A stretch of 64,000 bases of DNA, taken from Hymenobacter sp. (GTDB lineage: Bacteria > Bacteroidota > Bacteroidia > Cytophagales > Hymenobacteraceae). Below are positions 1 through 64,000 of this stretch, piece after piece. The DNA is taken from positions 912,814 through 976,813 of the forward strand of contig CBDFGP010000004.1 of NCBI GenBank assembly GCA_965247135.1. The letters run 5' to 3'. Position 1 is the first letter of the stretch, and the number at the start of each line of letters is the position of its first letter. The notes below the pieces were generated by a model. The model was not told where the DNA came from, did no database searches, and was given only the letters and a program-made list of their open reading frames with translations. The position numbers were made by a program, and so were the translations under genes.

Positions 1-689
1 GCTGCTGGCGCTACTGGTTGCGACGGAACACTTGGGGTGCTTGGGGCGGCGGGCGCAGCCGTTGCGGTCACGGCTGGGGCAACCACCGGGGCCACAGCCG
101 TCGGCGCGGCCACGGCGGGTTGTGGTGCAGTGGGCTTTTCGGTGGGAGCCACCGGGCTGGCTTTGGGCTGGTCGGCGGCCGGAGCTTTCGCCTCGGCGGC
201 TTTGGGCCGCACTACGCGGCCTTTGCTGTCCAGCTCAATCTTGCCCAATACTTTCAGGCCGGGCGTAGTGGTTGGGCTGCTGTCGGTGGTGGCCGGGACG
301 GCGCTGGCTACCGGAATAGCAGGCGCTACGGGCGCTACCGGGGCCACGGGCGCTGCCACCGGAGCCGGTGGGGCCACGGCGGGCACTTCGGCCACGGGAG
401 CGGCCTTGGGTACTACTGGCACCGAAGCGGGCCGGTGCGCAGCGGGCGGAGCCACAGCGGCCAAGTCGCTTTCGCGCTTGGCCTGAATGATTTTCTGGGC
501 CTCCTGCCGGTCGTGGGCCGAGGCGACAAATTCTTTTTCCAAGAGCGCCACTTGCTCGCCGGTGAGCTTGCTAGTGGGCTTATTATCAACTTGTACTCCT
601 TTTTTTGCCAGGGCCGCGACGGCCGTGTCCATTCCAATGCCCAGGTCTTTGGCCGCCTGTTGTAGCCGTTTCGGGGTTGCTTCCGCCAT
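1..689 (-). CDS. infB: Translation initiation factor IF-2, N-terminal part (runs off window start)
   Basis: Manual translation from ATG at 689: MAEATPKRLQQAAKDLGIGMDTAVAALAKKG...GLKVLGKIELD plus Ala/Pro-rich linker; directly downstream of nusA in the canonical rimP-nusA-infB order. Absent from the ORF track. Confidence 0.93.
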   Translation of the reverse strand, partial: MAEATPKRLQQAAKDLGIGMDTAVAALAKKGVQVDNKPTSKLTGEQVALLEKEFVASAHDRQEAQKIIQAKRESDLAAVAPPAAHRPASVPVVPKAAPVAEVPAVAPPAPVAAPVAPVAPVAPAIPVASAVPATTDSSPTTTPGLKVLGKIELDSKGRVVRPKAAEAKAPAADQPKASPVAPTEKPTAPQPAVAAPTAVAPVVAPAVTATAAPAAPSTPSVPSQPVAPA

Positions 690-815
690 TCTTGAGGTTA
701 CTGCGCGTAAGGTTACGCTTCTGTTTGCAAAGGTATTACATTAAATCTTGCCCGCTGGGAAAATCAAGCCAGCGGGCCTGATTTTGTTACCCCTGCCGCA
801 GCAACCGCCCGGCCA

Positions 816-2207
816 TCATTGGGCCGGCGCGGCGGATGAGCCTGCGCCCGCGTCCTCGGTGGTCGTAGTGGTGTCGATGGTTTCGGCCGTTTCGCCCTCG
901 GCGGTGCCGTCGGCGCTGGCTTCGCCGGCTCGCGCCCGCGCTTCTTCCAGCGTGGCCACGTCCACGTCGTCGGCAAATTCCTGGCGGATAATGCGGTACA
1001 CGTCGTCCACCATTTCTTCTTCCAACTCCGTGCGGCGCACGATGTCGTCTTTTTTCACGGCCAGCACCGACCGGCCCGTGTCCAGGCCGATGCGCTTGAG
1101 TTCGGCCAACACCCAGGGTTCGATTTCGTCCGAAAATTCTTCCAGCGCGATGTCTTCCTCGTAGTCAATAGCTTCCCGGAACACGTCAATCTCCATGCCT
1201 ACCAAGCGACTGGCCAGCTTGATGTTGGCCCCGCCCCGCCCAATGGCCAAGCTCACCTGGTCGGGTTTCATGAACACCGACACGCGGCCCGCTTCCTGGT
1301 TGATTTTCATCGAACCCACTTTGGCCGGCGAGAGTGCCCGCGCAATGTACAGCTCCAGGTTGTCGGTGTAGTTGATAATGTCAATGTTCTCGTTTTCCAG
1401 TTCGCGCACCACCGGGTGGATGCGGCTGCCCTTCATGCCCACGCAAGCGCCCACGGGGTCAATGCGTTCGTCGTAGCTTTCGACGGCCACTTTGGCCCGT
1501 TCGCCCGGCTCGCGCACCACGTTTTTGATGACGATGAGGCCGTCGTAAATCTCCGGCACTTCCAACTCGAACAACCGCTCCAGGAACGCGGGCGCGGCCC
1601 GACTCAGGATGATTTTTGGGGTGCCATTCAGCACTTCCACCCGATGCACCACGGCCCGCACGGTGTCGCCCTTGCGGAACCGGTCTTTCGGAATCTGCTC
1701 GCCCTTGGGCATCACGAGTTCGTTGTCGTCTTTGTCCATGATGAGGGCCTCGCGGCTCCACACTTGGTACACTTCGCCGGTCACGATTTCGCCCACCTGG
1801 TCCTTGTATTTCTGGTAGAGGTTGTCGCGCTCCAGGTCTTTCACCCGCTGAATCAGCGTTTGGCGGGCCATGAGCACGGCGCGGCGGCCGAAATCTTCTA
1901 GCTTGATGCCTTCGGGCAGGGTTTCGCCCACCTCAAAGTCCGGCTCAATCTTCTGCGCTTCAGTCAGCGTGATTTTGTCGAAGTCCCAGATGTCCTCCGA
2001 GTTGTCGTCCACAATCTCGCGGTTGCGCCAGATTTCCAGGTCGCCGTTGTCGGGGTTGATAATCACGTCGAAGTTGGAGTCTTCGTCGTACTTTTTCCGA
2101 ATCATGGTCCGAAACACGTCGTCCAAAATGGACATCATCGTGGGGCGGTCGATGTTCTTACTTTTGGCAAATTCGCCAAAAGATTCGATGAGTTCGTGGC
2201 TATTCAT
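816..2207 (-). CDS. nusA: Transcription termination/antitermination factor NusA
   Basis: S1 and KH motifs (REPGERAKVAV, DPVGACVGMKGSRI, AIGRGGANIKLAS); operon context. Confidence 0.98.
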   Translation of the reverse strand: MNSHELIESFGEFAKSKNIDRPTMMSILDDVFRTMIRKKYDEDSNFDVIINPDNGDLEIWRNREIVDDNSEDIWDFDKITLTEAQKIEPDFEVGETLPEGIKLEDFGRRAVLMARQTLIQRVKDLERDNLYQKYKDQVGEIVTGEVYQVWSREALIMDKDDNELVMPKGEQIPKDRFRKGDTVRAVVHRVEVLNGTPKIILSRAAPAFLERLFELEVPEIYDGLIVIKNVVREPGERAKVAVESYDERIDPVGACVGMKGSRIHPVVRELENENIDIINYTDNLELYIARALSPAKVGSMKINQEAGRVSVFMKPDQVSLAIGRGGANIKLASRLVGMEIDVFREAIDYEEDIALEEFSDEIEPWVLAELKRIGLDTGRSVLAVKKDDIVRRTELEEEMVDDVYRIIRQEFADDVDVATLEEARARAGEASADGTAEGETAETIDTTTTTEDAGAGSSAAPAQ

Positions 2208-2208
2208 A

Positions 2209-2391
2209 AATCACGGATTTTTTCGGATGAAGTGGATTTCACGGATTTTGGGGACGATTGCAAGGGTAAACCGGAGTGAGGACAAGGAGCTAGTCGTTTC
2301 GGGTTAAGTGCTAATGTTACAGGCGCAAAAGAAACGATACGAGCTTCCCCAAAATCCGTGAAACCCGCTTCATCCGAAAAAATCCGTGATT
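2209..2391. repeat. Fold-back element: 46-bp inverted arms (2209-2254 / 2346-2391, 44/46 identical) between rimP and nusA
   Basis: aatcacggattttttcggatgaagtggatttcacggattttgggga versus reverse complement of tccccaaaatccgtgaaacccgcttcatccgaaaaaatccgtgatt. Confidence 0.9.
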
Positions 2392-2860
2392 ATTTGAAAG
2401 AGATAACAACTTTCGCCTCGCTAATGTCCCCAAAGGAATAAGCGGCGGCGGGCAGGGTGGTTTTTTTGTTTTTGACTTTGATTTCCTCTTCGATTTCTAC
2501 GCCTTCGGCGGTGGCGGCGACAAGTTTGCCGGTTTTCTGGGTGCCGTCGGCCAGCGTCAGGTGCAGGGAGCGGCCGATGTGGCGGGCGTACTGGCGCGGG
2601 TCGGTCAGGGGCTGGTCGGCACCGGGGCTGGTCACTTCCAACGAATACTGGGCTTCTTCGCCGTAGTGTTCTTCGAGGCGGCGGTTGAGGCGGCGGCTGA
2701 CGCGGGCGCATTCGTGAATGCCGAGGCCGTTCGGCCCGTCGAGGGTAACGGTGATTTTGGGCATCACCGAATCGGACACGGCCAACTCGATGACGAACAA
2801 ATCAAGGTCTTCCAGCGAATCGTGGAGCATTTCAAGCAGCAGGGTGCGGTCGAAGGCCAT
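2390..2860 (-). CDS. rimP: Ribosome maturation factor RimP
   Basis: LDGPNGLGIHECARVSR and YSLEVTSPGADQPL motifs; upstream of nusA. Confidence 0.96.
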   Translation of the reverse strand: MAFDRTLLLEMLHDSLEDLDLFVIELAVSDSVMPKITVTLDGPNGLGIHECARVSRRLNRRLEEHYGEEAQYSLEVTSPGADQPLTDPRQYARHIGRSLHLTLADGTQKTGKLVAATAEGVEIEEEIKVKNKKTTLPAAAYSFGDISEAKVVISFK

Positions 2861-2950
2861 TGGGAAAACGGGGCAGCGGCTGGGGGCGGAACAAAAAAAG
2901 AGGGGACTGCGCGTCCCCTCTTTTTACGGATAGAATACCAAACTTCGGGG

Positions 2951-2958
2951 CAAAGATA
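2951..2958 (-). promoter_or_regulatory. Bacteroidota -7 promoter element (TATCTTTG) for the rimP-nusA-infB operon
   Basis: Exact match to TAnnTTTG consensus about 90 bp upstream of the rimP start. Confidence 0.6.
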
Positions 2959-3232
2959 CGGCGGGGGCGGGGAAAAAAGCAAGAACGGCTTGCCGCGAGG
3001 CAGTTGGAGCGGGTTGGGGTGCGGCGGCAGGTATTTTTGCAGGGAGTTGGCGCAAGGGGCACGAGGCAACTGCTTGTTTCAGAAAACCGGGCGTAATTTT
3101 CAGCCCTCAAACGCGGGGCCAGTAGTATGCGACTGCTAAAAAGTGGTGGTGCGCTGGTTGCCCCACCCAAGCGTCTGGCGCTTACGGCAGCTCACTAACG
3201 CTAATTTCCACTCTTTTCCCCCCTCCCTTTTC

Positions 3233-6200
3233 ATGTTCAAAAACTTCTTCCCCCAAACCGCCCGCTGGGGCCGGGCGCTGCTGGCGCTGGGCCTGCTGGC
3301 CGGGCCGCTGGCCGCGCTGGCCCAACCCACCGGCTACTGCGACACCGGCCTCGGCGGCGGTTGCGGTGGCAACAACGTGACGGATGTAGCGATTGCCGCT
3401 ACCACCCTGAGCAACCCCAACATCGTTTGCAACACGACGGCGGCTTTCGATGCCTACACCATCTGGCCCGCTTCGGGCAATACCACGGCCACGCTCTCGC
3501 CGGGCGTGAGCTATCAGGTAACGGTGACAACGGATGGCATATCCATTATCTCGGTATGGGGCGACTGGAACCTCAACGGCTTGTTTGAGGCCAGCGAGTG
3601 GACGCAGGTGGCGGTTGTTTCGGGGGCCAACGCGCCCACCACCGTGACCGTGCCAGTGCCTGCTACGGCCCTGGCGGGCCTGACCCGGTTCCGGGTGCGT
3701 TCGCGCAACCAGGGCAACCCGAACGGCGACATTGATGCCTGTACCTTGTTCGGGTCGGGCGAAACCGAGGACTATGTAATCACCATTGGGCCGCCGCCGG
3801 CTTGCGCTCCGCCCATCAACCTGGGGGTGAGCAACGTGACCACCACCGCGGCCACGCTCACCTTCAGCGGGGCCAGCAACGGCACGGCCGTGGGCTACGT
3901 GGTGCAGTACGGCATTCAGGGTTTTGTGCCGGGCGGCGCGGGCAGCAATACCGTGAACACGACCAACACCTCGGTGCCGCTGACGGGCCTGACCAACAGC
4001 ACGAACTACGAATTTTACGTGACCAAAAACTGCGGCGGCGGCATGAGCAGCATCCGCAACGGGCCGTTCCGGTTTCGGACGGCCTGCGTGGCCCCGGTCT
4101 ATGCGACGCTGCCGGTGCTGGTGGACTTTGAGAACGCCTGGGTCAATGCCTGCGGCACCCGCGACGTGCCCAGCAGCAGTTGGCTGAACACGCCCATCAC
4201 GGGGAATTTGTCGTGGCGGCGCGACGACGACGGGGCCGCGGCCAACTGGACCAATCCCACGTTCGGGGCGTTCACGGTGAACGGTGCCCAGGGCCGCCAC
4301 GCGGCCCGGTTTCATGACTACAGCGCCAGCACCAACGCGGGCCTGACGGGCACCCTCGATTTGTACGTGGACCTGAGCGGCACCGGGGCCAAGGTGTTGC
4401 AATTTGACTACATCAACCCCACCGGCACCGATTCGCTGCTGGTGCAATTCTCGACCGACGGCGGCAACACTTTTGGCCGGCCGTTGCTGCGGCGGGGGGT
4501 GGGTGCCGCGTTCGGCCAGCAGTCGGTGAGCCTGCCCGCCACGACTTCGGCCACGTGCGTGGTGCGGTTTCGGGCCGTGACCGACTTTTTTGGCAGCACC
4601 GACATCGGGCTGGACAACGTGCGGCTGGCGGCGCTGGTGGGGGTGCCCGGCTGCGTGACCAACGCCGTGCCCGCCAACGGGGCCACCAGCATTCTGCGCC
4701 CCGTGACGCTGACCTGGCAGCCCACCACGGGCGTGGCCACCGGCTACGATGTATCCTTCGGCACGAGTGCCACCACGTTGGCCCTGGTGAGCAGCAACCA
4801 GCCCGGCACCAGCTACACCGTCACGGCCAGCCTGGCGGGCAACACCATCTACTACTACCAGGTGGTGCCCCGCAACAGCAACGGCCCGGCCACGGGCTGC
4901 TCGGTGCTGAGCTTCACGACCAGCAACGTGCTGACGTATTGCACCACCGGCCTGGGAGGGGTCTGCGGCACGGCCGACATCACGGATGTGGTCATTGCCG
5001 GCACCACCCTCAACAACCCCAACACGGTGTGCAACACCAGCCCAGGGGGCGATGTGTACACCAGTTGGCCCGCTTCGGGCAGCACCACCGCCACCCTCAC
5101 GCCCGGCAATGCCTACCAGGTGAGCGTGACGACGAATGGAACGGGCATCATCTCGGTGTGGGGCGACTGGAATCAGAACGGGCAACTGGAAGTGAGCGAA
5201 TGGACGCAGATTGCCACGGCCTCGACCACCGGCCAGCCCGCTACCATGACCGTGAACGTGCCCGCCAATGCCCTCTCGGGCCAGACCCTGTTGCGGGTGC
5301 GCTCGCGCTCGAGTGGCAACCCGAATGCGGCCCCCGATGCTTGTAGCCCGTTCGGGTCGGGCGAAACCGAAGACTACGTGGTGGACCTCGGTCCGCCCCC
5401 GGCCTGCGCCCCGCCCGTCAACCTGGCCATTGCCAACCTGGCCCCGACTGCGGCCACGTTCTCCTTTAGCGGCAACACCAACGGCGCGGCCACCGGCTAC
5501 GTGGTGCAGTACGGCGTGACGGGCTTCGTGCCCGGCGGCACGGGCAGCACCACCGTGAACACCACGGCCACCACCGTGCCGCTGCCCGCCCTGACACCGG
5601 GCACCACCTACCAGGTGTACGTGACCAAAAGCTGCGGCCCCGGCATGAGCAGCACCGCCAACGGGCCGTTCACGTTCACCACGCCCATCGTGAACGACGA
5701 GCCGTGCACGGCCACCGCCCTGCCCATCAACAACACCTGCCAGCCCACCAACGGCACCCTGATTAGCGCCACGGCCACCCCCAACACCGTGTTTGCCGGG
5801 GGCAACGGCGGCACCGGCTGCGGCTTCAACACCGGCGGCCCGCCCGATGTGTGGTACCAGTTCACGACCGCCGCCACCGGCCCCGCCAGCACGGCGGTGC
5901 GCATCAGCGTGACGGGCAACGCGGCCAGCGTGGTGCGGGCCTACCGGGGCGCGGCCTGCGCCGGGCCGCTCACGTTCCTGAGCTGCGCGGGCACGGCCAG
6001 CGCCACCGCCGCGCCCAACCTCGACCTGACCAGCCTGACCCCCGGCACCACTTACTACGTGCGGGTGCATACCTACAATTCCTTCGACCAGCCGGGGGCC
6101 TTCACCATCTGCGCCACGCCGGTGCCCAACTGCCCGGCCCCGGCGGCCCTCACGGCGGGCACCCTCACCAGCACCACCGCCCAACTGAGCTGGGCCGGTG

Positions 6201-7096
6201 CGCCCGCCGCCGGCAGCACCTTCACGGTTTTCTACGGCCCCACGGGCTTCGTGCCCGGCAGCGGGGGCACCAGCGTCACGGGCATTGCGGGCACCAGCAC
6301 CACCCTCACGGGCCTGGCCCCCACCACCACCTACCAGGTGTACGTGCAGCAAATCTGCGGCGGTTTCAACGGCAGCAGCACCCTGGTGGGGCCAATCAGC
6401 CTCACCACCCCCATCACCATCCCCAGCAACGACGAACCCTGCGGGGCCACGCCCCTGACGGGTGCCACGGCCCTGACCAGCACCAACCTGGGTGCCACCA
6501 CCAGCCTGCTGCCGGGCATCAACCTGCCCGCCTGCGCCCCCTCGCAGGCCCCGAAGGACGTGTGGTTCACCTTCACCACCACCGGCAATTCCATCTCGCT
6601 GACCGTGGCCGGGCCAGCCGCCGGCATGGTGCGCCTCTTTACGCTCACCAACTGCACCACCGGGCCGCTGGTGCCGGTGGGGTGCCGCGCCGCCGCTGCC
6701 GCCAACACCGGCTTCGCGGCCCCGCTGCTGTTCACGGGCCTCACGCCCGGCCAGCAGTACTACATCGCCGTGAGCGGCTTCGGCAGCGCCGACCCCGGCG
6801 GCACCTTCAGCCTGACCGCCACCAGTGTGCTGGCCACCCGGCCCGCCGCTGCGGCCACGGCCCTGCTCGTGCACCCCAACCCCAGCGCCGACGGCCACCT
6901 CACCCTGCGCCTGCCCAGCGGCGCGGCGGCCCAGGCCACGCTCGTCAATGCCCTGGGCCAGGCCGTGCGCGGCTGGACCCTGGCGGCCGGCGGCCAGGCC
7001 CAAGCTGTGAGCACCCAGGGCCTGGCCGCCGGCGTGTACACGCTGCGGGTGCAAGCCAACGGCGAATGGCTGACCCGGAAAGTGGTGCTGGAATAA
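3233..7096 (+). CDS. T9SS-secreted surface protein with two GEVED domains, several FN3-like domains and a type A C-terminal sorting domain
   Basis: Signal peptide after ATG 3233 (MFKNFF...ALA-Q); GSGETEDY motif twice; CAPP(I/V)NL FN3 starts; C-terminus HPNPS...GLAAGVYTLRV...RKVVLE. Confidence 0.9.
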   Translation: MFKNFFPQTARWGRALLALGLLAGPLAALAQPTGYCDTGLGGGCGGNNVTDVAIAATTLSNPNIVCNTTAAFDAYTIWPASGNTTATLSPGVSYQVTVTTDGISIISVWGDWNLNGLFEASEWTQVAVVSGANAPTTVTVPVPATALAGLTRFRVRSRNQGNPNGDIDACTLFGSGETEDYVITIGPPPACAPPINLGVSNVTTTAATLTFSGASNGTAVGYVVQYGIQGFVPGGAGSNTVNTTNTSVPLTGLTNSTNYEFYVTKNCGGGMSSIRNGPFRFRTACVAPVYATLPVLVDFENAWVNACGTRDVPSSSWLNTPITGNLSWRRDDDGAAANWTNPTFGAFTVNGAQGRHAARFHDYSASTNAGLTGTLDLYVDLSGTGAKVLQFDYINPTGTDSLLVQFSTDGGNTFGRPLLRRGVGAAFGQQSVSLPATTSATCVVRFRAVTDFFGSTDIGLDNVRLAALVGVPGCVTNAVPANGATSILRPVTLTWQPTTGVATGYDVSFGTSATTLALVSSNQPGTSYTVTASLAGNTIYYYQVVPRNSNGPATGCSVLSFTTSNVLTYCTTGLGGVCGTADITDVVIAGTTLNNPNTVCNTSPGGDVYTSWPASGSTTATLTPGNAYQVSVTTNGTGIISVWGDWNQNGQLEVSEWTQIATASTTGQPATMTVNVPANALSGQTLLRVRSRSSGNPNAAPDACSPFGSGETEDYVVDLGPPPACAPPVNLAIANLAPTAATFSFSGNTNGAATGYVVQYGVTGFVPGGTGSTTVNTTATTVPLPALTPGTTYQVYVTKSCGPGMSSTANGPFTFTTPIVNDEPCTATALPINNTCQPTNGTLISATATPNTVFAGGNGGTGCGFNTGGPPDVWYQFTTAATGPASTAVRISVTGNAASVVRAYRGAACAGPLTFLSCAGTASATAAPNLDLTSLTPGTTYYVRVHTYNSFDQPGAFTICATPVPNCPAPAALTAGTLTSTTAQLSWAGAPAAGSTFTVFYGPTGFVPGSGGTSVTGIAGTSTTLTGLAPTTTYQVYVQQICGGFNGSSTLVGPISLTTPITIPSNDEPCGATPLTGATALTSTNLGATTSLLPGINLPACAPSQAPKDVWFTFTTTGNSISLTVAGPAAGMVRLFTLTNCTTGPLVPVGCRAAAAANTGFAAPLLFTGLTPGQQYYIAVSGFGSADPGGTFSLTATSVLATRPAAAATALLVHPNPSADGHLTLRLPSGAAAQATLVNALGQAVRGWTLAAGGQAQAVSTQGLAAGVYTLRVQANGEWLTRKVVLE

Positions 7097-7114
7097 GCCC
7101 CGCTGCTTGGTACT

Positions 7115-7152
7115 AAAAAGAGCGCCGTCCCGGTTGGGGCGGCGCTCTTTTT
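7115..7152. terminator. Intrinsic terminator, probably bidirectional
   Basis: aaaaagagcgccgtccc-ggtt-ggggcggcgctcttttt directly after the T9SS gene stop. Confidence 0.85.
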
Positions 7153-7164
7153 GTGGGGGTTGAA

Positions 7165-7280
7165 CGGCGTGGTGCCACGAATTCCGCGAAGCGGTTCGTG
7201 GCACCACTAATCTTTGCCCGGTTACTGTTCAACGAGTAGTGGTACCACGAACCCCTTCGGGGAATTCGTGGCACCACGCC
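7165..7280. repeat. Inverted doublet of REP-like hairpins (GTGGTGCCACGAA...TTCGTGGCACCAC)
   Basis: Hairpin 7168-7208 and a near reverse-complement copy at 7237-7278. Confidence 0.8.
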
Positions 7281-7979
7281 CTAATACCCTTCCTTCTGAA
7301 ACCCAAACTCGCGCAGTACGCTCTTGTAGGTGTCGGGGTAGTTGGCTTTGATGAGGTTGATGAGGGCCTTGAGCACTTTCCGCAACGGTTTTTCCTGCAC
7401 GTTTTTCTTGCCCACTTCGCCCGATGCTTCGCCTTCGGTTTTGCGGCGCTGGGCCACCAGGGTTTTGTATTCGGCTTCGATGGGGGTCCAGTAGGCTTTG
7501 CCGTATTTGCGGTCGTTGTAGCCGTGGGCATCGAGGGCGGCCAGTAGCTTGGTGAGGGACTTGGCGCGGGGCTTGCGGCCGCTGGGCAGGCGGTGGTTGC
7601 GGCCTTCGGTCACGATGCCGAACTCGTCGTAATAGGCTTCGTCGGCGTCGCCTTCGTGGTCTTCGGCCAGGTAGGCCCGCACGAAGTTCAACGACTTTTC
7701 AATCATTTTGTCCAGCTCGCGCAGGCGGTTGGCCACGGGGCTGCGGTCGTTGTCGGCCGCGTCGCTGGTGTCGAGGCTGTCGTAGTAGGTTTGCGCCTGG
7801 GTCAGGAACGCGGCTTTGGTTTTCCAGAGCAAGTCGCCCAGCGCCGAGGTTTTCCAGAATTTCGCCACGTCCAGGCCCAGGGTGGCCAACTCCAGCTGCC
7901 CAAAGGGCAGGTTGGGGGTGTAGGTGGTGTCGTTGTTCGGCTGGTTGGCGGCCGAATCGCCGGAGTTGGTGGGCGACAT
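7281..7979 (-). CDS. Hypothetical, predominantly alpha-helical cytoplasmic protein (232 aa)
   Basis: Clean ORF with host-like codon usage, amphipathic helical pattern, no signal peptide, no recognised motif. Confidence 0.8.
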   Translation of the reverse strand: MSPTNSGDSAANQPNNDTTYTPNLPFGQLELATLGLDVAKFWKTSALGDLLWKTKAAFLTQAQTYYDSLDTSDAADNDRSPVANRLRELDKMIEKSLNFVRAYLAEDHEGDADEAYYDEFGIVTEGRNHRLPSGRKPRAKSLTKLLAALDAHGYNDRKYGKAYWTPIEAEYKTLVAQRRKTEGEASGEVGKKNVQEKPLRKVLKALINLIKANYPDTYKSVLREFGFQKEGY

Positions 7980-8055
7980 AAAGGAGTGAATTGGGGGTGA
8001 GGGGATTAATTTCCCGAAATATCGGCAGCATTTTCACAATTCCAATGCTGCCATT

Positions 8056-8231
8056 GTCCCGCAGGGCATTTCGGGTTCCAAGTAAGGCTCCGGGAATGTC
8101 CCGGAGGGCATCTCCGGTTCCGATACGGGGTCCGGGACATTCCCGCAGGGCATCTCGGGTTCCAAGATGCCCTCCGGGACATTCCCGGAGGGCATCTTGG
8201 TTCCGAGGAGGGGTCCGGGACAGTCCCGGAG
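8056..8231. repeat. Tandem array, about 4.2 copies of a 42-bp unit with a variable 9-nt core
   Basis: Units start at 8056, 8098, 8140, 8182 and 8223; consensus tcccg(c/g)agggcatct..ggttcc-N9-tccgggac. Confidence 0.9.
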
Positions 8232-8260
8232 TAAGGAAATCCCACAACGGCTGCACAGAA

Positions 8261-9142
8261 TTAGGAAAGCAGTTCAGCCAGTTGGTCTTTTTCAGTCCAT
8301 TTAACCAAGCTGTTGGCGTGCGTTCCTAAAATATCATACTGCACCCGATACCCCCCTAGTCTGCTGCCCGCACTAGTGTCGTCGATGAATCCTACTAACT
8401 TGCCTAGTGCTGACTTTTGACTGCCGTAGATTTTATGAGCAGCCTGAAAATTCATGTCAGTTCTGTTGAGGCTGTTGACAAAATGCTCTCGGTTTGAGCC
8501 GGTGATGTAGTTTATCAAATGAATGTGTCGGCTGGTACGTACCACGGCACTGAACTGAATGCTGCTACCTCGCATCACCTTTTGTTTGAAATCAACTTTG
8601 TCGGCGAAAGCATCTCTAAGGTAATGGTTAGCCTCTTGGGTAAATAGCCGCACTTGGGTAGGTTCTTCAGGTTCCTCATACAGCGAAGCTGATAAGTTCA
8701 CGGCTTGGGTAATGAACGAACTTACATCATGTATTAGGGAAGCAACCATATGGGCCTCCGTCGTTCGTTTGTAGTAGAAGGTATTACCTGAAGAATCCTC
8801 GGTTTGCTTGATATTATAGTGCTTTTGCACAAATGCGAAAGCCCGGCTGAAACACTGTGAATCCAAGTAAATTTCGTCACTCAGGTACTCATTGTTTGAC
8901 ACAAGCCCCCCATCAGTTACTACAAATCCATTTTCGCGTTTGGTTAGAAACACGGCTACAAATTTGTTCGTCACAGTGCTGTGGCAAGTAGTGATTTCCA
9001 ATGTTTGTCCGCGTTCGCGAAAACGCCAAAGTGACCGATATTCGCCTACTGTTTCTTCGAATACCGTAGACAATTCGTTAAGCAAAGTATCGAACATGGG
9101 AATTGGGGTCGGTCTGTGGGGGAAGGGAAGGAAACAATTCAT
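8261..9142 (-). CDS. AT-rich hypothetical protein resembling DUF1828/DUF1829-type proteins (likely start MFDTLL at 9097)
   Basis: N-terminal EITT...VAVFL...GFVVTDGG pattern and C-terminal G-S-x-x-F-x-x-V pattern recalled from that family; GC clearly below the flanks. Confidence 0.55.
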   Translation of the reverse strand: MNCFLPFPHRPTPIPMFDTLLNELSTVFEETVGEYRSLWRFRERGQTLEITTCHSTVTNKFVAVFLTKRENGFVVTDGGLVSNNEYLSDEIYLDSQCFSRAFAFVQKHYNIKQTEDSSGNTFYYKRTTEAHMVASLIHDVSSFITQAVNLSASLYEEPEEPTQVRLFTQEANHYLRDAFADKVDFKQKVMRGSSIQFSAVVRTSRHIHLINYITGSNREHFVNSLNRTDMNFQAAHKIYGSQKSALGKLVGFIDDTSAGSRLGGYRVQYDILGTHANSLVKWTEKDQLAELLS

Positions 9143-9671
9143 CGTCGGCCGTTACTATTTCCAAAATTGGTAAGTCGCCGTCGTGGTCCATGTTCGCTTC
9201 TTCGTAAAAATGCATGATGCAATAAACAGGGTTTGCCAATTCCTGTTCACCAGCGGTTGTTGTTAGCTTGTCGGTTTTGTACGCAAATGAGTTGCCGTCG
9301 CGGTCGAACTTTTGGAAGTGTGGAGTTTCGATTTTTTGCTCGCTTAACCGCTGGTTACCCGGCGGGTTGCGGTGGGCACGGCCTTTGGAATCGTACCGTA
9401 ATAATGGCGGAGCCATAAAAAGGTGGTCACTTAACCTGAACTTGAAAGCTTGGTTGTTGACAACACTCAATTCGGCTGCAAATTCCATTGCTGAATCAGG
9501 TTGATTGTGCTCAACTGGGAGGTAAGTTGCCATTACCCCCGGCCTACCTTTTTTGGTTGCTTTACGCGACAAAATAATGCCGGGGCCACTTGTTGATTTG
9601 GTACAAGTAAGCAGCCCCTCATAATCAGGATATTTTTCCTTTACCTCCCGGCAAACGTCAGTTTCGGCCAT
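9078..9671 (-). CDS. AT-rich hypothetical protein with RYD-x-x-G-x-x-HRNP...PHF motif (DUF6978-like), overlapping the downstream gene
   Basis: Motif LLRYDSKGRAHRNPPG...IETPHFQ; overlap suggests translational coupling to 8261-9142. Confidence 0.6.
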   Translation of the reverse strand: MAETDVCREVKEKYPDYEGLLTCTKSTSGPGIILSRKATKKGRPGVMATYLPVEHNQPDSAMEFAAELSVVNNQAFKFRLSDHLFMAPPLLRYDSKGRAHRNPPGNQRLSEQKIETPHFQKFDRDGNSFAYKTDKLTTTAGEQELANPVYCIMHFYEEANMDHDGDLPILEIVTADDELFPSLPPQTDPNSHVRYFA

Positions 9672-9762
9672 TGTATCAAAGCTGTTCGGGTGTAAGGCAA
9701 ATCAGGTTTAGCGGCAGCAAGTTAAGTAGTAATCATCGAAACGAAGTTTTGAGCGGATATCC

Positions 9763-9862
9763 TTACTCCTGCCCGGCCAGCAAATCCTCAAACGTCTGCC
9801 GCCGCCGAATCTGGCGCAGCGCGCCGTTTTCGAGCAGCACCTCGGCCGGGCGGGGGCGGCTG
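9763..9862 (-). pseudogene. Orphan duplicate of the last 100 bp of lysA
   Basis: 93/100 identical to 10637-10736; encodes SRPRPAEVLLENGALRQIRRRQTFEDLLAGQE*. Confidence 0.95.
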
Positions 9863-9863
9863 C

Positions 9864-10238
9864 TCACCGATGCGTGACGAGCAAAGTGCGCGACAATTCC
9901 ACGTAAGAATGATGGGTGAGTAGGTTCGTGAGTTGCGGCAGAAACCGGCGAAACAGTTCCAGCAAATCGGGGGTGCGGATATTGCCCGTGGACACCAGCA
10001 GCAATTTGTAGGGCTGACCGTGCAGTAAAAAACTGTTGACAAAATCAGCGTCCTTGGTAATTACGACGCGCTTTTCGGCCATCGAAAGCTGCGTTATGCT
10101 GCTGTCCTGAGTGCGGTTGGCAGCGGGCAGGTCGAGGGTGTGCAGGCAGTCGCAACCGCCGTGGAAGGCCAGAAAGCGGGCCAGTTGCCGGGGCAGTTGA
10201 GCATCGACCAGCAGCCGCAACGGTTCGGGGCGGCTCAC
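9864..10238 (-). CDS. DUF5615-family PIN-like toxin
   Basis: LLVDAQLP...D..I...EKRVVITKDADF motif; ATGA overlap with the upstream DUF433 gene. Confidence 0.88.
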   Translation of the reverse strand: MSRPEPLRLLVDAQLPRQLARFLAFHGGCDCLHTLDLPAANRTQDSSITQLSMAEKRVVITKDADFVNSFLLHGQPYKLLLVSTGNIRTPDLLELFRRFLPQLTNLLTHHSYVELSRTLLVTHR

Positions 10239-10474
10239 GAAGCCAGCCGGTACACCGACCGCACTTGCAACACCTCGGCCGCATACGCCTGGCAGGCCCG
10301 CAGGTCTTCGGCCTCCAGGTCTTCGTAGTCGGCCAGAATTTCGGCCTCCGTCATGCCCGAGGCCAGGTATTCTAGCACGTTTTGCACCGGGTAGCGCAGG
10401 CCGCGCACCGTGGGCTGCCCGTGGCAGATGGTGGGGTCGATAGTGATGCGGGGGTGCAACGCGAAAGTATCCAT
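10235..10474 (-). CDS. DUF433-family antitoxin
   Basis: RITIDPTICHGQPTVRGLRYPV...GMTEAEILADYEDLEAEDLRACQAYA signature. Confidence 0.92.
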   Translation of the reverse strand: MDTFALHPRITIDPTICHGQPTVRGLRYPVQNVLEYLASGMTEAEILADYEDLEAEDLRACQAYAAEVLQVRSVYRLAS

Positions 10475-10582
10475 TGCACTAAGGTAAGCACACGGGCGAG
10501 AAGGCGGGGCAAAAAAAGACTCGCCCTGGTACGCTGTTCAAGTGGGAAGCGTGGCGAGTACTATTGTCACAAAGGTACGGGC

Positions 10583-10634
10583 ATGTTGTGTTTCTAAAAA
10601 GTGTGGTTTTTAACACTTTTTAGAAACACAACAT
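10583..10634. repeat. Perfect 22-bp AT-rich inverted repeat just after the lysA stop
   Basis: atgttgtgtttctaaaaagtgt / acactttttagaaacacaacat. Confidence 0.85.
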
Positions 10635-10636
10635 AC

Positions 10637-11833
10637 CTACTCCTGCCCTTCCAGCAAATCCTCGAACGTCTGCCGCCGCCGAATCTGGCGCAGCTCGCCG
10701 TTTTCCAGCAGCACCTCGGCGGGGCGGGGGCGGCTGTTGAAGCTGCTGCTCATCTCGAAGCCGTAGGCCCCGGCGTTGTGGAAGGCCAGCAGGTCGCCCT
10801 CGCGCACTTCGGGCAGCAGCCGGTCCCAGGCAAAGGTGTCGGTTTCGCAGATGTTGCCCACCACGGTGTAGAGGCGCTCCGGCCCGGTGGGGTTGCTCAG
10901 GTTGCTGAGGTGGTGGTAGCTGTCGTAGAACATGGGCCGGATGAGGTGGTTGAAGCCCGAATCGACGCCCGCAAACACGGTGGCCGTGGTTTGCTTGACC
11001 ACCGCCACGCGCACCAGCAGCCAGCCGGCTTCGCTGACGAGGTACTTGCCCGGCTCGAACCAGCATTCCAGCGGCCTTCCGTATTCCTGCTCGAACCCGG
11101 CGAAGGCCGCCGCCACTTGCTGCCCCAGGGCGGCGACGTCGGTCTCGGGGTCGCCGGGCTTGTAGGGCACCTTGAAGCCGGAACCGAGGTCCAGAAACGC
11201 CAAATCGGGGAAGCGCCCGGCCGCGTCGAAGAGCACCTCCAGCCCCCGCAGAAACACGCCCACGTCCTTGATTTCGGAGCCGGTGTGCATATGCAGCCCG
11301 CGCACGTGCAGGCCGGTACCCTTCACGACCCGCTCCAGGTGCCGCAGCTGGTGAATGCTGATGCCAAACTTGGAGTCAATGTGCCCGGTCGAAATCTTGT
11401 AGTTGCCGCCCGCCTCAATGTGCGGGTTCAGCCGGACGCACACCGGGTAGCTGCCGCCAAAGGTGGCCCCGAAGCGCTCCAGCAGCGAAATGTTGTCAAT
11501 GTTGAGGTTTACGCCCAGGTCTTTGGCCTGCACGAGTTCGGCAAACGTCACGCCGTTGGGCGTGAAGAGGATGTCGGCGGGCGCAAAGCCCGCGTGTAGC
11601 CCCAGCCGCACTTCGTTGATGCTGACGCAATCCAGCCCCGCGCCCAACCCGTGCATCAAGCGCAGAATGGCCACGTTGCTCAGGGCTTTGCAGGCGTAGA
11701 AAAACCGGGTGGGGTGCCCGGCAAAGGCGGTGGTGAGCTTGTGGTACTGCCGGGCAATGGTGTCGGGCTGATAGACGTAGAGCGGGGTGCCGAATTGGGC
11801 AGCGGCGGCGAGGAGTTCGCGAGGAGGAAGCAT
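10637..11833 (-). CDS. lysA: Diaminopimelate decarboxylase
   Basis: YACKA PLP lysine, SKFGI, HMHTGS, LDLGSGF, EPGKYLV, GNICETD, GAYG motifs. Confidence 0.97.
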   Translation of the reverse strand: MLPPRELLAAAAQFGTPLYVYQPDTIARQYHKLTTAFAGHPTRFFYACKALSNVAILRLMHGLGAGLDCVSINEVRLGLHAGFAPADILFTPNGVTFAELVQAKDLGVNLNIDNISLLERFGATFGGSYPVCVRLNPHIEAGGNYKISTGHIDSKFGISIHQLRHLERVVKGTGLHVRGLHMHTGSEIKDVGVFLRGLEVLFDAAGRFPDLAFLDLGSGFKVPYKPGDPETDVAALGQQVAAAFAGFEQEYGRPLECWFEPGKYLVSEAGWLLVRVAVVKQTTATVFAGVDSGFNHLIRPMFYDSYHHLSNLSNPTGPERLYTVVGNICETDTFAWDRLLPEVREGDLLAFHNAGAYGFEMSSSFNSRPRPAEVLLENGELRQIRRRQTFEDLLEGQE

Positions 11834-11837
11834 AGCG

Positions 11838-11922
11838 TTTGGTGCTTGGTTGTTGGTGCTTGGTACTTGGCATCAGGCTTCGGAATCCGCCAAGCACCAA
11901 GCACCAACAACCAAGCACCAAA
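11838..11922. repeat. Heptamer-based fold-back repeat (TGGTGCT)n...(AGCACCA)n
   Basis: About 34-bp arms built from degenerate 7-mers between the chromate transporter gene and lysA. Confidence 0.8.
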
Positions 11923-11923
11923 A

Positions 11924-13216
11924 TTACCCCACCACCACGCCTGCCGCCAGCGCCACCCCAATCAGGGCCACACTTGGCACCTTTTCCCAGAGCAGCACCA
12001 AGAACGTGACCCCCACCAGCAGCGGATTGAGCGGAATGACGGTAATCGGCCCGATGTGGCCCGGAAAATCCAGCAGCCGGTAGGGCAGGGGGTGGTAGAG
12101 CAGAAACGTGGCCGCGCACACCAGCCCGGCGCTCACGGCGTTGATGCCTTCGAGCGAGGCTTGCACGGCCCGGTACTGCCGCATCCGGTCCCAGAACCGG
12201 ATGACGAAGAAAATGAGCAGCGTGCCCGGCAAAAAGATGCCCGTGGCCCCCACCACCGCGCCCAGCACCATGCTCAGGTTGCCGCCGCCGGTGGGCCGCA
12301 TGGCCAGCGCCCCGATGTAGGCGGCCAGCGAGAAATTCGGCCCCGGCATGGCCTGCACCAGCCCCAGCCCCGACAAAAACTCTGGCCCCGACAGGTAATG
12401 CTTGAACTCGACGAACTCGGCAAACAGCAGCGGGGCCAGCACCTGCCCGCCCCCAAACACGAGCGACCCGTTGCGGAAAAAGTTTTCGAACAGCCGCACC
12501 GGCAGCCACTGCGTGTAGTGGCCCAGCAGCGCCGCCCCCAGCAAAATGCCCAGCCACAGCGCCCCGTTGGCCCACTGAATGCGCACCGGGTTTTTCTCGT
12601 GCACAATGGCGTGCTTGCGGTAGCGCACCGTGGTGACGGCCCCGCCCGCTACCAGCAGCACCGGCAGCACCCAGGGCAACTGAAAAAAGTAGGCCACCAT
12701 CGCCGCCATCACCATCAGCCCCACGGCGGTTTTGGTGTGAATGACCTTCTCAGAAATGCGGTAGGCCGAAAACGCCACGAAGCCCACCGCCACCGGCTGC
12801 ACAAACTGCACCAGCGCGGCCATCTTCTGCGGAGCGAGGTGGCTCAGGGTGAGGGCCGCCGTGGTCATGAGCAGCACCGCCGGGGCCGCCCACACAAACA
12901 AGGTCAGGTAGGCCAGGTTCGGCCCGCCCAGCCGGTAGCCAATCACGGTAATGGTTTGGGTCGAGGTTGGCCCCGGCAGCAGTTGGCACAGGGCCTGCAA
13001 CTCCAGCAATTCGTTGGCGCTCAAGTAGCGGCGCTTTTCTACCAATAGCCGAAAAAACATGGCCAGGTGCGCCTGCGGCCCCCCAAACGCCGTGAGGGCC
13101 AGCACCGCCACGTCCTTCAAAAAGATAATGCCCCGCACCCGGCGCGTCCGCGCCCCCCGGCGGCGCGGGGGCACGGCCAGCGAAGCCGCAGGGGCAGAAA
13201 CGGGGCTGGGTTGCAC
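11924..13216 (-). CDS. chrA: Chromate efflux transporter (CHR family)
   Basis: AFGGPQAH, CQLLPGPTSTQ, FGGGQVL, QAMPGPNFS motifs in two homologous halves. Confidence 0.93.
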   Translation of the reverse strand: MQPSPVSAPAASLAVPPRRRGARTRRVRGIIFLKDVAVLALTAFGGPQAHLAMFFRLLVEKRRYLSANELLELQALCQLLPGPTSTQTITVIGYRLGGPNLAYLTLFVWAAPAVLLMTTAALTLSHLAPQKMAALVQFVQPVAVGFVAFSAYRISEKVIHTKTAVGLMVMAAMVAYFFQLPWVLPVLLVAGGAVTTVRYRKHAIVHEKNPVRIQWANGALWLGILLGAALLGHYTQWLPVRLFENFFRNGSLVFGGGQVLAPLLFAEFVEFKHYLSGPEFLSGLGLVQAMPGPNFSLAAYIGALAMRPTGGGNLSMVLGAVVGATGIFLPGTLLIFFVIRFWDRMRQYRAVQASLEGINAVSAGLVCAATFLLYHPLPYRLLDFPGHIGPITVIPLNPLLVGVTFLVLLWEKVPSVALIGVALAAGVVVG

Positions 13217-13267
13217 GGCAAAAAGCAGTTAGGTGTAGTGGTTTAGAAGCCCGAAGATAGGGCCAAC

Positions 13268-13675
13268 TCACAGAAACCGGCTTCGCAATTCCGGCGTGGG
13301 CAGCCAGCAGCTTTCCTGCCGCCCAAACCAACGGTAGCGGTGCCGGGCCACCCAGCGGTACAGCCCGTCGCGCCAGGCGCGGGGCAACACCCCGCCCATG
13401 CCCAGCAGCCGCCAGGGCCAGCCCAGCCGCCGCGCAACCTGCAACACCGCCGTGGAGTGTGAATACACCTGTCCGTCGGCCACCAGCCGCACCGAATCGG
13501 GCGTTGCTTCGGGGGCAGCGGCGGCCCCGTGGGCCGCCAGCAGGGCCTGCCCCGCCGCGCTTTGCAACGCCGCAAACCGGAACTGCCCCGCCGCGTCGTG
13601 CCGGATAACGAACTGCACAAACCCGTTGCAGAGGTTGCACACGCCGTCGAAAAGAATAACCGGCGAATCGGCCAC
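13268..13675 (-). CDS. DCC1-like thiol-disulfide oxidoreductase (DUF393)
   Basis: ILFDGVCNLCNGFV, FAALQS, YRWVARHRYRWFG motifs. Confidence 0.93.
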   Translation of the reverse strand: MADSPVILFDGVCNLCNGFVQFVIRHDAAGQFRFAALQSAAGQALLAAHGAAAAPEATPDSVRLVADGQVYSHSTAVLQVARRLGWPWRLLGMGGVLPRAWRDGLYRWVARHRYRWFGRQESCWLPTPELRSRFL

Positions 13676-13692
13676 GGGAGCAAAAGAACGGC

Positions 13693-13799
13693 GTGGTCAG
13701 ACGACTTTTTTAGTCGTCTGACCACTATTCGCAGAACGAGTCATGAACAGCACCGAGCGGCAATTAGTGGTCGGACGACTGAAAAAGTCGTTGGACCAC
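13693..13799. repeat. Doublet of REP-like hairpins (GTGGTC(A/G)GACGACT...AGTCGT...GACCAC)
   Basis: Hairpins 13693-13725 and 13767-13799; share the AACGGCGTGGT...ACCACTA foot with the 7165-7280 doublet. Confidence 0.8.
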
Positions 13800-13818
13800 A
13801 CCCGCCTTTAACCCAACA

Positions 13819-14796
13819 TTATTTTTTCTTTAAGCCCAGTTCAATCAGCCGCTCGTTCAGAAACTCCCCGGCCGTGATGTCGGCCTCTTTCTTGGGGTTG
13901 TCGGGCGTAACGCAATGGGCGAGGGCGGCCAGGCTCATTTCGGAGCGCGGGTGCATAAAGAACGGAATGCTGAAACGCGAGGTGTTCATTTTCTCGCGGG
14001 CCGGGTTCACCACCCGGTGAATGGTGCTTTTCAGTACGCCGTTGGTCAGGCGTTGCAGCATATCGCCCACGTTCACCACAATCTGGTCGGGCAGGGCCGT
14101 GATGGCAATCCATTTGCCGTCGCGGCGCTTCACTTGCAGGCCGTCGGCGCTGGCTCCCATCAGCAAGGTTATCAGGTTGATGTCGCCGTGTTCGGCGGCC
14201 CGCACGGCATCAGCGGGCACGGCATCGGGGTCTTCGATGGGGAAGTAGTGGATGGGCCGCAGGATGCTGTTGCCGTGCTTCACCTTGTCGTCGAAATAGT
14301 TTTCGGGCAACTCCAGGTACAGCGCAATGGCCCGCAACACGTCCTGGCCCGCGCTTTCGAGGGTGCGGTAGGCCGTGAAGGTGCTTTTTTGGAAACCGGG
14401 CACCTCGGTGGGCCAAATGTTGGCCGGGTATTCTTTTTTGATGGGGTCGGTGTCGTCGGCCACTTCCTGGCCCACGTGGTAAAACTCCTTCAGGTCGCCG
14501 GTGTTGCGGCCTTTGGCGTGTTCCTTGCCCTTGCCGATGTAGCCGCGCTGCCCGGCCAGTTCGGGTTTTTCGTAGCGCTGCTTGTCGGCATCGGGCAGTT
14601 GAAAAAACGTTTGTACGTCGGCATACAACGCTTTGGTTTGTTCGTGGTTGAGGCCGTGGTTTTTCAGGGCCACGAAGCCAATGTTTTGATAGGCGGCACC
14701 AAGCTGTTGCACGAATCCGGCTTTGCGGGCGGGGTCGCCGGAGCGGAAATCAGCAAGGTCGAGCGAAGGAATCTGGTCGAGAAGTTGGTCGGTCAT
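13819..14796 (-). CDS. Isopenicillin N synthase-family 2OG-Fe(II) oxygenase
   Basis: HGDINLITLL (HxD), NVGDMLQRLTNG, HRV and RFSIPFF motifs. Confidence 0.92.
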   Translation of the reverse strand: MTDQLLDQIPSLDLADFRSGDPARKAGFVQQLGAAYQNIGFVALKNHGLNHEQTKALYADVQTFFQLPDADKQRYEKPELAGQRGYIGKGKEHAKGRNTGDLKEFYHVGQEVADDTDPIKKEYPANIWPTEVPGFQKSTFTAYRTLESAGQDVLRAIALYLELPENYFDDKVKHGNSILRPIHYFPIEDPDAVPADAVRAAEHGDINLITLLMGASADGLQVKRRDGKWIAITALPDQIVVNVGDMLQRLTNGVLKSTIHRVVNPAREKMNTSRFSIPFFMHPRSEMSLAALAHCVTPDNPKKEADITAGEFLNERLIELGLKKK

Positions 14797-14939
14797 AAAG
14801 TGTAGAAGGGAAGAGAAAAGTAAAGCAACGGATTCAGCTTAGCGGCCGCAAGGTAGAAACAATCTTGCGGCGAAGGCGTATTTCGGCGTATCATTGCAGC
14901 GTAAAGAACAGCATTTTCGCACTTATTCTTGGTTTTTTT

Positions 14940-15800
14940 ATGAAAACGTCCTTATTTCTGCTTAGTTCCACGGCGGTAGTTTTTGCGCTGCTGAGCGGCT
15001 GCGAGGCTGCTAAAGAACCGACCGAGACCACCGTCACGGCCCCAGAAATCAGCAGCCCGGCTTCGGGCAGCCTGCCCCATGCCGTGGGGCCGGGCATCGA
15101 GAAGAACGGCATTCGCCTGACTTCATTTGAAGATTCACCCCGGTTTTTGGATGCCCGGATGAAAATGACGCAGCCCGAACCGATGGTGACGCTGCTCAAG
15201 CCCGAGGTCACGTTCAGCTACGAAGTCACCAACTTCAAGCTCACCAAGATGACCGAAAGTGACCACACCAGCCAGATGGCCAACTCGGCCAAAGGCCAGC
15301 ACATTCACCTGATTGTGGACAACCAGCCCTACACGGCTCTCTACGGCACCACCTACACCAAAAAGCTGGAGTACGGGCCGCACGTGCTGCTCTCGTTTCT
15401 CTCGCGCTCGTACCACGAAAGCCTCAAGCACGCCGGGGCCTACGACCTGCGGGCCATTTTTGTGGGCGACGTGCCCGCCGGCACCCCGCCCCTGATTGAC
15501 GTGACCAAGCCCATGATGTTCTACAGCCGCCCCAAAGACACCTACGCCGGGGCCGATGCCAAGCGCATCATGCTGGATTTTTACCTCGTGAACACCGACC
15601 TCGCCCCCAACGGTAACAAGGTGCGGGCCACCATCAACGGCATCGAGTTCATGCTGGACCGCTGGGCACCCTACATGATGGAGGGCCTGCCGGCTGGCGA
15701 AAACACCGTCAAGCTGGAGCTGCTCGATGCCAGCGGCGAACTTATGCCGGGGCTGTACAACAGCGTGACGCGCACCTTCACGGTGCAGCCGCAGAGCTAA
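14940..15800 (+). CDS. Hypothetical lipoprotein
   Basis: Lipobox LLSGC after ATG 14940; GQHIHLIVDNQPY motif; beta-rich C-terminal domain. Confidence 0.8.
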   Translation: MKTSLFLLSSTAVVFALLSGCEAAKEPTETTVTAPEISSPASGSLPHAVGPGIEKNGIRLTSFEDSPRFLDARMKMTQPEPMVTLLKPEVTFSYEVTNFKLTKMTESDHTSQMANSAKGQHIHLIVDNQPYTALYGTTYTKKLEYGPHVLLSFLSRSYHESLKHAGAYDLRAIFVGDVPAGTPPLIDVTKPMMFYSRPKDTYAGADAKRIMLDFYLVNTDLAPNGNKVRATINGIEFMLDRWAPYMMEGLPAGENTVKLELLDASGELMPGLYNSVTRTFTVQPQS

Positions 15801-15888
15801 GTTTCTTGTTCTTTGTTGCTCGTTTCTGGTTGTTCGTCTAAGTCGTTGCTGCCAACAAGAAACAAGCAACGAGTAACCAGAAACAAAA
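15801..15888. repeat. Heptamer-based fold-back repeat upstream of mcrB
   Basis: gtttcttgttctttgttgctcgtttctggttg...caacaagaaacaagcaacgagtaaccagaaac. Confidence 0.7.
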
Positions 15889-15892
15889 TAGT

Positions 15893-17200
15893 ATGTTCGT
15901 TTCCCTCACCCGTGAATCGGTATTGCGGGCTTTGCGGCAGATAGACCGCGCCGCGCCGCTGTTGCCGCCCAGCACGGTGTACGAACTGGTGTACCGGGGC
16001 CGCCGCTACCCGCCCCGCGCCGTGGCTGCCTGGGCCTACCGCCTGACCACCAGCGACCCCGCTGCCCGCTGGCCCCTGCCCGCCGGTCAGCCCACCAACG
16101 CCGCCCTCGAAGCCCTGGACTTCACCATCAGCACCAAGCGGCCCGTGCTGGCCCCCGGCGCGGGCCACGATGCCGAAACCGCCGCCCAGCAGCAAGCCGA
16201 AGACCTCTACACCGGCCCCGATGCGCCCCGGCCGTTGGCCCGCGCCACTGCGCTGACTTTCGTGGTGGCCGAACCGCAACCGCCCTACCCTCAGCCGCCA
16301 GTTGCGCCCTACACCCGCGCCGATGCGTTGGCCGAGCTGTTCATTTCGGCCGAAGTGCTGGATGCGGCCCTGGCGGGCCTGGCCCGCCGCCGCAACCTGC
16401 TGCTGCAAGGCCCGCCCGGCACGGGCAAAACCTTCCTGGCCCGCCGCCTTGCCTGGCTCCTGCTGGGCCACCGCGACGATAGCCGGATTGAACTGGTGCA
16501 GTTCCACCCCAGCTACGGCTACGAGGACTTCCTGCTCGGCTTCCGGCCCGATGCGCGGGGTCGCTTCCGGCTGGTGCCAGGCGTGGTGCCGCTGCTGTGC
16601 CAACGGGCCGCTGCCGACCCCGAAAACCCCTATTTTCTGCTAATTGACGAGCTGAACCGGGGCAACGTAACCCGCATTTTCGGGGAGCTGCTGCTCTTGC
16701 TGGAAGCCGACAAGCGCGGCCCCGCCCACGCCCTGCGCCTGCCCTACGCTGCGCCCGACGACCCCCTGTTTTTCGTGCCCGCCAACCTGTTCGTCATCGG
16801 CACCCTCAACCTGGCCGACCGCGCCCTGGCTCCGTTGGATTATGCGTTGCGCCGCCGTTTTGCGCTGCTGCCCCTGCCGCCGCAGTTTGGCCCGGCACTG
16901 CGCGGTTTTCTGCTGGCCCGCCACGTCCCGGCCGTTGTGGTCGAGCGCGTCGTTGAGCGCTTCACCAAGCTCAACCAAACCATTGCCGACGACCCCGAAC
17001 TCGGCCCCGATTTCCTGGTCGGCCACAGCTACTTCTGCCAACCGCCGGGTGATTTGGCCAGCAACCCGGCCGCTGCCGAAACGTGGTATCAGCAAGTGGT
17101 GGCCCAGGAAATCGCGCCGCTCCTGGCCGATTATTGGCGCGAACAACCTGCAACAACAGCGGCGCAAGTCCGCAAATTGACTGAAGTTCAGCGTAGCTAA
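15893..17200 (+). CDS. mcrB: McrB-family AAA+ GTPase (type IV restriction)
   Basis: GPPGTGKT, VQFHPSYGYEDF, LIDELNRG, GTLNLADR, ALRRRF, VGHSYF. Confidence 0.93.
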   Translation: MFVSLTRESVLRALRQIDRAAPLLPPSTVYELVYRGRRYPPRAVAAWAYRLTTSDPAARWPLPAGQPTNAALEALDFTISTKRPVLAPGAGHDAETAAQQQAEDLYTGPDAPRPLARATALTFVVAEPQPPYPQPPVAPYTRADALAELFISAEVLDAALAGLARRRNLLLQGPPGTGKTFLARRLAWLLLGHRDDSRIELVQFHPSYGYEDFLLGFRPDARGRFRLVPGVVPLLCQRAAADPENPYFLLIDELNRGNVTRIFGELLLLLEADKRGPAHALRLPYAAPDDPLFFVPANLFVIGTLNLADRALAPLDYALRRRFALLPLPPQFGPALRGFLLARHVPAVVVERVVERFTKLNQTIADDPELGPDFLVGHSYFCQPPGDLASNPAAAETWYQQVVAQEIAPLLADYWREQPATTAAQVRKLTEVQRS

Positions 17201-17210
17201 CAGGCGGTCT

Positions 17211-18287
17211 GTGATTCCCCTTTCGGCCCTCTACTATTTCCTCTGCTATGCCTGGAACCGCTTGCCCGACCCGGCGCTGTTGCGGGCCACGGCGGCCACG
17301 CGCTTTCACCGGCCACTGGAGTTGCTGGCCCAGGTGTTGCTGCAAGCCCTGCGCCGCCGGTTTCGCAGCGGTCTGCCGCTCAGCTACCAAGCCCAGGAAG
17401 AAGAACTGACCAGCTTGCGCGGGCGCATCGAGCTAACGCCCTCGCTCACGCGGGGGCTGCTGCCGCAGGGCCGCGCCTGGTGCGCGTTCGACGAGTTGAG
17501 TACGGCCTCGCCGCTGCACACGCTACTGGCTGCTACGTTGGATGCATTGGCCGGGGCAGCGGGCTTGCCAATAGCCCTGCGCCGTGCGGTGCGGGCCGTG
17601 CGCCAGCGGCTGCCAACGCAGGCGGGCGCAACGCCGACTGCCGCCACGTTCCGCGCGTTGCGGCGGCAGCGGCCCGATGCCGAAGCCGCCTTTTTGCTGC
17701 ACGTGTGCGAGTTAATCTGGCAAACGGCCTTGCCTACGCCCACAGCGGGCGGGCGGGGGCGCTTCCGCGACTTCCGCCGCGATGAAGCGCTGATGGCCCG
17801 GCTGTTCGAGCAGTTTGTGCGGAATTTCTACCGCCGCGAACAGCACCGGTTTCGGGTATTTGCCGAAACCATCGCCTGGCAGGCCCAGGCCCCGCAACCC
17901 GCCGACCTCGCCCTGCTGCCCACCATGCTGACCGACACCACCCTGGAAGCCCCGGACCACAAAATCATCCTCGACACCAAATATTACGCCGCCGCCCTGC
18001 GCCCGCGCTACGACCGGCAACGCCTCATTTCCCCCCACCTCTACCAACTCTACGCCTACCTGCAAAACCAGCAGCCCGCCCCCGGCCAAGCCTTGGAAGG
18101 CGTTTTGCTGTACCCCGCCACCACCCAGGCCCTGGACCTGCGCTACACCCTGGGTGGGCACCCGGTGCGGGTGGTCACGCTCAACCTGCACCAGCCCTGG
18201 CCGGGCATTGCAGCCGATTTGCAGGCCATCATCGGCGAAGCAGCGGATGCAAAAAAGCCGCTCACCTTTCCGGAGACGGAAGGGTGA
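17211..18287 (+). CDS. mcrC: McrC-family restriction endonuclease subunit
   Basis: LFEQFVRNFY, TDTTL...IILDTKYY, LYQLYAY; immediately after mcrB. Confidence 0.92.
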   Translation: MIPLSALYYFLCYAWNRLPDPALLRATAATRFHRPLELLAQVLLQALRRRFRSGLPLSYQAQEEELTSLRGRIELTPSLTRGLLPQGRAWCAFDELSTASPLHTLLAATLDALAGAAGLPIALRRAVRAVRQRLPTQAGATPTAATFRALRRQRPDAEAAFLLHVCELIWQTALPTPTAGGRGRFRDFRRDEALMARLFEQFVRNFYRREQHRFRVFAETIAWQAQAPQPADLALLPTMLTDTTLEAPDHKIILDTKYYAAALRPRYDRQRLISPHLYQLYAYLQNQQPAPGQALEGVLLYPATTQALDLRYTLGGHPVRVVTLNLHQPWPGIAADLQAIIGEAADAKKPLTFPETEG

Positions 18288-18330
18288 GCGGCTTAGGCAA
18301 AGCAAGTGCCGGTCATTGGCCCGGCGGCAA

Positions 18331-18606
18331 TTACTTCTTCTCCTCAGTCGTGGTGGTCGAAGACTCCATTTTGGTACCTTCGGCCGGAGCCATCGTGCCT
18401 TCGGCTGGGGCCATAGCGCCTTCGGCCGGAGCCATTGCACCATCAGCCGGGGCCATAGCGCCTTCGGCCGGAGCGGCCATCTTGGTGCTGTCGGCCATTA
18501 CCGTGGTTTCGGTGGTGGTTTCGGTAGTGGCGGTTTTGTCGCCGCAAGCCGACAGGCCAGCGGTGAGGGCGAGGCCGAGGGCGGCCACTTTGAACAACTT
18601 GCTCAT
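18331..18606 (-). CDS. Small lipoprotein with five 7-aa MAPA(E/D)G(A/T) repeats
   Basis: Lipobox LSAC; 21-bp tandem repeats around 18378-18480. Confidence 0.85.
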   Translation of the reverse strand: MSKLFKVAALGLALTAGLSACGDKTATTETTTETTVMADSTKMAAPAEGAMAPADGAMAPAEGAMAPAEGTMAPAEGTKMESSTTTTEEKK

Positions 18607-18753
18607 TTTGGGGGTAAGTTTGGGGGTGATTGGGATAAAAAATGTTGCTTAAAAGCGCCCTTTATCCCGCCCGGTGTAAAAGGTAACCCCCCGCCAAATT
18701 TTTTTTTGCGGGGGGTTACATCCCGGCCTTTTTTGTATTAACCGCCAAAGCGA

Positions 18754-19368
18754 ATGAGCCGGGGCAACGTTGCTTCTTCTTCCTTGACTATTTCCGACGA
18801 CGAAACGCTCGTGGCGGCCTTGCGCGGCGGCGACGAACGGGCCTTGAGCCAGCTCTACCGGCAACACTGGCCGATGGTGTCGCACTTCGTGCTGCAAAAC
18901 AGCGGCACCGAAGCCGATGCCCAGGACGTGTACCAAGAAGGCGTGGTGGTGTTTTACGAAAAGGTGCGCGACAACTCCCTGGAATTGCGCTGCCAGATTA
19001 AGACTTACCTCTACGCCGTCTGCCGCCGCATCTGGCTCAAGCGACTGGCTAGCCGCAGCCGCTTTGGCGTGCGGCTGCTCGACGACGACGAGGGCCACGC
19101 CCCCGACCTGCACACCGGGGCCGGGGACGACCTGCTGGCCGCCGAAGAGCAGGAGCGTCGCTTCGACACGCTGGCCCAGGCCCTGGCCAGCTTGGGCGAA
19201 CCCTGCCGCTCGTTGCTGGAAGGGTTTTATTTGCTCGATAAATCCATGAAAGACCTTGCAGCCGAATTTCGCTACACCAACACTGATAATGCCAAAACAC
19301 AGAAATACAAGTGTTTGATGCGGCTCAAAAAATTGTTTTTTGCTCAATACAAAGAAACGAAAAACTAA
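18754..19368 (+). CDS. ECF-type RNA polymerase sigma factor
   Basis: DAQDVYQEG, KTYLYAVCRRIWL (region 2), CRSLLEGFY...AKTQKYKC (region 4). Confidence 0.92.
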   Translation: MSRGNVASSSLTISDDETLVAALRGGDERALSQLYRQHWPMVSHFVLQNSGTEADAQDVYQEGVVVFYEKVRDNSLELRCQIKTYLYAVCRRIWLKRLASRSRFGVRLLDDDEGHAPDLHTGAGDDLLAAEEQERRFDTLAQALASLGEPCRSLLEGFYLLDKSMKDLAAEFRYTNTDNAKTQKYKCLMRLKKLFFAQYKETKN

Positions 19369-19433
19369 ACTACATTAGTTGTTAATAATTTTACTCCAAA
19401 GGAAGTTGCGCTGCCAACTCCTGCCCCAAGCCG

Positions 19434-20621
19434 ATGACCGAAGCCGATTACTACGCCTTATTCGAAGCCTATACCACCGGCCAGCTGGCTGCGCCCGCCC
19501 GCGCCAACTTACAGGCCCGGCTGGCCGCCGACCCCGCTCTGGCCCTGCACTATGCCGACTACATGGAACTGACTGCTACGCTGCGGGCCGCCGGGCAGCG
19601 CCAGGCACTGCGGCAACAACTGACGGCCCTGCACGCAGCCCTGATTCCCGGCACTTCGGTTCCTGAATCGGCAGCAATGCTCACGGCCACCGTGAACCCG
19701 TTGAAGCCGTTGGAACGGCCCGCCGCCCCAAAGCTGCACATTTCGCGCACCGAGCGGCGGCTGCGCGATTTCTGGAACGGCCACCGGGCCACGATTGGCG
19801 TGGCGGCTTCGGTGGCGGTGCTGGCCGTGTTCAGCACCCTGCTGGGCCTGGAGTGGTGGCGGGCCGCCAAAACCGCGCCGTCCCTGTACGGCTACACGGT
19901 ACTGCGCCGCGAGATGGCCCAGCTCAAAATCAACCAGAAAGCCCTGTCGCGCACCGTGCGGAGTCGCCTCACTCCCGGCCCCGCCGCCCCCGTTGTGAAC
20001 AACGGCAAGTTCAGCGGCACCGGCTTTGCCCTCACCGCCGACGGCTACCTCGTCACGAGTTACCACGTCATTCAAGGGGCCGATTCGCTCCTGATTGAGG
20101 GGCACGGCCGGCCGCGTTACCACGCCGAAACCGTGTACGCGGACGTGGCCCACGACTTGGCCATTCTGCGCATTAAGGATGCCCGGTTTGCCGGCTTCGG
20201 CCGCCTGCCTTACACCTTCAAAACGGGCGAGGCCGACCTGGGCGAGCGGGTGTACACGTTGGGCTACCCCCGCGAAGACGTGGTGTACGGCGAAGGGACG
20301 TTAAGTGCCCGTTCGGGCTTTGAGGGCGACACGGCCTTCTACCAGGTCAGCATTCCGGTGAATCCGGGCAACTCGGGCGGGCCGCTGCTCGACGAGCGCG
20401 GCAACCTGATTGGGGTGGTGAGCGGACGGCAAAACGACGTGCAAAGTGCGGCCTTCGCCACCAAGTCGTCGTACCTGCTGCGCCTGGTCGATTCGCTGGA
20501 TGCGGCCCGGCCCAGCAATTCTTACAAGTTGCCGAGGTACAACCAGTTGGTGGGCAGCACCCGGCCGCAGCAAGTGAAGAAGTTACAAGACTACGTGTTC
20601 GTGGTCAAGGTATTTGAATAA
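19434..20621 (+). CDS. Membrane-anchored trypsin-like (S1) serine protease with anti-sigma-like N-terminus
   Basis: One TM segment; catalytic triad TSYHVI / DLAIL / GNSGGP; directly follows the ECF sigma gene. Confidence 0.88.
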   Translation: MTEADYYALFEAYTTGQLAAPARANLQARLAADPALALHYADYMELTATLRAAGQRQALRQQLTALHAALIPGTSVPESAAMLTATVNPLKPLERPAAPKLHISRTERRLRDFWNGHRATIGVAASVAVLAVFSTLLGLEWWRAAKTAPSLYGYTVLRREMAQLKINQKALSRTVRSRLTPGPAAPVVNNGKFSGTGFALTADGYLVTSYHVIQGADSLLIEGHGRPRYHAETVYADVAHDLAILRIKDARFAGFGRLPYTFKTGEADLGERVYTLGYPREDVVYGEGTLSARSGFEGDTAFYQVSIPVNPGNSGGPLLDERGNLIGVVSGRQNDVQSAAFATKSSYLLRLVDSLDAARPSNSYKLPRYNQLVGSTRPQQVKKLQDYVFVVKVFE

Positions 20622-20838
20622 GCCGGCCCGGCTCCGCTGGTTCGGTGGCTCCGTCAATTCGTTGGCGGAGCCTTTTTTGTGGGCAGTAGCTGGGTTGGGG
20701 CAGCGCGGTGCGCCGAAGACAGGACCGGAGCACCGCGCCCAACCGCCCAAAACGGAAGCTAACTCTGACCGGCTAGTCCCCGTAAAGCAACCGCGCCGCG
20801 CATGGCGGCCAAATCCCACCTTTCCTCACTCCCCGCTC

Positions 20839-21078
20839 ATGGATGCCAATCAAATCGAAGTTCAACTCGAAAAAATATTACCCGAAGACATTGCCCGCGC
20901 CTTTGAAAGCGGCTTCCACGTGCTGCAAGGCCAGCACGAACACATGGACGACTTGCTGAAACACGGTGGGGTACTGCTCCGCAAAGCGGCCCAAAAGTTT
21001 TCGCCCACCCAGCTTGTCATTGGCATTGCCGCCCTGGCCGCCGTGGCGGTGGTTATGATGAACCGCGACAGTAAGTAA
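20839..21078 (+). CDS. Small hypothetical protein with C-terminal TM helix
   Basis: ATG 20839 MDANQIEVQLEK...IGIAALAAVAVVMM; host-like codon usage. Confidence 0.7.
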   Translation: MDANQIEVQLEKILPEDIARAFESGFHVLQGQHEHMDDLLKHGGVLLRKAAQKFSPTQLVIGIAALAAVAVVMMNRDSK

Positions 21079-21131
21079 TTCCTGTACTGTGCGGGGGCGG
21101 CCAGCACCAGCCAGCCGCCCCCGCCGTTGGC

Positions 21132-22232
21132 TTAGCGAATGTCCACCGTGAGGGGCACTGTGAGGCGCACGGCCACGGGTTGCCCGTGCTGTCGGCCCGG
21201 TTCGAGGCGGGGCAGCCGCACGGCTGCAGCCAACACAGCTTCGTCCAGGGCGCTATCGAAGCCCTGCACAATGACCGGGCGCGTCACGCGGCCATCGGGC
21301 TCGACCACGAAGCTGATTTGCAGCTGCCCGCCCCGCGCTTGCGGCGGAAATTGCACCCGTTCCAGCAAAGACGTGGCAATGGCCGACAATCCTTCGGTGC
21401 CGGGCAGGTGCGGCAGTTGTTCGGCGTAGTTGTACACTTGCCGTTCGGGCACTGGTGGCACCGCACCTGCTGGCAGCGGCGGCGGACTAAATGCCACGTT
21501 GATGGCCTGTTGCACGGCCACGGGCTGGTCGTCGTAGCCCAGGGCGGGCTGCCAGCGCGGCATGGCCCGCACCAGGCGCAGGGCTTCGTCGTCGCAGGCC
21601 GCGCACAAGGATTTCACAACTTCGGTGGCCCCCACGCGGCCGTCGGCCCGCAGCACGAAGCGCACCGTGACGGCCCCGCGCAAGTCGCGCAAACCCACTT
21701 CGGCCGGGGTTTGCAGGTGCTTTTGTAAGTAGCTTTCCACTGCATCTGCCCCACCCGGAAACTGCGCGGCCCGCGCCACTTCGTTGCTGCCGAATACGTG
21801 GCGGGGCGAAAAAAACACCACAGGAATCGTGAACAGCACCGCCACGGGCTGGCCGTTGTAGCGGCCCGGCACCAAGCGCGGCAATCGTTGCACCGCCGCC
21901 AGCGCCGCCGCATTGCAGGCCGGGCTGAGGCCCTGCGCCACAGCCGCCTGCCGGGCCACGCCGCTCACGCCCACTACCACCCGCACATACACGCGGCCCT
22001 CGACCCGGCCCTCGCGCACTTCAGTTGGCACCTGCACCTGCCGCTGCACAGCTTTGACCAAAGCAAGGTTGCCACCCCCGCCTGGCAAAGCGGGCATCTG
22101 CTCCACGTAACTGAAAATACGGGACGTGTCGGCGGCGAACGGCGGCACGGTCCCCCATTGAGCAACTGCTGGCCGGGCCAGGAACACAGCCCCCAACAGC
22201 AGCCCCAGCCAAAAGCGAAAAGCAAGCCTCAT
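21132..22232 (-). CDS. TonB-family energy transducer with three TonB C-terminal domains
   Basis: VEQMPALPGG...GRVYVRVVV, FPGG...VRFVLRADG, ISFVVEPDG; PG(R)xxGQPVAV repeated three times. Confidence 0.88.
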   Translation of the reverse strand: MRLAFRFWLGLLLGAVFLARPAVAQWGTVPPFAADTSRIFSYVEQMPALPGGGGNLALVKAVQRQVQVPTEVREGRVEGRVYVRVVVGVSGVARQAAVAQGLSPACNAAALAAVQRLPRLVPGRYNGQPVAVLFTIPVVFFSPRHVFGSNEVARAAQFPGGADAVESYLQKHLQTPAEVGLRDLRGAVTVRFVLRADGRVGATEVVKSLCAACDDEALRLVRAMPRWQPALGYDDQPVAVQQAINVAFSPPPLPAGAVPPVPERQVYNYAEQLPHLPGTEGLSAIATSLLERVQFPPQARGGQLQISFVVEPDGRVTRPVIVQGFDSALDEAVLAAAVRLPRLEPGRQHGQPVAVRLTVPLTVDIR

Positions 22233-22450
22233 GGGCCAAAATTACGAAAGCACCGGGTTTCAGGTTTGGAACCTTTGCCGCCATGAAGTTACGCTTCGGG
22301 AAAAAGGCCGCCGCAGGGTGGTGTGCAGCCAACTGCTACCAACAAACGCCGACCGGACTACTGTTACGCAAGCAACTTCGGGAGCTTAGCATTCAACATT
22401 TTTCTCGCTGCTTAGGCCACTTTTCTTGTTCAGGTTTAGCCCAAAAAACG

Positions 22451-22607
22451 GCTTAAGCAGTCACGCAAAAGTGAGCGTGTAAAAGGATGTCATGCTGAGC
22501 GCCGCCGAAGCATCTCTACCAGCTAGTAATCAAGGCGTGAGCCGAAGCGCTAGAGGTGCTTCGGCTGCGCTCAGCATGACCGTTTACTTATGCGCGACTA
22601 CTTAAGC
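22451..22607. repeat. Nested fold-back element (GTCATGCTGAGCG...GAAGCATCT family)
   Basis: Inner arms 22489-22518 / 22551-22580; outer arms 22451-22472 / 22586-22607; related copy at 55526-55680. Confidence 0.85.
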
Positions 22608-22686
22608 ACGCTCAAACAAACTGCGTAACATCAACAGGTGATGAGCGCAACGGGGCTGAGCGTGAGGAAACGAAAGCAATTGGCAC

Positions 22687-22718
22687 AAAAAAAGGGCCGC
22701 GCAATGCGCGGCCCTTTT
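22687..22718. terminator. Intrinsic terminator
   Basis: aaaaaaagggccgcgca-a-tgcgcggccctttt downstream of the minus-strand T9SS gene. Confidence 0.8.
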
Positions 22719-22737
22719 CCTGACAAAGCCTATCGGC

Positions 22738-25700
22738 TTACTTGATTATCTCAATCCAGCCTTTGGTCTTGGCTCCGTTGCTGTCGGTGATGTAGTAATA
22801 GTACACACCTGGCGCTTCGTCGGCCCCACCCCACGTGTTGTCATAGTTGGCGAACTCCTTTACCTTGCGGCCCCAGCGGTTGTAGATTTCCAACTTGCTC
22901 GTGGTGCTGGCCGAGGAAATCTTGAACACATCGTTCAGACCGTCAGCGTTGGGCGTGATGACGTTGGGCACTTGGTTGTCGGGTACTGCCACCGAGCGTA
23001 CAAACGTAACGTCGGTGCAGTTTTGGTTATTGACGCTGGCCGAGGTCTTGAGCTTGATGGTGTATTGGCCAGCCTGGTCAAGTTTCAGCCCTTTGCTGGG
23101 GTCCGCCTGAGGGTTGCTTGGAATAGCAACGTTGGGAATGCCATCAGCGCGAGTTGAAAACAGCACCGGTGTCTCGTTCAAAGAACCACCTTGGATATCG
23201 AAGTCCCGCTGGTAGGTCCAGCTGTAGCCCGACAGTGCAATGTTAGCGGGGTTGGGTGTGGCCACCCGCGAGGTGTTGGTAAAAGTGAAGTACACTGGCG
23301 GCTTGGTCGTATGCTGACCACTGGCGTTGAGCGAGTCTTTGACCGCAAACTCGGCAACGGCCAGCGGGGCAATGTGAACTACCACCGAAGCCGTATCAGA
23401 ACAACCGAACTGCGATTTTCCAGTGGCTACCACGCGGTAACGGGTATCGACAGTGGGGTGAGCATCTACGGAAGCTCCCGTGTTCAATACCAGCCCCGAA
23501 CCGCTCCAGGCGTAGTCATAGGTGTCGTTGGTGCCGGGGGGCGGCGTGGTAGTTACCGTCAGTGTTACTGTGCCGCCGGGGCAGATGTAGGGCGTGGCGG
23601 CAGTAGCTTTTACGATTGGTTGGGGCAGCACCCGCACCAGCACCGAAGCGGTGTCGTTGCAGTTGAAACGCGTCCGGCCGGTGACGGTGTAGCGGTAGCG
23701 CGTGGTTTGCGTGGGCCGCACCACGATGGTGTCCTTGTTTACATCGCTTGGGTTGAGGCCCGGCGCGACCGTCCACTGCACCTTGGAAGAGTCCGGCAAA
23801 TTGTCGCTGCGGAATATCACGGCCTTCAGCGACACGGGAGTACCCGTACATACGCCTATTGGGCTGTAATTTCTCGTTTGAATAGTCGGTCCCGGCACAA
23901 CCTGAATGACCTGCGTCGTGGTGTTGTCGCAACCGTACTGCGTCTGTCCTTTTGCCGTGAGCGTGTAGGTATAACGCCCGGCAATCATGGGAGCCGTAAT
24001 GGTCACGTTCTGCGAAGCCGTATCGGCCGCTGCCAAGCCGTTGCCGGGCTGCCAGTGGTAGGTATAAACGTCACGCAAACCATCGGCTCGGGAAGCACTG
24101 CCTTGCAAGGTCACGTGACCACCGGCGCACACCCGCCGGGTCAAGGTGTCTGCCAGCGTGATTTTGGCTACTGGTTCGGGAGCCACGCGCACCAAGAATG
24201 AGGTAGTGTCGCCGCAACCACTCGTAAAGCCAAACTGCGGGGTAATCGACAAGAGGTAGCGCGTGGTTGTGGCGGGGCTTACCCGCACACCCAGGGTGCG
24301 GGTTCCACCGATGACACTGGCAACGGGCTGGCCCACTACCGGTCCCGCTGAATTATAACCCAAGACCGGCTCCCACCGCAACGCATATTGCTGTAGAACC
24401 GTGCGGCCGCTAGCCACGTTACGAACAGAGTCTGGACGGCTTACGGTGCCGGACAAGTTAATGTATCCGCCAGGACAAATGGTTGCAGCCCTGGTGCTAG
24501 GAGCGGGTGGGGGAAGAGGAACCGGGCCAATGCCAACGCCACCTGTCCCGGCCACGGCCCGGGCTTGCTGTCCCGATATTATTTTAATGACCACCGTCCG
24601 ATACTGAATGCCTTTAACCGGGCAAGCATCGTCCTCAATGCGTATCGTAATGAGAATGGTGTTGTTTATGGCAGTTGAGGAAGGTTGGAAATAAAAGGTC
24701 CCTTGTGGGGTAGGAGTGCCGTTACGAGTTATCGTGAAACTGCCAATGTCGCCGTTTTGCAACAGGTTGGAATTGATGTCTACTGGCGGGAACACCGTCA
24801 GGTTTTGCAGGGGACTGGCTTGGTTAGCACCGGGGGCGTTGTTGGGGTCCGTGAACGGCACGGTAATGCGGGTATAGTTGCAGGTTCTGACCTGAAGTTG
24901 CAAGGTGTCAAAAGTGCTGGTAATAGTGGGATGAGCAAGGGTGTCTCCAGCCATGGCGGGTGGCGGTGTAGGCAACACGTTGTTAAGGCAATTAACCACG
25001 TTGACCAGAAAATCACGCCGCACCGACCCCACTTTGTAATAACGGCCACCAATTTTACGGTACTCGGTTACTTTGCCGACAATGATATACTTGTTGTCGC
25101 CAGCAGCAGGACCTACCCCAGTAATAAAACGGTTGGGTGTAAAACGGAAACTGCCAGCAGTGGCGTTGAAAAGAAATCGTGGCTGCACTGTTAAAGTGCT
25201 GTTGACTCCCGGGATACACATACCCACGGTGTCGTTCGCTACGGAAATGGGAAGGGTCGCGGTATAAGTCGCCGCAGTATTGGGGGGGCACCGCAAAATA
25301 CACTGGGCTCCGATAAAGGCGGGACTGCAACCCGTGCCAGGGTAAGGCAGGTAAGTTTCGTAAGTACCGCAACCGTTCAACGGGCGGTCCAGCGAGTACA
25401 CCAACGAATCTCCTCGGCCGGGCGCACCAGCATAGGCAAAGTTGAGCCGGTCCGCATCGGTTGCGGAAAAAGTCAACGTGGTGGATTGGTTGACGCACAC
25501 AAACGGCACGGGCAGCGTGAGTTGGTTAAACTGCGGCGAGTTGTTTTGAAGAGTTACTGTCGGACCCCCGCCTACCGGGGTAATGAGGTTGTTCAGCGTG
25601 GCTTCCAAGCGAAGGGTTCCGGCGCTAATATTAGCCAAAGCCGGACGGGAGGATTCTTCTACACTTAGTATCCATTCAGCAGCGGGCGGCAGGGTTATCA

Positions 25701-26100
25701 CTCCCTCGTAAGGGATAGCAACCGTATTGGGGAGGCCCGTTGCGTTCGATGAATTGGGCGTACAAAGGGGTTGCATAGCTTGCACCGAGCTACAGTAGGG
25801 TTGAAATGTGGTATAACTGCCCGGGCTGGTTGGAAAGCCAGTGGGCGGCATCAACGTAGCGGTAAGGGCATTAGTCGCACCACAAGTGCGAGTCGCAGTG
25901 AGAGAGAAACTGGTAGGAGCTGGAATACCGCTGCAATCCTTAAAAAAAGTCACCCGCACCCGGTACTGGTTGTTACCGAGCGAGAAATAGGTCAGTTCGC
26001 CGGCTTGGGCGTGCGAGGCGCGGGCTTGTTGCACACTAGCCCAGGAAAACAGGCAAAGCAGCAACAAGCGTAGCGGGGGGGAATGTAAGAGCTTCTTCAT
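22738..26100 (-). CDS. T9SS type B (gliding-motility-associated CTD) surface protein with Ig-like repeats
   Basis: Signal peptide MKKLL...ASHAQAGELTY; C-terminus VPNVITPNADGLNDVF...IYNRWG...GVYYY...KGWIEIIK. Confidence 0.92.
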   Translation of the reverse strand: MKKLLHSPPLRLLLLCLFSWASVQQARASHAQAGELTYFSLGNNQYRVRVTFFKDCSGIPAPTSFSLTATRTCGATNALTATLMPPTGFPTSPGSYTTFQPYCSSVQAMQPLCTPNSSNATGLPNTVAIPYEGVITLPPAAEWILSVEESSRPALANISAGTLRLEATLNNLITPVGGGPTVTLQNNSPQFNQLTLPVPFVCVNQSTTLTFSATDADRLNFAYAGAPGRGDSLVYSLDRPLNGCGTYETYLPYPGTGCSPAFIGAQCILRCPPNTAATYTATLPISVANDTVGMCIPGVNSTLTVQPRFLFNATAGSFRFTPNRFITGVGPAAGDNKYIIVGKVTEYRKIGGRYYKVGSVRRDFLVNVVNCLNNVLPTPPPAMAGDTLAHPTITSTFDTLQLQVRTCNYTRITVPFTDPNNAPGANQASPLQNLTVFPPVDINSNLLQNGDIGSFTITRNGTPTPQGTFYFQPSSTAINNTILITIRIEDDACPVKGIQYRTVVIKIISGQQARAVAGTGGVGIGPVPLPPPAPSTRAATICPGGYINLSGTVSRPDSVRNVASGRTVLQQYALRWEPVLGYNSAGPVVGQPVASVIGGTRTLGVRVSPATTTRYLLSITPQFGFTSGCGDTTSFLVRVAPEPVAKITLADTLTRRVCAGGHVTLQGSASRADGLRDVYTYHWQPGNGLAAADTASQNVTITAPMIAGRYTYTLTAKGQTQYGCDNTTTQVIQVVPGPTIQTRNYSPIGVCTGTPVSLKAVIFRSDNLPDSSKVQWTVAPGLNPSDVNKDTIVVRPTQTTRYRYTVTGRTRFNCNDTASVLVRVLPQPIVKATAATPYICPGGTVTLTVTTTPPPGTNDTYDYAWSGSGLVLNTGASVDAHPTVDTRYRVVATGKSQFGCSDTASVVVHIAPLAVAEFAVKDSLNASGQHTTKPPVYFTFTNTSRVATPNPANIALSGYSWTYQRDFDIQGGSLNETPVLFSTRADGIPNVAIPSNPQADPSKGLKLDQAGQYTIKLKTSASVNNQNCTDVTFVRSVAVPDNQVPNVITPNADGLNDVFKISSASTTSKLEIYNRWGRKVKEFANYDNTWGGADEAPGVYYYYITDSNGAKTKGWIEIIK

Positions 26101-26402
26101 GATGACTGAAGGAAGGGGGTTGGGGGTGAGAAAAACTTGAGAAGAAAAAAAGAAAGTTTGGCAAGCCAAAGATACCATCGGCAGCCCCCGAATGAAACAA
26201 GTTCAAGAGTTGGGCGGCGGTGTTCACAAGCAAATTCAGCGCCAAAATTAGCAAAAAGACGAAATTATGCGAACTTTTTTTAGAGTTGCCGAGGTGGCGG
26301 CGGGCAGTGGTCGTTGGTGGCCTACGCCAAACCAAGCTTTTGTTTTGTCGTTGAAGTTGTTAGGGCAATGAACGGGCTCTCTAAGCGCAGGGAACCTCCC
26401 AA

Positions 26403-26460
26403 AAACCGCAAAACCCGCCCGCAAAGCGCGAGCGGGTTTTGCGGGCGGGTTTTGCGGTTT
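26403..26460. repeat. Perfect 23-bp inverted repeat
   Basis: aaaccgcaaaacccgcccgcaaa / tttgcgggcgggttttgcggttt. Confidence 0.85.
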
Positions 26461-26598
26461 CAGTTAGGCCAATTGGTTGACCAAAGCGAACACATAATCA
26501 GCACCGAGAACCTGGCGGCGGGCGCGTACCCGATGTGGGTGGTGCTGGGCACCGAGGTACCGACGCGCAAGGTGGTGTTGGGACAGGTTATAGGTTAA
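26461..26598 (+). pseudogene. Orphan T9SS type A C-terminal domain remnant
   Basis: Reads IISTENLAAGAYPMWVVLGTEVPTRKVVL, resembling VSTQGLAAGVYTLRV...TRKVVLE of 3233-7096; no gene body upstream. Confidence 0.65.
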
Positions 26599-26715
26599 CA
26601 ATTCCTTTTTTGGGCGGTTTCCGGCGTTGAAGGGCGGGTAGCCGTACTTATGATACCCAACGGAGCCGGGCAAGAAGCGCTTGTCATGGCTACTCTCGTC
26701 ATTTTTTGGATTCTT

Positions 26716-27267
26716 ATGAGAAACATACTTTTTGCACTAGCGACTTTGCTTAGCTTTGCGCCTCACGTGGCTTCGGCGCAAGCAACGGTAATGGTGGGCG
26801 GCAGCCCAATGTACCCGGCCAAAACAATTGTCGAGAACGCTGCCAATTCGCAGGACCACACCACACTGGTGAGAGCGTTGAAAGCCGCCGGGTTAGACAA
26901 AACATTGTCGGAAACGGGGCCATTCACGGTGTTTGCACCCACCAACAACGCCTTCGCCAAACTGCCCAACGGCACGATGGCGACGCTGCTGAAACCCGAA
27001 AACAAGGGCACTTTGACCAAGATTTTGAGCTACCATGTACTGGCGGGCAGCTATTCGGCCGACAAACTGCGGGCCGCCATCAAGGCGGGCAAGGGTGCGG
27101 CCTTGCTGACCACCGTGAGCGGCGGCAAGCTGACCTTTCGCCTGAATGGGGCGACCAACATGGCGGTGAGCGACGAGTCGGGCAACACGGCCAACATCGC
27201 CATCTACGACGTGCCGCAAAGCAACGGCGTGATTCACGTGGTTGACACCGTGTTGCTGCCGAAGTAG
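26716..27267 (+). CDS. Fasciclin (FAS1) domain protein
   Basis: Signal peptide; GPFTVFAPTNNAF, ILSYHV, NGVIHVVDTVLLP. Confidence 0.95.
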   Translation: MRNILFALATLLSFAPHVASAQATVMVGGSPMYPAKTIVENAANSQDHTTLVRALKAAGLDKTLSETGPFTVFAPTNNAFAKLPNGTMATLLKPENKGTLTKILSYHVLAGSYSADKLRAAIKAGKGAALLTTVSGGKLTFRLNGATNMAVSDESGNTANIAIYDVPQSNGVIHVVDTVLLPK

Positions 27268-27347
27268 GGTTGCCGATGTGGTCCGAATTTCTGGGCGGGC
27301 CGTACCTTCGCATCCTGTAATTCCCACCCGCTGCTACCTCCAAAAAA

Positions 27348-28553
27348 ATGGCTTACTACCACCGCCTGGGCCAGATTCCGCGCAAGCGCCACACCCAGTT
27401 TCGCCAGCCCGATGGCTCCCTGTATTCCGAGCAGCTCGTGGGTACGCTGGGCTTTCATGGGGTGTCGTCGTTGCTCTACCACCGGCATCCGCCCACCCAA
27501 ATCAAGGAAGTAGGGGTGCCCAAGCCTTACGGCCCCAAACTGCTGAAAGACCGGCCGCTACAACCCGAGCACCTGCGCACCCTGGCCCAGACGAGCACCG
27601 GCGGCGACTACCTAGCCGCCCGCCAAACGCTGCTCGGCAACGCCGACGTGACCATGAGCATCTGCAACCCAACGGAGCAACGGATGCGCTACTACTACAA
27701 AAACGCCACCGCCGACGAGGTGATTTTTGTGCACGAAGGCCGGGGCGAACTGTGGAGCCAAATGGGCAAGGTGGCCTTCGAGGCCGGCGATTACGTGGTG
27801 GTGCCGCGCACCGTTATCCACCAACTGCACTTCGAGGAAGGCCCGGTGCGGCTGCTGATTATCGAGTCGTTCAGCGCCGTGGAAACCGTGCGCCGCTACC
27901 GCAACCACTTCGGGCAACTGCTGGAACACTCGCCCTACTGCGAGCGCGACATCCGGCCGCCCAGCGAACTGATTGAGAATGAAACCGAGGAAGGCGACTA
28001 CCTGCTTCAGGTCAAAAAAGAAGGGTTGCTGCACCAGCTTACCTACGCCTGGTCGCCGTTCGACGTAGTGGGCTGGGACGGGTATTTCTACCCCTACGCC
28101 TTTAGCATTCACGACTTTGAGCCGATAACCGGCCGCCTGCACCAGCCGCCGCCCGTGCATCAGACGTTCGAGGGGCACAACTACGTCATCTGCTCGTTTG
28201 TGCCGCGCCTGTTCGACTACCACCCCTTGAGCATTCCGGCCCCCTACAACCACTCCAACGTGGATTCGGACGAGGTGCTGTACTACGTAGCGGGCAATTT
28301 CATGTCACGCAAAGGCGTTGATTTAGCGTCCTTTACCTGGCACCCGACCGGCTTGCCCCACGGCCCGCACCCCGGCACCGTAAAGGCCAGCCTGGGCAAA
28401 AAAGAAACCCACGAACTGGCCGTGATGGTGGACACCTTCCGCCCGCTCTACCTCACCGAAGCGGCCCTGCCCTACGTGGACCCACGCTACCCCATGAGCT
28501 GGAACCCCGGCTTCGTGCCCGACCCGCCCAAGTCGGCGGATATGATGGATTAG
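27348..28553 (+). CDS. hmgA: Homogentisate 1,2-dioxygenase
   Basis: FDVVGWDG, HDFEPITGRLHQPPPVHQTF, PYNHSNVDSDEVLYY, HGPHP. Confidence 0.95.
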   Translation: MAYYHRLGQIPRKRHTQFRQPDGSLYSEQLVGTLGFHGVSSLLYHRHPPTQIKEVGVPKPYGPKLLKDRPLQPEHLRTLAQTSTGGDYLAARQTLLGNADVTMSICNPTEQRMRYYYKNATADEVIFVHEGRGELWSQMGKVAFEAGDYVVVPRTVIHQLHFEEGPVRLLIIESFSAVETVRRYRNHFGQLLEHSPYCERDIRPPSELIENETEEGDYLLQVKKEGLLHQLTYAWSPFDVVGWDGYFYPYAFSIHDFEPITGRLHQPPPVHQTFEGHNYVICSFVPRLFDYHPLSIPAPYNHSNVDSDEVLYYVAGNFMSRKGVDLASFTWHPTGLPHGPHPGTVKASLGKKETHELAVMVDTFRPLYLTEAALPYVDPRYPMSWNPGFVPDPPKSADMMD

Positions 28554-28563
28554 GTAGTGGGTT

Positions 28564-28792
28564 GGCCGGTAAGGCGGTCAAACTCCCCTCCTGCTAAGGA
28601 GGGGAGTTTTTTGCGAAGCAAAAAACGGGGGTGGTTAGGCCGTATGCTTCGTGTGAACGGTTAAATTACTGCGTCGGGCAGCGGCCGTTCAACGGCCTAA
28701 CCCCACCCCCGCCCAGCCTTCGGCCGAACATCCCCTCCTTAGCTTCGCTGTCCTTCGGTTGGCAGGAGGGAAGTTTGACCGCCTTACCGGCC
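28564..28792. repeat. MITE/REPIN-like 229-bp element with about 31-bp terminal inverted repeats
   Basis: ggccggtaaggcggtcaaactcccctcctgc / gcaggagggaagtttgaccgccttaccggcc; internal cccctcc..aaggagggg hairpin; no ORF. Confidence 0.8.
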
Positions 28793-28795
28793 CCA

Positions 28796-29554
28796 TCACT
28801 TGCCCGCTACCCGCTGGTTGTAATACTCTACTAGCTTCAGCACGTCCTCCAAGCCGACGTAGGTCAGGTGTTGCTTCGCGGCGTATTCTTTCACCGACGC
28901 AGCTTTGTCGCCAAACAGTTTCAGCACGTTTTTCTCGCTGAGGGTCAGTTCGCGCAAGGGCGCTTTGGGGTCGGTGCCGGGGCCGGCCAGCACCACTTGG
29001 CCGATGACAGTGCGGGCGGCCATTTTTTCGGTATGCAACACCGGGTCCAGCACCGCGTCTTCGTGCAGGTAATTGTGTTGCAGGGCCAGCAGCACGGGCG
29101 GGGCTTCGCTTAGGGTCAGCTTTTCCACAAATTCCAGGCGGGTGCTGCCGGTGCGCACGAGGTGGGTGCGGAAATGGCGCACGTCGCCCCCCGGCCCGCC
29201 CAACTCGAAACCGTAGAGGCTGCCCGGCGGCCACACGTGGCTGCCCGTCGAGTCGGTGGCTTCGAGCAGCCGCAGGGCCACGTTGTAGCGGGCTTTTGTC
29301 ACCTTGACGTGGCGCACGGGGTTGAGCAGCAACGCACCAGACTGCGGCACACTGATGAGGTACGCTTCCGGCGCGGCCACCAAATCTTTCCGCATCCGGG
29401 CCAGGGCTTCGGGGGTGTTGGCTTGCAGGTACACGGCGTTGCCTATTTCGGTGTAGGCATTCATCAGGGCACTGCTGGCCCCGCCTTGTGCAGTGGCTAA
29501 AAGCGGGGAAAGAGTTAATAGTGTCAGTGATAATGTGTTGATTAGGGGACGCAT
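28796..29554 (-). CDS. Hypothetical secreted protein
   Basis: Signal peptide MRPLINTLSLTLLTLSPLLATA; clean ORF. Confidence 0.75.
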   Translation of the reverse strand: MRPLINTLSLTLLTLSPLLATAQGGASSALMNAYTEIGNAVYLQANTPEALARMRKDLVAAPEAYLISVPQSGALLLNPVRHVKVTKARYNVALRLLEATDSTGSHVWPPGSLYGFELGGPGGDVRHFRTHLVRTGSTRLEFVEKLTLSEAPPVLLALQHNYLHEDAVLDPVLHTEKMAARTVIGQVVLAGPGTDPKAPLRELTLSEKNVLKLFGDKAASVKEYAAKQHLTYVGLEDVLKLVEYYNQRVAGK

Positions 29555-29612
29555 GAGGGAAAGGGGTAAATGTGAAACGCACACAAGGCAAGTATAGAGC
29601 CAGCCGGGGCTG

Positions 29613-31205
29613 CTAGGGCGCTACCACCACCCGCCGAAACCGGCGCTCGGTCCCGGCCGTGATAGCCAGCAGGTAGGTTCCGGGAGCCACCCCCGTCAGG
29701 GCCAGCGGCAGTTGCTGCGGCCCGGCTTCGTAGCGGCGCGGCGGCAGCGCGGGGCCAGCCGCCTGCCCGGTGAGGGTGAACAACTGCACCCCTACGGTCG
29801 CCGCAGCCGGCAGCGCCAGGGCTACAGTTAGGTAGCCGGTGGCTGGGTTGGGGAACAGTTGCAGGTCGGGGCCTGCCGGGTGGGCGGGCGGGCGGGCGGC
29901 CAGCACGGCTCCGTTCACCAACGCGGTCCATACGCTCGTGGCGGGCTGGAAGAAGTTCGGGTCCTGGTCCATGCGGGTCCACACTGGCCGCACCACGTTA
30001 TTGTAGGCCGCAATGTTGGTGTAGTCGCCCAGAAAACTCATGGCATCGGGAATAAAGAACGTTTGGCTAATCCGAAAATTTTGAAACGTGAGGCCGCCGT
30101 CGGTGCTTCTAGCCCCGTACACGTCGGTTGCCAAGCTGCCCACCGGGTAGTTGCGGCGGTCGTAGAACACAAACCACAGATAACCGGTAACCGGGTCCAC
30201 CGTCATCCAGGTCAGGAACTGCTGGCGACCGGCGGGGTCGTTGTTCACCCGGCGGGCAGCGCTCCAGGTCTGGCCACCGTCGGTGCTGCTGCTGAGCCAG
30301 ATGTCGGTATCAGCGGGGCCGTTGCGCTGGTCGCTCCAGTTCACGTACAGGGTGCCCCGGTGCGGCCCCCGGCTCAGGTCGCAGGCGGTCACGGGCAGGC
30401 CGTTGCTGCGGTCGAGGCCGGGCACATCGAACGCCCAGCCGCCGGGCAGCGCCGCCAGCGGGCGTTCGCCGCCCGGCAGCCACGTCAGGCCCCCATCCAG
30501 CGACCGATTGAACACGATGCCCTGCGGCCCGGCCCAACTCACATATATTTCGCCGTTTGGCCCCACAGCGGGCACGGCCCCTTCCACGGTGTTGCTCTCG
30601 TCGAAGGAATCGCCGCCCCGTTTGCTGATGCGGCGCGGCGCACTCCAGGTCGCGGCCCCGTCGAGGCTGCGGGTGAACAGAATGCGGCTGCTGTCCTGGG
30701 TGCTGGCGCTGCCGTAGCGGTCAAATTCGGTCCAGGTGCAGTACAGCGCGTTGGTGCGGCGGTCCAGGGCCAGCCAGCCTTTGTCTTGCTGCTTGGTGGG
30801 GTTCAGGCCAAACGAGGAACGCAGACCGAACGGGGCCGTGGCAGCGGCGGTCTTCTGCACCTGCATCCGGTCAATAAAGGGGAAGTTGTAACCAAAATTG
30901 CCGGGGTTGGTCAGGTGCAAATAGTAGAACGCGCCCGTGGTGTCGCACACAATGCTGGGGTCGCCCCACACGCCCTGCGGCGAAGACAACACTTGCCGGG
31001 TCCACGTCAGCCCCCCGTCCTGGCTCCAGTAGGCGTTATCGGTATTGGCCCCGGCCATCAGCTCCTGGGGGTTTTTGGGGTTGATGGCAATGGCGGTTTC
31101 GTTGGGGTTTTGCTGGTCGCTGATAAGCACATTGGGCGGCACGGCCTGCGCCACCGCTGCCAGCGGGGCCAGAAAAAATGGGAGCAAACGCAGAATTGAA
31201 CGCAT
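29613..31205 (-). CDS. BNR/Asp-box (sialidase-like beta-propeller) T9SS-secreted protein
   Basis: Repeated S-x-DGG-x-TW Asp boxes; FLGDYTNI; C-terminus FPNPA...GTYLL...RRVVV. Confidence 0.88.
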   Translation of the reverse strand: MRSILRLLPFFLAPLAAVAQAVPPNVLISDQQNPNETAIAINPKNPQELMAGANTDNAYWSQDGGLTWTRQVLSSPQGVWGDPSIVCDTTGAFYYLHLTNPGNFGYNFPFIDRMQVQKTAAATAPFGLRSSFGLNPTKQQDKGWLALDRRTNALYCTWTEFDRYGSASTQDSSRILFTRSLDGAATWSAPRRISKRGGDSFDESNTVEGAVPAVGPNGEIYVSWAGPQGIVFNRSLDGGLTWLPGGERPLAALPGGWAFDVPGLDRSNGLPVTACDLSRGPHRGTLYVNWSDQRNGPADTDIWLSSSTDGGQTWSAARRVNNDPAGRQQFLTWMTVDPVTGYLWFVFYDRRNYPVGSLATDVYGARSTDGGLTFQNFRISQTFFIPDAMSFLGDYTNIAAYNNVVRPVWTRMDQDPNFFQPATSVWTALVNGAVLAARPPAHPAGPDLQLFPNPATGYLTVALALPAAATVGVQLFTLTGQAAGPALPPRRYEAGPQQLPLALTGVAPGTYLLAITAGTERRFRRVVVAP

Positions 31206-31241
31206 GATGACAAATCTAATTAACTGAAAACCAAACAAGAT

Positions 31242-32801
31242 TTACCGGTTGCGGCCGTACTGTTCGTGGCTGCTCACCCAGTCCGACGACGAAATGGCGG
31301 CCCCCAGGCTCAGCTCGCCCGCCAGCACCACGGCGGCCACGATTTCGGCAAACTTGCGCACCGTGCCCCGGCCCACGCAGCCCAGCATGGCCAGGCATTC
31401 GCGTTGGGTGGCCAGGCCGGTGCCGCCGCCGTGGGTGGCCACTATCAGGCTCGGAATAGTGATGTTGATGTACAAGTCGCCCTCCTTCGTGACTTCCGAA
31501 TACAGCACCCCGGCGCTCGATTCGCTCACGTTGGCCACGTCCTGCCCGGTGGCAATGAACAGAGCCGTGATGCCGTTGGCCGAGTGCGCCCCGTTGTTGT
31601 TGGCCCCGCTCAGAAAAGCCCCGACGTTGCTCACCTGCCCGTGGTAGGCCAGTTGTTCGGGGGTCACGCGCATCCGCTGCATCAGGATGTCGCGTTTCAC
31701 CACGGCCTCGGCCACCACGCGCTTGCCCCGCGTCCGCATGACGTTGATTTGGCTGGCCTTTTTGTCGGTGGCAAAGTTGGATTCCAGGTAGAAACGCTCG
31801 ACTTTGGGACCGTCGTAATTTTCCAGAATCCAGGAGCAGGCGGCGAAAGTGGCGCGGCCCACCATGTTTTGCCCGGCCGCGTCGCCGGTGCTGAAGTTGA
31901 AGCGCAGAAACGCGAACTTGTTGCTCAGGTAGGTGTCAATGTATTGCAGCTTGGCGATGCGCGAGGTGCTTTCGGCCTCCGGCCGGATGCGGTCAATATT
32001 CGCTTCCACCCACTGCCCGAAATCCCGCGCGCCCCGCGCATCGGCAAACACGAACACCGGTGCCCGCTGCATGGCATCGCCGATGACGGTGCACTTCACG
32101 CCGCCGCAGAGGTTGAGCACTTGCATTCCCCGGTTGTAGCTGGCCACGAGGGTGCCCTCAGTGGTGGCCATCGGAATCAGGAAGTCGCCCTGCGCGTGTT
32201 CGCCGTGCACGGTGAGTGGTCCGGCCAGGCCCAGCGGAATCTGGGCCACGCCCACGAAGTGTTCGCAGTTGCCCTGCAACTGGTGGGGGTCGAAGGAGTA
32301 TTTTTTGAGGTGGCTAAACTCCTGCTTGGTAAATTCTTCGGCAAACCGCTGGCGGGCGGCGATGGCGGCTTCGGCGTAGTCGTCGGCCTCGGAGCGCGGA
32401 ATGCGGGGCTTGTGGTTGGCCGCGTTCACGATGGCATCTTCTACCTCAATATGCAGTGGGCCAAAGGCATCGGTTGTGAACCAGATTTGCACTTGGTGGA
32501 TGCCTTCGGGCAACGCTTCCATCTCCAGTTGCAAGACCAGGGAGCGGCCCACGGGCAGGTCCAGGGCCTGCGCGGCGGCATCGATGGCCGTGGCCGGGCG
32601 CGGCGCTTCGCCCTCCAAACTCACCGCAATGCGGTCGGCGGGCACCGTTATGTGGCCCACCTGCACTTGCTCAAAGCCCGTCACCCGCACCGCATCGAGC
32701 CGGTTTTTGAGGCTGAACGCCACGCCGCCGCTGGGCTGGTTGTGGAGGCTGCCACGGGTGTAGAGCAGCTTGAGCAGCATCGGGGACGGGGTAAAAACCA
32801 T
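31242..32801 (-). CDS. Class I-type HMG-CoA reductase with extra N-terminal domain
   Basis: IPMATTEGTLVAS, TGDAAGQNM, FIATGQDVA, VATHGGGT, AGELSL motifs; about 130-aa N-terminal extension. Confidence 0.88.
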   Translation of the reverse strand: MVFTPSPMLLKLLYTRGSLHNQPSGGVAFSLKNRLDAVRVTGFEQVQVGHITVPADRIAVSLEGEAPRPATAIDAAAQALDLPVGRSLVLQLEMEALPEGIHQVQIWFTTDAFGPLHIEVEDAIVNAANHKPRIPRSEADDYAEAAIAARQRFAEEFTKQEFSHLKKYSFDPHQLQGNCEHFVGVAQIPLGLAGPLTVHGEHAQGDFLIPMATTEGTLVASYNRGMQVLNLCGGVKCTVIGDAMQRAPVFVFADARGARDFGQWVEANIDRIRPEAESTSRIAKLQYIDTYLSNKFAFLRFNFSTGDAAGQNMVGRATFAACSWILENYDGPKVERFYLESNFATDKKASQINVMRTRGKRVVAEAVVKRDILMQRMRVTPEQLAYHGQVSNVGAFLSGANNNGAHSANGITALFIATGQDVANVSESSAGVLYSEVTKEGDLYINITIPSLIVATHGGGTGLATQRECLAMLGCVGRGTVRKFAEIVAAVVLAGELSLGAAISSSDWVSSHEQYGRNR

Positions 32802-33147
32802 GGTAAAAGACTGAAAAAAAAGGAAATAAAGCAAAAAAATCGCAAATGCCCGCAACCCGCCCGCCGGGCAGCAGCCCGCCGCCGCATTTTGGAGCCGAAA
32901 AGGTACAGGTTTTTTGGGTAATGCGCCCGCAGTCCGTGCGTCTGCCGGTGCCCGTCCGGTGCGTTCAATCGCCCGGTTGCCCGGAATCTGCTGCCGCCGC
33001 CAAAACCCTGGTTGCGTAATGCGGTTTTACCCCACCGTTGCCTGTGCCTATTGGCCAGAGGGCCAACGGGGAGCTTTTTGGCCCGGCCGGGGCTGCCCGT
33101 ATTACCTTTGTGTTGCCGGTTCCGCAACCGGCCGCTGCGTTTCTAAC

Positions 33148-33963
33148 ATGAGGTTATCCCCTGAATATCCCCGCTTCACACTTGAGTCCGAACTCACGGC
33201 CGAGCAGCGGGCTTTTTTTGCCAAGTACGGGTTTTTGCATTTTCGGGCCTTCGCGCCGTTGGCGCACGTGCAGGAAATTCTGCAAGCCACCGAACAGATT
33301 CAAGCCCGGTGGCTGGCCCACGGCGTGGAGAAAGTGAACGGGGTGCCCATCAAATACGGCCACGACGTGGACGGGAGCCGCATTGTGCAGCGGTTCGCGT
33401 TTGCCTCGCAGCACCACCCCGTGTTGCACGACCTGCTCCGGGATGCCCGCTTCCGGGCGCTGTTCCCGCTGCTCGAAGCCGAAGGCGGCCGGGTGGGCGA
33501 AAACGAAAAGGACGGCCTCGTGGTGAACCACTACGTGAACGTGGCTGGCTCGGAGTTCAGCCAGATGGGCTGGCACACCGACTCGTTGCGCGACGTGTTC
33601 TACGGCAAGCGCATCGGCCCGATGCTGAACGTGGGCCTGCACCTCGACGGCACCCCGGCCACCAACGGCGGCCTGCGCGTCATCCCCGGCACCCACCGCC
33701 AGGGCCTGGGCCAACTGCTGTTTCGCAAAAAATACTACAAAGACGTGCTCGACGACCCCCACGAGGTGGCCATCGAAACCGAAGCCGGCGACCTCACCGT
33801 GCACGACGGCCGGATGTGGCACCGCGTGGCCCGCTCGCCGCTGGTGGGCGCGGCCAGCCGCCGCCGCGTGATGTACGTGCCCTTGCTGGCGGGCAAGTAT
33901 CAACCCAAGCGGGCCGACAGCCCCACGCCGTTCTACCTGCGGTTTTTGCACCTGGTCAAGTAG
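33148..33963 (+). CDS. Phytanoyl-CoA dioxygenase (PhyH) family protein
   Basis: GWHTD, GGLRVIPGTH, AGDLTVHDGRMWH; TACCTTTG promoter element upstream near 33102. Confidence 0.9.
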   Translation: MRLSPEYPRFTLESELTAEQRAFFAKYGFLHFRAFAPLAHVQEILQATEQIQARWLAHGVEKVNGVPIKYGHDVDGSRIVQRFAFASQHHPVLHDLLRDARFRALFPLLEAEGGRVGENEKDGLVVNHYVNVAGSEFSQMGWHTDSLRDVFYGKRIGPMLNVGLHLDGTPATNGGLRVIPGTHRQGLGQLLFRKKYYKDVLDDPHEVAIETEAGDLTVHDGRMWHRVARSPLVGAASRRRVMYVPLLAGKYQPKRADSPTPFYLRFLHLVK

Positions 33964-33971
33964 GCTGGCTG

Positions 33972-34106
33972 AACGAGTACCCCGAAGCTGCGCTTCGGCT
34001 TCGCGCAAAAGCGCGAGGGGCCGCCAACCGGTGGCCGCTGCCACAATTGGCAAAAAGCAGCCCTTCGCCGCGCTCGTATCCGAAGCGCAGCTTCGGGGTA
34101 CTCGTT
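33972..34106. repeat. Fold-back element with 27-bp arms (GAGTACCCCGAAGCTGCGCTTCGG family)
   Basis: Arms 33972-33998 / 34080-34106; compact hairpin relative at 51104-51135. Confidence 0.85.
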
Positions 34107-34131
34107 TTACGACTTCTCCCCAAAACCCAAA

Positions 34132-34935
34132 ATGTACGCCCTCATCACCGGGGCCTCGCGCGGCCTGGGCCGCGCCCTGGCCCTGCACCTGGCCCAACGC
34201 GGCTACGACCTGCTGCTCGTGGCCCGCTCCGGCGACCAACTCGCCGCCCTGGCCGAAGAAGTGGCCGCCACCCACGACCGGCAAGCCCACCTCCTGGCCC
34301 TGGACCTGACCGCTCCCGCTGCGGCTGCTACCGTGGCCGCCTGGGCCGCCCGGCACACGCCCACCCTGGCCGTGCTGGTGAACAACGCCGGATTTGGCCT
34401 CTGGGGGCGCTTTGCCGACTTGCCGCTGGCCGACCAGCAGGCCATGCTGCACCTCAATATGCTGCTGCCCGTGGCCCTCACCCACGCGCTGTTGCCGCTG
34501 CTACAGCCGCCGCCGGCCGCCGCCGGGCCGGGCGCGTCGCCCGCCTACATCCTCAACGTGGCCAGCACCGCCGCCTACCAGGCCGTGCCCACCCTCACGC
34601 TGTACGCGGCCAGCAAAGCGTTTCTGCTGAGTTTCAGCCGGGGCCTGCGCTACGAACTCAAGGACACGGCCGTGTCGGTGAGTTGCCTCTGCCCCGGCCC
34701 CATCAGCACCGGCTTCAACGACCGGGCGGGCATGGGGGCCGAATTGCAGCAAACCGCCGCCAAAGTGGCGATGACGGCCGAAGCCGTGGCCGAAGCCGCC
34801 CTGGCCGGAATGCTGCGCGGCGAGGCCGAAATCGTGCCGGGCGTGCTGAACAAGGTGGCCGCCGGGCTGACCAGCTTTGCCCCGAAGAGCCTGACGGAGC
34901 GCATTGCGGCGGGGATTTACGAGAAGTATCTGTGA
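34132..34935 (+). CDS. Short-chain dehydrogenase/reductase
   Basis: ITGASRGLG, LVNNAG, YAASK. Confidence 0.95.
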   Translation: MYALITGASRGLGRALALHLAQRGYDLLLVARSGDQLAALAEEVAATHDRQAHLLALDLTAPAAAATVAAWAARHTPTLAVLVNNAGFGLWGRFADLPLADQQAMLHLNMLLPVALTHALLPLLQPPPAAAGPGASPAYILNVASTAAYQAVPTLTLYAASKAFLLSFSRGLRYELKDTAVSVSCLCPGPISTGFNDRAGMGAELQQTAAKVAMTAEAVAEAALAGMLRGEAEIVPGVLNKVAAGLTSFAPKSLTERIAAGIYEKYL

Positions 34936-34974
34936 GGAAATGGGCAACTGCGGCCCGCGTCGCCGGTGGCAAAG

Positions 34975-35055
34975 AGGTAGGGTATTTTCGTTCGTCAAAA
35001 AAATAAACTACCTGCGAGGTAGGTTATTCGGGCCGAAGAAAAAAATAACCTACCT
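34975..35055. repeat. Two tandem palindromic units AGGTAGGTTATT-N-AATAACCTACCT (42-bp period), site 1
   Basis: Units 34975-35013 (imperfect) and 35017-35055. Confidence 0.9.
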
Positions 35056-35062
35056 GGCCGCG

Positions 35063-35695
35063 CTAGTGCAAAAACAGCCCCCCAAACGCTGCTTTCACCA
35101 GCCGCAGCACGTCGGCGGCCTGGGCCGGATTGAGGGCCAGGGCCGTGATGCCGCTGATGAAGCCGCCGATAATCCAGTTTTGCCAGTCCTTTTTGGTCAG
35201 CCCTTCGGCCTTCACGGCGGCGGTCTGGGTTAGCTCAATCAAGTTCTGGCGGGCGGCTTCGGGCAGGGCGGCCGTGGCGAAACTCTGCTGCAACTGCCGC
35301 AACTGACCCTGCACTTCGGCTAACTCGGTGCGGGTGAATTTGTCGTCGCTGGGCGTGGCAGTGGGAGCGAAGAGTTGTGCGGTTTTGGCGGCTTCGGCCC
35401 AGAGGTCGGGGGTTTCGGCCTCTAGTGCCAGAATTTCGGCCCACTTATCAAGGTGGGCCATAACTTGAGGCCAAGTAAGCGCCTGTGCAGACGTTTTTAC
35501 ACTTGTTACCCCAGGGTTCATCTCCAACGTGTAGTAAGGACCGTTGGCCTGTAAATAAAAAGCGTATTGTTCCCCGTCTAATTCGGTGTCCACTTGGTAC
35601 CACGCTTCCTGTTTCTCTTCATTGACACTGGACGCGGGAATACCATGCTTTTGCAGGACGTTTAGGATTTCGTTTCGCTGGATTTTCAGTAGCAT
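35063..35695 (-). CDS. Hypothetical protein (AT-rich N-half, GC-rich helical C-half)
   Basis: Clean 210-aa ORF; PDLW...KF...E...KKDWQNW pattern; no function recognised. Confidence 0.75.
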   Translation of the reverse strand: MLLKIQRNEILNVLQKHGIPASSVNEEKQEAWYQVDTELDGEQYAFYLQANGPYYTLEMNPGVTSVKTSAQALTWPQVMAHLDKWAEILALEAETPDLWAEAAKTAQLFAPTATPSDDKFTRTELAEVQGQLRQLQQSFATAALPEAARQNLIELTQTAAVKAEGLTKKDWQNWIIGGFISGITALALNPAQAADVLRLVKAAFGGLFLH

Positions 35696-35903
35696 AAGTT
35701 TTAGGTTTTAAACGGTGCCCAAAATCATTGCCTCCACCCGCGCCATACCCTCCGCTGCAAACGTCGCGGCTTGCTGACGCAATGATACGGCTTGCGTCGT
35801 TATCCTTTGGTCGGTTTCAACAAAAGCCTGTTGAATTTCTAGCGGTGGCAACGGCACCGCTAAGTTAGCAAAACAAACAATTCAGTTGAGACAAGCCAGC
35901 ACC

Positions 35904-38900
35904 CTACCCGAACAGTCCACCTGTGGCGGCGGGGCGGGCGGGACCTTCGCGCTCGGCGGCAGTGGGCACGGGCAGGGCATCGGCCAGTAGGAGCGGGCCG
36001 GTCACCACCCGGTCGAGCAAAGCGGCGGCGGCGGGCAGCACGGCCAGGGTGGCTTCGAGGGTCCAGAGGAGTTCGAGCAACTCCACGTCAAAGGCCCAAG
36101 CGGCGGGGCGCAGGGCATCGAGCGGCGACGACGATTTGCCGCTCCGTTTCAGCATTCGGTAGCCCAGCCACGAATCCACCACTTGCAGCCCCGATACGGC
36201 GTAGTTCCACACGGCCGGGGCTACGTCCGTGAAGCGACCGGCGGCTAGGCCTTCGCCTACTATTATGGTATGGGCCGCTTCATCGTAGCCAAATTTTTCG
36301 GGGTAAGCGGTGGTGCCCGTTCCGATGCGGGCCGCGCCGGGCGGCACGGTGGCAGCTGCTCCGGCTGGCCCAAAGCGGTGGCCCCAGGTGTGCAGCCGCA
36401 GCAGGGTGCGGCCCAGGGCGGCTACTTCTTCAAACAAGGCCGCGTCGGCGGTCAGGGGCAGGCGCGGGCCGGGCGTTTCCAACTCTTCCCAAAATAGCTC
36501 CACGTAATGCGGAGTCGCCAACAACGCGTAAGCGTACGCGAGTACGTCGTACGCGTCCATACGCGCACCCGCAGAGGGGTTGAGGGGTTGAGGGGTTGAG
36601 GGGTTGAGGGGTTGAGGGGTTGAGGGGTTGAGGGGTTGAGGGGTTGAGGGGTTGTACGTAGACGAAAGCAGCGCTAACAGTCCGGCTGGTAAGTTGGGCT
36701 GAGTGCCCGCCGCGTCGCGGTAGAGGGGAATGACATCAGCCCCACCGAAAGAACCGCGAAAATGGTGCAAATCGGGCGGAAGCTCAGACGCTACTGCTGC
36801 TGGGCCTTCTCCAACGATACCGGTCAGTAGACTGGTTAAATACACTTGCTGCGGTCCGTGCGCTTGTTGAAGGCTTGGCCGTAAATAATCTCCAACGCGG
36901 CTATCTACCAAGGCCCATTGCCGGTCAAAGCTGCGGTAGCTAATGGGCTGTATGCCGGGGACGGGTTCAGTTGCTGTAAGCCGAGCAATCGGAGTTAGCG
37001 TTTGTGCAGGGTTTATCAAATCAGTGTAAGCGCTGGTTATCCGACGGTCCCGGCTTTCCTTAAACAGTTCGCCCCGTTGCCCGGCTGGGCTGCCCACCAA
37101 TCTCGCCCAACGGGCCTGAAGCACTCCCGCATTTTCCCCAATCGGCCACGAGCGTTTGAATTGCATTCCGCTGGTTTGCCACGGAAACACGTCCGTCAGC
37201 AGCGGCCAGTCCACGTAGGCCGTGGTGGCAGCCGGAAGCAGGGGCGCGGTCCACGCGGTGGGGCAGTCCTGCCAAGTCAGGTCGGCAAAGGATTCGATGC
37301 CGCCCAACCGGGCCAGCTTGTCGGCTTCCGAGCCGGTGAGGCGGCAGTAGCGCACGGCGGCGGGCTGCCCGGCAACCTTGCTGCCGGTGCGAATGCCGAT
37401 GGCAATGCACACCGGGGTTTGAATGGCAAACACGTTGGCGGTTTTGCGGGCCCCCAGGTTGTCGCCTTCCAGGTTGATAATCCACAGCTCCTCGAAGGTT
37501 TCGCGCATTACTTGCCGCATCCCGGCAAAGCCCGGCCCGCGCAGGTACGACGAGGCCGTGATGAACGACACAATGCCGGTGTGGTGCGGCGGCTGCTCAA
37601 ACACCTTCCACAAGGCCCAGCGCCAGAAATACACGTAATCGTTGTAGAGATTTTTGGCGTGAATGCCGGCCCCCACCGCCGCCAGGGGTTCCAAAAAATC
37701 CTGGAGTAGGGGCCGATTGACGGCATCAGCCGCACCGGGGCTGCCGAAGCGTACCCAGCCGCCGTGGCGCTCGCGGGCAAGCACGGCTGCCCCGGCTTCG
37801 TGCTGCTCCCGGTAGTAGGGCGGGTTGCCGATGCACACCAGAATGGGCACGTTGGCCTTGACGTGCTGGGCGCGAATATGCTCCTGGCTCAAGGCCCGGT
37901 AGGCCAAAGGCAAGTGGTCGGGCGGGGTGGCATGGGGCGAATCGAGGGTGTCGGCCAGCAACACGTTGATGCCCCCGGCGGGCAGGGTGCCCCCGGCCGC
38001 TACCACTTGCTGCGTGAGGCGCAGGTGGGCCACGGCGTATGGCCCCACCAACAGCTCAAAAGCGTACATCTGCTGGGCGGCCGTGGTGGCAAACTGCGCC
38101 CGCACTCCTGCGCCGTAGGTGGCGGCTACGTGGTCGAGGCCGTAGCGCAGGGCCGCCAGCAGGTAGGTGCCGGTGCCGCAGGCCGGGTCGAGGGTGGCTA
38201 CCAGCGGGTCCACGAAGCCTTTGGCGGCCCCCAGGCGGGTCCGCAACAGATCATCAACGAGGCGTACCTGGGCCTGCACCACTTCCACGGGAGTGTAGTA
38301 CACGCCGCGCTGCTTGCGCATGGCCGGGTCATAGGCCCCCAGAAAATCCTCGTAGAAATACAGCCAGGGGTCGGCCGCCGTGCTGCCAAACAGCACCGGG
38401 TTCACTTCCGCCACGGTGCGGCGCAGCAAGTCGAGGGGTACGCGCACCTGGTCGTAGGCTTCGGGCTGGGCCAGTACCCGCAGCGTGTCGGAGAGCAAGC
38501 CGTGACCGGCTCGTAAGGCCGCCGCCGCCGTGGCCGGGTCGAGGGCCGTGGCCCCGCTCACCTGGGCCAGCAGCAGGGCGTAGGTCAGGGTTTGGGCGTA
38601 GGCATCGGCAAACTGTTCGGCCGTGGCATCGGGAAAGAAATACACCTGCCAATCGGCCAGTAAGCTGCCCAGGGGCGAGGCGGGGTCGGCGAGAAGGCCC
38701 TCGGCCACGTCGTCGCGCAGTAGGCGGCAAAGGGGGGCCAGCACCTCGGCCAACGCCTTGGGCTGGCTGGGCACCACCGGTTGCCAACTCAGAAAATCGC
38801 GCAACAGCCGGTCAAGGGCTACGGCGCTGGCCTCGGTTGCGGCAGCCGAACCGTCGGCGGTAACATCGCTGGCCAAGCGGCACAGCGGCCCCTGGCGTTC

Positions 38901-39266
38901 GCCGTCGCGGTACAAAGCCCACTCCTGCCCGTCGGTGTAGAGCACGTTGGGCAGGCTTTTAAATTTCTCCCACTGCTTTTTGTCGTGCGGGTCGCGGAAT
39001 CGGGTGGGGTTCGCCCCCTTGCCGGGCGGTTTTAGCTCCACGTAGCCCGTGAGCAGGCCGCTGACCAATACGCCCAGGTCAGGGCGGCCTACGCCCGTCA
39101 TGGCTACCTCGCGGCGCACGTCCACTGCCGGGTAGTGCCGCAGCAAGTCTTCCACGGGGCCGGTAAGCTGGGCTTCGGGCTGCGCCCCCGGCAAGCTCCC
39201 CGGTCCGTAGGCAGCAGTGAGGCGGCCGGCAAAAGCTTGCAAAGGGGCGAGTAGAGGCGAAAGCAC
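35904..39266 (-). CDS. Single-chain restriction-modification enzyme (type IIG-like): PD-(D/E)XK nuclease + N6-adenine MTase + type ISP-like C-terminal specificity domain
   Basis: RPDLG...GYVELK; GVYYTP, DPACGTGTY, GNPPY; YRSFDRQW and YAYALL...Y C-terminal motifs; no helicase motifs seen. Confidence 0.9.
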   Translation of the reverse strand: MLSPLLAPLQAFAGRLTAAYGPGSLPGAQPEAQLTGPVEDLLRHYPAVDVRREVAMTGVGRPDLGVLVSGLLTGYVELKPPGKGANPTRFRDPHDKKQWEKFKSLPNVLYTDGQEWALYRDGERQGPLCRLASDVTADGSAAATEASAVALDRLLRDFLSWQPVVPSQPKALAEVLAPLCRLLRDDVAEGLLADPASPLGSLLADWQVYFFPDATAEQFADAYAQTLTYALLLAQVSGATALDPATAAAALRAGHGLLSDTLRVLAQPEAYDQVRVPLDLLRRTVAEVNPVLFGSTAADPWLYFYEDFLGAYDPAMRKQRGVYYTPVEVVQAQVRLVDDLLRTRLGAAKGFVDPLVATLDPACGTGTYLLAALRYGLDHVAATYGAGVRAQFATTAAQQMYAFELLVGPYAVAHLRLTQQVVAAGGTLPAGGINVLLADTLDSPHATPPDHLPLAYRALSQEHIRAQHVKANVPILVCIGNPPYYREQHEAGAAVLARERHGGWVRFGSPGAADAVNRPLLQDFLEPLAAVGAGIHAKNLYNDYVYFWRWALWKVFEQPPHHTGIVSFITASSYLRGPGFAGMRQVMRETFEELWIINLEGDNLGARKTANVFAIQTPVCIAIGIRTGSKVAGQPAAVRYCRLTGSEADKLARLGGIESFADLTWQDCPTAWTAPLLPAATTAYVDWPLLTDVFPWQTSGMQFKRSWPIGENAGVLQARWARLVGSPAGQRGELFKESRDRRITSAYTDLINPAQTLTPIARLTATEPVPGIQPISYRSFDRQWALVDSRVGDYLRPSLQQAHGPQQVYLTSLLTGIVGEGPAAVASELPPDLHHFRGSFGGADVIPLYRDAAGTQPNLPAGLLALLSSTYNPSTPQPLNPSTPQPLNPSTPQPLNPSAGARMDAYDVLAYAYALLATPHYVELFWEELETPGPRLPLTADAALFEEVAALGRTLLRLHTWGHRFGPAGAAATVPPGAARIGTGTTAYPEKFGYDEAAHTIIVGEGLAAGRFTDVAPAVWNYAVSGLQVVDSWLGYRMLKRSGKSSSPLDALRPAAWAFDVELLELLWTLEATLAVLPAAAALLDRVVTGPLLLADALPVPTAAEREGPARPAATGGLFG
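36574..36653. repeat. Simple sequence repeat (GAGGGGTT)10 inside the RM gene
   Basis: Ten perfect 8-bp units; translates as (NPSTPQPL)3-NPS. Confidence 0.97.
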
Positions 39267-39340
39267 TGTCGTAAATTAAGAAGTAATGGCGGCAAATTAC
39301 ATCCGTTGTCATACTGAGGCAATGGGTAGGCAAACCGATT

Positions 39341-39430
39341 GGTAGGTTATTTTTGCTCACCAAAAAAATAACCTACCTGGCAGGTAGGTTATTCGGGCCC
39401 AAAAAAATAATACCCTACCTCATGCCCCGC
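39341..39430. repeat. Two tandem palindromic units plus a copy of the first three codons of the HTH gene, site 2
   Basis: Units about 39341-39378 and 39382-39420, followed by catgccccgc as at 40390-40399. Confidence 0.9.
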
Positions 39431-39432
39431 AC

Positions 39433-39464
39433 AAAAAAAACCCGCTCACTGTGAGCGGGTTTTT
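39433..39464 (-). terminator. Intrinsic terminator for the DUF6169-like operon
   Basis: aaaaaaaacccgctcac-t-gtgagcgggttttt. Confidence 0.8.
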
Positions 39465-39491
39465 CCGGGGCCGTGGCGGGGCACTACTAAT

Positions 39492-39953
39492 CTATAATTT
39501 GCTCAAATCGTCAAGTGGAATCTGGTCAATCGCGGCCCGGTCGGGGTGGGTGGCCCGGTAAATCAGCGAAACGAATTGCTCGTTAGCCGGGTCGGAATCT
39601 CTTTTGATGAGGGACAATCCAGTCTTTTTAACATAGTCCCGGTACCACCGGTCGAATTTTTTATGGCGGGCGGCTTCCTGTTGGTCGGCCGACGAGCAAA
39701 CCCAGGCGATAATTGTTTGGGGGCTTTTGGCTAACACTTGTTTCAGCACGGCCAGCACGGTTAGTTCAATGCGGGGGTCAGTTCCTTTGCGGGGGCTGGG
39801 GTCGGCATCGGGGCTTTTTAATTCTAAATCAAACACCAACCCGTGCCGGGCTATCATCGGGTTGGGGCAATTGGCGTATTCGCGAAAGGCGATAAAATAG
39901 GTGAGGCCTTCCTCGGTATCAAACTCATAAATCGTTGCCTCCGGCAGTGCCAT
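39492..39953 (-). CDS. DUF6169-like protein (probable start MALPEATIYEF)
   Basis: YEFDTEEGLTYFIAF...D.RI..TV...WVCSSADQQEAARHKKFDRWY pattern recalled from that family. Confidence 0.7.
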   Translation of the reverse strand: MALPEATIYEFDTEEGLTYFIAFREYANCPNPMIARHGLVFDLELKSPDADPSPRKGTDPRIELTVLAVLKQVLAKSPQTIIAWVCSSADQQEAARHKKFDRWYRDYVKKTGLSLIKRDSDPANEQFVSLIYRATHPDRAAIDQIPLDDLSKL

Positions 39954-40101
39954 CAAGCGGCAAGGATAGGGGCGTAATAAAGGTAATATCATAAACGGAA
40001 TGGTTTTTAGGGTCGCGGACATACGCTGTCAGGCGCTTTTTATCGGCCGCGATTTGGTTGAAAAATTCTTTTAAAGTAAGTTTTTTTACTTGCGTTGCCA
40101 C
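39925..40101 (-). CDS. Unannotated 58-aa ORF overlapping the DUF6169-like gene start
   Basis: Manual translation from GTG: VATQVKKLTLKEFFNQIAADKKRLTAYVRDPKNHSVYDITF...; TACCTTTG element about 40 bp upstream. Confidence 0.55.
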   Translation of the reverse strand: MATQVKKLTLKEFFNQIAADKKRLTAYVRDPKNHSVYDITFITPLSLPLDGTAGGNDL

Positions 40102-40350
40102 GGCGGTAGTTTATAAAAGGGTAAACGATTGAGCACTGCAAAGGTAAGCACTCGTGTGGCCCTAACGGGGGGCTGGCGCAGGGAGTTCAGAGGGGCGGAC
40201 ATATTCCGGGGGTAGCGAACCAAATATACCCGCAGGAAGCAAGAAAAAAAACGTTTCAATCAAAAACCTTAAAAATTCATTGCCGACGGCCAGGACCCGC
40301 GCCCGGTCGTCGGCAACAGCTTTTGGGGGTTTCGGGGCAAACTACCCGCC

Positions 40351-40389
40351 AGGTAGGTTATTCGCGCCCAAAAAAATAATAACCTACCT
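40351..40389. repeat. Palindromic unit, site 3, ending 1 nt before the HTH start codon
   Basis: aggtaggttattcgcgcccaaaaaaataataacctacct. Confidence 0.9.
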
Positions 40390-40390
40390 C

Positions 40391-40942
40391 ATGCCCCGCC
40401 CCACCAACCATTCCAATTCGCCCCTGGCCGAAGTGCGCCGCCATTTCGGCCTCAGCCAAGCCACGCTGGCCGCCTGGCTCGGCATTGGGGCTGGCATGGT
40501 GGGGCACTTGGAAGCGGGCCGCAAACCCATCCCTGGCCCCGTGCTGCTGCGCCTGGCCCCGCTGGCCGCCCAGGTGGGCGGTGCGGTCCCGCCGCCCCCG
40601 CCCGACCCGGCCGCCGCGCTGGCCCTGCCCGATGCCGGCCCGTTGGCGGCGCGGCGCGACTACTGCCAGCACCACGCCGCCCGGCTGCGCCGCGCCCTGC
40701 GCCCACTGGCCGCCGCTGCCCAATACGCCACGCGCTGGCAGGCGGCGCTGCCCGCGCTGCTGGCCGCCGCGCCCGCCGGCAGCCCCGCCCGCGCCTGGCT
40801 GCTGCGGCGGCAGGAAGCCGCCGCCGAGGCCCTCGACGGGGCCGCCAGCGCCCAATGGCACCTGCTGCGCCTGCAAGCCGAAGGGCTGGAGGCCGAAGCG
40901 GCGGCCCTCACGGCCCTGTTAGGCGACGCGGTAGGCGCGTAA
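40391..40942 (+). CDS. XRE/Cro-type helix-turn-helix protein with helical C-terminal region
   Basis: LAEVRRHFGLSQATLAAWLGI...HLEAGRK; start ATG 40391. Confidence 0.85.
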   Translation: MPRPTNHSNSPLAEVRRHFGLSQATLAAWLGIGAGMVGHLEAGRKPIPGPVLLRLAPLAAQVGGAVPPPPPDPAAALALPDAGPLAARRDYCQHHAARLRRALRPLAAAAQYATRWQAALPALLAAAPAGSPARAWLLRRQEAAAEALDGAASAQWHLLRLQAEGLEAEAAALTALLGDAVGA

Positions 40943-41050
40943 AACCCGCTGGTTTTCTGCAACTTTTTTGCGGAAAAGACAGGAAATTAAAAATAACGCA
41001 CTACCTTTGGCGCATCACTTTTTTTTCACCTTCTTCACCCCCTCTTTTTT

Positions 41051-41470
41051 ATGGCCCTTGACCTGACCTTGCTCACCACCAAAGCCGAATGCGACGAGGT
41101 ATTGAGCAGCCTCGAAGCCGAGCTGGACACCTACACCCACCGCGACGGCAACCTCGACTACGCCGACCGGCAGTCGGGCCGCATCAACACCGACGTGGCC
41201 GCCCGCCTGGCGGGGGTGAACGCCGAGATTGCCGCTTACACGGCCATCGCCGCCACGCCCGGCCTCACGCCGCTCATGCAAAAAGCCAACGCCAGCAACC
41301 TGCGCCGCGCCAACGACCGCAAGGACAACCTGAGCGAGCGCGGCGAGAAGCACACGGGTTCTGCGGCCTTCCTGGCCGACGTGGATGCCGACCAAATTGC
41401 CGCCCAGGTCGCCACCCTCACCGCCGCCCAAACGGCCGTGACGGCCCACAAAGCCACGTTGCCCGCCTAA
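41051..41470 (+). CDS. Hypothetical coiled-coil protein (139 aa)
   Basis: Clean ORF, all-helical pattern, own TACCTTTG element at 41002-41009, terminator downstream. Confidence 0.82.
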   Translation: MALDLTLLTTKAECDEVLSSLEAELDTYTHRDGNLDYADRQSGRINTDVAARLAGVNAEIAAYTAIAATPGLTPLMQKANASNLRRANDRKDNLSERGEKHTGSAAFLADVDADQIAAQVATLTAAQTAVTAHKATLPA

Positions 41471-41494
41471 GCCCACCCGGCGCGGCAACCCCGC

Positions 41495-41531
41495 AAAAAA
41501 GCCCCCCGGCCAACTTGGCCGGGGGGCTTTT
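41495..41531. terminator. Bidirectional intrinsic terminator
   Basis: aaaaaagccccccggccaa-c-ttggccggggggctttt between convergent genes. Confidence 0.88.
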
Positions 41532-41554
41532 GCATGGGAGAGCGGGCCAGCACC

Positions 41555-44500
41555 CTACTCCTTCGTCAGCCGCTGCCGGAACACCAGCCCGGCATTGGCT
41601 TCTTGGCCGCTGAGTTGGAGCAGGTACTGGCCGGTGGCGAGATTGGCCAGATTCACTGGGGTATTGCTGCCACCGGGCAGGGCCTGGGTGCGTACGGTGC
41701 GGCCCAGGGCATCCAGCACTTGCAAGCGGTAGGAGCCGGTGGGCAGGGCGCTCAGGTCGAGGCTGACGCTAGTGGTGGCAGGGTTCGGATATACGCCCAG
41801 GGCGGGCACCAGGGTACCCGTGAAGCGCACCACCTGCACGGGGCTGAGGGATTCGCGGCCGTCGAGGTCCACTTGGCGCAGGCGGTAGTACGCCAAGGCC
41901 CCGCGTTGGGCGGCGGCGCGGTCCACGAAGCGGTAGTCGGTGGGGCGGCTGGTGTTGCCCTGGGCATCGAGGCGGGCGAAGGCGGCAAAGGTTTTGCCGT
42001 CGGCGCTGCGCTCCAGGCTCCAGTAGGCGCTGTTGCGTTCGCTGGCCGTGCGCCAAGTCAGGGCCGCGTCGGCATTTTGCACGGCTTTGGCCGCGAAGGC
42101 GAGTAGCTCGACCGGCAGCGGGTAGGGGCCGATGACGAAGGTGACGGGCTGGGTGTTGGTGCCGCCGAACAGGTCCACGGTGGTCACGTTCACGGTGTAG
42201 GTGCCGGGCACGAGTTGGGCGGGGTTGCTGACGTAGATGCGGCCCGTGGCGGGGTCAAGGGCCGTGCCGGGGGGCAGCGCGTTGCCGGGGTTGCCGGACG
42301 GAGCCGGGGCCGACCCTGGCCCGCTCGTGGGCGTGAGGGCGGCGCTGACCAGGCCGTTGCCGTTGGGGCCGCTGTCCACGGCCCCGGCGGCGGTGTACTT
42401 GCCGCCGTTGTTGTCAAACACGTTGGCCAGGGTCTGGTTGGTGGCGTACGCGCCGGGGTTGGTGGGCAGGGCGGCGTAGAGGGAGGGGTTGTCCTGGCCC
42501 ACCGGGATGGTGTAGCGGGCTACGTTGCTGGACAAGGCGTTGGCGGGGGTGCCGTTGCCGTTGTCGGTGGCCTGGAAGTAGAAAAACACGTTGCCGATGT
42601 AGCCGGGGGTGGGGTCGAAGTACAGCGTGGCCGCTTGGCTGGGAGTCAGGGCCTGGCCCACCGCCACGAGCGTGAGGGTGGCCCCGTTCAGGTAGTACAA
42701 CAAGCCTTGCGCAGCGGTCGGCAACTGCGTCACGGTGAAGCTGGCGATGCTGCCGTCAATGTCGGTGCCTTGCAACGGCGCAATGGGCAGCGGGCCGGCG
42801 GTTTCGCCGCGCGGGGCTTGCAGGTAGTTCACCACGTCCTGGGCCAGGGGCGGCAGGTTGGCGGGAGCGGTGGTGGTGAAGCTGCTCACGTTGTTGCCGC
42901 TGGGGGCGGTGTCGCCGGTGGCGCTCACCTGCCCCTTCACGGTGAAGGTGGTCGCGCCGGTCGGCACCGTGAAAATCACCGAGTTGGTGACGGAGTTGGC
43001 CCCGCCCGGTTGCAGGCTCGTGATGGTGGGAAAGGTGATGACGTTGCCGGTCTGGGTGCCGCCGCCGGTGATGGTCACGTTGGTGGCCCCAGCGGGGATG
43101 GTCAGGGTTTGGACCACGTTCGCGGCCACGCTGGGGCCGTTGTTCTGGGTCACGACCCCGTAGGTGACGGTGCTGCCCGCCGAGGCCGTGGCGGGGCCGC
43201 TCACGGCGGTGGCCACATCCACTGTGTCGGACAGGGGCACGGTGGCGGTGGTGCGGTTGTTGCCGCCGTTGGTGTCGGTTTCGTTCAGGGTGGCGGTGGC
43301 CGTCAGGACCAGCGGCGAGCGGCCCGGCGCGGCAAACGCCAGGGCTGTGTTCACGGTGCTGCCCGTGCCCAGGTTGCCAATCGGGATGACGAGCCGCCCG
43401 CTGCCGGGGTCGTAGGTGGCGGTGCCGCCCGGCACCGCGAAGTTGTAGAAGCCGGTGATGGGGTCCAGGGTAGCGGGGCTGCCGCCCACCGCAAAGCCAG
43501 CGGCGTTCAAGCCCGCTGGCAGGGCCACTTCCTGCACCACGCCGGTGGCCGGAGCGGCGGCGCTGTTGGCGGTTTGCACCGTGAATGCCACCGTGCTGCC
43601 CGCCGCCGCCGTGCCCGGCAGGCCCACGAAGGCCGTGCTCACGTCGGGGTTGCTGGCCGAGGCCGGGCTGATGCTAATGCTCAGGGCTGTGGCGTTGTTG
43701 TTTAGGTTGGAGTCGTCCACCCCCGACACGCTCACGTTGGCCGTGGGCGTGATGACGTTGCCGCCGGGCGTGATGAACGAGATGGAGCCGCGTTGCGTGG
43801 CGGCACTGCCGGCCGGCAGGTTGCTCAGGGCCGGAAACGTGACCCGCCCGCTCAGGGCATTGTAGGCCCCGGCCAGCACCGCCCCGTCGTAGCCGCGCAC
43901 CTCCACCCCGGCCAGGCCGCTGGGCAGTTGCACGGTAGTGGTCTGGGAAGGCGAAGGGCTGGGGCCGTTGTTGGTCGTGAGCACTTGAATCGTGACCGGG
44001 GCACCCACCGTGCTGCTGGCCGGGCCGGTCAGCACCACGGCCACGTCGGCCTGGGCCGACACCGGCGTTTGCAGACTGGCCACGTTGTTGGCCGGCACGG
44101 GGTCGGTGGCATCGCTGCGCACCACGGCCACGTTGGACAGGGTGCCGTTGCCCACCGGGGCCACGTAGGTCAGGGTGTTGGTCACGGAGCTGCCCGGGAA
44201 CAGGATGCCGGGCACCGGAATTCGCAGCACCCCGCTGCTGGCATCGTAGGTGGCGGCGGTGGGGCCGGTGCCGTAGGTGGCCACCGTGCCGCTCACGGTG
44301 GTGGGCGCGGCCCCGTTCACCAGCACCGCGTTGGGGCCGGCCAGGGGCAGGCCGGCCGCGATGTTGACGAACTGCACGGCGTTCAGGGCCTGACCTGGCC
44401 CCCGGTTGGTACTCACCACGGTGTAGGTCAGGGCCTGCCCGGCGGTGGCCTGCACCGGCCCCACAATGTTGGTACTCACGTCGGCATTGGCCAGGTTGTC

Positions 44501-47500
44501 CACCGTCACGCGGGTGCTGGCCACGTTGTCGGCCAGCACGGGGTCGGCGGTGCTGGCCCGCACGCTGGCCGTGGTGGTGAGAAAGCCCGTAGCCGGAGCC
44601 GGGGCCACCACGGTGTGCGTCACGGAGGTACTGGAAGTTTGGGTTGCCAGCACCGGAAAGGTCAGCACCCCGGTCGTGACATCGTACACGGCCGTGCCGC
44701 CGGGTAGCGCAAAGCTGATGATGGCGCTGCTGCCACTGCCGCTGGCCGTGCCACTCTGCCCGTCCACCTGAAAGCCGGTGGTGGTGAGGTTGGGGCTGAG
44801 GGCCACTTGCAAAGCCACGTTCTGGGCCGCGCTGGGGCCGTTGTTGCCCTGAACCACGGTGTAGGTCACGGGCGCACCGGCCGCCACGCTGCCGCCCGGC
44901 GCGTTGGCACTGATGGTGGTGTAAACGTTGGCCGACACCGTGGGGGCCGGGCCGACGGTGGTGGTCACGCTGGTGGTGTTGTTGGGCGGGTTGGTTTCGC
45001 CCCCGGCGGCGGTGTTGGGCTGCACCAGGGCCGTCAGAGTGAGTGGCCCGCTGACCGGCGCGGCAAACGAGATGGTGTTGGTGATGACCTCGGTGCGGGG
45101 CAGGCTGCCGGGAATCGGGAACGTGAACGTGCTAACCCCGCCGCTGAACGAGTAGGTGCCGCCGTTGCTCAAAAACACGTTGGTCAGGGCCACGCCGGTG
45201 TTCAGGCTCACGGTTTGGGTGGCGTTGGGGGCCGGGCTGGGGCCGGCGTTCTGGGTGGTCAGAAAGTAGGTGGCGAGTTGGCCCGCGCCCACACTGGCCG
45301 GTCCGTTCAGGGTCGTGAACAAGTCAAACGCGGGCAGGGTGGTGATGGTGATTTGCTGGCTGTCGTTGGCCGTGACCCCGGCCTGGCTGGTGGTGGTGCT
45401 GATGGCCGCCACCGCCGTCACCGACCCCGTGGTGGCGGGTTGCACAAAGGTGATGACCGAGCTGAACACCTGCCCCCGCACAATGCTGGTGATGCCGCTG
45501 TACGTGACCCGCCCCGTGGCGGGGTCGTACACGCCGCCCCCGGTCACGGACGACACGTTGAGGCCCGTGGGAAGTTGCACAAACGCCACCACCCCGTTGG
45601 CGGTGCTGGCCCCGACGTTGGTAAAGCTCACGTTGAACTGCCCCGGCTGACCCGACGACACCGGCGTGGTCCCCACCGCCACCGTGGCCACCACGTCGGC
45701 CGTAAAGGTGATGTTGGCCGAAAACTCCGAGGTGTTGGTGCCGATGGTGGCCGTGGTCGTGACCCCGACTTGCAAAATCGTGGCCTGCTGGGCCGCCGTG
45801 AGGCTGCTGAATGGGATGGTGAAGTGAAAACGGCTGGCCGCCGGGTCCTGCCCCTGCGGCACCCCACTAATGGCCCCCGGCCCGTAGCTGCCCGTGCCGC
45901 CGTCGGTGTCGTCGGCGGTGCCTTCGGTGCGGGTCACGAGGTAGGTGCGGCCCTCGCCAAAACGAGTGGGGTCCACTTGCGGAATGAAAATCTCGACCAC
46001 CGCGCCGGGCCGGCAAAAGCCGTCGAGCAACAGGTTGCCGCCCACCACGTCAATGCCGGTCAGCACCGGGTAGTCCACGCCCCGGTTGGGCACGGTGTTG
46101 GGCGCGGCGGCGGGGTCGTTGCCGTCGTTGAGGGTCACGCCATCGCCGGAGCCGTACTCAATGTTGCCGTTGCCGGGGCCTTGCACGTAGGCCGAAGCGC
46201 GGGTCACGTGGTCAATGGAAATGGCCCCGTTGGCGTACTCGGAATTCTGGCTGATGACGACGTTCTGTTGCCCGTAGCCCACCACAATGGCCGAAGCCTG
46301 GGTGTCGGTGATGATGTTTTTGGTGATGAGGTCGGTTTGCCCCACAAGGCTGCGGCGGTTGCCGTCGCGTTGCAGGTAGCAGATGGCCGAGCCTTCGAGC
46401 TGCGACTGCGCGTAGCCCGCCCCGCCCTGCCCGGCCGCAATCATGGTGTTGTTGCGAACAATGGACGAAGCAGTTTGACCAATCTCAAACTGCACCGCGC
46501 TGGAGTTGGAGCGCGTGAAGAGGTTGCCCTCGACCAGCACCGGCCCGGCCCCGCCCGCATCGCCCAAGCTGATGGCATCGCCCCCGGCACTGGTGTAGCC
46601 GTTCTGGGTAAACTCGTTGCCCGTCAAGGTGATGATGGTGGCATTGCCCGTCCCGTTGTTGATGTTCACCCCCGAGTTGCCCGTGAAGCCCACCAGGTTG
46701 CCCGAAAACAGGCCCGCGCCGCCCGTGATGTTCACCCCGTAGTTGGCCGACACCGTGTTGTCGTTCGGGTAAGCATAGTTGGTGGCGCTGCCGCCGATGA
46801 TGTTTTCCTCAATCACAAAGCCGGTGGCACTGGTAGCCACGGTGGCATTGGTGCCGCCCCGCAGGGCCACGTAGCGCACCGCGTCGCCGGCCCCGGTTAT
46901 TGTGAGCAGCATGGCATTGGCGTTGGTTGTCAGCAAGCTGACTTCCGGCCGGGCCACTGGGGTCAGGGGCAGGCCGTCCACGCCCACCACGTCGCTGGTG
47001 CCGAGTGTGCCGGGGTTGGTATCGCCGATGTTCACGGTTTGGGTGCGCCCGTCGATGGCCGTGTTAGGCCCGGTGCAGGTCAGCAGACTCAGGACCGCAA
47101 ACACGGCCCGCTGGTCAGTGCCCGCTGTGCCGGTAAGCTGGTTGGGCAGGCCCGCCCGCAGGCCGGGGTGGGCCACCCCGTCGCCCACCATAAAAATGGT
47201 GGTTTCTACGCCCGCCGCCGGGTTGGGGCCACCGGGGTTGGTGGCCGGGTCCTGGTCGAGGCCGGTATTGGCCAGCGCGTTGGCGTTGGCCAGAAACTGC
47301 CGCAACGAGCCTTGCCCCGCGTCGTTCACATTCACGACAGTGCTGAAGTTGAAGCCGAAGTCCACGCCCGTGGCATCGGTGGCCCCCAGCGTCACGGGCG
47401 CAATGTTCTGGGCACCGGCGGGCAAGTTGGTGGCCGGAACCACCGTGAAGCTGGCCGTGGTGAAAGTGGTGTAAGCCGAACTGGCGGGCTGAAACGTGCC

Positions 47501-48388
47501 CAGCGAGGTGCCGTTGATGGCCACCGTCAGGGCCTGAACATTGTTGGTGCGTTGCGCCGCCCGGAAGCGGATGGTATAGGTGCCGGAGCTGAGGCTGAAG
47601 CCCTGGCTGAAGCTGCTAAAACTGCCGTTGTAGGACTGCACAAACGCCACCTGGGTGCCGTCGGGGGCCACGGGGTTGCCGCCGCCCACATTGAAGGCGC
47701 TACCGTTGGCGGCAATGCCGGTTCCGTTGGGAAAGCTCCAGGTGGCCCCGCCGGGGCTGTATTGGTAGCTGCCGTTGCCGGTGCCCAGGTTCGGGGTTTC
47801 AAAGCTCGGATTGACGGGCAACCCGGCCACCACGGTGTTGGTGGCATCCAGAATTTCCACCAAATCCACAAACGCCGTGTTGTCACCGGCCACGGCGGCC
47901 CCCGTGAAGCTCAGCGTCTGGCCGGTGGCTGGCGTGGCATCGGCGGCCGTGGGGTTTTCGCCGCCCACCCGTTCGGGGTCGGCCGCGCCGTTGGCGGTGC
48001 GGTAGGTTTGCACCGGCAGCAAGCCCGCCACGCCGCCTGCCCGCGCCGGTTGCACCGTGCCGCTGGGCACCCGCACCACGTAGCTGCCCGCCGCCAGCCC
48101 GCCAAAGCTGTAGCTGCCGTTGGCAGCCGTGGTGGCAGCGGCCACAAACGTGCCCGACGCATTGTAAAGCTCGACGCGGGTGCCCGCGCTGGCAATGCTG
48201 GCCAAGCCCGAAGCCGCCGCCGACGCGCTGGCCGTGGCGAGGTTCCGCCCGCTGCCGCCGCCGTAGTTCACGTCCTCGAACACGGTGCCGCCAATGGTGG
48301 CCTGGGCCGTGGCCGTGGCCGGTCGCAAAGCCAGCCCCACCGCAAACAAACTTAAGAATATGTTAGAAAAAATTTGTTGAGTTTTCAT
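41555..48388 (-). CDS. Giant T9SS-secreted adhesin-like protein (SdrD-B-like start, beta-helix region, tandem DUF11-like Ig repeats, type A CTD)
   Basis: Signal peptide after ATG 48388; GTVFEDVNY; repeated DV...GP...G..V.Y.V...N.GP..A...DP...NN repeats; YPLPVELL...YYRLRQVDLDG...YPNP tail. Confidence 0.9.
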   Translation of the reverse strand: MKTQQIFSNIFLSLFAVGLALRPATATAQATIGGTVFEDVNYGGGSGRNLATASASAAASGLASIASAGTRVELYNASGTFVAAATTAANGSYSFGGLAAGSYVVRVPSGTVQPARAGGVAGLLPVQTYRTANGAADPERVGGENPTAADATPATGQTLSFTGAAVAGDNTAFVDLVEILDATNTVVAGLPVNPSFETPNLGTGNGSYQYSPGGATWSFPNGTGIAANGSAFNVGGGNPVAPDGTQVAFVQSYNGSFSSFSQGFSLSSGTYTIRFRAAQRTNNVQALTVAINGTSLGTFQPASSAYTTFTTASFTVVPATNLPAGAQNIAPVTLGATDATGVDFGFNFSTVVNVNDAGQGSLRQFLANANALANTGLDQDPATNPGGPNPAAGVETTIFMVGDGVAHPGLRAGLPNQLTGTAGTDQRAVFAVLSLLTCTGPNTAIDGRTQTVNIGDTNPGTLGTSDVVGVDGLPLTPVARPEVSLLTTNANAMLLTITGAGDAVRYVALRGGTNATVATSATGFVIEENIIGGSATNYAYPNDNTVSANYGVNITGGAGLFSGNLVGFTGNSGVNINNGTGNATIITLTGNEFTQNGYTSAGGDAISLGDAGGAGPVLVEGNLFTRSNSSAVQFEIGQTASSIVRNNTMIAAGQGGAGYAQSQLEGSAICYLQRDGNRRSLVGQTDLITKNIITDTQASAIVVGYGQQNVVISQNSEYANGAISIDHVTRASAYVQGPGNGNIEYGSGDGVTLNDGNDPAAAPNTVPNRGVDYPVLTGIDVVGGNLLLDGFCRPGAVVEIFIPQVDPTRFGEGRTYLVTRTEGTADDTDGGTGSYGPGAISGVPQGQDPAASRFHFTIPFSSLTAAQQATILQVGVTTTATIGTNTSEFSANITFTADVVATVAVGTTPVSSGQPGQFNVSFTNVGASTANGVVAFVQLPTGLNVSSVTGGGVYDPATGRVTYSGITSIVRGQVFSSVITFVQPATTGSVTAVAAISTTTSQAGVTANDSQQITITTLPAFDLFTTLNGPASVGAGQLATYFLTTQNAGPSPAPNATQTVSLNTGVALTNVFLSNGGTYSFSGGVSTFTFPIPGSLPRTEVITNTISFAAPVSGPLTLTALVQPNTAAGGETNPPNNTTSVTTTVGPAPTVSANVYTTISANAPGGSVAAGAPVTYTVVQGNNGPSAAQNVALQVALSPNLTTTGFQVDGQSGTASGSGSSAIISFALPGGTAVYDVTTGVLTFPVLATQTSSTSVTHTVVAPAPATGFLTTTASVRASTADPVLADNVASTRVTVDNLANADVSTNIVGPVQATAGQALTYTVVSTNRGPGQALNAVQFVNIAAGLPLAGPNAVLVNGAAPTTVSGTVATYGTGPTAATYDASSGVLRIPVPGILFPGSSVTNTLTYVAPVGNGTLSNVAVVRSDATDPVPANNVASLQTPVSAQADVAVVLTGPASSTVGAPVTIQVLTTNNGPSPSPSQTTTVQLPSGLAGVEVRGYDGAVLAGAYNALSGRVTFPALSNLPAGSAATQRGSISFITPGGNVITPTANVSVSGVDDSNLNNNATALSISISPASASNPDVSTAFVGLPGTAAAGSTVAFTVQTANSAAAPATGVVQEVALPAGLNAAGFAVGGSPATLDPITGFYNFAVPGGTATYDPGSGRLVIPIGNLGTGSTVNTALAFAAPGRSPLVLTATATLNETDTNGGNNRTTATVPLSDTVDVATAVSGPATASAGSTVTYGVVTQNNGPSVAANVVQTLTIPAGATNVTITGGGTQTGNVITFPTITSLQPGGANSVTNSVIFTVPTGATTFTVKGQVSATGDTAPSGNNVSSFTTTAPANLPPLAQDVVNYLQAPRGETAGPLPIAPLQGTDIDGSIASFTVTQLPTAAQGLLYYLNGATLTLVAVGQALTPSQAATLYFDPTPGYIGNVFFYFQATDNGNGTPANALSSNVARYTIPVGQDNPSLYAALPTNPGAYATNQTLANVFDNNGGKYTAAGAVDSGPNGNGLVSAALTPTSGPGSAPAPSGNPGNALPPGTALDPATGRIYVSNPAQLVPGTYTVNVTTVDLFGGTNTQPVTFVIGPYPLPVELLAFAAKAVQNADAALTWRTASERNSAYWSLERSADGKTFAAFARLDAQGNTSRPTDYRFVDRAAAQRGALAYYRLRQVDLDGRESLSPVQVVRFTGTLVPALGVYPNPATTSVSLDLSALPTGSYRLQVLDALGRTVRTQALPGGSNTPVNLANLATGQYLLQLSGQEANAGLVFRQRLTKE

Positions 48389-48848
48389 AGTAAAAAAAGG
48401 AAATTTTTTAGTAGTTGTGCAAAAACAACTGCACACTAGTTGCCTGCTAACAGGTTGATTGAAAACAAAAAGGCCATTAGCTGCCAGCCATTTGCGAATG
48501 AATAACTACTTAAATTACTAAACTATTATAAATGAGCAAATACATCTGTCCGGTCGTCCGGCCGTCCACGAAGGACTAAGCCTGCTATACGCCAACGCCG
48601 GACAAAACGATGGGGAACCCGCACGCCGTGCCCACCCATTGAGTGGTGACAAAGCGGACTTCTGTACCCCAAACGACGATTTTGGCACTTAAATTAACTT
48701 TCAGTACCCCAAAAAATCACATGAAGATGTGAGGGCTGCGTACGACCCGGTGGCCGCTGCCGGATGGCAATACGAGCCGCAACTGGCCCTTGTATTGCCC
48801 CTAAATTGCCTGGCCCAGCGGGGCGGGAGGGGCAGCTGGGTCCGCCTT

Positions 48849-50870
48849 TTAGGGCAGCACGAGCCGCGCCCCCAGCACCCGCACCAAATCGGGTAGGTCG
48901 TAGTGCTGCAACACGCCGGGTAGCACGTCGGAGTAGGTGTCGCGGGTGGTGGGCCGGGCCAGCAGTTCCGGGTAGGAAGGCGGCAGGGCGGCCAGGTACA
49001 CTTGGGCAATTCGGGGCGTGAGAACGGCGGCGTACAACGCCACGCGGGCGGCGGTCGGGCCATCGGCGTACACGTCCACGGGCCGGTAGTCGGCATCCAG
49101 GTACTCCAGGGCCGTGCCCAGGTCGTGCATTCGCTGGGCCAGCAGGGGGTGGCCCAGGTGCAGGGCCAGCAGAGCGGGGCGGTATTCGCGGTTGTAATAC
49201 TTGGGGTCGTTAGCCGCGGCCGGGTCGGCGGTTTCGCCCTGGCCGCGCAGGTCAATCAGCAGAACGGTCTGGTAGGTTTTCAGTTGCGTGTGCAGCCAGG
49301 CGGCGCGGCCAGCCAGGGCGGCCTTGCCGCTATCGGCAAAGCAGAGCAGGACGCGGTTGGTGGGCTTGTCCTCCGAGCGGGCTTCCAGCCGCAGGGCGGG
49401 CAGGGGCAGGGCGGGCAACGGCAAGTCGCGCCCGTTTCGCAAAACGAGCTTCCGAAACGACAACCCGGCACGGCTGACGTAGTCCAAAATTTCGGCATCG
49501 ACGACGCGCTGGTAACGCCGGTAGCCGCTTGGTTCGAACGCCCGCCGGGCCGCCTCGCCCAACTGGGCACTCACGGCCAAAGCCAACCCCGCCGGGGCCA
49601 ACACGGGGCGGGCAGTAGCCAAGCGTTGCGCTTCGGCCCGGTAGAACGCCGACAGGTTTTCTTCGTCGGCAAAGCTGGTGTTCACCTGTCCGGTGGCCGT
49701 GCATTGCAGTTCCGGCGCGGTAGCTACCGGCAACTCCCCTTCGGTGTCGTACACCGGCCCCCGAAACCCTTGCAACTCGTGCTGAAACCAATGCAAAACG
49801 GCTTCGCGCTTGGGTTTGGAAAGCCCGTGCCCGTCCGGAAACGCATCGAGCGGCGGCCCCGGCAAAGGGTGGTTCAAGGCCGCACAAACCTCCTCCACTT
49901 CGTTGCAGGCACTTTCGATGCTCTGGTAATCTACAAAATCAAACTTGCCCGCCAGCACCAGCAGTGGCTTGGGCGCGAAAGCAATGAGCCAGTCGCCGAT
50001 GTCGAGCCGGGCCGCGCCCGCGCCGGGCAGCATCACGCAGCCGTCGGCCGGGCCGGTCAGTTCCAGGTTGCGCTCGCCGGCGGCCACGTAGCTGCACAGG
50101 GCCGCCGCTTTCAGGCGCGGGTCGTAGGCCATGAGGTAGGCCGTTTGGGTGGCCCCGCCGGAATTGCCGAGGCAGCCCAGGCGGGCGGTGTCCACTTCGG
50201 GCCGGGTGGCAAGGTAGTCCAGCCCGCGCACGTTGTCCCAGAGTTCGGCGGCGGCCAGGGTGCGGCCCAGCAGGTTGGCCTGGGCGTTGAGTAGGGTGTG
50301 TTCGGTGGTGCCGCCCCGCGCCAGGGGCTGGCCGGTGGCATCGGTCAGTTGCAGCCGTTCGCCCTGGCTCACGGGGTCGGGCACCAGCACCACAAAACCG
50401 TGGGTGGTCAGCAGCAGGGCTGCTTGCTGGTAGCTCCTGGTGGCTTTGCCTTCGGCTTCGTGCCCGCAGGGGAACAGCACGGCCGGGTGCTGCCCCCGGC
50501 CAGCGGGCACGTACAGGTTGGCCGTGACGTGGTGGTGCGGGGTGCTTTCAAAAATGACTTTCTCGACCCGAAACCCCCGCCGTTGCAGCGTCCCCGTGGT
50601 TTGTGCCCGGAGCGGGGTGCGGGTAGCAGGCAGCGGCCCCAGCACCCGCCGGAACCGTGCCCGCACACTGTCGTGGTAGGCGTGGGTGCCAGCGGCGGTG
50701 GCCGTGGCCTGGGTCAGGGCCGTTGTTCGCCGGGCATACTGTTGGTGCAGGTCCTGCATCAGGTAACTGTGCAGGGTGGTGTTGGCCTTCCAGGGCAACA
50801 CGTTGTAGGGCGACTGCGCCGGACTGGCAAAGCCAGCCAGCAGCAGCAAAAACAAGGTGGGACGAAACAT
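48849..50870 (-). CDS. Secreted alpha/beta-hydrolase, acetylxylan esterase-like
   Basis: VIFES...VTANLYVP, PCGH, LDYLATRPEVD...GCLGNSGGA nucleophile elbow; degenerate second module. Confidence 0.85.
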   Translation of the reverse strand: MFRPTLFLLLLAGFASPAQSPYNVLPWKANTTLHSYLMQDLHQQYARRTTALTQATATAAGTHAYHDSVRARFRRVLGPLPATRTPLRAQTTGTLQRRGFRVEKVIFESTPHHHVTANLYVPAGRGQHPAVLFPCGHEAEGKATRSYQQAALLLTTHGFVVLVPDPVSQGERLQLTDATGQPLARGGTTEHTLLNAQANLLGRTLAAAELWDNVRGLDYLATRPEVDTARLGCLGNSGGATQTAYLMAYDPRLKAAALCSYVAAGERNLELTGPADGCVMLPGAGAARLDIGDWLIAFAPKPLLVLAGKFDFVDYQSIESACNEVEEVCAALNHPLPGPPLDAFPDGHGLSKPKREAVLHWFQHELQGFRGPVYDTEGELPVATAPELQCTATGQVNTSFADEENLSAFYRAEAQRLATARPVLAPAGLALAVSAQLGEAARRAFEPSGYRRYQRVVDAEILDYVSRAGLSFRKLVLRNGRDLPLPALPLPALRLEARSEDKPTNRVLLCFADSGKAALAGRAAWLHTQLKTYQTVLLIDLRGQGETADPAAANDPKYYNREYRPALLALHLGHPLLAQRMHDLGTALEYLDADYRPVDVYADGPTAARVALYAAVLTPRIAQVYLAALPPSYPELLARPTTRDTYSDVLPGVLQHYDLPDLVRVLGARLVLP

Positions 50871-51103
50871 AAGCGGCAGCAAAAGCCAGCTTACGCCAAA
50901 CCGGCCTTCGTTGGGCACCAGGACCGCGCTCCGGGGCTTCAGAAAAGGCTGGCCGTGCCGACCGCCCCGGCCACCCACCGTGCCGCCAGCTTGGCCTTCG
51001 TCGTTTATTTCAACCCCGCCCAGCCGGGCAGGGCCAGCAACTGAAGCTGGCCGCTCCGGCTGTCGCTTTGAAGCTGTTTGAGTTACTATCCAGGACCGTC
51101 GGA

Positions 51104-51135
51104 CGAGTACCCCGAAGCTGTGCTTCGGGGTACTC
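51104..51135. repeat. Single REP-like hairpin CGAGTACCCCGAAGC-tgt-GCTTCGGGGTACTCG
   Basis: Perfect 15-bp stem; same family as 33972-34106. Confidence 0.85.
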
Positions 51136-51187
51136 GGGCAACTAACGCAAACAGTTTCTTTGTCAACATACGCCGTGCAGGGTGCCG

Positions 51188-51325
51188 GGCCATGTGGTCC
51201 GCACCGGGCAGATTGCGGGCGATGCCGCCACCATCGGCAGCGTTGGACTGGCCACTGACACCTACGTGCTGCAAGTAGCCGTACCCAACGAGGCCCCGGC
51301 CACCCAGCGGCTGGTGCTGGAATAG
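51188..51325 (+). pseudogene. Orphan T9SS type A C-terminal domain remnant
   Basis: Reads GHVVRTGQIAGDAATIGSVGLATDTYVLQVAVPNEAPATQRLVLE* with no start or gene body upstream. Confidence 0.7.
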
Positions 51326-51347
51326 GGCGGGGTTTTTTGAGTACAGA

Positions 51348-51554
51348 ACTTACGCACAGGGCGGCATTTTCAGCCCCGGAGGGGCGGCATATCGGTAGTA
51401 AATGATTGGTTTGGTGGCACCAAGCCCCAGCGGGGCGACACCTTTTTTTGCGAACGTCAGGTGTCGCCCCGCTGGGGCTTTGGCCTTCCTTGTCAGCCCA
51501 TTACTACCGATATGCCGCCCCTCTGGGGCTTAACTAAATCCGCTGTGCGTAAGT
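51348..51554. repeat. Triple-nested fold-back element (207 bp)
   Basis: Arms 51348-51359/51543-51554, 51372-51401/51501-51530 and 51422-51443/51459-51480. Confidence 0.88.
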
Positions 51555-51562
51555 CCTGGAGT

Positions 51563-51601
51563 AAAAAGGCCCCCGGCTGCACTCGCAGTTGGGGGCTTTT
51601 T
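51563..51601. terminator. Probable intrinsic terminator of the penicillin acylase gene
   Basis: aaaaaggcccccggctgc-actc-gcagttgggggcttttt. Confidence 0.7.
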
Positions 51602-51639
51602 GTTATGAGGATGTAGGGTGCGAAGCTAAGCCCCGCACC

Positions 51640-54087
51640 CTACCGCAACTCCCAGCGCACCGCAGCCCGCGCATCCTGTGCATCGGCGCTTCGCAGAAAC
51701 ACCAGTTCCTGCAACTGCCCCACGCGCCAGGTTTCCAGCATATTGTCGTAGTAGGGCGAGCCGGGGTTGCCGCTTTGGCCACCGGGGTACACGCCGTAGG
51801 CCCGCAGTTGCGGCCCCAGCGCCACCACCATGCGCCAGCTCGGGCCGTTGCGCTCGGAGGTGGCGTTCACGATGCCGGGACCGCCGCCGCAGTTCAGGTT
51901 GGGGTGGCCGAAGCCTTTGAGTTGCAGCATATGGCGGATGTCGGTGCCTTTCTGGTCGGCCCAGCGCCACTTGGGGCCAAAGGGGCCGAATTTGCGGGTG
52001 AGCGAATCCAGCGCGAAGGCCAGACTTTGGCGGGCCAGGTCGGGCAGGGTTTCGCGGCGCGGGGTGCGGCGGTCGTCGGCCCAGTGGCTGCTGTCGTCGC
52101 TCAGAATAAGGTTGTTGGTGCGGTCGCGGGCGGGGTAGCGCATTTCGCGGCTGGTCACTTTCGGGCCGAAGTCGTCGTCCCAGAGCCGCTTCACCAGGTC
52201 GTTGTACCACAGCTCAAAAATGCTGGGGCCGACGGCATCGGCAGCGTAGCGGTAGCGCCACTGCCGCAACGCGGCCAGGGCTTGGGCGGTGGGCGAACCG
52301 GCTGGCGCAGTACCGGCCAGGGCTATCATTCGGGGCAGCATCAGTTGGGCGTTCAGGCCCAGGTCGTCGTTCTGAAGTTGGCGCAGGCTGTCGGGCGTGG
52401 CCTTGGTCATCTGGCTCAGGCGCTGGTTGATGCGCCGCGCCCGCTCCGAACTGCCGTAGTCCCAGTTCAGGTAATAGGGGTAGTCGATGGGGCGGGCCGA
52501 AAACTGGTTGGCCGAACTCACAAAACCCCGCGCCGGGTTGCGGACGTGCGGGTTCTGAGCGGCCGGAATCCAGCCCTGCCAGTCCTGGGCCGGGTCGGAG
52601 CCGTCGAGCAGGTACTTGCCCTGTTCGCGCCACTTCAGCGGGAAATGGCCGTTGGGCCACAGCGCAATGTCCTGGGCGGCATCGGCCCACACAAAGTTTT
52701 GGGCCGGTGCGCCGTAGGTGGCCAGCGCGGCGGTGTAGTCGGCGTAGTTGCTGGCTCGGTTGAGGCGGTAGAAGGCCAGAAACTCGTTGGCCGCGTCGTG
52801 GGCGGTCCAGCGCAGGGCGTGGCCAATGGGCGTTTGGGGCAGGAAGGGCTTTTCGGGCCGCTCGTACACCACCGGGCCGTGGTGGGTGTACAGCACCGTG
52901 TCCAGCCGGTCGGCCTGCCCGCGCACCCGGATGCGCTCGATGCGCCGCCGCACGGGCTGCCAGCGGCCCGCGTACCAATATTCGCGCCGGTGGCCGTCCC
53001 GAAACTGCACCTCGTACCAGTCCAGCACGTCGGCGTAGGTGTTGGTCACGCCCCAGGCCGCCCGTGCATTGAAACCAATGATGGCAAACGGTGCCCCCGG
53101 AATGGCCACTCCGTAGGTGTTCACGCCCGGCGCAGCCAGCTGCACCTGATACCAGATGCTGGGCAGGTTCAGGGCCAGGTGCGGGTCGTTGGCGAGGATG
53201 GGAAACCCCGTGGCCGACCGCGCCCCGCTCACCGCAAAGTTGTTGGACCCGATTTCCTTGGCCGGGTCATAGGGCGGCATAGCCGTCGTTGGGGCCGCCT
53301 CGGCGGCGGCAAACTGCGGCGGCACGGCGGGCACCGGCAGCGGCGCAAAGTCCAGCGGCGTGCCGGGCGGAATGACCGGGCTTTCGCGGGTGGGGTAGTC
53401 CGGGAACAGGTCGCGCATCACCGCCGGGCCGTACTGTGCCAGCGCGTTGCTCATCCGCATATCGTCGGACTTGCCCGTGAGGTCAAATGCCATGTACTTC
53501 AGGATAAGTACACTCTTGAGCGGTGCCCACGGCTCCGGCCGGTAGTCGAGCAGCTTGTACTCGAAGGGCAGCGTGGCCGGGGTCAGGCCCCCGATGCAGG
53601 CATTCACCCCGTCGGCGTAAGAAGTCAGCACCAGCTTCGTGGTCGGCTCGGCCATTGCGGCTTTCAACGATTTCTCGGCCCCAAACCCCAGGCCCATGCG
53701 CCGGAAAAACCGGTCGGTTTCCAGCCGGGCCGGCCCCACGATTTCGGCCAGCCGCCCGCCCGCTACGTGGGCCAGGAAATCCATCTGCCAAAGCCGGTCG
53801 CGGGCCGTGAGGTAGCCCTGGGCGTAGTACAGGTCGTGGTCGTTGCGGGCAAAGATGTGCGGCACCCGGCGCGCGTCGTAGCGCACCGTCACGAGCGCTT
53901 GCAGCCCCGGCAAGTCCAGCGCCTGCCGGGCCGGAAAGTCGCCGGGGGCCTCGCCGTTGCGCCAAAACCCCCGGTACGGACTCAGCAACTTACCAAACGG
54001 CGGCACGTCGCCGTGCTTGGTATTCAGGCCCCACACCAGGGCCAGGCTGGCGGCAAAAGCCAGCAGAAATTTCAGCCAGGAAACCAT
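51640..54087 (-). CDS. Penicillin acylase family (Ntn hydrolase)
   Basis: AQGYLTARDRLWQMD, GSNNFA (catalytic Ser), LANDPHL, SANQ, PGGQSGNPGSPYY. Confidence 0.95.
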   Translation of the reverse strand: MVSWLKFLLAFAASLALVWGLNTKHGDVPPFGKLLSPYRGFWRNGEAPGDFPARQALDLPGLQALVTVRYDARRVPHIFARNDHDLYYAQGYLTARDRLWQMDFLAHVAGGRLAEIVGPARLETDRFFRRMGLGFGAEKSLKAAMAEPTTKLVLTSYADGVNACIGGLTPATLPFEYKLLDYRPEPWAPLKSVLILKYMAFDLTGKSDDMRMSNALAQYGPAVMRDLFPDYPTRESPVIPPGTPLDFAPLPVPAVPPQFAAAEAAPTTAMPPYDPAKEIGSNNFAVSGARSATGFPILANDPHLALNLPSIWYQVQLAAPGVNTYGVAIPGAPFAIIGFNARAAWGVTNTYADVLDWYEVQFRDGHRREYWYAGRWQPVRRRIERIRVRGQADRLDTVLYTHHGPVVYERPEKPFLPQTPIGHALRWTAHDAANEFLAFYRLNRASNYADYTAALATYGAPAQNFVWADAAQDIALWPNGHFPLKWREQGKYLLDGSDPAQDWQGWIPAAQNPHVRNPARGFVSSANQFSARPIDYPYYLNWDYGSSERARRINQRLSQMTKATPDSLRQLQNDDLGLNAQLMLPRMIALAGTAPAGSPTAQALAALRQWRYRYAADAVGPSIFELWYNDLVKRLWDDDFGPKVTSREMRYPARDRTNNLILSDDSSHWADDRRTPRRETLPDLARQSLAFALDSLTRKFGPFGPKWRWADQKGTDIRHMLQLKGFGHPNLNCGGGPGIVNATSERNGPSWRMVVALGPQLRAYGVYPGGQSGNPGSPYYDNMLETWRVGQLQELVFLRSADAQDARAAVRWELR

Positions 54088-54217
54088 AAGCGCAGGAATG
54101 AGCCTGCAAATAGCAACCGGCGCGGGGAAGTTGGACAGAAACTAAGGGAACGGGCGGCGATTGCAGACTGAAAACCTGCGACACCTGAGCGCGGGGCGGT
54201 GCCCCGTGCCCACCCAC

Positions 54218-55186
54218 CTACTGCGCCGCCGCCACTTCGGCCGCTGGCCCGGCGCTCACGCCCCGCACCAGCCCGCCGATGCCCCACACCCGCAGCCGGG
54301 CTTGCAGGGCCACGGCCTGGGCGCGGTCCGTGAAATTGCCCACCATGACGCGGTTGAGCAGCTTGCCGTTGATGGTTTCGGCTTGCAGGGCCACCAGCAG
54401 CCGCTCGTCCAGGGCCAGGATACGGGCCAGCAGGGCGCGGGCGTTTTCCAGGTTGCCGAAGGTGCCCGCCTGCACGATGTAGGTCAGCACGGAGGTTGCC
54501 ACCGGAACTTCGGCCGCAGCTTCGGCGGGGGCGGCGGGGCCAGCCGGGGCGGGCGCAGGCAGCGCCTGAGTAGGCGCGGCCGCAGTGGCAATCACGCCAT
54601 CGGTCAGGGTTTCCACCGTCAGCGTTTTGGTGGTCAGGTCCACGGCCGGTTCGCGGTAGGTAGTGAAGGGGGCGCGGGGCGCGGGGTCGGCCGCTTGCAG
54701 GGCCAGCAGGTTTTCGGGCGCGTCGGTGGGGCCGAGGGGCGTGGTGGCGGGCACCACTTCGGCAATGATGGGGATGGAACCTTTGTCAATGGCATCCAGC
54801 AGCCCACCGGCAATCTCCGACAGGTCAATGATGCGCCGGTTGCGGAACGGCCCCCGGTCCGTCACGCGCACCACCACCGATTTGCCATTGCCCAGGCTGG
54901 TCACCCGCAACCGGGTGCCGAAGGGCAGCGTTTTGTGGGCGCAGGTGTAGGCAAAGCGGTTGTAGCGTTCGCCGCTGGTCGTGCGTCGTCCCTGAAAGTA
55001 CTTGCCGTACCACGAGGCCCGGCCCCGCATCACGGTGCTTTGCTCGGCCGTGCGCGGCTCGGTGAACATGGCAGCCCGCACCACCACCCGTTTGTGCCGC
55101 GCGTGCCGGGCGGAAACGGGCAGGCTGGCGAGCAGCGAACCAAGCAGAAGAAGAACGAACGAGAAGCGAAGACGAGCTAAAGTCAT
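54218..55186 (-). CDS. rlpA: Septal ring lytic transglycosylase RlpA (DPBB + SPOR)
   Basis: GRASWYG...TTSGERY...AHKTLPFGT...VTDRGPF...IIDLS; C-terminal VQAGTF SPOR domain. Confidence 0.92.
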   Translation of the reverse strand: MTLARLRFSFVLLLLGSLLASLPVSARHARHKRVVVRAAMFTEPRTAEQSTVMRGRASWYGKYFQGRRTTSGERYNRFAYTCAHKTLPFGTRLRVTSLGNGKSVVVRVTDRGPFRNRRIIDLSEIAGGLLDAIDKGSIPIIAEVVPATTPLGPTDAPENLLALQAADPAPRAPFTTYREPAVDLTTKTLTVETLTDGVIATAAAPTQALPAPAPAGPAAPAEAAAEVPVATSVLTYIVQAGTFGNLENARALLARILALDERLLVALQAETINGKLLNRVMVGNFTDRAQAVALQARLRVWGIGGLVRGVSAGPAAEVAAAQ

Positions 55187-55525
55187 GCGGATGGGCCACA
55201 TTTTGGCCGATGGTGAAAGACAAAATTACCCGCCAACCAAAGTGCCAACCGAAAAAAACGACCAGTCCCAACCTTAAAACGGTCCTAAAATTGTCTTTTT
55301 CCCACAAAACTTGCATTTAATTCAGCCTACTTAACTCCGGCTTAACCCGCCTCTTGGGGCGTTGAAACTATTTTTTGGGAAAACCAGCCCCAGCTATTGC
55401 GAAAGTCGCAAAATAAGATTATGCGACGGGGATAAAATTTTGGCATTTTGGGCGCAGCCTCGGCAAAAGCCGGGTTGCACAGGTCGGGTTTTTGTTGTAA
55501 GAGCTAAAGCAGAACTTTAAGCAGC

Positions 55526-55680
55526 AGGGGCGGGGGCCAAAAGGCGGTCATGCTGAACGCAGCGGAGCGGAGTTGAAGCATCTCTAAAGCAGAATTAATC
55601 CAATCGTTCGGCGGCGCAGTAGAGATGCTTCAACTCCGCTCCGCTACGTTCAGCATGACCGCCTTTTGGCCCCTGCCCCT
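55526..55680. repeat. Fold-back element with about 61-bp arms (GTCATGCTGA...GAAGCATCT family)
   Basis: Arms 55526-55586 / 55620-55680 nearly perfect; abuts the TACCTTTG element of the DUF72 gene. Confidence 0.9.
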
Positions 55681-55692
55681 ACCTTTGCCCCC

Positions 55693-56607
55693 ATGGATTT
55701 TGGCCGCCTGCCCGACCTGCGCTACGTCAATTTCGGCCTACCGCCCGACCACCCCGACACGGCCCGCGTGCTGACCCGCGCCCGCCCCGCGCAGCCCAAC
55801 CCGCCGCGCCTGTTCGTGGGCTGCCCCATCTGGACCAACAAGGAATGGCTGGGCAGCTACTTCCCGCTTGGCATCAAGGAGCCCGACTACCTGCTCTACT
55901 ACGCTCAGCAGTTCAACAGCCTGGAGCTGAACACCACCCACTACCGCATTCCCGACGGCCCCACCGTGCGTCGCTGGCGGGCCGCCGTGGGGCCGGGGTT
56001 CAAGTTCTGCCCCAAGCTGCCGCGTAGCATCAGCCACGAGCGGGAACTGTTCGACACCGACGGGCTGGCCGCCACTTTCAGCCGCGCCATTGAGGAACTG
56101 GGTCCCAACCTGGGCTGGGCGTTTCTGCAACTGCCGCCCCACTTCGGTCCCGAGCACCTGCCCCGCCTCGAACGCTTCTTATTGGACTGGCCCGCCGCCG
56201 TGCCCCTGGCCGTGGAACTGCGCCACCCCCGCTGGTTTGCCGACCCCGGCCTGGCCGATGCCGTCTTTGCCACTCTCGAAGCGCTCAACCAAACCCTGGT
56301 CATCACCGACGTGGCCGGGCGGCGCGACGTGCTGGCCATGCGCCTCACTACCCCCACCGCCTTCGTCCGCTTCAACGGCCACGGCCTGCACAGCACCGAC
56401 TACCAGCGTGCCGATGCCTGGGCCGAGCGCCTGGCCGCGTGGTACGCGCAGGGCCTGCACGAGGCGTATTTTTTCATCCACCAGCGCGACGTGCGCCACG
56501 CCCCGGTGTGGACGCAGCATTTCCTGGCGCGGGTCAAAGAACTGACGGGGCTGGCGGTGCCGCCGCCGTTCGTGGTGCCCCAGGCGGTGCAGGGGAGCTT
56601 GTTTTGA
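55693..56607 (+). CDS. DUF72 family protein
   Basis: YAQQFNSLELNTTHY, FCPKLPRSISH, FLQLPP, AVELRHPRW, FVRFNG, YFFIHQ. Confidence 0.93.
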   Translation: MDFGRLPDLRYVNFGLPPDHPDTARVLTRARPAQPNPPRLFVGCPIWTNKEWLGSYFPLGIKEPDYLLYYAQQFNSLELNTTHYRIPDGPTVRRWRAAVGPGFKFCPKLPRSISHERELFDTDGLAATFSRAIEELGPNLGWAFLQLPPHFGPEHLPRLERFLLDWPAAVPLAVELRHPRWFADPGLADAVFATLEALNQTLVITDVAGRRDVLAMRLTTPTAFVRFNGHGLHSTDYQRADAWAERLAAWYAQGLHEAYFFIHQRDVRHAPVWTQHFLARVKELTGLAVPPPFVVPQAVQGSLF

Positions 56608-56832
56608 GACCCCGTACCGCCCGCCCTGGCGTTTAACGCAGTTTCCCGGTCCCAGTGGCCACTGCCCCGCTGGTTCAGGAAGGCCAGTGGCTCTTGCCGG
56701 GTGAGGTGCTTGTTTTGTCTTCCGACGCAGCCCCGCTTAGCAGCACTACCTGATGAATCTTTGGTTTAACCCAAAGTGTAAACCAAAAGCAAAACAGCCA
56801 CCTAGCTTCGCGGCTAAGTGGCTGTTAATTAG

Positions 56833-56910
56833 TGGTGGGAGATACTGGGTTCGAACCAGTGACCCTCTGCTTGTAAGGCAGATGCTCTGAACCAGCTGAG
56901 CTAATCTCCC
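56833..56910 (-). tRNA. tRNA-Val (TAC), CCA encoded
   Basis: Full cloverleaf GGGAGAT...TCTGC-CT-TAC-AA-GCAGA...GGTTCGAACCC...ATCTCCCACCA. Confidence 0.98.
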
Positions 56911-57067
56911 GGCTTTTTCCCGTTGGGGAGTGCAAAGGTGCGGCGTTTTTTTGAAACGGCCAAATAGTGGCCGGAAAATCTGGTCCCGTCCGGGCTGGTA
57001 ACGTATTTTCCGTTGCGCCGTTAAGCGGGTTTACATTTCACTTTCTCACCCCCTGCCAACCATAACC

Positions 57068-57955
57068 ATGAACACTGCCCTCCTTCAGAACTACTCGGAA
57101 GCCGAAAAAACGGCCTACCTCAGCGCCATTGCCAGCTTGGCTACGGCCGACCGCCAGGCTTCGGCCCCCGAACAGCAGTTTTTGCAAGCCCTGACCCAGC
57201 AGGCCAGCCTTTCGACCGAGGCCGCCCAGCAGGTGCTGGCCGCCGCCAACGACCCCAACAATGCCAACATCCAGCAGGACCTGGACGCGCTCAAAGGGTC
57301 CGATTTGCGCTTCTCGCTCGTGGCCGACCTCATCAGCTTCGCCCGCGCCGATGGCTCCTACGCCAACGACGAAGAGGCCATGATAACCAAAATGGCCACT
57401 TACCTCGGCGTGAACCAAGCACAAAAGCAAACCCTGGAAACGGTGGTGGACCAGGCCACCCAAGTGCCCCACGACCCCACCGACCCCGCCAAAGAGGGCT
57501 TTTTTGACAAAATTGGCGGAACGCTTGCCAACGTGGGCATCCCGAAAAGCGCCCTGCTCACCGGCTTGCTCGGCGTGGTGGCCCCAATGGTCATTTCCAG
57601 GGTGATGGGGGGCGGCGGCAGCCAGGACCAGGGCAGCCAAAGCAGCGGCGGCCTGGGGGGCATCCTGGGCAGCGGCATGGGCGGATTGCTGGGCGGCGCG
57701 GCCCAAAGCGGCATGGGTGGCCTGCTTGGCGGGCTGCTGGGCAGCGTCATGGGCGGGGGCAACCAAGCCCCGTCGCAAGGCTCGGCCATTGGCAGCGGCG
57801 GGCTGGGGTCCATCATGTCGGTGCTGGGCGGGCTGGGCGGCGTGGCCGGTTCGCAGCCGCGCAGCGCGGGCGGCGGCGGGCTGAGCGGCTTGCTGGGCGG
57901 GCTGGGTGGCGGCGGCGGCTTGGGTGGGCTGCTCGGCGGCTTGCTGGGCGGATAA
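57068..57955 (+). CDS. TerB-like protein with Gly/Leu-rich C-terminal tail
   Basis: AYLSAIASLATADRQAS..EQ and ADLISFARADG...EE TerB-like helices; GGLGG(I/L)LG low-complexity tail. Confidence 0.8.
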   Translation: MNTALLQNYSEAEKTAYLSAIASLATADRQASAPEQQFLQALTQQASLSTEAAQQVLAAANDPNNANIQQDLDALKGSDLRFSLVADLISFARADGSYANDEEAMITKMATYLGVNQAQKQTLETVVDQATQVPHDPTDPAKEGFFDKIGGTLANVGIPKSALLTGLLGVVAPMVISRVMGGGGSQDQGSQSSGGLGGILGSGMGGLLGGAAQSGMGGLLGGLLGSVMGGGNQAPSQGSAIGSGGLGSIMSVLGGLGGVAGSQPRSAGGGGLSGLLGGLGGGGGLGGLLGGLLGG

Positions 57956-58052
57956 GAAAGTGGTTTTGGGACCAGAAAACGCCCCGGCGTGCTCCTGCCC
58001 CGAAACAGTAATCCGTCCGGGAACGCCAGATTCTTAAACCCGGGTATGGCCG

Positions 58053-58084
58053 GTGGGGCCACGGCTTTTCAGTCGTGGCCCCAC
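58053..58084. repeat. REP-like hairpin GTGGGGCCACG...CGTGGCCCCAC
   Basis: Same architecture as the 7168-7208 hairpin. Confidence 0.7.
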
Positions 58085-58348
58085 TTCGTTGCAGTGCATA
58101 CCGCTGCCGGGGCTGAAGTACACCGTAGCGCGTTAGTGCCGCGTCGAGCACCAAAATCCCACGCTGCACGGGCAGGCACGTTTTCGCCACTTGCCGGCTG
58201 GTTTTGCAGGGCCACACAAAGGGAAGGCCTCACCCGTGGCCGCACGGCCGGTTCAAGACTGTTGGCCCCACCCGTTGCAGGCGCTGCGAGCGCGGCTTTT
58301 CGCTGATGTAGCCCCGGCATTGCGCGGGTTCGGGCGTACATTCGGCAC

Positions 58349-58684
58349 ATGGTTCACCCGGCCCTCCGGCCCTTGCTGCCCGAACTGCGCCAATTGTGTG
58401 CCCGCTATGGGGTGCAACAGTTCTACCTGTTCGGCTCGGCCGTAACCGACCGGTTCGACCCGGCACGCAGCGATGTGGATGCCGTGGTGCAAATGCCGCC
58501 CGACCTCGACCCGCTCGACCGGGGTGGGCGGATTTGGGATTTGTGGGATGCGCTAGAAGAATTATTTGGCCGCCGGGTCGATTTGGTTACGCCAGAGTCT
58601 CTCAAGAATCCCATTTTCAAGCTGGAACTGGCCGAAACCCAGGAATTGATTTATGACGCGACGCATTCACAAGCTGCTGTATGA
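58349..58684 (+). CDS. Minimal nucleotidyltransferase (MntA-type antitoxin)
   Basis: LFGS...SDVD and LEELFGRRVDLV motifs. Confidence 0.9.
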   Translation: MVHPALRPLLPELRQLCARYGVQQFYLFGSAVTDRFDPARSDVDAVVQMPPDLDPLDRGGRIWDLWDALEELFGRRVDLVTPESLKNPIFKLELAETQELIYDATHSQAAV

Positions 58685-59000
58685 CGTGTGGTTGGCGTTG
58701 GAGCAAATCGAACAATTTGTAGCCGATACCCCGGACTTTTCTGCTTACCAAGCCGACCCTCGGACCCAAGCAGCGGTGAACTGGCACCTTATTATTGTAG
58801 GCGAAGCCACGAATAAGTTGCAGCAGGAAGACCCCAACGTAACGCTGCCCGAAGCCCGGCGCATTGTGGGCCTCCGCAACCGGCTGGTCCATGCCTACGA
58901 CGACGTGGACGATGGTACAGGCTGGGATATTTTGCAAAATCACCTGTCGGTGCTGAAAGCCGACGTGCGCCGCAGGATTGATGAGATAGAGCGAGCCTGA
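58653..59000 (+). CDS. HEPN RNase toxin (HepT/DUF86)
   Basis: IIVGEA and GLRNRLVHAY (R-x4-H motif plus adjacent Tyr); overlaps the MNT gene. Confidence 0.92.
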   Translation: MTRRIHKLLYDVWLALEQIEQFVADTPDFSAYQADPRTQAAVNWHLIIVGEATNKLQQEDPNVTLPEARRIVGLRNRLVHAYDDVDDGTGWDILQNHLSVLKADVRRRIDEIERA

Positions 59001-59042
59001 AAGTGGCGGGAATGATTGAGCGGATTTACGCGCTGCGGTGAG

Positions 59043-59651
59043 CTACTCTGCCCCGCCCAGCGCCCGCGCCACAATGCCTTGCAGCACCCCCAGCAGCTCG
59101 GGCAAGTTTCGGATGCTGTACACGGCATTGTCCAGCGTCAGCACCCGGCCCATCAGGGTCAGAAAGCGCCAGTCCACGCCCGTCGTGGAGCAGCCGAACA
59201 ACACCGGCACCGGGCGGTGGGCCAGTTCGTTGAGGCGCTGTGCGCCCACAAGTTGAGCCGCACATTGCACCGTGCCAGCTTCCAGGTCCTGCTTTTTGGC
59301 CTCGGTAATGCAAAACACCGGGGCCACCACAAAATCCCGAATTGGGCTGCTGGTAAGCACAAAATCGCACTCGCCGCGCAGCCCCGCCGCCGCGTCCACG
59401 TCCAGGTTCACGCCCGAATGCAGCGTAAACCGCTGCTGGTTCAACTCCGACAATTCGGCCAGCACCGGCGACACCAGCCGCTCCGAGCGCGACTTCTCGC
59501 TGACGTAGCCCAGGCGTTGCGCCCGCGCCAGCGTTTCGGTCAGCCACGCCGAGGGCGGCTGGGCGACCGGACTGGGGAACAAGGCAGCGGCTTGGAAGTC
59601 CAGCTCGAATTGTTGCGCCAGGGCGGCAGGGGTGAAGTCGGTATAGGCCAT
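59043..59651 (-). CDS. Hypothetical protein with PD-(D/E)XK-like motif
   Basis: GECDFVL...ITEAKK...QCAAQL; SEKSRSERLVSPVL. Confidence 0.7.
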   Translation of the reverse strand: MAYTDFTPAALAQQFELDFQAAALFPSPVAQPPSAWLTETLARAQRLGYVSEKSRSERLVSPVLAELSELNQQRFTLHSGVNLDVDAAAGLRGECDFVLTSSPIRDFVVAPVFCITEAKKQDLEAGTVQCAAQLVGAQRLNELAHRPVPVLFGCSTTGVDWRFLTLMGRVLTLDNAVYSIRNLPELLGVLQGIVARALGGAE

Positions 59652-59690
59652 GCGAACGAAGTTAAGCCGAAGTTCGCAGCTAACATGGTT

Positions 59691-60065
59691 TCAACGTTGA
59701 AAATTGTAAGCAACAACAAATGTTGCACCTCGTGGCATATATGGGTCAGCGGGTTGGCCAACGTGGGAAACACGTGGTTCATTATCGGCTGGGGTGCCGA
59801 TAAATTCCCACCTTTTCGCAAGCAAAGGTTCGGGGCACTTCTGCCACTTTTGCACCTTATAAACGGCCCGCACAATTCCCCGGTACACGGCCGCAACGTA
59901 CTTGGCCCTCTTGGTACGCCATTCGGCCATCCTCCAAGCACGTCGCGTGGCATTGTACAACTCACCGGCTGGGATTTGGCCGTTGTACCTTTCGTTCAAT
60001 TCGCGGTATTGGGTAGCGAGATTGAAGAAAACAAAGTCGCCAGGAAATTCAATGGGAGTTGGCAT
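59691..60065 (-). CDS. Hypothetical 124-aa protein resembling the C-terminal domain of LEM-3-like GIY-YIG proteins
   Basis: LYNATRRAW...AKYVAAVYRGIVRAVY...W...RWEFIG pattern. Confidence 0.6.
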   Translation of the reverse strand: MPTPIEFPGDFVFFNLATQYRELNERYNGQIPAGELYNATRRAWRMAEWRTKRAKYVAAVYRGIVRAVYKVQKWQKCPEPLLAKRWEFIGTPADNEPRVSHVGQPADPYMPRGATFVVAYNFQR

Positions 60066-60067
60066 GA

Positions 60068-60538
60068 TTAGGGGATGATTTCAAAGTCGATAGCAGACAG
60101 CCCTGCTTTGCCTGGGTAGGGAACGGGGGTGCAAAACATACCGGTGCAGGCCACACTATTGTAATAATACAACTCAACATTGTACGTGCCCTGTGGAAGC
60201 CAAATTGGAAAGGGTCGTGTCTGTAATGAAGTAGCGTTACCGTTTTCCTTAGCAAGAACAGCATTATCTATCAAAACGGAAAAGGAACCTTGAGAACTAA
60301 TTTGAGTAAAAATACCGTTAATGCTCTCAATTTTAAGCACGTGATTTGGTGCTACAACTAAAGTTTTAGTATCTACTGTTTGAACATTGGTAGGTCCATT
60401 GTACAGGCCATCACCGCTAAGGGTAACATACCGCACCTGCGAGAACTTCAAGTTACCTTGAGCCAAAGCAGTTTGTGTTAGCCCACCCAGAAAAATCAGC
60501 AGACTAAAAACCCGAAGTAGTGTAAACAAGCGTTTCAT
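60068..60538 (-). CDS. AT-rich secreted hypothetical protein
   Basis: Signal peptide MKRLFTLL...ALA-Q; FPIWLPQGTY; low GC. Confidence 0.75.
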   Translation of the reverse strand: MKRLFTLLRVFSLLIFLGGLTQTALAQGNLKFSQVRYVTLSGDGLYNGPTNVQTVDTKTLVVAPNHVLKIESINGIFTQISSQGSFSVLIDNAVLAKENGNATSLQTRPFPIWLPQGTYNVELYYYNSVACTGMFCTPVPYPGKAGLSAIDFEIIP

Positions 60539-60827
60539 TGGTAGAAGGGGAAATGGTGGAAGGGGCGACGGCGAACTTGCTCCAGGCAGTGCCATCGAAA
60601 TAAAAAAAGCCGGCACCAGCATCGGTCTGGAACACCAGCAGGCCGGTGGCCGGGCTGGGAATGCCTTGCCGTTGGGCCAGGGTCAGGCGCGGAATCAGCA
60701 ACCCGCCCGCCGTGGAAACAATGTCCAACGCTGCTGAAGATGCTGGTGCGGGGGTGCCGATGCCGACCTGGGCTTTGCCCAGCAGCGGGAGCAACAGCAG
60801 CGCCCCGAGTGTAATCAGATGTTTCAT
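60504..60827 (-). CDS. Small secreted protein with Bacteroidota VGIGT...P...LD...G.LIPR.T..QR motif
   Basis: QVGIGTPAPASSAALDIVSTAGGLLIPRLTLAQRQGIPSPATGLLVFQTD...FFYFDGTAW. Confidence 0.8.
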   Translation of the reverse strand: MKHLITLGALLLLPLLGKAQVGIGTPAPASSAALDIVSTAGGLLIPRLTLAQRQGIPSPATGLLVFQTDAGAGFFYFDGTAWSKFAVAPSTISPSTNETLVYTTSGF

Positions 60828-60878
60828 GGGCGAGGGCGCACAAAAGGGTGAAAAACGAAGACCGGCCGCGAGCGTAGC

Positions 60879-61124
60879 TCAGAAAGGAATTTTAATCAGC
60901 CACCAAATTCCCCGGCCCACTAGCCCGATGGCTTTGAACGGAATGGCCCAGGCAGGGCTGAAAAATGAGTTGCCGGACTTTTCCGGCCGGCCCCGGTCGG
61001 CCTTGCCCCGGTCCCAGAATTGGTCCAGCGAAGAGGTGTTGTCGCGGATTACCCGGTTGCATTTGGGATTAGGGCAGATATCACCAAAAAAGACGTTGCC
61101 TTTGCCGCAGTAGGGACATTTCAT
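60879..61124 (-). CDS. Small zinc-ribbon protein with hydrophobic C-terminus (81 aa)
   Basis: MKCPYCG...ICPNPKC; C-terminal AWAIPFKAIGLVGRGIWWLIKIPF. Confidence 0.6.
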   Translation of the reverse strand: MKCPYCGKGNVFFGDICPNPKCNRVIRDNTSSLDQFWDRGKADRGRPEKSGNSFFSPAWAIPFKAIGLVGRGIWWLIKIPF

Positions 61125-61229
61125 GGGGATGGGGTGGGCGTGAAAAATAACACCGCAAAGGTCATCCACCGCCCCACCCGCTTGCAAAGGCCAAAAATTT
61201 CTTTTTCTTTGCGAACTCAAACCCCGCCC

Positions 61230-62474
61230 ATGCCGCACCTTGCCCCGCCTTTGCACCACGCCCTGCGCGAAGCCGTGGCGGCCCGCTTCGGGGAGCCGTT
61301 GCGCTACCCCAGCCACTGCGATGCGCTGGAAAGCGAGTTGCAACGGGCCGATTTTGCGGGCACCAAGCGGTTAAGCCCCAGCACCCTGCGGCGCTTCTTT
61401 GGCTTAGTGAAAACTGACGGCGGCTACCACCTGCACACCCTCGACACGTTGGCCCGCTACGCCGGTCACGCCGATTTTGCAGCGTTCGGGCAAGCGGTAG
61501 CAGGCTGCGCCCAGGCGACCACCGTGCTGGCCGATATCCCCGAACTGCTGGGCATGGACCGGCTGACTTACCCCGAACGGCTGTTGCTGGGCTACTTCCT
61601 GGGCCGCGTGACGCGCCCGGCCACGCCCGACGGACCAGCCGCGCCGCTGGCGTTGCGGCTGGCCGCTCACCCCGCCGGGCAGGAGTTTTTCGTGGAGTCG
61701 TTTGTGGATTTGGCGCATCTAAACGGGGCGTATGGCGAAGTGGTGCGCGAATACCTGCGGCACAAGCGCACTGCTGAGGCGCAGCTTTTTGGGCATTGCA
61801 CGTTGTTTTTGGGAGAGTTTCTGGCTGGCGACGAACCGGCCTGGCGGGCGCGGTTGCGGCATCTGCTGGCCCTGCCCGTGCCGCCCGAAACCCATGCCTT
61901 CCCGCGCGGCCGACGCGCTTTTGCCGAACTTGTGGCGGCCTGGCACGACGCGCCCGATGGGCAAGTGCCGCCCGCGTTGCTGGCCCGGCTGCGGGCCGAG
62001 GCAGCGGCCGTGCCCCGGTTGGCCGCGCCGGTGCCGCCGCTGCCCGCGTTCTACAATTTATTTCCGGCGGGCTACCATTTCTTCGTGGCCGAGGCGCTGT
62101 TTCTCACCGGGCAGTTTGCCGCGTTGCTGGACTGGACGGATTTCACGCTTGCAACCTTCCCAGAACTGGAAGTACTGGAAGACAATGTGTACCAGGCGTT
62201 GTTCCGGGCGTTTCGCGCCGTGGCCGCGCTCCGTACCAACCATCTTGTTGCGGCTGATTCGCCGGTTCTGCCCACGTTTAGCCCCGAAAGCCATAGCTGG
62301 TTGCTCGAATACTATCAAGCACACGGGTGGCTGGCCGAGCTGCATTTTGCCGCAGTTGCCGGGACCGACGCGCCGCAGGTAGCCCCGCTTCGACAGAAAA
62401 TACAGACGTTTGCGGCCCAACATCGGATGCCATTTTTTGAGCAGGCGGCTGCCCGTATTTTTTCTGCTGGCTGA
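61230..62474 (+). CDS. Hypothetical regulator-like protein (N-terminal HTH-like domain + helical repeat domain)
   Basis: CDALESEL...LSPSTLRRFFG...TLDTLARYAG N-terminus; divergent from the small-gene cluster. Confidence 0.75.
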   Translation: MPHLAPPLHHALREAVAARFGEPLRYPSHCDALESELQRADFAGTKRLSPSTLRRFFGLVKTDGGYHLHTLDTLARYAGHADFAAFGQAVAGCAQATTVLADIPELLGMDRLTYPERLLLGYFLGRVTRPATPDGPAAPLALRLAAHPAGQEFFVESFVDLAHLNGAYGEVVREYLRHKRTAEAQLFGHCTLFLGEFLAGDEPAWRARLRHLLALPVPPETHAFPRGRRAFAELVAAWHDAPDGQVPPALLARLRAEAAAVPRLAAPVPPLPAFYNLFPAGYHFFVAEALFLTGQFAALLDWTDFTLATFPELEVLEDNVYQALFRAFRAVAALRTNHLVAADSPVLPTFSPESHSWLLEYYQAHGWLAELHFAAVAGTDAPQVAPLRQKIQTFAAQHRMPFFEQAAARIFSAG

Positions 62475-62532
62475 ATTGCCTGAAAGCGCGTAACTTGCCG
62501 CCCCCGAACGCGCTACTTCTTTCCTCACCCCC

Positions 62533-64000
62533 ATGATAACCTGGGCTGCTTTTCCCTTCGTGCGCCTCACCCCGGCGCTGATTCTGGGCATTGTGGCCTA
62601 CCTCTACCTGGGCGCGGACTGGCCCGAACTCTGGCCCTGGGCCACGGCGCTGGCGCTCGTCAGCGGCGGGCTGATTTTTGGGGCCACCCGCCGCTACGAC
62701 AAAGCCGCCACCGACCTGGCCGGGCTGCTGGGCTTGCTCGCGGTGGCCGTGTTGGGTGCCACCCTCACCCAGCGCAGCGTGGAAAGCCGCCGCGCCGACC
62801 ACCTCGGCCGCTTCGGCGACCGGGTGCAGGCCTACCGCGCCGTGGTGAACGACTACACCGTGGCGCGGCCCAAAACCTACGCCACCACGTTGCGGGTGCG
62901 GGCGGTGCGGGTGGGCGGGCGCTGGCGGACGGCCACCGGCAGCATCCGCATTTCGCTGCCCCGTGTGGCGGGCATTGCGGCCCCGCAGTACGGGCAGGTG
63001 TGGCTGGTGCGCGGCCACCCCGACTTGAGCAAGTCGCCCCTCAACCCCGGTGAGTTTGACTACCGACGTTACCTGGAGTATCGGCAAGTGTATCATCAAC
63101 AATACATTCACCCCGACCAATACCGCATTCTGGGCCTGGCTCCGCCCTCGGTGCTGGTGGCCGTGAGTATGCGGGCCGCCACGGTGCTCGACGGCGTGTT
63201 TCGGCATTATATTAAGGAAAAGCGCGAGTACGCCATTGCCTCGGCGCTGGTGCTGGGCATCAAGGACGACGTAGACGTGAGCACCAAACAGGCGTACCTC
63301 GCCACCGGCACCACCCACATCATGGCCGTGAGCGGCTTGCAGGTGGGGCTGCTGTTTGCGGCCCTCAACTGGTTGCTTCGGGGACTGTTTGGGCGGGTGC
63401 GCGGGTTCCGGCTGTGGTCGGCGGGGGTGGGGCTGGCCGTCATCTGGACCTATGCGTTTCTCACGGGGCTGTCGGCTTCGGTGCTACGGGCCACGGTCAT
63501 GTTTTCGTTCGTCATCGTGGGGCGGGCCATGCAGCGGCAAGACACCATTTTCAATACCCTGGGCGTGGCGGCGTTTTGCTTGCTGGTGTACAACCCGTTT
63601 CTGGTGGCCGATGTGGGCTTTCAGCTCTCTTTTTTGGCGGTGTTGAGCATCGTGTATTTGCAGCCGCGCATCAGCAAGTGGGTCGACTTAAACTACTATT
63701 TCAACGGCCGGCGGCGGCCGTGGCAACCCAAGCCGGTGCAGTGGGCGTGGCGCGGCACCGGTTGGGCCACGCAGGGCATCTGGGAAGCCACGGCGTTGAG
63801 CCTGGCCGCGCAGGTGGCTACGTTTCCGCTGGGGCTGTTTTATTTCCACCAGTTTCCGTTCAGCTTCTTGTTTTCTAATTTGGTAGCCGTGCCCATTTCC
63901 AGCGGCTCGGTGTATGTGGGATTGGGTTTATTGGCCCTGAAAGGGCTGCTGGCGCTGTTGAGCTTGGTGCTGCCGAAGCTGGTGAACCACTGGCTCGATT
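62533..64000 (+). CDS. comEC: ComEC/Rec2 competence protein, 5' part (runs off window end)
   Basis: Manual translation from ATG 62533: PLNPGEFDYRRYL, ALVLG, TGTTHIMAVSGL, SVLRA.VM, GFQLSFLAV. Absent from the ORF track. Confidence 0.93.
   Translation, partial: MITWAAFPFVRLTPALILGIVAYLYLGADWPELWPWATALALVSGGLIFGATRRYDKAATDLAGLLGLLAVAVLGATLTQRSVESRRADHLGRFGDRVQAYRAVVNDYTVARPKTYATTLRVRAVRVGGRWRTATGSIRISLPRVAGIAAPQYGQVWLVRGHPDLSKSPLNPGEFDYRRYLEYRQVYHQQYIHPDQYRILGLAPPSVLVAVSMRAATVLDGVFRHYIKEKREYAIASALVLGIKDDVDVSTKQAYLATGTTHIMAVSGLQVGLLFAALNWLLRGLFGRVRGFRLWSAGVGLAVIWTYAFLTGLSASVLRATVMFSFVIVGRAMQRQDTIFNTLGVAAFCLLVYNPFLVADVGFQLSFLAVLSIVYLQPRISKWVDLNYYFNGRRRPWQPKPVQWAWRGTGWATQGIWEATALSLAAQVATFPLGLFYFHQFPFSFLFSNLVAVPISSGSVYVGLGLLALKGLLALLSLVLPKLVNHWLD

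Follow-up and report, generated by a model that had tools for sequence, protein, structure and literature searches.

The lysA Locus and Its Two 3′ Ends

The window, i.e. the whole 64-kb stretch of Hymenobacter DNA that was analysed, carries an intact lysA gene followed by a small two-gene cassette and a second copy of the lysA 3′ end. The LysA protein passes the NCBIfam equivalog model TIGR01048 (373 bits for a cut-off of 297.9) and the gene shares 95% and 87% nucleotide identity with those of two close relatives, L081 and L082, respectively. The features of the locus are the following:

10637–11833, minus strand: lysA, diaminopimelate decarboxylase, intact, 398 aa (Pfam Orn_Arg_deC_N and Orn_DAP_Arg_deC)
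10705–10744, minus strand: site S, a stretch of lysA (AGCTTCAACAGCCGCCCCCGCCCCGCCGAGGTGCTGCTGG) that resembles the 3′ hairpin element of the cassette; the repeat begins within S
10637–10736, minus strand: working lysA tail, last 33 codons (...ENGELRQ...LLEGQE, TAG), identical at 98 of 100 positions to the single tail of L081
10580–10637, no strand: AT-rich palindrome with a 25-bp stem, abutting the lysA stop (inverted repeat, 96% complementary)
10507–10575, minus strand: native spacer downstream of lysA (T-run; TAccTTTG box), homologous to about 745–820 of the relative L083
10235–10474, minus strand: DUF433 antitoxin candidate, 79 aa (Pfam E 1.2e-24; dN/dS 0.19 versus L083)
9864–10238, minus strand: DUF5615 PIN-like toxin candidate, 124 aa (Pfam E 9.5e-19; dN/dS 0.08 versus L083)
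9860–9867, minus strand: joint TGAGCAGC, read from the sequence as the toxin stop TGA plus GCAGC
9763–9862, minus strand: orphan lysA tail, 33 codons (...ENGALRQ...LLAGQE, TAA), with no frameshift and no private mutation
8261–9671, minus strand: cargo of two genes following the orphan, of low GC (about 45% on the GC profile; ORF197, 9078–9671; ORF293, 8261–9142)
7281–7979, minus strand: orf232, a conserved gene that bounds the variable interval on its far side, 85–87% identical at the nucleotide level in L081 and L082

The two tails, 9763–9862 and 10637–10736, form a 100-nt direct repeat that corresponds in the lysA frame (minus strand) to the final 33 codons of the gene, stop included. They are 93% identical, and a repeat search gave 104 nt at 92% identity (9759–9862 versus 10633–10736, spacing 874). 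A codon-by-codon comparison recovered the 7 mismatches announced by the initial annotation and upheld its reading of the differences, i.e. four silent or stop-to-stop changes (CCG/CCC, CTC/CTG, TTT/TTC and TAA/TAG) and two coding ones (GCG/GAG and GCC/GAA, the latter differing at two bases), both of which exchange Ala and Glu. The longest identical block is 30 nt, and a 39-nt core of the repeat has just two copies in the window and none in 100 shuffles. The two copies are separated by 774 bp that hold the DUF433/DUF5615 pair, and the toxin stop (9864–9866) lies, as had been proposed, 1 nt from the start of the homology of the orphan at 9862. Both junctions are spanned without mismatch, at an even depth of 31–36x, by contigs from an independent public run (X1), which rules out an assembly artefact of the window. 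The other repeats detected by a scan of the window are domain repeats and intergenic elements, with no further gene tail among them.

By their domains, adjacency and overlap, the DUF433 and DUF5615 genes constitute a candidate type II toxin-antitoxin (TA) pair. A 4-nt overlap joins the antitoxin stop to the start of the candidate toxin gene, and most of the toxin homologues found in Hymenobacter (73–94% identity) are full-length and exactly 124 aa long, indicating that the toxin stop is native. Known DUF433/DUF5615 type II pairs likewise consist of two short genes that overlap and encode the expected Pfam domains. They evolve under purifying selection and are frequent in mobile contexts; L081 differs from them in keeping a candidate antitoxin gene without a toxin gene.

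The Orphan Tail Is an Allele, Not a Decayed Copy

The initial annotation held that both tails had evolved under coding constraint, and comparison with relatives agrees with this. Across 7 Hymenobacter relatives, functional lysA tails show all 7 base states proper to the orphan at the matching positions, and real LysA proteins ending like the orphan (...ENGALRQ...LLAGQE) exist. The probability that all 7 would be functional-allele states by chance is about 5e-6, or 3e-5 given the codon positions. This makes the orphan a second functional allele rather than a decayed copy. Neutral decay of a local duplication, which had been named as the refuting explanation, is contradicted by the absence of private changes in the orphan (0 observed versus about 8 expected for a neutral relic dating from the split between the window and L081, with a pS of 0.159).

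The orphan is the phylogenetically odd one of the two alleles, the working tail matching that of L081. No strain whose sole tail equals the orphan was found, the best DNA matches being 93% (L081) and 85–89% (L007, L167 and L169), and exact-protein look-ups with the LysA and the toxin of the window returned no record. No mosaic breakpoint could be placed in lysA, and L081 stays the nearest relative over the entire gene. The first 957 nt of lysA have 60 mismatches to L081 and the final 240 nt only 2. This excess of similarity has a naive P of 1.3e-4, which rises to about 0.03 once it is considered that the end of the gene is less divergent in general.

The Interval in Close Relatives

Three close relatives were compared (L081, L082 and L083/L084, the sequence of the last starting just upstream of the antitoxin gene). 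Between orf232 and lysA, everything differs among the window, L081 and L082. The L081 interval carries a gene encoding 184 aa, a DUF433 remnant and a DUF1493 gene, and that of L082 an IS630 element and small genes. In 11 other Hymenobacter species, synteny is restricted to lysA itself, and hence no empty site could be identified. Neither excision products nor contigs skipping the 874 bp were seen in public-run contigs, which drop rare variants.

L083/L084, two contigs whose TA pair is 87.6% identical to that of the window, have the same joint between toxin and tail, followed by a decayed orphan tail, the native spacer of lysA and then AbiD. The native spacer thus lies before the TA pair in the window and after the orphan tail in L083/L084. 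As the orphan of L083/L084 is still trailed by this spacer, it is the old end of lysA, before which the TA pair and a new tail were inserted. This supports the proposal of the initial annotation that the cassette had arrived with its own lysA tail. The joint was made earlier, since it also occurs in a lineage whose TA pair is 12% diverged and since L081 keeps an antitoxin remnant at the same locus (93% nucleotide identity to the DUF433 gene of the window). The DUF433 gene is 7% diverged from this remnant and the lysA tail only 2% from that of L081, and more than one event is therefore needed. Ordinary homologous recombination is the probable route by which the joint entered this genome. Of the recombination model put forward initially, the allelic tails, the displaced old end and the lack of an integrase all stand, but the joint is older than had been supposed and shared between lineages, as L083/L084 and the L081 remnant attest.

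The cargo behind the orphan raises another reading, in which the orphan would have come with the low-GC genes, a donor fragment of lysA, ORF197 and ORF293 starting 100 nt inside lysA having been joined behind a resident TA pair. The oddness of the orphan allele beside an L081-like working tail would fit such an arrival, as would the position of the cargo, which begins a few bases past the orphan stop. It is nonetheless very improbable, given that L083/L084 share the toxin-to-tail joint and have other DNA behind the tail. Contig depths in run X2 speak against it too: the contig joining toxin and orphan has a depth of 27, 4 times that of the contig joining the orphan to the low-GC DNA, and is attached to two different left flanks (7.3 and 6.6), while the low-GC cargo is less deep than the TA pair, from which it follows that the orphan travels with the TA pair. 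The cargo itself is absent from L081 and L082 and has a weak PADLOC match to PDC-M24A (E 6.6e-5) and a match to Pfam DUF6978 below the cut-off. A 15-nt inverted repeat that flanks it (8228–8242 and 9755–9769) was discarded as being at chance level (about 0.4 expected by estimate).

The palindrome abutting the lysA stop is an insertion relative to L083/L084, being missing from the L083 spacer. The stretch 10490–10645 that contains it has a fold z-score of −7.1, and no other copy was found in the window, in 170 loci or in viral contigs. The known −7 promoter consensus of Bacteroidota is TAnnTTTG, and the TAccTTTG box of the spacer is a candidate promoter that can serve as a lead. Scans of the interval for sigma-70 promoters and terminators, whose models are ill-suited to Bacteroidota, returned nothing.

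Search for a Site-Specific Recombinase

Direct repeats of a gene 3′ end around foreign cargo are the classic signature of an integrated island. The tails could accordingly be read as attL and attR of a site-specific island whose attP mimicked the lysA 3′ end and which, having lost its integrase and most of its length, would be movable only in trans; a core site could fit in the 30-nt identical block. In agreement with the initial annotation, which reported no integrase, Pfam scans covering every ORF of the interval and the flanking genes to about 10 kb detected no site-specific recombinase. The variable intervals of L081, L082 and L083 contain no recombinase gene except the IS630 transposase of L082. 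Nor is the site re-used, as a second lysA tail within 8 kb was found at none of 82 other lysA loci and the tail pattern had no match in viral contigs. With only 774 bp between the repeats in addition, an island remnant is quite unlikely, the gene-3′-end repeats being present but both the recombinase and a re-used att site absent.

The Joint and the Hairpin Element H

Related toxin genes are followed by a conserved hairpin element, here called H, which lies 7–25 nt past the toxin stop in 11 of 15 close relatives. H itself is absent from the 64-kb window. Site S, within which the repeat begins, resembles it: local alignments of S with 8 versions of H gave shuffle p values of at most 0.008 for 6 of them, and S had the top score among the 6392 windows taken from both strands of the 64 kb (128 kb in all) for 4 versions. 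Since the lysA stretch at the start of the orphan is also the best match to H in the window, the joint appears to have been guided by short homology. The downstream joint, which had been regarded as illegitimate, is thus not random. On alignment evidence, the resemblance of S to H, as a putative guide to the lysA joint, is new here. In addition, the 8 nt of TGAGCAGC are found identically in lysA, 12 nt upstream of the start of the repeat. In L083/L084 the distance between the stop and GG is likewise 18 nt, and 14 of these 18 positions are identical by count. The spacer usually found between toxin stop and H is missing at the joint (1 nt versus at least 7), so that the crossover may have fallen either in H/S or in TGAGCAGC.

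On other Hymenobacter contigs, copies of H stand between small cassettes (defence, immunity or TA) that form arrays of 3–7 units, located 3′ of nrdA and elsewhere, and include TA, DUF3800, DUF4926, SUKH-3 and Abi_C genes. Another locus, L086, where two DUF3800 genes surround an array, was considered as a second case of duplicated tail and rejected, as the two proteins are unrelated.

These arrays, together with the rank of S as the best H look-alike of the window, could be taken to mean that a dedicated, undescribed recombinase acts on H in an integron-like manner and used S as a secondary site. This is about as improbable as an arrival of the orphan with the low-GC cargo: if a cassette circle recombined at S by one crossover, lysA would be split and its tail not duplicated, no integrase was seen beside the arrays within the 10–12 kb of sequence examined, and the window lacks H. 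An integron cassette would be flanked by an integrase and attC sites; neither an integrase, within the reach of the Pfam scans, nor H, throughout the window, was found here. The broader idea that an undescribed hairpin-specific recombination system moves the cassettes, the duplication of the lysA tail being a by-product at a look-alike site, is a speculation to which we would give only a slim chance.

Proposed Origin of the Duplicated Tail

The explanation that we favour, although by no means with certainty, is a recombination guided by H and S between two lysA-bearing molecules, which displaced the old lysA tail behind the TA cassette. The lysA–orf232 interval would be a small hotspot of variable cargo in this Hymenobacter clade and a DUF433/DUF5615 cassette would at one time have lain downstream of some lysA gene. 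In a single recombination between this donor and another lysA-bearing molecule, the left side would pair normally within lysA, while on the right side H would pair with its look-alike S, which in the other molecule lies about 100–108 nt short of the lysA stop. The resulting molecule would then comprise, in order, the lysA body, the donor tail, the spacer, the TA pair, the H/S joint, the tail of the recipient and its downstream DNA. lysA would remain intact and its former last 33 codons would be stranded behind the toxin gene. No site-specific recombinase would be necessary; we infer a RecA-type or homology-facilitated recombination, as well as this order of events and this donor.

Relative to a plain lysA locus, the result is an 874-bp insertion flanked by homology, and it could therefore be transferred between related lineages by ordinary homologous recombination. 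In such a transfer, the right-hand crossover would fall inside the orphan tail, which would explain why a fresh, lineage-specific and functional orphan allele is found here and a different allele in L083/L084.

A purely intragenomic origin is the rival to be weighed against this. An unequal crossover between sister chromosomes (H with S) would duplicate the tail, spacer and TA pair, after which the second TA pair would be replaced and one tail swapped allelically. The resemblance of H to S fits this equally well, the interval has demonstrably been remodelled often, and allelic exchange in lysA is plausible. It demands, however, at least three steps where one suffices; moreover, the orphan of L083 precedes the spacer and AbiD with no second copy of the TA pair, and the tails differ by functional-allele states only, of which duplication alone gives none. 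An intragenomic origin therefore seems rather unlikely.

The locus is a clean and datable case of cargo added behind a housekeeping gene without any mobile-element enzyme. The gene is never broken because the incoming DNA carries a spare gene end, the joint would be steered by a chance look-alike of the hairpin flanking the cassette, and the displaced tail is both a clock and a record of an earlier allele. The initial annotation had seen here a recombinase-free way of stacking cargo behind a conserved gene. Only one case was found in 83 lysA loci, and the lysA and TA arrangement suggests a general route of low frequency that feeds small defence hotspots. It leaves current models unchanged.

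Comparison with Known Systems

Integrase-less derivatives of islands located at gene 3′ ends are known as cis-mobilizable elements, for example in the ICESt1 family. As in these elements, the cargo lies between direct repeats derived from a conserved gene's 3′ end and the gene is intact. Unlike them, the lysA case has neither an integrase nor a short identical core bordered by diverged arms, its site is not used recurrently, and its interior is only 774 bp. The layout is also identical to that produced by Campbell-type insertion-duplication, in which a suicide plasmid carrying a 3′ fragment of a gene yields an intact gene, the insert and an orphan 3′ copy, with one fixed cloning junction. The difference is that no circular intermediate was seen here, and that such a circle would first need recombination between the repeats.

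Homology-facilitated illegitimate recombination (HFIR) is known from Acinetobacter, Streptococcus pneumoniae and Pseudomonas stutzeri, according to passages of two papers that cite this work (PMC5361080 and PMC3240628). The lysA case shares with it a joint at short similarity on one side (here at the start of S, with TGAGCAGC shared with lysA) and the lack of a dedicated recombinase, and would also share an anchor in a homologous gene on the other side. It differs in that the joint involves a look-alike of 25–40 nt with about 80% identity, whereas HFIR uses microhomologies of 3–10 nt, and in that the anchor crossover cannot be demonstrated and the joint is inherited or shared, with no fresh event in this genome.

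HFIR has also been proposed for rhs, CDI and T6SS effector loci, where C-terminal displacement leaves orphan 3′ ends (Jackson 2009; Kirchberger 2017, PMC5361080). There, as at lysA, a 3′ end arrives with the incoming module and the old one is pushed downstream as an orphan. What is displaced in rhs, CDI and T6SS loci is a variable toxin domain together with its immunity gene, and arrays accumulate, whereas the lysA case concerns a housekeeping enzyme, an almost unchanged 32-residue peptide, a TA cargo and a single orphan, behind which lies unrelated cargo without the arrangement of immunity genes seen in the effector loci. The lysA scar is thus a new example of a kind of recombination known from other loci.

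A variable interval downstream of lysA

The gene order of the window from chrA to orf232 is as follows.

Features from chrA to orf232
11924-13216, minus strand: chrA
10637-11833, minus strand: lysA, which passes the curated equivalog model TIGR01048
10580-10637: AT-rich palindrome with a 25-bp stem, adjoining the lysA stop codon
10507-10575: spacer with a T-run
10235-10474, minus strand: DUF433 gene (antitoxin candidate)
9864-10238, minus strand: DUF5615/PIN-like gene (toxin candidate), overlapping the DUF433 gene by 4 nt
9763-9862, minus strand: orphan lysA tail (last 33 codons), one base after the toxin gene
8261-9671, minus strand: ORF197 and ORF293, an overlapping pair of low GC content (~45% vs ~65% around)
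8057-8231: 42-nt repeats, between the cargo and orf232
7281-7979, minus strand: orf232

The closest LysA matches (84–98% identical) are all named Hymenobacter. Two metagenome contigs, L081 and L082, carry a lysA that is 95% and 87% identical at the nucleotide level, respectively, with chrA upstream (three extra genes lie between in L082) and orf232 beyond an interval whose whole content differs. In L081 the order is a low-GC gene of 184 aa, a DUF433 gene with 93% identity to that of the window over 184 nt, and a DUF1493 gene, and the toxin gene is missing; the L082 interval contains an IS630 transposase plus two small genes. Neither contig carries the ORF197/ORF293 pair or a second lysA tail, the latter being found at only one of 83 lysA loci, that of the window. 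The lysA–orf232 interval is a variable hotspot.

The toxinless antitoxin gene of L081 (2470-2691) has low-GC genes on either side, and its homology ends ~40 nt before the stop codon. The palindrome 10580-10637 is inserted in a spacer whose homologue in L083 and L084, two contigs with the same toxin-to-tail joint, lacks it; it is unique across the window, all 170 loci fetched and viral contigs. ORF197/ORF293 have weak matches (PADLOC PDC-M24A, E 6.6e-5; Pfam DUF6978, below the cut-off; HORMA, E 0.005) and may be a defence module. The 42-nt unit occurs in 3–4 tandem copies that also pair as inverted repeats; a GC-rich repetitive stretch of L081 (3050-3260) corresponds to it in place. Two related hairpins at 7170-7268 (GTGGTGCCACGAATTCCGCGAAGCGGTTCGTGGCACCAC and GTGGTACCACGAACCCCTTCGGGGAATTCGTGGCACCAC), between a gene for a T9SS-tailed surface protein and orf232, look REP-like, and three copies of an 80-nt intergenic repeat that contains palindromes (GGTAGGTTATTTTT...AAAAAAATAACCTACC) lie at 34976-35055, 39341-39420 and 40310-40389. 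At 15893-18287, ~5 kb from the hotspot, an AAA_5 ATPase gene and the McrBC-family gene behind it probably form a McrBC-type restriction system.

The orphan tail as an allele and probable former end of lysA

The direct repeat spans 104 nt with 92% identity; counted from the stop codon, it has 100 nt and 7 mismatches, with exactly the codon changes listed in the initial annotation. Its 39-nt core is found at two places in the window, and shuffled sequences never contain it. Both junctions are spanned by contigs of an independent public run without any difference, at a depth of 31-36x.

The single tail of L081 is identical to the working tail (10637-10736) at 98 of 100 positions, and the orphan is identical to each of them at 93 of 100. 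Functional lysA tails of seven relatives define a pool of base states comprising 53 of the 300 possible changes. All seven orphan states fall within it (P ~5e-6 for random changes, 3e-5 with codon positions fixed), which upholds the proposal that coding constraint shaped both tails; LysA protein P0044 and the LysA encoded at L007, among others, end in ...ENGALRQIRRRQTFEDLLAGQE, as the orphan does. Neutral decay of a local duplication, considered initially as an alternative, is excluded: with a synonymous divergence of 0.159 separating the window from L081, ~8 private changes would be expected in a neutral 100-nt relic dating from their split, and the orphan has none and no frameshift. This also indicates that it left a working gene recently. 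The orphan tail is a real allele.

The toxin has 124 aa, the length of most full-length homologues, and its stop codon is therefore native. Both genes of the pair are under purifying selection (dN/dS 0.08 for the toxin candidate, 0.19 for the antitoxin candidate).

Database searches place the closest toxin, with 94% aa identity, on L083 and L084, which are one sequence from two samples. Their homology to the window runs from DUF433 through DUF5615 into the lysA tail (87.6% over 10462-9761). Both lineages share one joint, in which 18 nt lead from the toxin stop to GG; 14 of them are identical (counted by hand). The L083 tail, decayed by a 1-nt insertion, is of the L082 allele type (...TWEDLLEGQE); next to it comes a spacer with homology to window 10507-10575, and an AbiD gene lies beyond. 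Since in L083 the DNA normally found behind lysA thus follows the orphan, the TA pair and a replacement tail would have been placed ahead of the original gene end. The orphan tail would then be the old end of lysA.

A hairpin look-alike at the joint

In 11 of 15 close relatives located elsewhere than at lysA, a conserved hairpin, (A)AGCTTC-CCAGCCGCTGCCGCCCCGGGAGCGGCTGG, comes 7-25 nt after the toxin stop. Within lysA, it aligns to positions -108 to -68 counted from the gene end (10705-10744), where the repeat starts. The alignment scores above shuffles for six of eight element versions (p<=0.008), and in a scan of the whole window (both strands, 6392 overlapping 80-nt windows) this site was the top match for all four versions tried; the element proper was not found in the window. 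The joint sequence, TGAGCAGC, is also present in lysA, 12 nt further upstream, and the exact crossover point is uncertain because the usual stop-to-hairpin spacer is missing. The joint was probably guided by sequence rather than formed by illegitimate joining at random.

The same TA family sits in small-cassette arrays on other Hymenobacter contigs (L086:4299-6433, L088:4683-7292, L097:1183-3875, L085:1388-2127 and L092:3327-5462). Cassettes are spaced 175-1056 nt, have a conserved hairpin between them, CCAGCCGCTGCCGCCCC(C)GG(G/T)AGCGGCTGG (four copies each in L086 and L088, seven in L097), and encode DUF6883, DUF3800, DUF4926, SUKH-3 immunity and Abi_C proteins. In L086 and L088, the ribonucleotide reductase large subunit is encoded upstream of the array. 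Across the 10-12 kb available, the arrays were accompanied by no integrase; they could be integron-like or REP-like.

Age and spread of the structure

The DUF433 remnant of L081 has a synonymous divergence of 0.24 from the window gene and is not younger than lysA; the joint is common to the window and L083 lineages, and their orphan alleles differ. These data indicate a joint made only once and a TA pair resident at lysA for longer than the fresh state of the orphan would imply. Compared with a plain lysA, the locus carries an additional 874 bp inserted at -100 and flanked by homology, so that ordinary homologous recombination could transfer the insertion to another lineage. During such transfer, the right-hand crossover would occur inside the 100-nt tail, and the orphan would then carry the recipient's allele. 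As initially proposed, the repeat may also permit excision, and the TA pair may stabilise the insertion.

In the public run X2, a toxin-to-orphan contig (9807-10419, depth 27) has two continuations on its left, that of the window (depth 7.3) and unrelated low-GC DNA from 9806/9807 (depth 6.6), which fits transfer by homologous recombination. In the latter variant, the orphan tail breaks off after ...LRQI, where the low-GC DNA takes over (...TGTTTTGAAAATGAACGTTATCATCGGCCA|GAATCTGG); it represents a further rearrangement within the tail.

L081 remains the nearest relative over the entire length of lysA, and the last 240 nt differ from it by 2 mismatches (P ~0.03 after correction for local conservation). 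Of the recombination model put forward initially, the structure and the allelic nature of the orphan hold, and the crossover inside lysA is only hinted at.

Comparison with known systems

In line with the initial annotation, which saw no integrase, Pfam scans of every ORF of the interval and of neighbours to ~10 kb (NusA, T9SS surface protein, chrA, DCC1-like protein, dioxygenase, McrBC, protease and TonB were identified) found no site-specific recombinase. None was found in the variable intervals of the relatives either, the IS630 transposase of L082 being the exception, and the lysA tail is absent from viral contigs. Taken as a whole, the initial observation stands and its interpretation is partly supported, with two additions: the joint lies at the site in the window that best resembles the hairpin of the cassette itself, and the orphan is the probable original gene end, in a structure common to two lineages.

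In the tests for each, the locus did not qualify as an integrase island or as an integron cassette. Its layout is that of homology-facilitated illegitimate recombination and is the same as a Campbell-type insertion-duplication would produce. The 'C-terminal displacement' proposed for rhs and T6SS effector loci, in which an incoming module pushes orphan 3' ends downstream, likewise fits it (PMC5361080; PMC3240628). Unlike the rhs and T6SS cases, the locus involves a housekeeping enzyme, two near-identical gene ends and a TA pair as cargo. The lysA locus adds a new case to a class of recombination scars that is already known.

Follow-up and report, generated by a model that had tools for sequence, protein, structure and literature searches.

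The window analysed here is a 64-kb stretch of Hymenobacter DNA, in which two gene blocks on the minus strand precede an HTH regulator gene and its conserved partner, and copies of a 37-nt palindrome mark the junctions between them. The features are as follows.

34975–35055: site 1, distal palindrome doublet (units 34975–35013 and 35017–35055, period 42)
35063–35695, minus strand: hyp210, member of a Hymenobacter-wide family
35904–39266, minus strand: cargo 1, single-chain Type ISP / IIG restriction-modification (RM) enzyme, 1120 aa (Type_ISP_C and N6_Mtase)
39340–39420: site 2, middle palindrome doublet (units 39340–39378 and 39382–39420)
39421–39430, plus strand: catgccccgc, putative remnant repeating the start of the HTH gene (ATG CCC CGC)
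39432–39468: GC-rich hairpin with A and T runs (aaaaaaaacccgctcactgtgagcgggttttt), terminator-like, 3' of the DUF6169 gene
39492–40101, minus strand: cargo 2, small ORF (39925–40101) and DUF6169 gene (39492–40022)
40351–40389: site 3, HTH-proximal palindrome unit, ending 1 nt ahead of the HTH ATG
40391–40942, plus strand: XRE-family HTH protein, 183 aa
41004–41011, plus strand: TACCTTTG, -7 promoter box (TAnnTTTG) of the helical gene, conserved in orthologous loci
41051–41470, plus strand: all-helical protein, 139 aa, conserved partner of the HTH gene

The original prediction had placed five palindromic units at three sites, with a 42-bp period in the doublets, and both the coordinates and the doublet period obtained with TRF (42) agreed with it. 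The half-site AGGTAGGTTATT was searched on the two strands of the window with up to one and up to two mismatches. At the stricter threshold, 10 matches on the two strands formed the five units, and no palindromic unit was found elsewhere in the window; at the looser one, there were 12 matches against 1.3 expected, a number reached in none of 100 shuffles. The doublet period corresponds to four helical turns, and the doublets of sites 1 and 2 were 85% identical across 80 nt, loops included. Site 1 lies 7 nt past the hyp210 stop codon, site 2 is flanked by the terminator of the DUF6169 block and the start of the RM gene, and site 3 has kept unit b together with a decayed remnant of unit a at approximately 40322–40350. 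The sites were also found to bound two minus-strand blocks as predicted, the block contents being in line with the family matches. The predicted continuation of site 2 into the start of the HTH gene was present as well: catgccccgc directly follows both site 2 (39421–39430) and site 3 (40390–40399, including the HTH ATG at 40391). The former copy may be read as the leftover of an earlier HTH start from an acquisition, and such a 10-nt remnant would be consistent with the proposal that the HTH upstream region is duplicated at each acquisition.

The GC content of the cargo blocks was 50–57%, compared with 63% in the window, and that of cargo 2 was 50.5% (62.8% for the window). The RM gene contains an 8-nt tandem repeat (36574–36654). 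hyp210, which had no match in the family search, forms the distal end of the RM block here and likewise in loci L036 and L065; its family shows a highly conserved C-terminal part of ~115 aa and a variable N-terminal part of ~95 aa. In cargo 2, the small ORF overlaps the start of the DUF6169 gene, and the identical two-gene layout was seen on a conjugative Runella plasmid.

The HTH protein consists of an N-terminal DNA-binding domain (residues ~1–60), a Pro-rich linker of ~20 residues and a long helical C-terminal domain with three helices (82–182). Comparison between loci showed that the N-terminal domain is exchangeable and the C-terminal domain conserved. The best structural matches of the former were the RM controller proteins C.AhdI and C.BclI, and HipB and the CapH N-terminal domain (CapH-NTD) were also matched. 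The 139-aa helical family is known only from Hymenobacter. Upstream of the helical gene, a degenerate half-site had been noted; the sequence is indeed present at 40990–41006, but we rejected it as an operator, as it is only the helical gene's own conserved -7 box, invariant across palindrome types in other species.

The same arrangement recurred across the genus. The palindrome precedes the HTH start in all 17 loci with an intact HTH (~183 aa) and helical (139 aa) pair, at 25 nt or less from the ATG in 16 of them and at 230 nt in the remaining one, and 11 loci carry a second copy of the identical variant at the far cargo border. When these ~10–20-kb loci were scanned with each species' own half-site (at most one mismatch), the half-site was confined, as in the window, to the cargo borders and the HTH start, except for one stray single half-site within a cargo gene of L043. 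RM-type genes or systems were present in 9 of the 13 distinct cargo blocks identified, and the non-RM cargos were an ABC-3C system, an ART-like gene, a DUF4062 trio and DUF6169; blocks contained one to four genes in mixed orientation. The expectation of variable, mostly defence cargo beside a conserved HTH and helical module was thereby borne out, with palindrome copies as the cargo borders in the 11 loci above.

Within the GGTAGG type, represented by six species, the palindrome arms were 93–94% identical, compared with 42% for the spacer and 27–35% for the flanks. Moreover, the arm variant corresponded one-to-one to the recognition helix of the HTH protein across eight types, including the following.

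Arm GGTAGG: recognition helix (G/S/T)A(G/A)(M/F)(V/I)GHLEAGRK
Arm xTAGC: recognition helix TR(A/G)x(V/I)(A/G)H(V/L)EAGR(R/H)
Arm GTAAA: recognition helix SPALAHQ(I/L)EAGRR
Arm GGTAAG: recognition helix APAQLSRLEAGHR
Arm GTACGG: recognition helix SPGMVRHLESGRR

These patterns, together with the placement in 17 of 17 loci, tie the palindrome specifically to the XRE gene, as had been claimed; most likely, the regulator uses the palindrome arms as operator half-sites. The operator itself stays a predicted one: arm conservation and the match to the recognition helix argue for it, while the hairpin covariation described below and the 26-bp distance between half-site centres (2.5 turns, unusual for an XRE dimer) speak against it, helical phase being found only for two sub-elements, GGTAGG at a distance of 31 bp and TTATT at 20 bp. 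The covariation of the N-terminal domain with the proximal palindrome could partly reflect plain adjacency within an exchanged tract. The position of the distal copy, 3' of minus-strand cargo and with no obvious promoter for an operator to act on, also counts against the operator reading.

Our favoured explanation, held with about even confidence, is that a C-protein-like regulator has the palindromes as its operators, within a defence-cargo hotspot where cargo, operators and DNA-binding head are exchanged by recombination. C-boxes, which closely precede the C gene, are palindromic direct repeats whose motif classes agree with the C-protein tree (PMC2632904). The Hymenobacter regulator resembles C proteins in being a small XRE-type HTH protein with C.AhdI and C.BclI as its closest structural relatives, in having a palindromic direct repeat closely upstream of its own start codon, in the covariation of binding-site classes with the protein and in the adjoining RM genes of most loci. 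Unlike C proteins, it has 183 aa, with an additional linker, a conserved three-helix domain and a constant 139-aa helical partner; its gene is not co-transcribed with an R gene, and its C-terminal half stays while unrelated cargo (ABC-3C, ART-like, DUF4062, DUF6169) turns over. The palindrome also differs from C-boxes, with units of 37 nt at a period of 42 bp (a whole C-box pair spans ~35 bp) and an additional copy at the far cargo end. By analogy with RM C proteins and their paired C-boxes, the HTH protein would control its own gene and the adjacent cargo, and the far palindrome copy would insulate or loop the cargo. The start-codon copy appears to carry the HTH promoter, because the left-arm TATT and the next T-run correspond to a Bacteroidetes -7 box in approximately half of the loci; the consensus of this box is TAnnTTTG.

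The palindrome also has properties of a nucleic-acid hairpin. Arm position 7 covaried within genomes ((T,A) 21, (G,C) 3 and mixed 0; Fisher p = 5e-4), the 10 nt flanking the conserved core were complementary with a distinct sequence in every copy, and whole doublets and dispersed copies formed perfect 30–37-bp palindromes with folding energies of -31 to -40 kcal/mol. These signs (arm covariation, complementary flanks and stable folds) point to a nucleic-acid hairpin over a protein reading. Among 24 exact copies in four species, 21 were intergenic, away from HTH genes and beside housekeeping genes (neighbours include dnaN, aroA, recQ, truA and gpsA), H. rubripertinctus accounting for 16 of them and three other species for 5. 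The genus-wide search for the palindrome and its neighbours recovered the expected recurrent loci with HTH, helical and cargo genes, together with the 16 H. rubripertinctus copies, near which no HTH or defence gene was found; in this one species, the scattered copies speak against part of the original prediction. They share the loop consensus TTTyTrGCGyAAAAA, which indicates copying within that genome, and given their position beside housekeeping genes the palindrome has a second, REP-like behaviour as a hairpin repeat, having spread in this way in at least one genome.

We therefore considered that all copies may be REP-like or MITE-like Hymenobacter hairpin repeats acting as terminators, mRNA-end stabilisers or selfish DNA, with a merely historical link to the HTH gene and with cargo turnover by ordinary hotspot recombination between conserved flanking genes; such repeats tend to gather at the edges of horizontally acquired DNA. 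Besides the hairpin signs and the dispersed copies, this reading is favoured by the position of copies 0–37 nt past the last cargo gene in most loci, typical of REPs and terminators, by another doublet with different loops in the metagenomes holding the window, and by breakpoints in conserved flanks that fit plain homologous recombination. The palindrome resembles REP/REPIN elements as a short, GTAG-containing and species-specific repeat, intergenic and dispersed in one genome, which occurs singly or as inverted doublets folding into one long hairpin and flanks a conserved single-copy gene. However, the GTAG of both arms is paired and does not form an unpaired end tag, the flanked gene encodes an HTH regulator rather than a Y1 transposase, and the RAYT-like genes in three loci are flanked by another, GC-rich repeat of their own; a published survey of GTAG REPs reported none from Bacteroidetes. 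The explanation also leaves unaccounted for the arm identity maintained despite diverged spacers and flanks, the one-to-one match with the recognition helix, and the invariable placement at the HTH start with no other copies in the ~10–20-kb loci or the window, and we regard it as unlikely.

Palindrome types were incongruent with the anchor phylogeny, and near-identical loci could have a wholly different HTH N-terminal domain, palindrome and cargo, the breakpoint then falling in the HTH linker. Between L051 and L052, the helical proteins were 100% and the HTH C-termini 96% identical, compared with only 38% for the N-terminal 60 aa; the palindromes differed, and DNA homology began at +182 nt of the HTH gene. 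The corresponding breakpoint lay at +205 to +225 nt in the pairs L036/L040, L040/L041 and L052/L040, and L036, L040, L041 and L051 have Penicil_amidase and Amidohydro flanks in common. Several breakpoints fall within the HTH gene (codons ~61–75) and in conserved left flanks. Their position favours homologous recombination over integron-type capture, the exchanged unit being a larger one that probably comprises the distal palindrome, cargo, proximal palindrome and HTH DNA-binding domain. In two genomes of the H. psoromatis group, the block of cargo, HTH and helical genes was 95.7% identical and the flanks 85–87%, which we read as horizontal exchange.

A further alternative is that a site-specific recombinase, encoded at another place in the genome, uses the palindromes for crossover (in the way of integron attC, Xer/dif or invertase sites), the cargo being true cassettes that excise and integrate and the HTH protein at most an accessory site-binding factor. 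The presence of one palindrome variant at both borders of every cargo fits this, as do the three direct-oriented copies with conserved loops and the duplicated resident junction in the window, and the tail-to-tail doublet junction of the form AATAACCTACC-N5/6-GGTAAGTATTT-like, an 11-5/6-11 layout matching tyrosine-recombinase core geometry and clearest in H. nivis; single units lack this arrangement. In L040 (ABC-3C) and L051 (MmeI), which share one palindrome type, the cargo swap is bounded exactly at the proximal palindrome, where homology starts, and in L043 an ISP block separates the HTH gene from the genes adjoining it in L038. The variants are species-specific and homogeneous per genome, as are the sites of sedentary chromosomal integrons. 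The locus further resembles chromosomal integrons (intI, attI, attC) in its divergently placed conserved gene beside an array of promoter-poor foreign genes, the imperfect palindrome after each block and the position of the newest block next to the conserved gene. Unlike integrons, it has no tyrosine recombinase, its blocks (at most two seen) are multi-gene units in either orientation with their own promoters and terminators, and breakpoints also fall in the HTH linker and flanking genes, away from the sites. No integrase or other recombinase was found within ±13 kb in the window, and none was consistently present across 12 related loci, the lone neighbours of this kind being a Phage_integrase 8 kb off in L036 and a DDE transposase 4 kb off in L048; the integron-like array of the original prediction is accordingly not supported. 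The Xer-dependent pdif modules of Acinetobacter plasmids likewise place gene modules, often toxin-antitoxin or resistance, in alternating orientation between short palindromic sites, and share the 11-5/6-11 junction with some Hymenobacter species; here, in contrast, the locus is chromosomal, the sites are not dif-like in sequence, and single units have a 15-nt spacer. Excision or inversion joints were also not seen in the contigs available from two metagenome runs. On balance, crossover at dedicated sites seems improbable to us.

Under the favoured operator explanation, the locus would be a genus-wide defence-cargo slot with a conserved anchor, namely the C-terminal three-helix domain of the XRE regulator and the neighbouring helical protein, and a variable part consisting of the HTH N-terminal domain, the start-codon palindrome (single or 42-bp-period doublet), the cargo and the far palindrome copy. 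Two types of exchange may occur: crossover at the palindrome, replacing cargo alone, and crossovers in the HTH linker and conserved left flank, changing palindromes, cargo and DNA-binding head jointly. The latter recalls lambdoid phage immunity regions, in which the DNA-binding domain and palindromic sites are replaced together while the remainder is homologous and several specificity types circulate within one clade, but the Hymenobacter module lies outside a prophage and is tied to defence cargo and the helical partner gene. Defence-island hotspots in the Escherichia coli and Pseudomonas aeruginosa pangenomes similarly combine a fixed position, strain-varying defence systems and conserved edge genes; in contrast, the edge gene here is itself mosaic in that its DNA-binding head can be swapped, copies of the cognate palindrome enclose the cargo, and the anchor pair retains its cargo slot across at least seven different neighbourhoods among species. 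In the window, two loads are stacked, and 10 nt from the start of the HTH gene are retained at the older junction.

The AGGTAGGTTATT half-site, with at most one mismatch, matched ten times over both strands of the 64-kb window, and these matches form five palindromic units, each with two arms and a 15-nt spacer; no further unit was found in the window at this threshold. At up to two mismatches, 12 matches were obtained against 1.3 expected, and no shuffle reached 12. The locus is laid out as follows (coordinates refer to the window).

34975–35013 and 35017–35055: site 1, the distal palindrome doublet
35063–35695, minus strand: block 1, gene of a 210-aa protein (hyp210)
35904–39266, minus strand: block 1, gene of a 1120-aa single-chain Type ISP/IIG restriction-modification (RM) enzyme
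39340–39378 and 39382–39420: site 2, the middle palindrome doublet
Between sites 2 and 3, minus strand: block 2, a small ORF overlapping a DUF6169 gene
40351–40389: site 3, the HTH-proximal unit
40391–40942, plus strand: XRE-type HTH gene (183 aa)
41051–41470, plus strand: gene of a 139-aa helical protein

The doublets have a period of 42 bp, and the site 1 and site 2 doublets share 85% identity across 80 nt, loops included; at site 3, the second unit is kept and the first is a decayed trace. Directly after both site 2 and site 3 stands catgccccgc; at site 3, the HTH gene begins in this sequence (ATG at 40391). The original prediction had described five units at three sites, two minus-strand blocks bounded by them and the copy of catgccccgc, and this description was borne out. 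The RM enzyme matched Type_ISP_C (2.6e-68) and PADLOC REase_MTase_IIG (E = 0), and hyp210 had no family match. The GC content was 50–57% in the cargo blocks, 62.8% in the window and 78% in the HTH gene. Ordinary metabolic and secreted-protein genes lie on either side, and a domain search found no recombinase in the block or the 10 largest neighbouring ORFs within ~±13 kb. Known RNA families gave no match at gathering score in 34000–42000, with sub-threshold matches mostly on terminator-like hairpins, and only one tRNA over the whole window.

The helical family comprised 91 clusters in a first search, nearly all of exactly 139 aa, and 187 clusters in a profile search of 1.8 billion representatives. 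It is known from Hymenobacter only, and the sole named distant member checked was also from Hymenobacter. Loci with the gene were retrieved from nine genomes or MAGs, fifteen metagenome contigs and one further contig (related or compared loci carry L numbers below). The HTH gene precedes the helical gene in all loci with enough sequence, except in two damaged ones (L050 and L056), and a palindrome of like build lies upstream of the HTH start codon wherever the HTH gene is intact (17 loci), at 25 nt or less in 16 of them and at 230 nt in H. rubripertinctus. Besides window sites 1 and 2, doublets were found at L036, L041, L043, L052, L053, L057, L062 and L065. As for the damaged loci, L050 (2939–5510) retains only the last ~45 HTH codons, adjoining a phage tape-measure gene, and in L056 (1–1000) an element of ~800 nt with terminal inverted repeats of ~55 nt replaces the HTH gene before the helical gene.

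A second palindrome copy of the matching variant was present at the far cargo border in 11 loci. The blocks comprise one to four genes; these are plus-strand genes in 4 loci and minus-strand genes in 7. The slot of this regulator family was occupied by RM systems of types ISP, IIG, III and I-like, by non-RM cargo or by none.

Cargo between the palindromes in the window and in related loci. Defence roles are predictions assigned by domain alone (Pfam, PADLOC), namely the RM types, CTD10/MC6/DUF2326 and the ART-like gene; DUF6169, DUF4062 and hyp210 received no such assignment.
Window (two blocks): Type ISP/IIG RM with hyp210; DUF6169 pair
L036, L065: IIG-like RM with S subunit and hyp211/212
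L039: ART-like gene
L049 / L012: Type III Res and Mod
L038: DUF4062 trio
L040 / L048: CTD10, MC6 and DUF2326 (ABC-3C type)
L041: Type IIG RM
L043, L057: Type ISP RM
L051: MmeI-type RM

Within the 64-kb window and the ~10–20-kb loci, the half-site of each species (at most one mismatch) was confined to the cargo borders and the HTH start, with the exception of one stray single half-site within a cargo gene of L043. A Penicil_amidase flank on one side and an Amidohydro flank on the other are common to L036, L040/L048, L041, L051 and L065, which carry five different cargos, and L037 and L038 also combine common flanks with different cargo; common flanks around different cargos indicate a true hotspot. 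Related genomes with equal flanks thus differ in their predicted defence cargo, as expected of a defence-island hotspot. Outside the clades with common flanks, the wider neighbourhood of the module differs in at least seven ways. The expectation that cassette borders in other strains would fall at the palindromes held for those 11 loci, but other breakpoints lie in the HTH linker. Immediately 3′ of the Penicil_amidase stop, a decayed palindrome-like sequence (L040, 5011–5045; L048, 5638–5675) bounds a second, outer variable block on its far side, and in L048 this block contains an ADP-ribosyl-toxin-like gene; together with the inner cargo, the outer block may form a two-block array resembling that of the window. 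The Penicil_amidase gene of the window (51640–54087, minus strand) lies 10 kb past the helical gene, on the other side of the module, whereas it directly flanks the cargo side in the L036/L040/L041 clade, which implies a rearrangement with one end at the module.

The arms vary among species and are always symmetric (GGTAGGTTATT, (C/G)(G/C)TAGCTTATT, GTAAA(T/G)TATT, GGTAAGTATTT, GTACGGTATT, TAGAGAATATT and others), and every arm type pairs with its own recognition-helix sequence. Arm types are incongruent with the phylogeny of the rest of the locus. The helical proteins of the clade formed by L040, L048, L051, L052, L041 and L053 are 78–100% identical, yet four arm types occur there, and the GGTAGG type is spread over lineages with helical proteins just 55–74% identical. 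L051 and L052 have 100% identical helical proteins and 96% identity over the C-terminal 100 aa of the HTH protein, but only 38% over its N-terminal 60 aa, with unrelated palindromes and cargos; their DNA homology (96.8%) starts at +182 nt of the HTH gene. The breakpoint falls at +205 to +225 nt in the pairs L036/L040, L040/L041 and L052/L040. L040 and L051 exemplify another type of exchange: they share arm type and HTH head and differ in cargo, homology starting precisely at the left edge of the proximal palindrome. Horizontal exchange of the whole module was also observed: two genomes with flanks 85–87% identical share, at 95.7% identity, one block that takes in the cargo, the HTH gene, the helical gene and, on the left beyond the distal palindrome, a further ~400 nt.

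Among GGTAGG-type units from six species, the arms are 93–94% identical, the 15-nt spacer 42% and the flanks 27–35%. Arms conserved beside a drifted spacer and flanks demand a sequence-reading factor, for which the HTH head is the sole co-varying candidate. Comparative evidence and the arm-to-helix correspondence support the predicted role of the palindrome as the operator of the XRE protein, and we give an operator/controller at a cargo hotspot about an even chance of being the right reading. The TATT and T-run of the left arm form TATTTTTG in about half of the loci, a perfect match to the consensus of the Bacteroidetes −7 box oriented toward the HTH gene, and hence the HTH promoter probably lies within the proximal unit. 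The degenerate half-site before the helical gene, noted in the original prediction, was ruled out as an operator; it is a conserved −7 box, invariant across HTH types.

AF2 modelled the HTH protein with confidence (pLDDT 92) as an XRE domain, a Pro-rich linker and three long helices. Its XRE domain is closest to the RM controllers C.AhdI and C.BclI (Foldseek E ~0.04–0.1; hmmsearch with C.AhdI, E = 0.008), followed by HipB, ClgR and CapH-NTD, and PADLOC ‘Control_protein’ reached only E = 0.0078. The three long C-terminal helices had no known relative. The helical partner was modelled as a generic coiled-coil hairpin (AF2, pLDDT 91), and neither it nor the HTH C-domain had a Pfam, NCBIfam, PADLOC or PDB sequence match. 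PspA and HP0958 were discarded as clues to the function of these parts, being generic coiled-coil matches of the AF2 models (E > 0.09).

The C-box to which controller proteins (C-proteins) of RM systems bind is a directly repeated palindrome located immediately before the C gene, and its motif classes track the C-protein tree (PMC2632904). At the Hymenobacter locus, too, a palindrome stands close upstream of the regulator start, as it does in the C-protein/C-box arrangement (PMC2632904). C-proteins, which time the expression of the R gene, are small XRE-type HTH proteins of ~70–100 aa, whereas the Hymenobacter HTH protein has 183 aa and an extra conserved C-domain; likewise, a C gene is part of a single RM system and travels with it, while the Hymenobacter regulator slot is not so tied.

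Under the operator/controller reading, the HTH protein would bind the palindrome arms, with two HTH heads on flexible linkers reaching half-sites whose GGTAGG parts lie three helical turns from each other and whose TTATT parts lie two, and the doublets, at four turns, would seat two dimers side by side. The protein would control its own promoter and the adjacent cargo, which the distal palindrome copy may insulate or loop. Cargo would arrive through recombination at the palindrome, or in the HTH linker plus the conserved left flank. The acquisition in the window may have involved incoming DNA that brought its own palindrome and HTH start and left the old junction behind at site 2, which fits the duplicated doublet and the first 10 nt of the HTH gene found there.

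The region is also present in two public metagenome runs, whose contigs break at the palindromes and at an 8-nt repeat. Depth in run X2 was 128× from the SDR gene to hyp210, 64× in the RM gene body and 25× from DUF6169 through the HTH and helical genes. Alternative continuations diverge from the window sequence at 36161/36173, 36515, 39388/39393 and 39517/39596, and a further doublet with other loops occurs at higher depth. These depth steps, continuations and the further doublet point to co-existing strains with different locus content, which the contigs cannot phase. No joints of excision or inversion at the sites were seen in these runs, which are kept as contigs. Site-specific recombination by an unseen enzyme is a reading we consider unlikely; it is not fully exclusive of the operator reading or of the REP-like one discussed below. 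The palindromes resemble integron attC sites in position and REPINs in features. Of the integron-like array in the original prediction, the palindrome-bounded variable blocks were confirmed; no integrase was found in the block or the neighbouring ORFs searched, and the blocks are multi-gene and mixed in orientation. In integrons, the tyrosine recombinase gene intI adjoins the array, whereas the Hymenobacter palindromes adjoin XRE HTH and helical genes. Moreover, attC sites are imperfect palindromes that have R/L boxes and extrahelical bases, and each belongs to one single-ORF cassette, all in the same orientation; the palindromes here are near-perfect, lack conserved asymmetry and bound blocks of 1–4 genes.

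The palindrome could instead be a REP-like hairpin whose link to the HTH gene is merely historical, and several observations bear on this. An exact-pattern scan of species-representative genomes gave 24 copies in four Hymenobacter species, 19 of them on 11 scaffolds of H. rubripertinctus and one to three in each of the other three. Three of the 19 are at the HTH locus; the remaining 16, like the five copies of the other species, are intergenic and adjoin housekeeping genes, among them dnaN, aroA, recQ, truA, gpsA and a sigma factor, and no HTH or defence genes were found near these 21. The genus-wide association with HTH genes that had been anticipated was complete among the intact loci but did not extend to the exact copies beside housekeeping genes. 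The H. rubripertinctus copies have a common loop consensus and so arose via within-genome copying. Aligning 39 units showed pairing of the core arms in 98% of cells, covariation at arm position 7 (21 (T,A), 3 (G,C) and 0 mixed; p = 5e-4) and complementarity of the 10 bases outside the conserved core, whose sequence differs per copy. Unit stems are 11–16 bp and extended forms 30–37 bp; the doublets of L036, L041 and L065 and the dispersed copies of L016 and L022 are perfect palindromes with 30–37-bp arms (−31 to −40 kcal/mol). Such perfect palindromes were more likely produced by some mechanism than maintained by selection; one candidate is template switching on the hairpin, which would extend the palindrome. 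The hairpins do form, and the element can spread.

Genomes with GTAG-type REP or REPIN elements carry tens to hundreds of copies dispersed between genes; the exact palindrome pattern gave 19 copies in H. rubripertinctus and one to three in each of the other three species, and no copy was found outside the locus in the 64-kb window or the ~10–20-kb loci. GTAG REPs have an unpaired GTAG tag at one end of a 5–13-bp stem (PMC3733652); the Hymenobacter GTAG, in contrast, lies within both paired arms (GGTAGG/CCTACC). The REP-like reading is, in our estimate, improbable. Membership fails for the C-protein, GTAG REP and integron families alike, and in its mode of action the system would be closest to a C-protein/C-box controller located at a defence hotspot, its mosaic logic being that of phage-immunity regions. 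Searches of the literature found nothing on Hymenobacter palindromic repeats or DUF6169 and no publication describing the system.

REP-associated Y1 (HUH) transposases (RAYTs) were rejected as mobilisers. RAYT-like genes of 190–191 aa occur beside the module in L036 (3863–4438 and 10695–11267), L041 (10600–11172) and L042 (750–1322), with NCBIfam REP_Tyr_transpos E = 3.4e-13, below the cut-off, and none was found in the window or the remaining loci. They are flanked by their own GC-rich hairpin repeat (GGGCTGCCGGCTTTT..GCCGGCTGTCCGCTCGT), copies of which recur elsewhere in L036, L041 and L042; in L036, two inverted paralogs bracket the entire cargo, HTH and helical region. A phage origin was also discarded: the pattern gave two unrelated matches in 2.9 million viral contigs, and DUF6169 had no phage match.

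A broader and rather unlikely extension of the operator/controller reading would be a ‘plug-and-play’ control chassis for immunity genes. Heterogeneous defence cargos would each travel with an operator pair and an HTH head of their own, and recombination in the linker would splice the head in-frame onto the resident, genus-conserved C-domain, a sensor or switch shared with the 139-aa partner; the palindromes would serve as operators and as crossover points for stacking or replacing cargo, and escaped operators would seed the REP-like family. If the operator/controller reading holds, Hymenobacter would have a dedicated, regulated docking place for immunity genes, an unusual way of organising and controlling a defence island, and its regulator would consist of a fixed half (C-domain and helical partner) and an exchangeable DNA-reading half moving with operators and cargo, a natural case of recombination-driven domain swapping inside a regulator gene. 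The rule of what lies between the two palindromes would find new defence candidates in Bacteroidota, such as DUF6169 with its small partner ORF, the DUF4062 trio, the ART-like gene and the hyp210 family, and an operator might have given rise to a dispersed hairpin repeat family, or the reverse. Were the palindromes merely REP-like hairpins, a well-defined defence hotspot with a mosaic flanking regulator would remain.

Several cargo genes have features of their own. A perfect tandem array of GAGGGGTT (×10.1; 36574–36654) within the Type ISP/IIG ORF encodes (NPSTPQPL)n inside the Type_ISP_C domain; since 8 nt is not divisible by three, adding or dropping a single unit would change the reading frame, making the array a candidate phase-variation switch. 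The hyp210 family is Hymenobacter-wide (97 clusters), with a C-terminal ~115 aa that is almost invariant (PDLWAEAAKTAQLF...KKDWQNWIIGGFIS...LKLVKAAFGGLFLH, with a hydrophobic stretch) and a highly variable N-terminal ~95 aa. Its gene closes the minus-strand RM block just inside the distal palindrome in three loci (the window, 35063–35695; L036, 4732–5367; L065, 6387–7025), and DNA identity between the window and L065 is 88% in the 3′ half of hyp210 and 72–75% in the HTH and helical genes. The small ORF and DUF6169 pair also occurs on the conjugative Runella slithyformis plasmid pRUNSL03 (L066, 4841–5537), between a recombinase-family gene and a Dcm/MvaI-BcnI RM system, which suggests a travelling two-gene module.

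Other hairpins were also encountered. A 29-nt look-alike with the same arms (GGTAGGTTATTCTATCAAAATAACCTACC) is unrelated to the Hymenobacter element; it adjoins tRNA genes in gut/rumen Clostridia-type MAGs (L001, L006, L008, L010, L011, L023, L030 and L031), has a conserved ~50-nt flank and may be the attachment site of a mobile element. An inverted repeat immediately upstream of the SDR gene of the window (33972–34106; arms AACGAGTACCCCGAAGCTGCGCTTCGG...) reached depths of up to ~480–660× in both metagenome runs, with the 55–81 nt between its arms swapped for at least four other sequences; it resembles a multi-copy hairpin element whose centre varies. Other long intergenic inverted repeats and one tandem hairpin array with a 42-nt period lie at 8055–8231, 7157–7289, 2209–2391, 11838–11922, 28564–28792, 51369–51533 and 55526–55680, and the genome is rich in unrelated hairpin repeat families.

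Follow-up and report, generated by a model that had tools for sequence, protein, structure and literature searches.

The stretch of DNA analysed here, termed the window, comprises 64 kb with a GC content of 62.8%. Two genes in the neighbourhood of the locus described below carry T9SS sorting domains. For the HMG-CoA reductase encoded in the window, the closest named matches come from Hymenobacter at 80-85% identity; the enzyme shares 85% identity with the H. ruber protein and 78-83% with its counterparts in many other members of the genus. Judged by these gene products, the host is Hymenobacter-like, which agrees with the environmental member of the Bacteroidota suspected in a first-pass annotation. 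The minus strand of the window harbours a gene for a single-chain restriction-modification (RM) enzyme, and this gene is interrupted, in the part coding for the recognition domain, by an array of ten octanucleotide units (Table 1). In the following we describe the enzyme and the array, outline how the array might switch the enzyme ON and OFF, and weigh this proposal against other explanations.

Table 1. Features of the RM gene and its octanucleotide array, in window coordinates (n, number of repeat units)
Feature	Position	Strand	Basis or remark
Single-chain Type IIG/IIL RM gene (predicted), 1120 aa	35904..39266	-	ORF, PADLOC, Pfam, fold match
Type_ISP_C recognition domain, aa 692-1059, array in its middle	36090..37193	-	Pfam PF18135, E 2.6e-68
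PD...ExK nuclease motif (RPD63...E77-L-K79)	39030..39080	-	Invariant in 17/17 aligned sequences
MTase motif I DPACGTG, aa 360-366	38169..38189	-	Translation and alignment
MTase motif IV NPPY, aa 481-484	37815..37826	-	Translation and alignment
Octanucleotide array	36574..36654	- (gene)	Coding (AACCCCTC)10; plus strand (GAGGGGTT)10 = template strand
OFF-frame TGA stops	36430-36432 (n = 9, 12...); 36452-36454 (n = 8, 11...)	-	Rebuilt frames
C-terminal 221 aa, second half of the recognition domain, lost unless n = 1 mod 3	35904..36573	-	

The product of the RM gene is assigned to REase_MTase_IIG by PADLOC (PDLC03631, E=0), and Pfam places the domains N6_Mtase and Type_ISP_C within the same chain. 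The domains follow each other in the order nuclease, helical connector, N6-adenine methyltransferase (MTase) with gamma-class motifs, and recognition domain. The nuclease residues D63, E77 and K79, as well as both MTase motifs, are invariant among the window protein and 16 homologues of 53-82% identity. Homologues are abundant: a protein search returned more than 3800, while a plasmid collection held only distant ones with at most 45% identity, e.g., on Thermus aquaticus plasmids. An exact-protein look-up found no identical copy of the protein on record, and no separate RM partner gene, i.e., an S or R subunit, is present among the neighbouring genes.

The nearest solved structures by sequence are LlaBIII, DrdV and LlaGI. 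An AlphaFold (AF2) model of the window protein with a mean pLDDT of 67.6 finds its best fold match in DrdV (7LVV), which it resembles over the full length (E 1e-22), with LlaBIII and LlaGI ranking behind. Database entries name the homologues “type ISP restriction/modification enzyme”, and a true Type ISP identity was considered and rejected. LlaBIII aligns to the window protein only over LlaBIII residues 848-1177 and the C-terminus, and Pfam, NCBIfam and PADLOC detected no helicase or ATPase family in the window protein, which thus lacks the RecA-like ATPase/translocase domain and comprises 1120 rather than approximately 1570 residues. Given the missing ATPase domain, the label “type ISP” is a misnomer for this architecture. 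As judged by its motifs, which are intact, and its modelled fold, the window protein belongs to the DrdV-like single-chain Type IIG/IIL enzymes.

The array itself is a perfect (GAGGGGTT)10 on the plus strand, for which TRF reports a period of 8, 10.1 copies, 100% matches and a score of 162. Since the RM gene is encoded on the minus strand, the coding unit of the array is AACCCCTC. The array begins at nucleotide 2614 of the gene in codon phase 0 and is translated into the peptide (NPSTPQPL)3NPS, corresponding to aa 872-898. A regex scan for perfect arrays of at least 4 copies with a unit of 5-12 nt found no other example in the 64 kb. Moreover, when the window was searched with a 16-nt pattern of two units and up to 2 mismatches were allowed, all 9 matches fell within the array, at an expected number of 0.04 (100 shuffles). 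No Rfam family was matched at the array locus. The (GAGGGGTT)10 array is real and far beyond chance, and the earlier description of a perfect ten-copy octamer in the C-terminal specificity region of an RM gene stands, with the array in the middle of the Type_ISP_C domain.

In the protein, the array appears as an insertion, which adds 28 aa to a loop in the C-terminal recognition domain between the helices 863-871 and 905-916. Residues 874-902 are modelled as coil with a pLDDT below 50 and are predicted to be disordered (AF2 model); as the insertion sits in such a low-pLDDT loop, an in-frame array should be tolerated. All 16 aligned homologues possess a 7-residue loop at this site (e.g., TYGPAVTAPDVLAY), where the window protein reads TY-(array)-SAGARMDAYDVLAY. 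The array is absent from all of the approximately 100 homologues examined. Among 84 homologous loci from assemblies and metagenomes, no SSR occupies the array site, and the only SSR-like tracts inside the genes are three 9-nt homopolymer runs elsewhere in the gene. The best identities reached 72% in a metagenome scan and 80% in a protein search, in no case with an array; even the closest full-length homologues (78-80% identity) are devoid of it, and the array is young. The split homologues L205-L207 were evaluated as candidates for SSR-dependent switching and rejected, as no SSR is found at the split and the genes are ordinary pseudogenes. A search with the C-terminal 223 aa for fragments of array-broken genes yielded only distant short proteins.

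The consequences of a change in unit number were read off from genes rebuilt in silico with 0-15 units. A full-length product results at 1, 4, 7, 10 and 13 units only, and at all other unit counts a stop codon follows 39-47 codons past the array. No other ORF of at least 60 aa is present on the minus strand between 35904 and 36570, and an alternative C-terminus in another frame was therefore rejected; the alternative to the ON state is truncation rather than a new C-terminus. The first-pass annotation had stated that the frame is open only at 1, 4, 7, 10 and further such counts and that approximately 220 aa would be lost otherwise, and the rebuilt genes as well as the 221 residues following the array bear this out. 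The part concerned is conserved and probably folded: residues after position 900 include many invariant columns in the 17-sequence alignment, from Y913 to E1105, and aa 905-1100 are modelled as helices and strands with a pLDDT of mostly 66-94 (AF2). Loss of a folded and conserved part most likely means that the OFF product is non-functional.

A comparison with DrdV qualifies this expectation. The recognition domain of DrdV spans residues 636-1029, with base contacts extending from N673 to K807, and the point equivalent to the insertion lies at approximately residue 843, i.e., downstream of the base contacts. By analogy, the truncated window product would keep the contact region and lose the last subdomain, and thus some remaining activity may be conceivable. 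It had also been put forward that the nuclease and MTase cores are still translated in the OFF state. Indeed, both cores lie intact upstream of the array, but the break occurs inside the recognition domain, and therefore translation of the cores does not imply residual activity.

Based on this anatomy, we favour, with modest confidence, the view that the array is a hypermutable SSR, which acts as a frameshift ON/OFF switch of a functional DrdV-like Type IIG/IIL gene. Slipped-strand mispairing at replication would add or remove 8-nt units. With 10 units, or any n = 1 mod 3, the 1120-aa enzyme would be produced, wherein the array forms a disordered Pro/Ser/Thr loop in the recognition domain. With any other n, translation would stop 39-47 codons past the array and yield a product without the folded last 221 residues. 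This product would most likely be unable to bind its site, such that methylation and restriction would be lost together (OFF), until another slip brings the frame back. The resulting population of ON and OFF cells might hedge between phage defence on the one hand and the cost of restriction or the openness to foreign DNA on the other. The slippage rate, the loss of activity in the OFF state, the reversibility and the selective benefit are those parts of the switch that we infer. In favour of the proposal, the 8-nt unit is not a multiple of 3, and both other frames run into a stop within 47 codons. Furthermore, the array exceeds the published cut-off, according to which RM genes with an octanucleotide tract of at least 3 units are potentially phase-variable (PMC7383803). 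Points against the switch are the young age of the array and the danger to an unmethylated cell in which an active restriction enzyme comes ON again.

Public sequencing data provide a further view of the locus. Four public runs (X1-X4) contain words of the gene, all of them stored as Logan k=31 contigs, and those of X1 and X2 break at the array. The run searches revealed neither RNA runs nor long reads with the locus. Run X1 contains both array junctions exactly (word share 1.00) on the contigs 34153-36603 and 36625-40336, each of which ends 30 nt into the array. Two repeat-only unitigs of X1 have depths of 37.6 and 48; these depths fit one dominant length of approximately 10 units at the right-flank coverage of 6, yet not at the left-flank coverage of 11.8, and hence the arithmetic is ambiguous. 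Among the k=31 contigs of X1, none bridges a shortened array. Run X2, which stems from the same study, comprises the right flank and the array at a depth of 64.5 and a repeat-only unitig at a depth of 43. It lacks the segment 36516-36600, which includes the junction between the array and the left flank, and shows non-homologous tails of 29-30 nt at 36161, 36173 and 36515. These features show that samples differ in the 3' third of the gene, but they do not measure the repeat length.

Run X3 originates from another organism, which possesses an orthologue of approximately 91% nucleotide identity, with 60 differences from the window over 35901-36559 and 182 over 36831-39233. The X3 contigs depart from the window at 36559 and 36678, and their ends run ...CGCAGGCGCG TTGTGAGG TTGTGAGG TTGT... 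and ...TGAGGTTG TGAGGTTG TTTAGCAAGG..., respectively. Here, too, an array with an 8-nt unit is found in the same loop, reading TTGTGAGG/TGAGGTTG on the plus strand and (CAACCTCA)n in the coding direction, with the peptide NLTTSQPH; each contig end shows at least 29 nt of it. That a single site carries homogeneous arrays of two different units implies that slippage has kept adding and removing units since the lineages split. The comparison suggests that the loop has stayed an octamer-array site through speciation and that the array is dynamic as well as long-lived. This sister array represents the strongest indirect support for hypermutability.

The same octamer is found in many other genomes. 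When one genome per species was scanned for (GAGGGGTT)3, at least 120 loci were identified. The matches listed stem mostly from MAGs of Bacteroidota, Lentisphaerae, Verrucomicrobiota, Planctomycetota and Gemmatimonadota, and a genome typically contributes several of them; the unit number has its mode at approximately 3.9 and its maximum at approximately 16. These loci were considered as further RM genes and rejected, since the surrounding ORFs are unrelated to the window gene and only the repeat peptide matches. The G-rich strand of the array contains TGA in all frames, and among the matches listed a gene usually starts just downstream with the C-rich strand as its sense strand. Of the 84 arrays among these matches that are far enough from contig ends to be tested, 51 are followed on the C-rich strand by an ATG-initiated ORF of at least 100 aa that starts no more than 300 nt downstream, compared with 31 in the opposite orientation. 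An ORF of at least 150 aa starts between -3 and +90 nt after the array in 43 of 125 arrays among the matches listed. All 10 ORFs tested are ordinary full-length genes, including those for adenylate kinase, CysRS, RodA/FtsW, fumarase and ABC transporters. The octamer is a recurrent G-free 5' leader array, which might prove more broadly interesting than the proposed switch. Many of the genomes in which it precedes start codons make little use of Shine-Dalgarno sequences.

Octamer arrays in front of housekeeping genes imply that causes other than switching give rise to the sequence or maintain it, and owing to its wide distribution before ordinary genes, the presence of the array alone does not mark a contingency locus. 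The RM gene stands out by the intragenic position of its array, by the ten perfect copies and by the X3 sister array. The ON/OFF switch inferred in the first-pass annotation is partly supported: its anatomy, i.e., the frames, the early stops and the conservation of the part lost, and the X3 array speak for it.

The leading alternative, which we deem unlikely and nevertheless a serious contender, regards the array as a tolerated passenger. According to this explanation, a widespread (AACCCCTC)n array expanded in a disordered loop, where the in-frame copy number is harmless, and slippage variants are ordinary loss-of-function mutants on their way to pseudogenes, the reversibility of which is not under selection. 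Such a view accounts well for the same array at more than 120 loci in diverse genomes, where it mostly comprises approximately 4 copies and mostly forms the 5' leader of ordinary genes, and for the absence of the array from all other homologues. In addition, homologues are often split by ordinary mutations in places without an SSR (L205-L207), which indicates that decay of such genes is common. However, the window gene is still intact and in frame (by itself a 1-in-3 chance), and its ten perfect copies are far above the modal 4 found elsewhere. Moreover, the X3 orthologue, although diverged by approximately 9%, keeps a homogeneous octamer array with a changed unit, which is unexpected if out-of-frame slips killed the gene without being reverted.

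It is very improbable that the array serves to tune the length of the loop in frame, by steps of 3 units (8 aa) that alter the linker and thereby geometry, specificity or cleavage distance. The array does encode a Pro-rich linker with a period of 8 aa between two subdomains, and the repeat number has such effects in some Type I HsdS subunits, with EcoR124I/II as the precedent. Yet, the other homologues have the 7-residue loop and work without a long linker, and slips by a single unit, all of which shift the frame, are mechanistically more common than slips by 3 units.

Only a slight chance is granted to the possibility that the G-free array acts inside the gene as an unstructured leader for an in-frame ATG, which lies 13 nt downstream at 36558-36560 (M903). 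The result would be a separate C-terminal fragment of 218 aa, which could complement the truncated proteins of the OFF state. This notion is compatible with the same array being located 0-90 nt upstream of genuine start codons in other genomes, with a GTG at the same codon of the X3 orthologue and with the mRNA strand of the array, which is predicted to be unstructured. Against it, the homologues are all single continuous polypeptides, and an in-frame start codon in a variable loop of 9 codons is expected by chance in approximately 1/4 of cases.

Similarly remote is a role as a DNA-structure element, whereby G-quadruplexes on the template strand would impede transcription or replication and modulate the 3' part of the gene regardless of the frame. 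With its ten GGGG runs at 4-nt spacing, the array is the only quadruplex motif with 4-G runs in the 64 kb, and the G-rich strand has a predicted folding energy (RNA parameters) of -65 kcal/mol with quadruplexes allowed versus -12 kcal/mol without; this explanation fails to account for the octamer period kept in X3, where the G-poorer unit TGAGGTTG has only GG runs. Least probable of all is an assembly artefact, i.e., a wrong copy number or a chimeric join across the array: short-k assemblies do break at the array, and X2 is devoid of the array-to-left-flank junction (36516-36600) and has uneven depths, but X1 contains both junctions exactly, its repeat-unitig depths fit approximately 10 units at right-flank coverage, and the two flanks are contiguous, in-frame parts of one conserved protein.

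A broader synthesis joins the proposed switch to the recurrent leader arrays. It holds that selection maintains the loop as a contingency site in a free-living Hymenobacter and that, at the same time, the array type belongs to an undescribed, phylum-spanning class of G-free (AACCCCUC)n arrays. Under this reading, which as a whole we judge doubtful, the array would have outlived speciation with concerted unit replacement (AACCCCTC versus CAACCTCA), and soil and air Bacteroidota would gain stochastic ON/OFF control of a one-chain restriction enzyme. The (AACCCCUC)n arrays adjoining start codons in Bacteroidota, PVC and Gemmatimonadota, in turn, might provide unstructured leaders for translation or tune expression through their variable length.

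If the frameshift switch holds true, SSR phase variation of a combined restriction-methylation enzyme would extend from host-adapted pathogens to free-living, high-GC Bacteroidota. It would bear on the balance that environmental bacteria strike between phage defence and gene uptake, and it would provide a natural ON/OFF pair for mapping the methylation motif of the enzyme.

Among known systems, the closest parallel to the proposed switch is Cj0031 (CjeNIII-type) of Campylobacter jejuni NCTC11168, a phase-variable Type IIG enzyme, the ON/OFF switching of which alters methylation and phage restriction (PMC4889913). Its poly-G9 tract is located at nucleotide 2573 of 3732 and is absent from other alleles (PMC4889913). 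Both Cj0031 and the window gene encode a nuclease, an N6A-MTase and a recognition domain in one polypeptide, both bear an intragenic repeat approximately 70-78% along the gene, where a frameshift splits the ORF, and in both cases most homologous alleles are without the tract. The 3' position of the array, to which the first-pass annotation had drawn attention, is therefore not unusual, as a proven Type IIG switch shares it. The two genes differ in that Cj0031 carries a mononucleotide tract in a host-adapted, low-GC pathogen and its switching is proven by experiment, whereas the window gene carries a tract of 10 x 8 nt encoding a 28-aa loop in a high-GC, free-living Hymenobacter-like host, and its switching is proposed only; the likeness described here is one of architecture.

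Among the Type III mod and Type I hsdS, hsdM and hsdR genes in REBASE, surveys have revealed many that bear SSRs, environmental species included (PMC5909438, PMC7383803). Phase-variable RM genes extend beyond the host-adapted pathogens named in the first-pass annotation, as these surveys already list environmental species and count octanucleotide units. A survey of SSR-bearing Type IIG genes was not found in the literature searched. The SSR genes of phasevarions undergo slipped-strand ON/OFF switching of an N6-adenine methyltransferase, as proposed for the window gene. Yet, Type I and Type III systems are composed of several subunits, and variation usually affects the methyltransferase or the specificity subunit alone. 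In the window enzyme, nuclease, MTase and recognition domain reside in one chain, and thus all activities would switch together.

DrdV, a Type IIL enzyme (PDB 7LVV/7LO5; bioRxiv 10.1101/2021.01.06.425610), is the best structural match over the full length and shows a domain order identical to that of the window enzyme; the helix after the insertion aligns to DrdV residues 843-905. However, the two proteins share only 17-18% identity and DrdV is without a repeat; the likeness is one of fold. Type ISP enzymes (approximately 1570 aa) have the MTase and the “Type ISP C-terminal specificity” domain in common with the window enzyme, but they possess a RecA-like ATPase/translocase, which the window protein (1120 aa) lacks, and it matches only their MTase and recognition-domain parts. 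The kind of switch proposed here is already known, both from the phase-variable Type IIG enzyme Cj0031 and from SSR-bearing RM genes in environmental bacteria. What sets the window gene apart is the translation of its 8-nt unit into a loop, a free-living host of high GC content, and a conserved array site with turnover of its unit.

Arrays of the RM gene's octamer, (AACCCCTC)n, are found repeatedly across Bacteroidota, PVC and Gemmatimonadota genomes, where a scan for three or more units in one genome per species yielded at least 120 loci. Among the matches listed, the copy number has its mode at about 4 units and reaches about 16, and the arrays typically lie 0-90 nt upstream of a genuine start codon, in the same orientation as the gene. 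The genes downstream are ordinary ones (adenylate kinase, CysRS, RodA, fumarase and ABC transporters). The arrays have the appearance of a 5' leader array devoid of G, and four units also give a single G-quadruplex motif on the other strand. In organism B, the source of public run X3, whose RM orthologue carries a different 8-nt array in the same loop, the exact (GAGGGGTT)n array is also present elsewhere in the genome (contigs matched at window positions 36576-36607 and 36624-36653). On its C-rich strand this array, abutted by the flank ...GGGGTCCATC, stops 1 nt short of an ATG, a leader-like arrangement as at the arrays of other genomes.

Samples of one study differ in the 3' third of the RM gene by polymorphism or rearrangement. 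In run X2, which belongs to the same study as a run that matches the window's array junctions exactly, window-identical pieces have gaps between them within 36161-36624; the pieces terminate in non-homologous tails of 29-30 nt, and positions 36516-36600 are absent from the X2 contigs.

On either side of the RM gene the GC content falls to 0.51-0.55, and these surroundings look island-like. Between the start of the gene and the upstream DUF6169 gene (window 39330-39470) lie a terminator-like hairpin (CCCGCTCACAGTGAGCGGGTTTTTTTT) and two copies, with A/T runs, of an inverted-repeat element, GGTAGGTTATT...AATAACCTACC (TRF 39341-39420, period 42). Elsewhere in the window, a tandem array at 8055-8228 (42-nt unit, 4.2 copies, 77% identity), each copy of which is palindromic (GTCCCGSAGGGCATCT...GGGACA), looks like a cluster of REP-like elements, and the T9SS-sorted DUF11-repeat and BNR-repeat proteins are usable as taxonomic markers for Bacteroidota.

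Coordinates of the features in the window and at loci of other genomes (L numbers)
Feature	Position	Strand	Remark
(AACCCCTC)n array	L005:903-954
(AACCCCTC)n array	L118:3441-3473
(AACCCCTC)n array	L021:345-383
(AACCCCTC)n array	L089:1-34
X2 window-identical piece	34456-36161		depth 128
X2 window-identical piece	36173-36515		depth 17.8
X2 window-identical piece	36625-39388		depth 64.5
Split RM homologue	L205:2220-5328
Split RM homologue	L206:2410-5136
Split RM homologue	L207:1570-4898
Conserved ~270-aa gene	L121:9343-10161
Conserved ~270-aa gene	L122:4584-5405
Conserved ~270-aa gene	L124:3946-4755
DUF11-repeat protein	41555-48436	-	2293 aa; T9SS C-terminal sorting domain
BNR-repeat protein	29613-31238	-	T9SS C-terminal sorting domain

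Downstream of each of the three closest full-length homologues lies a conserved gene of some 270 aa; its product begins ...IETKRVLIWAKTYPELSDKHRETVCT... and has no Pfam match, and tblastn did not find it anywhere in the 64-kb window, where an unrelated 210-aa ORF (35063-35695) lies downstream instead. Three further homologues, from other genomes, are broken into 2-3 ORFs with no SSR at any break, splits that represent ordinary pseudogenisation, common in the RM family. Four full-length homologues of about 45% identity (H1-H4), annotated as 'type ISP restriction/modification enzyme', reside on plasmids of Thermus aquaticus, Thermus sp. and Oceanithermus, and may be members of the Thermus family among Type IIG enzymes.
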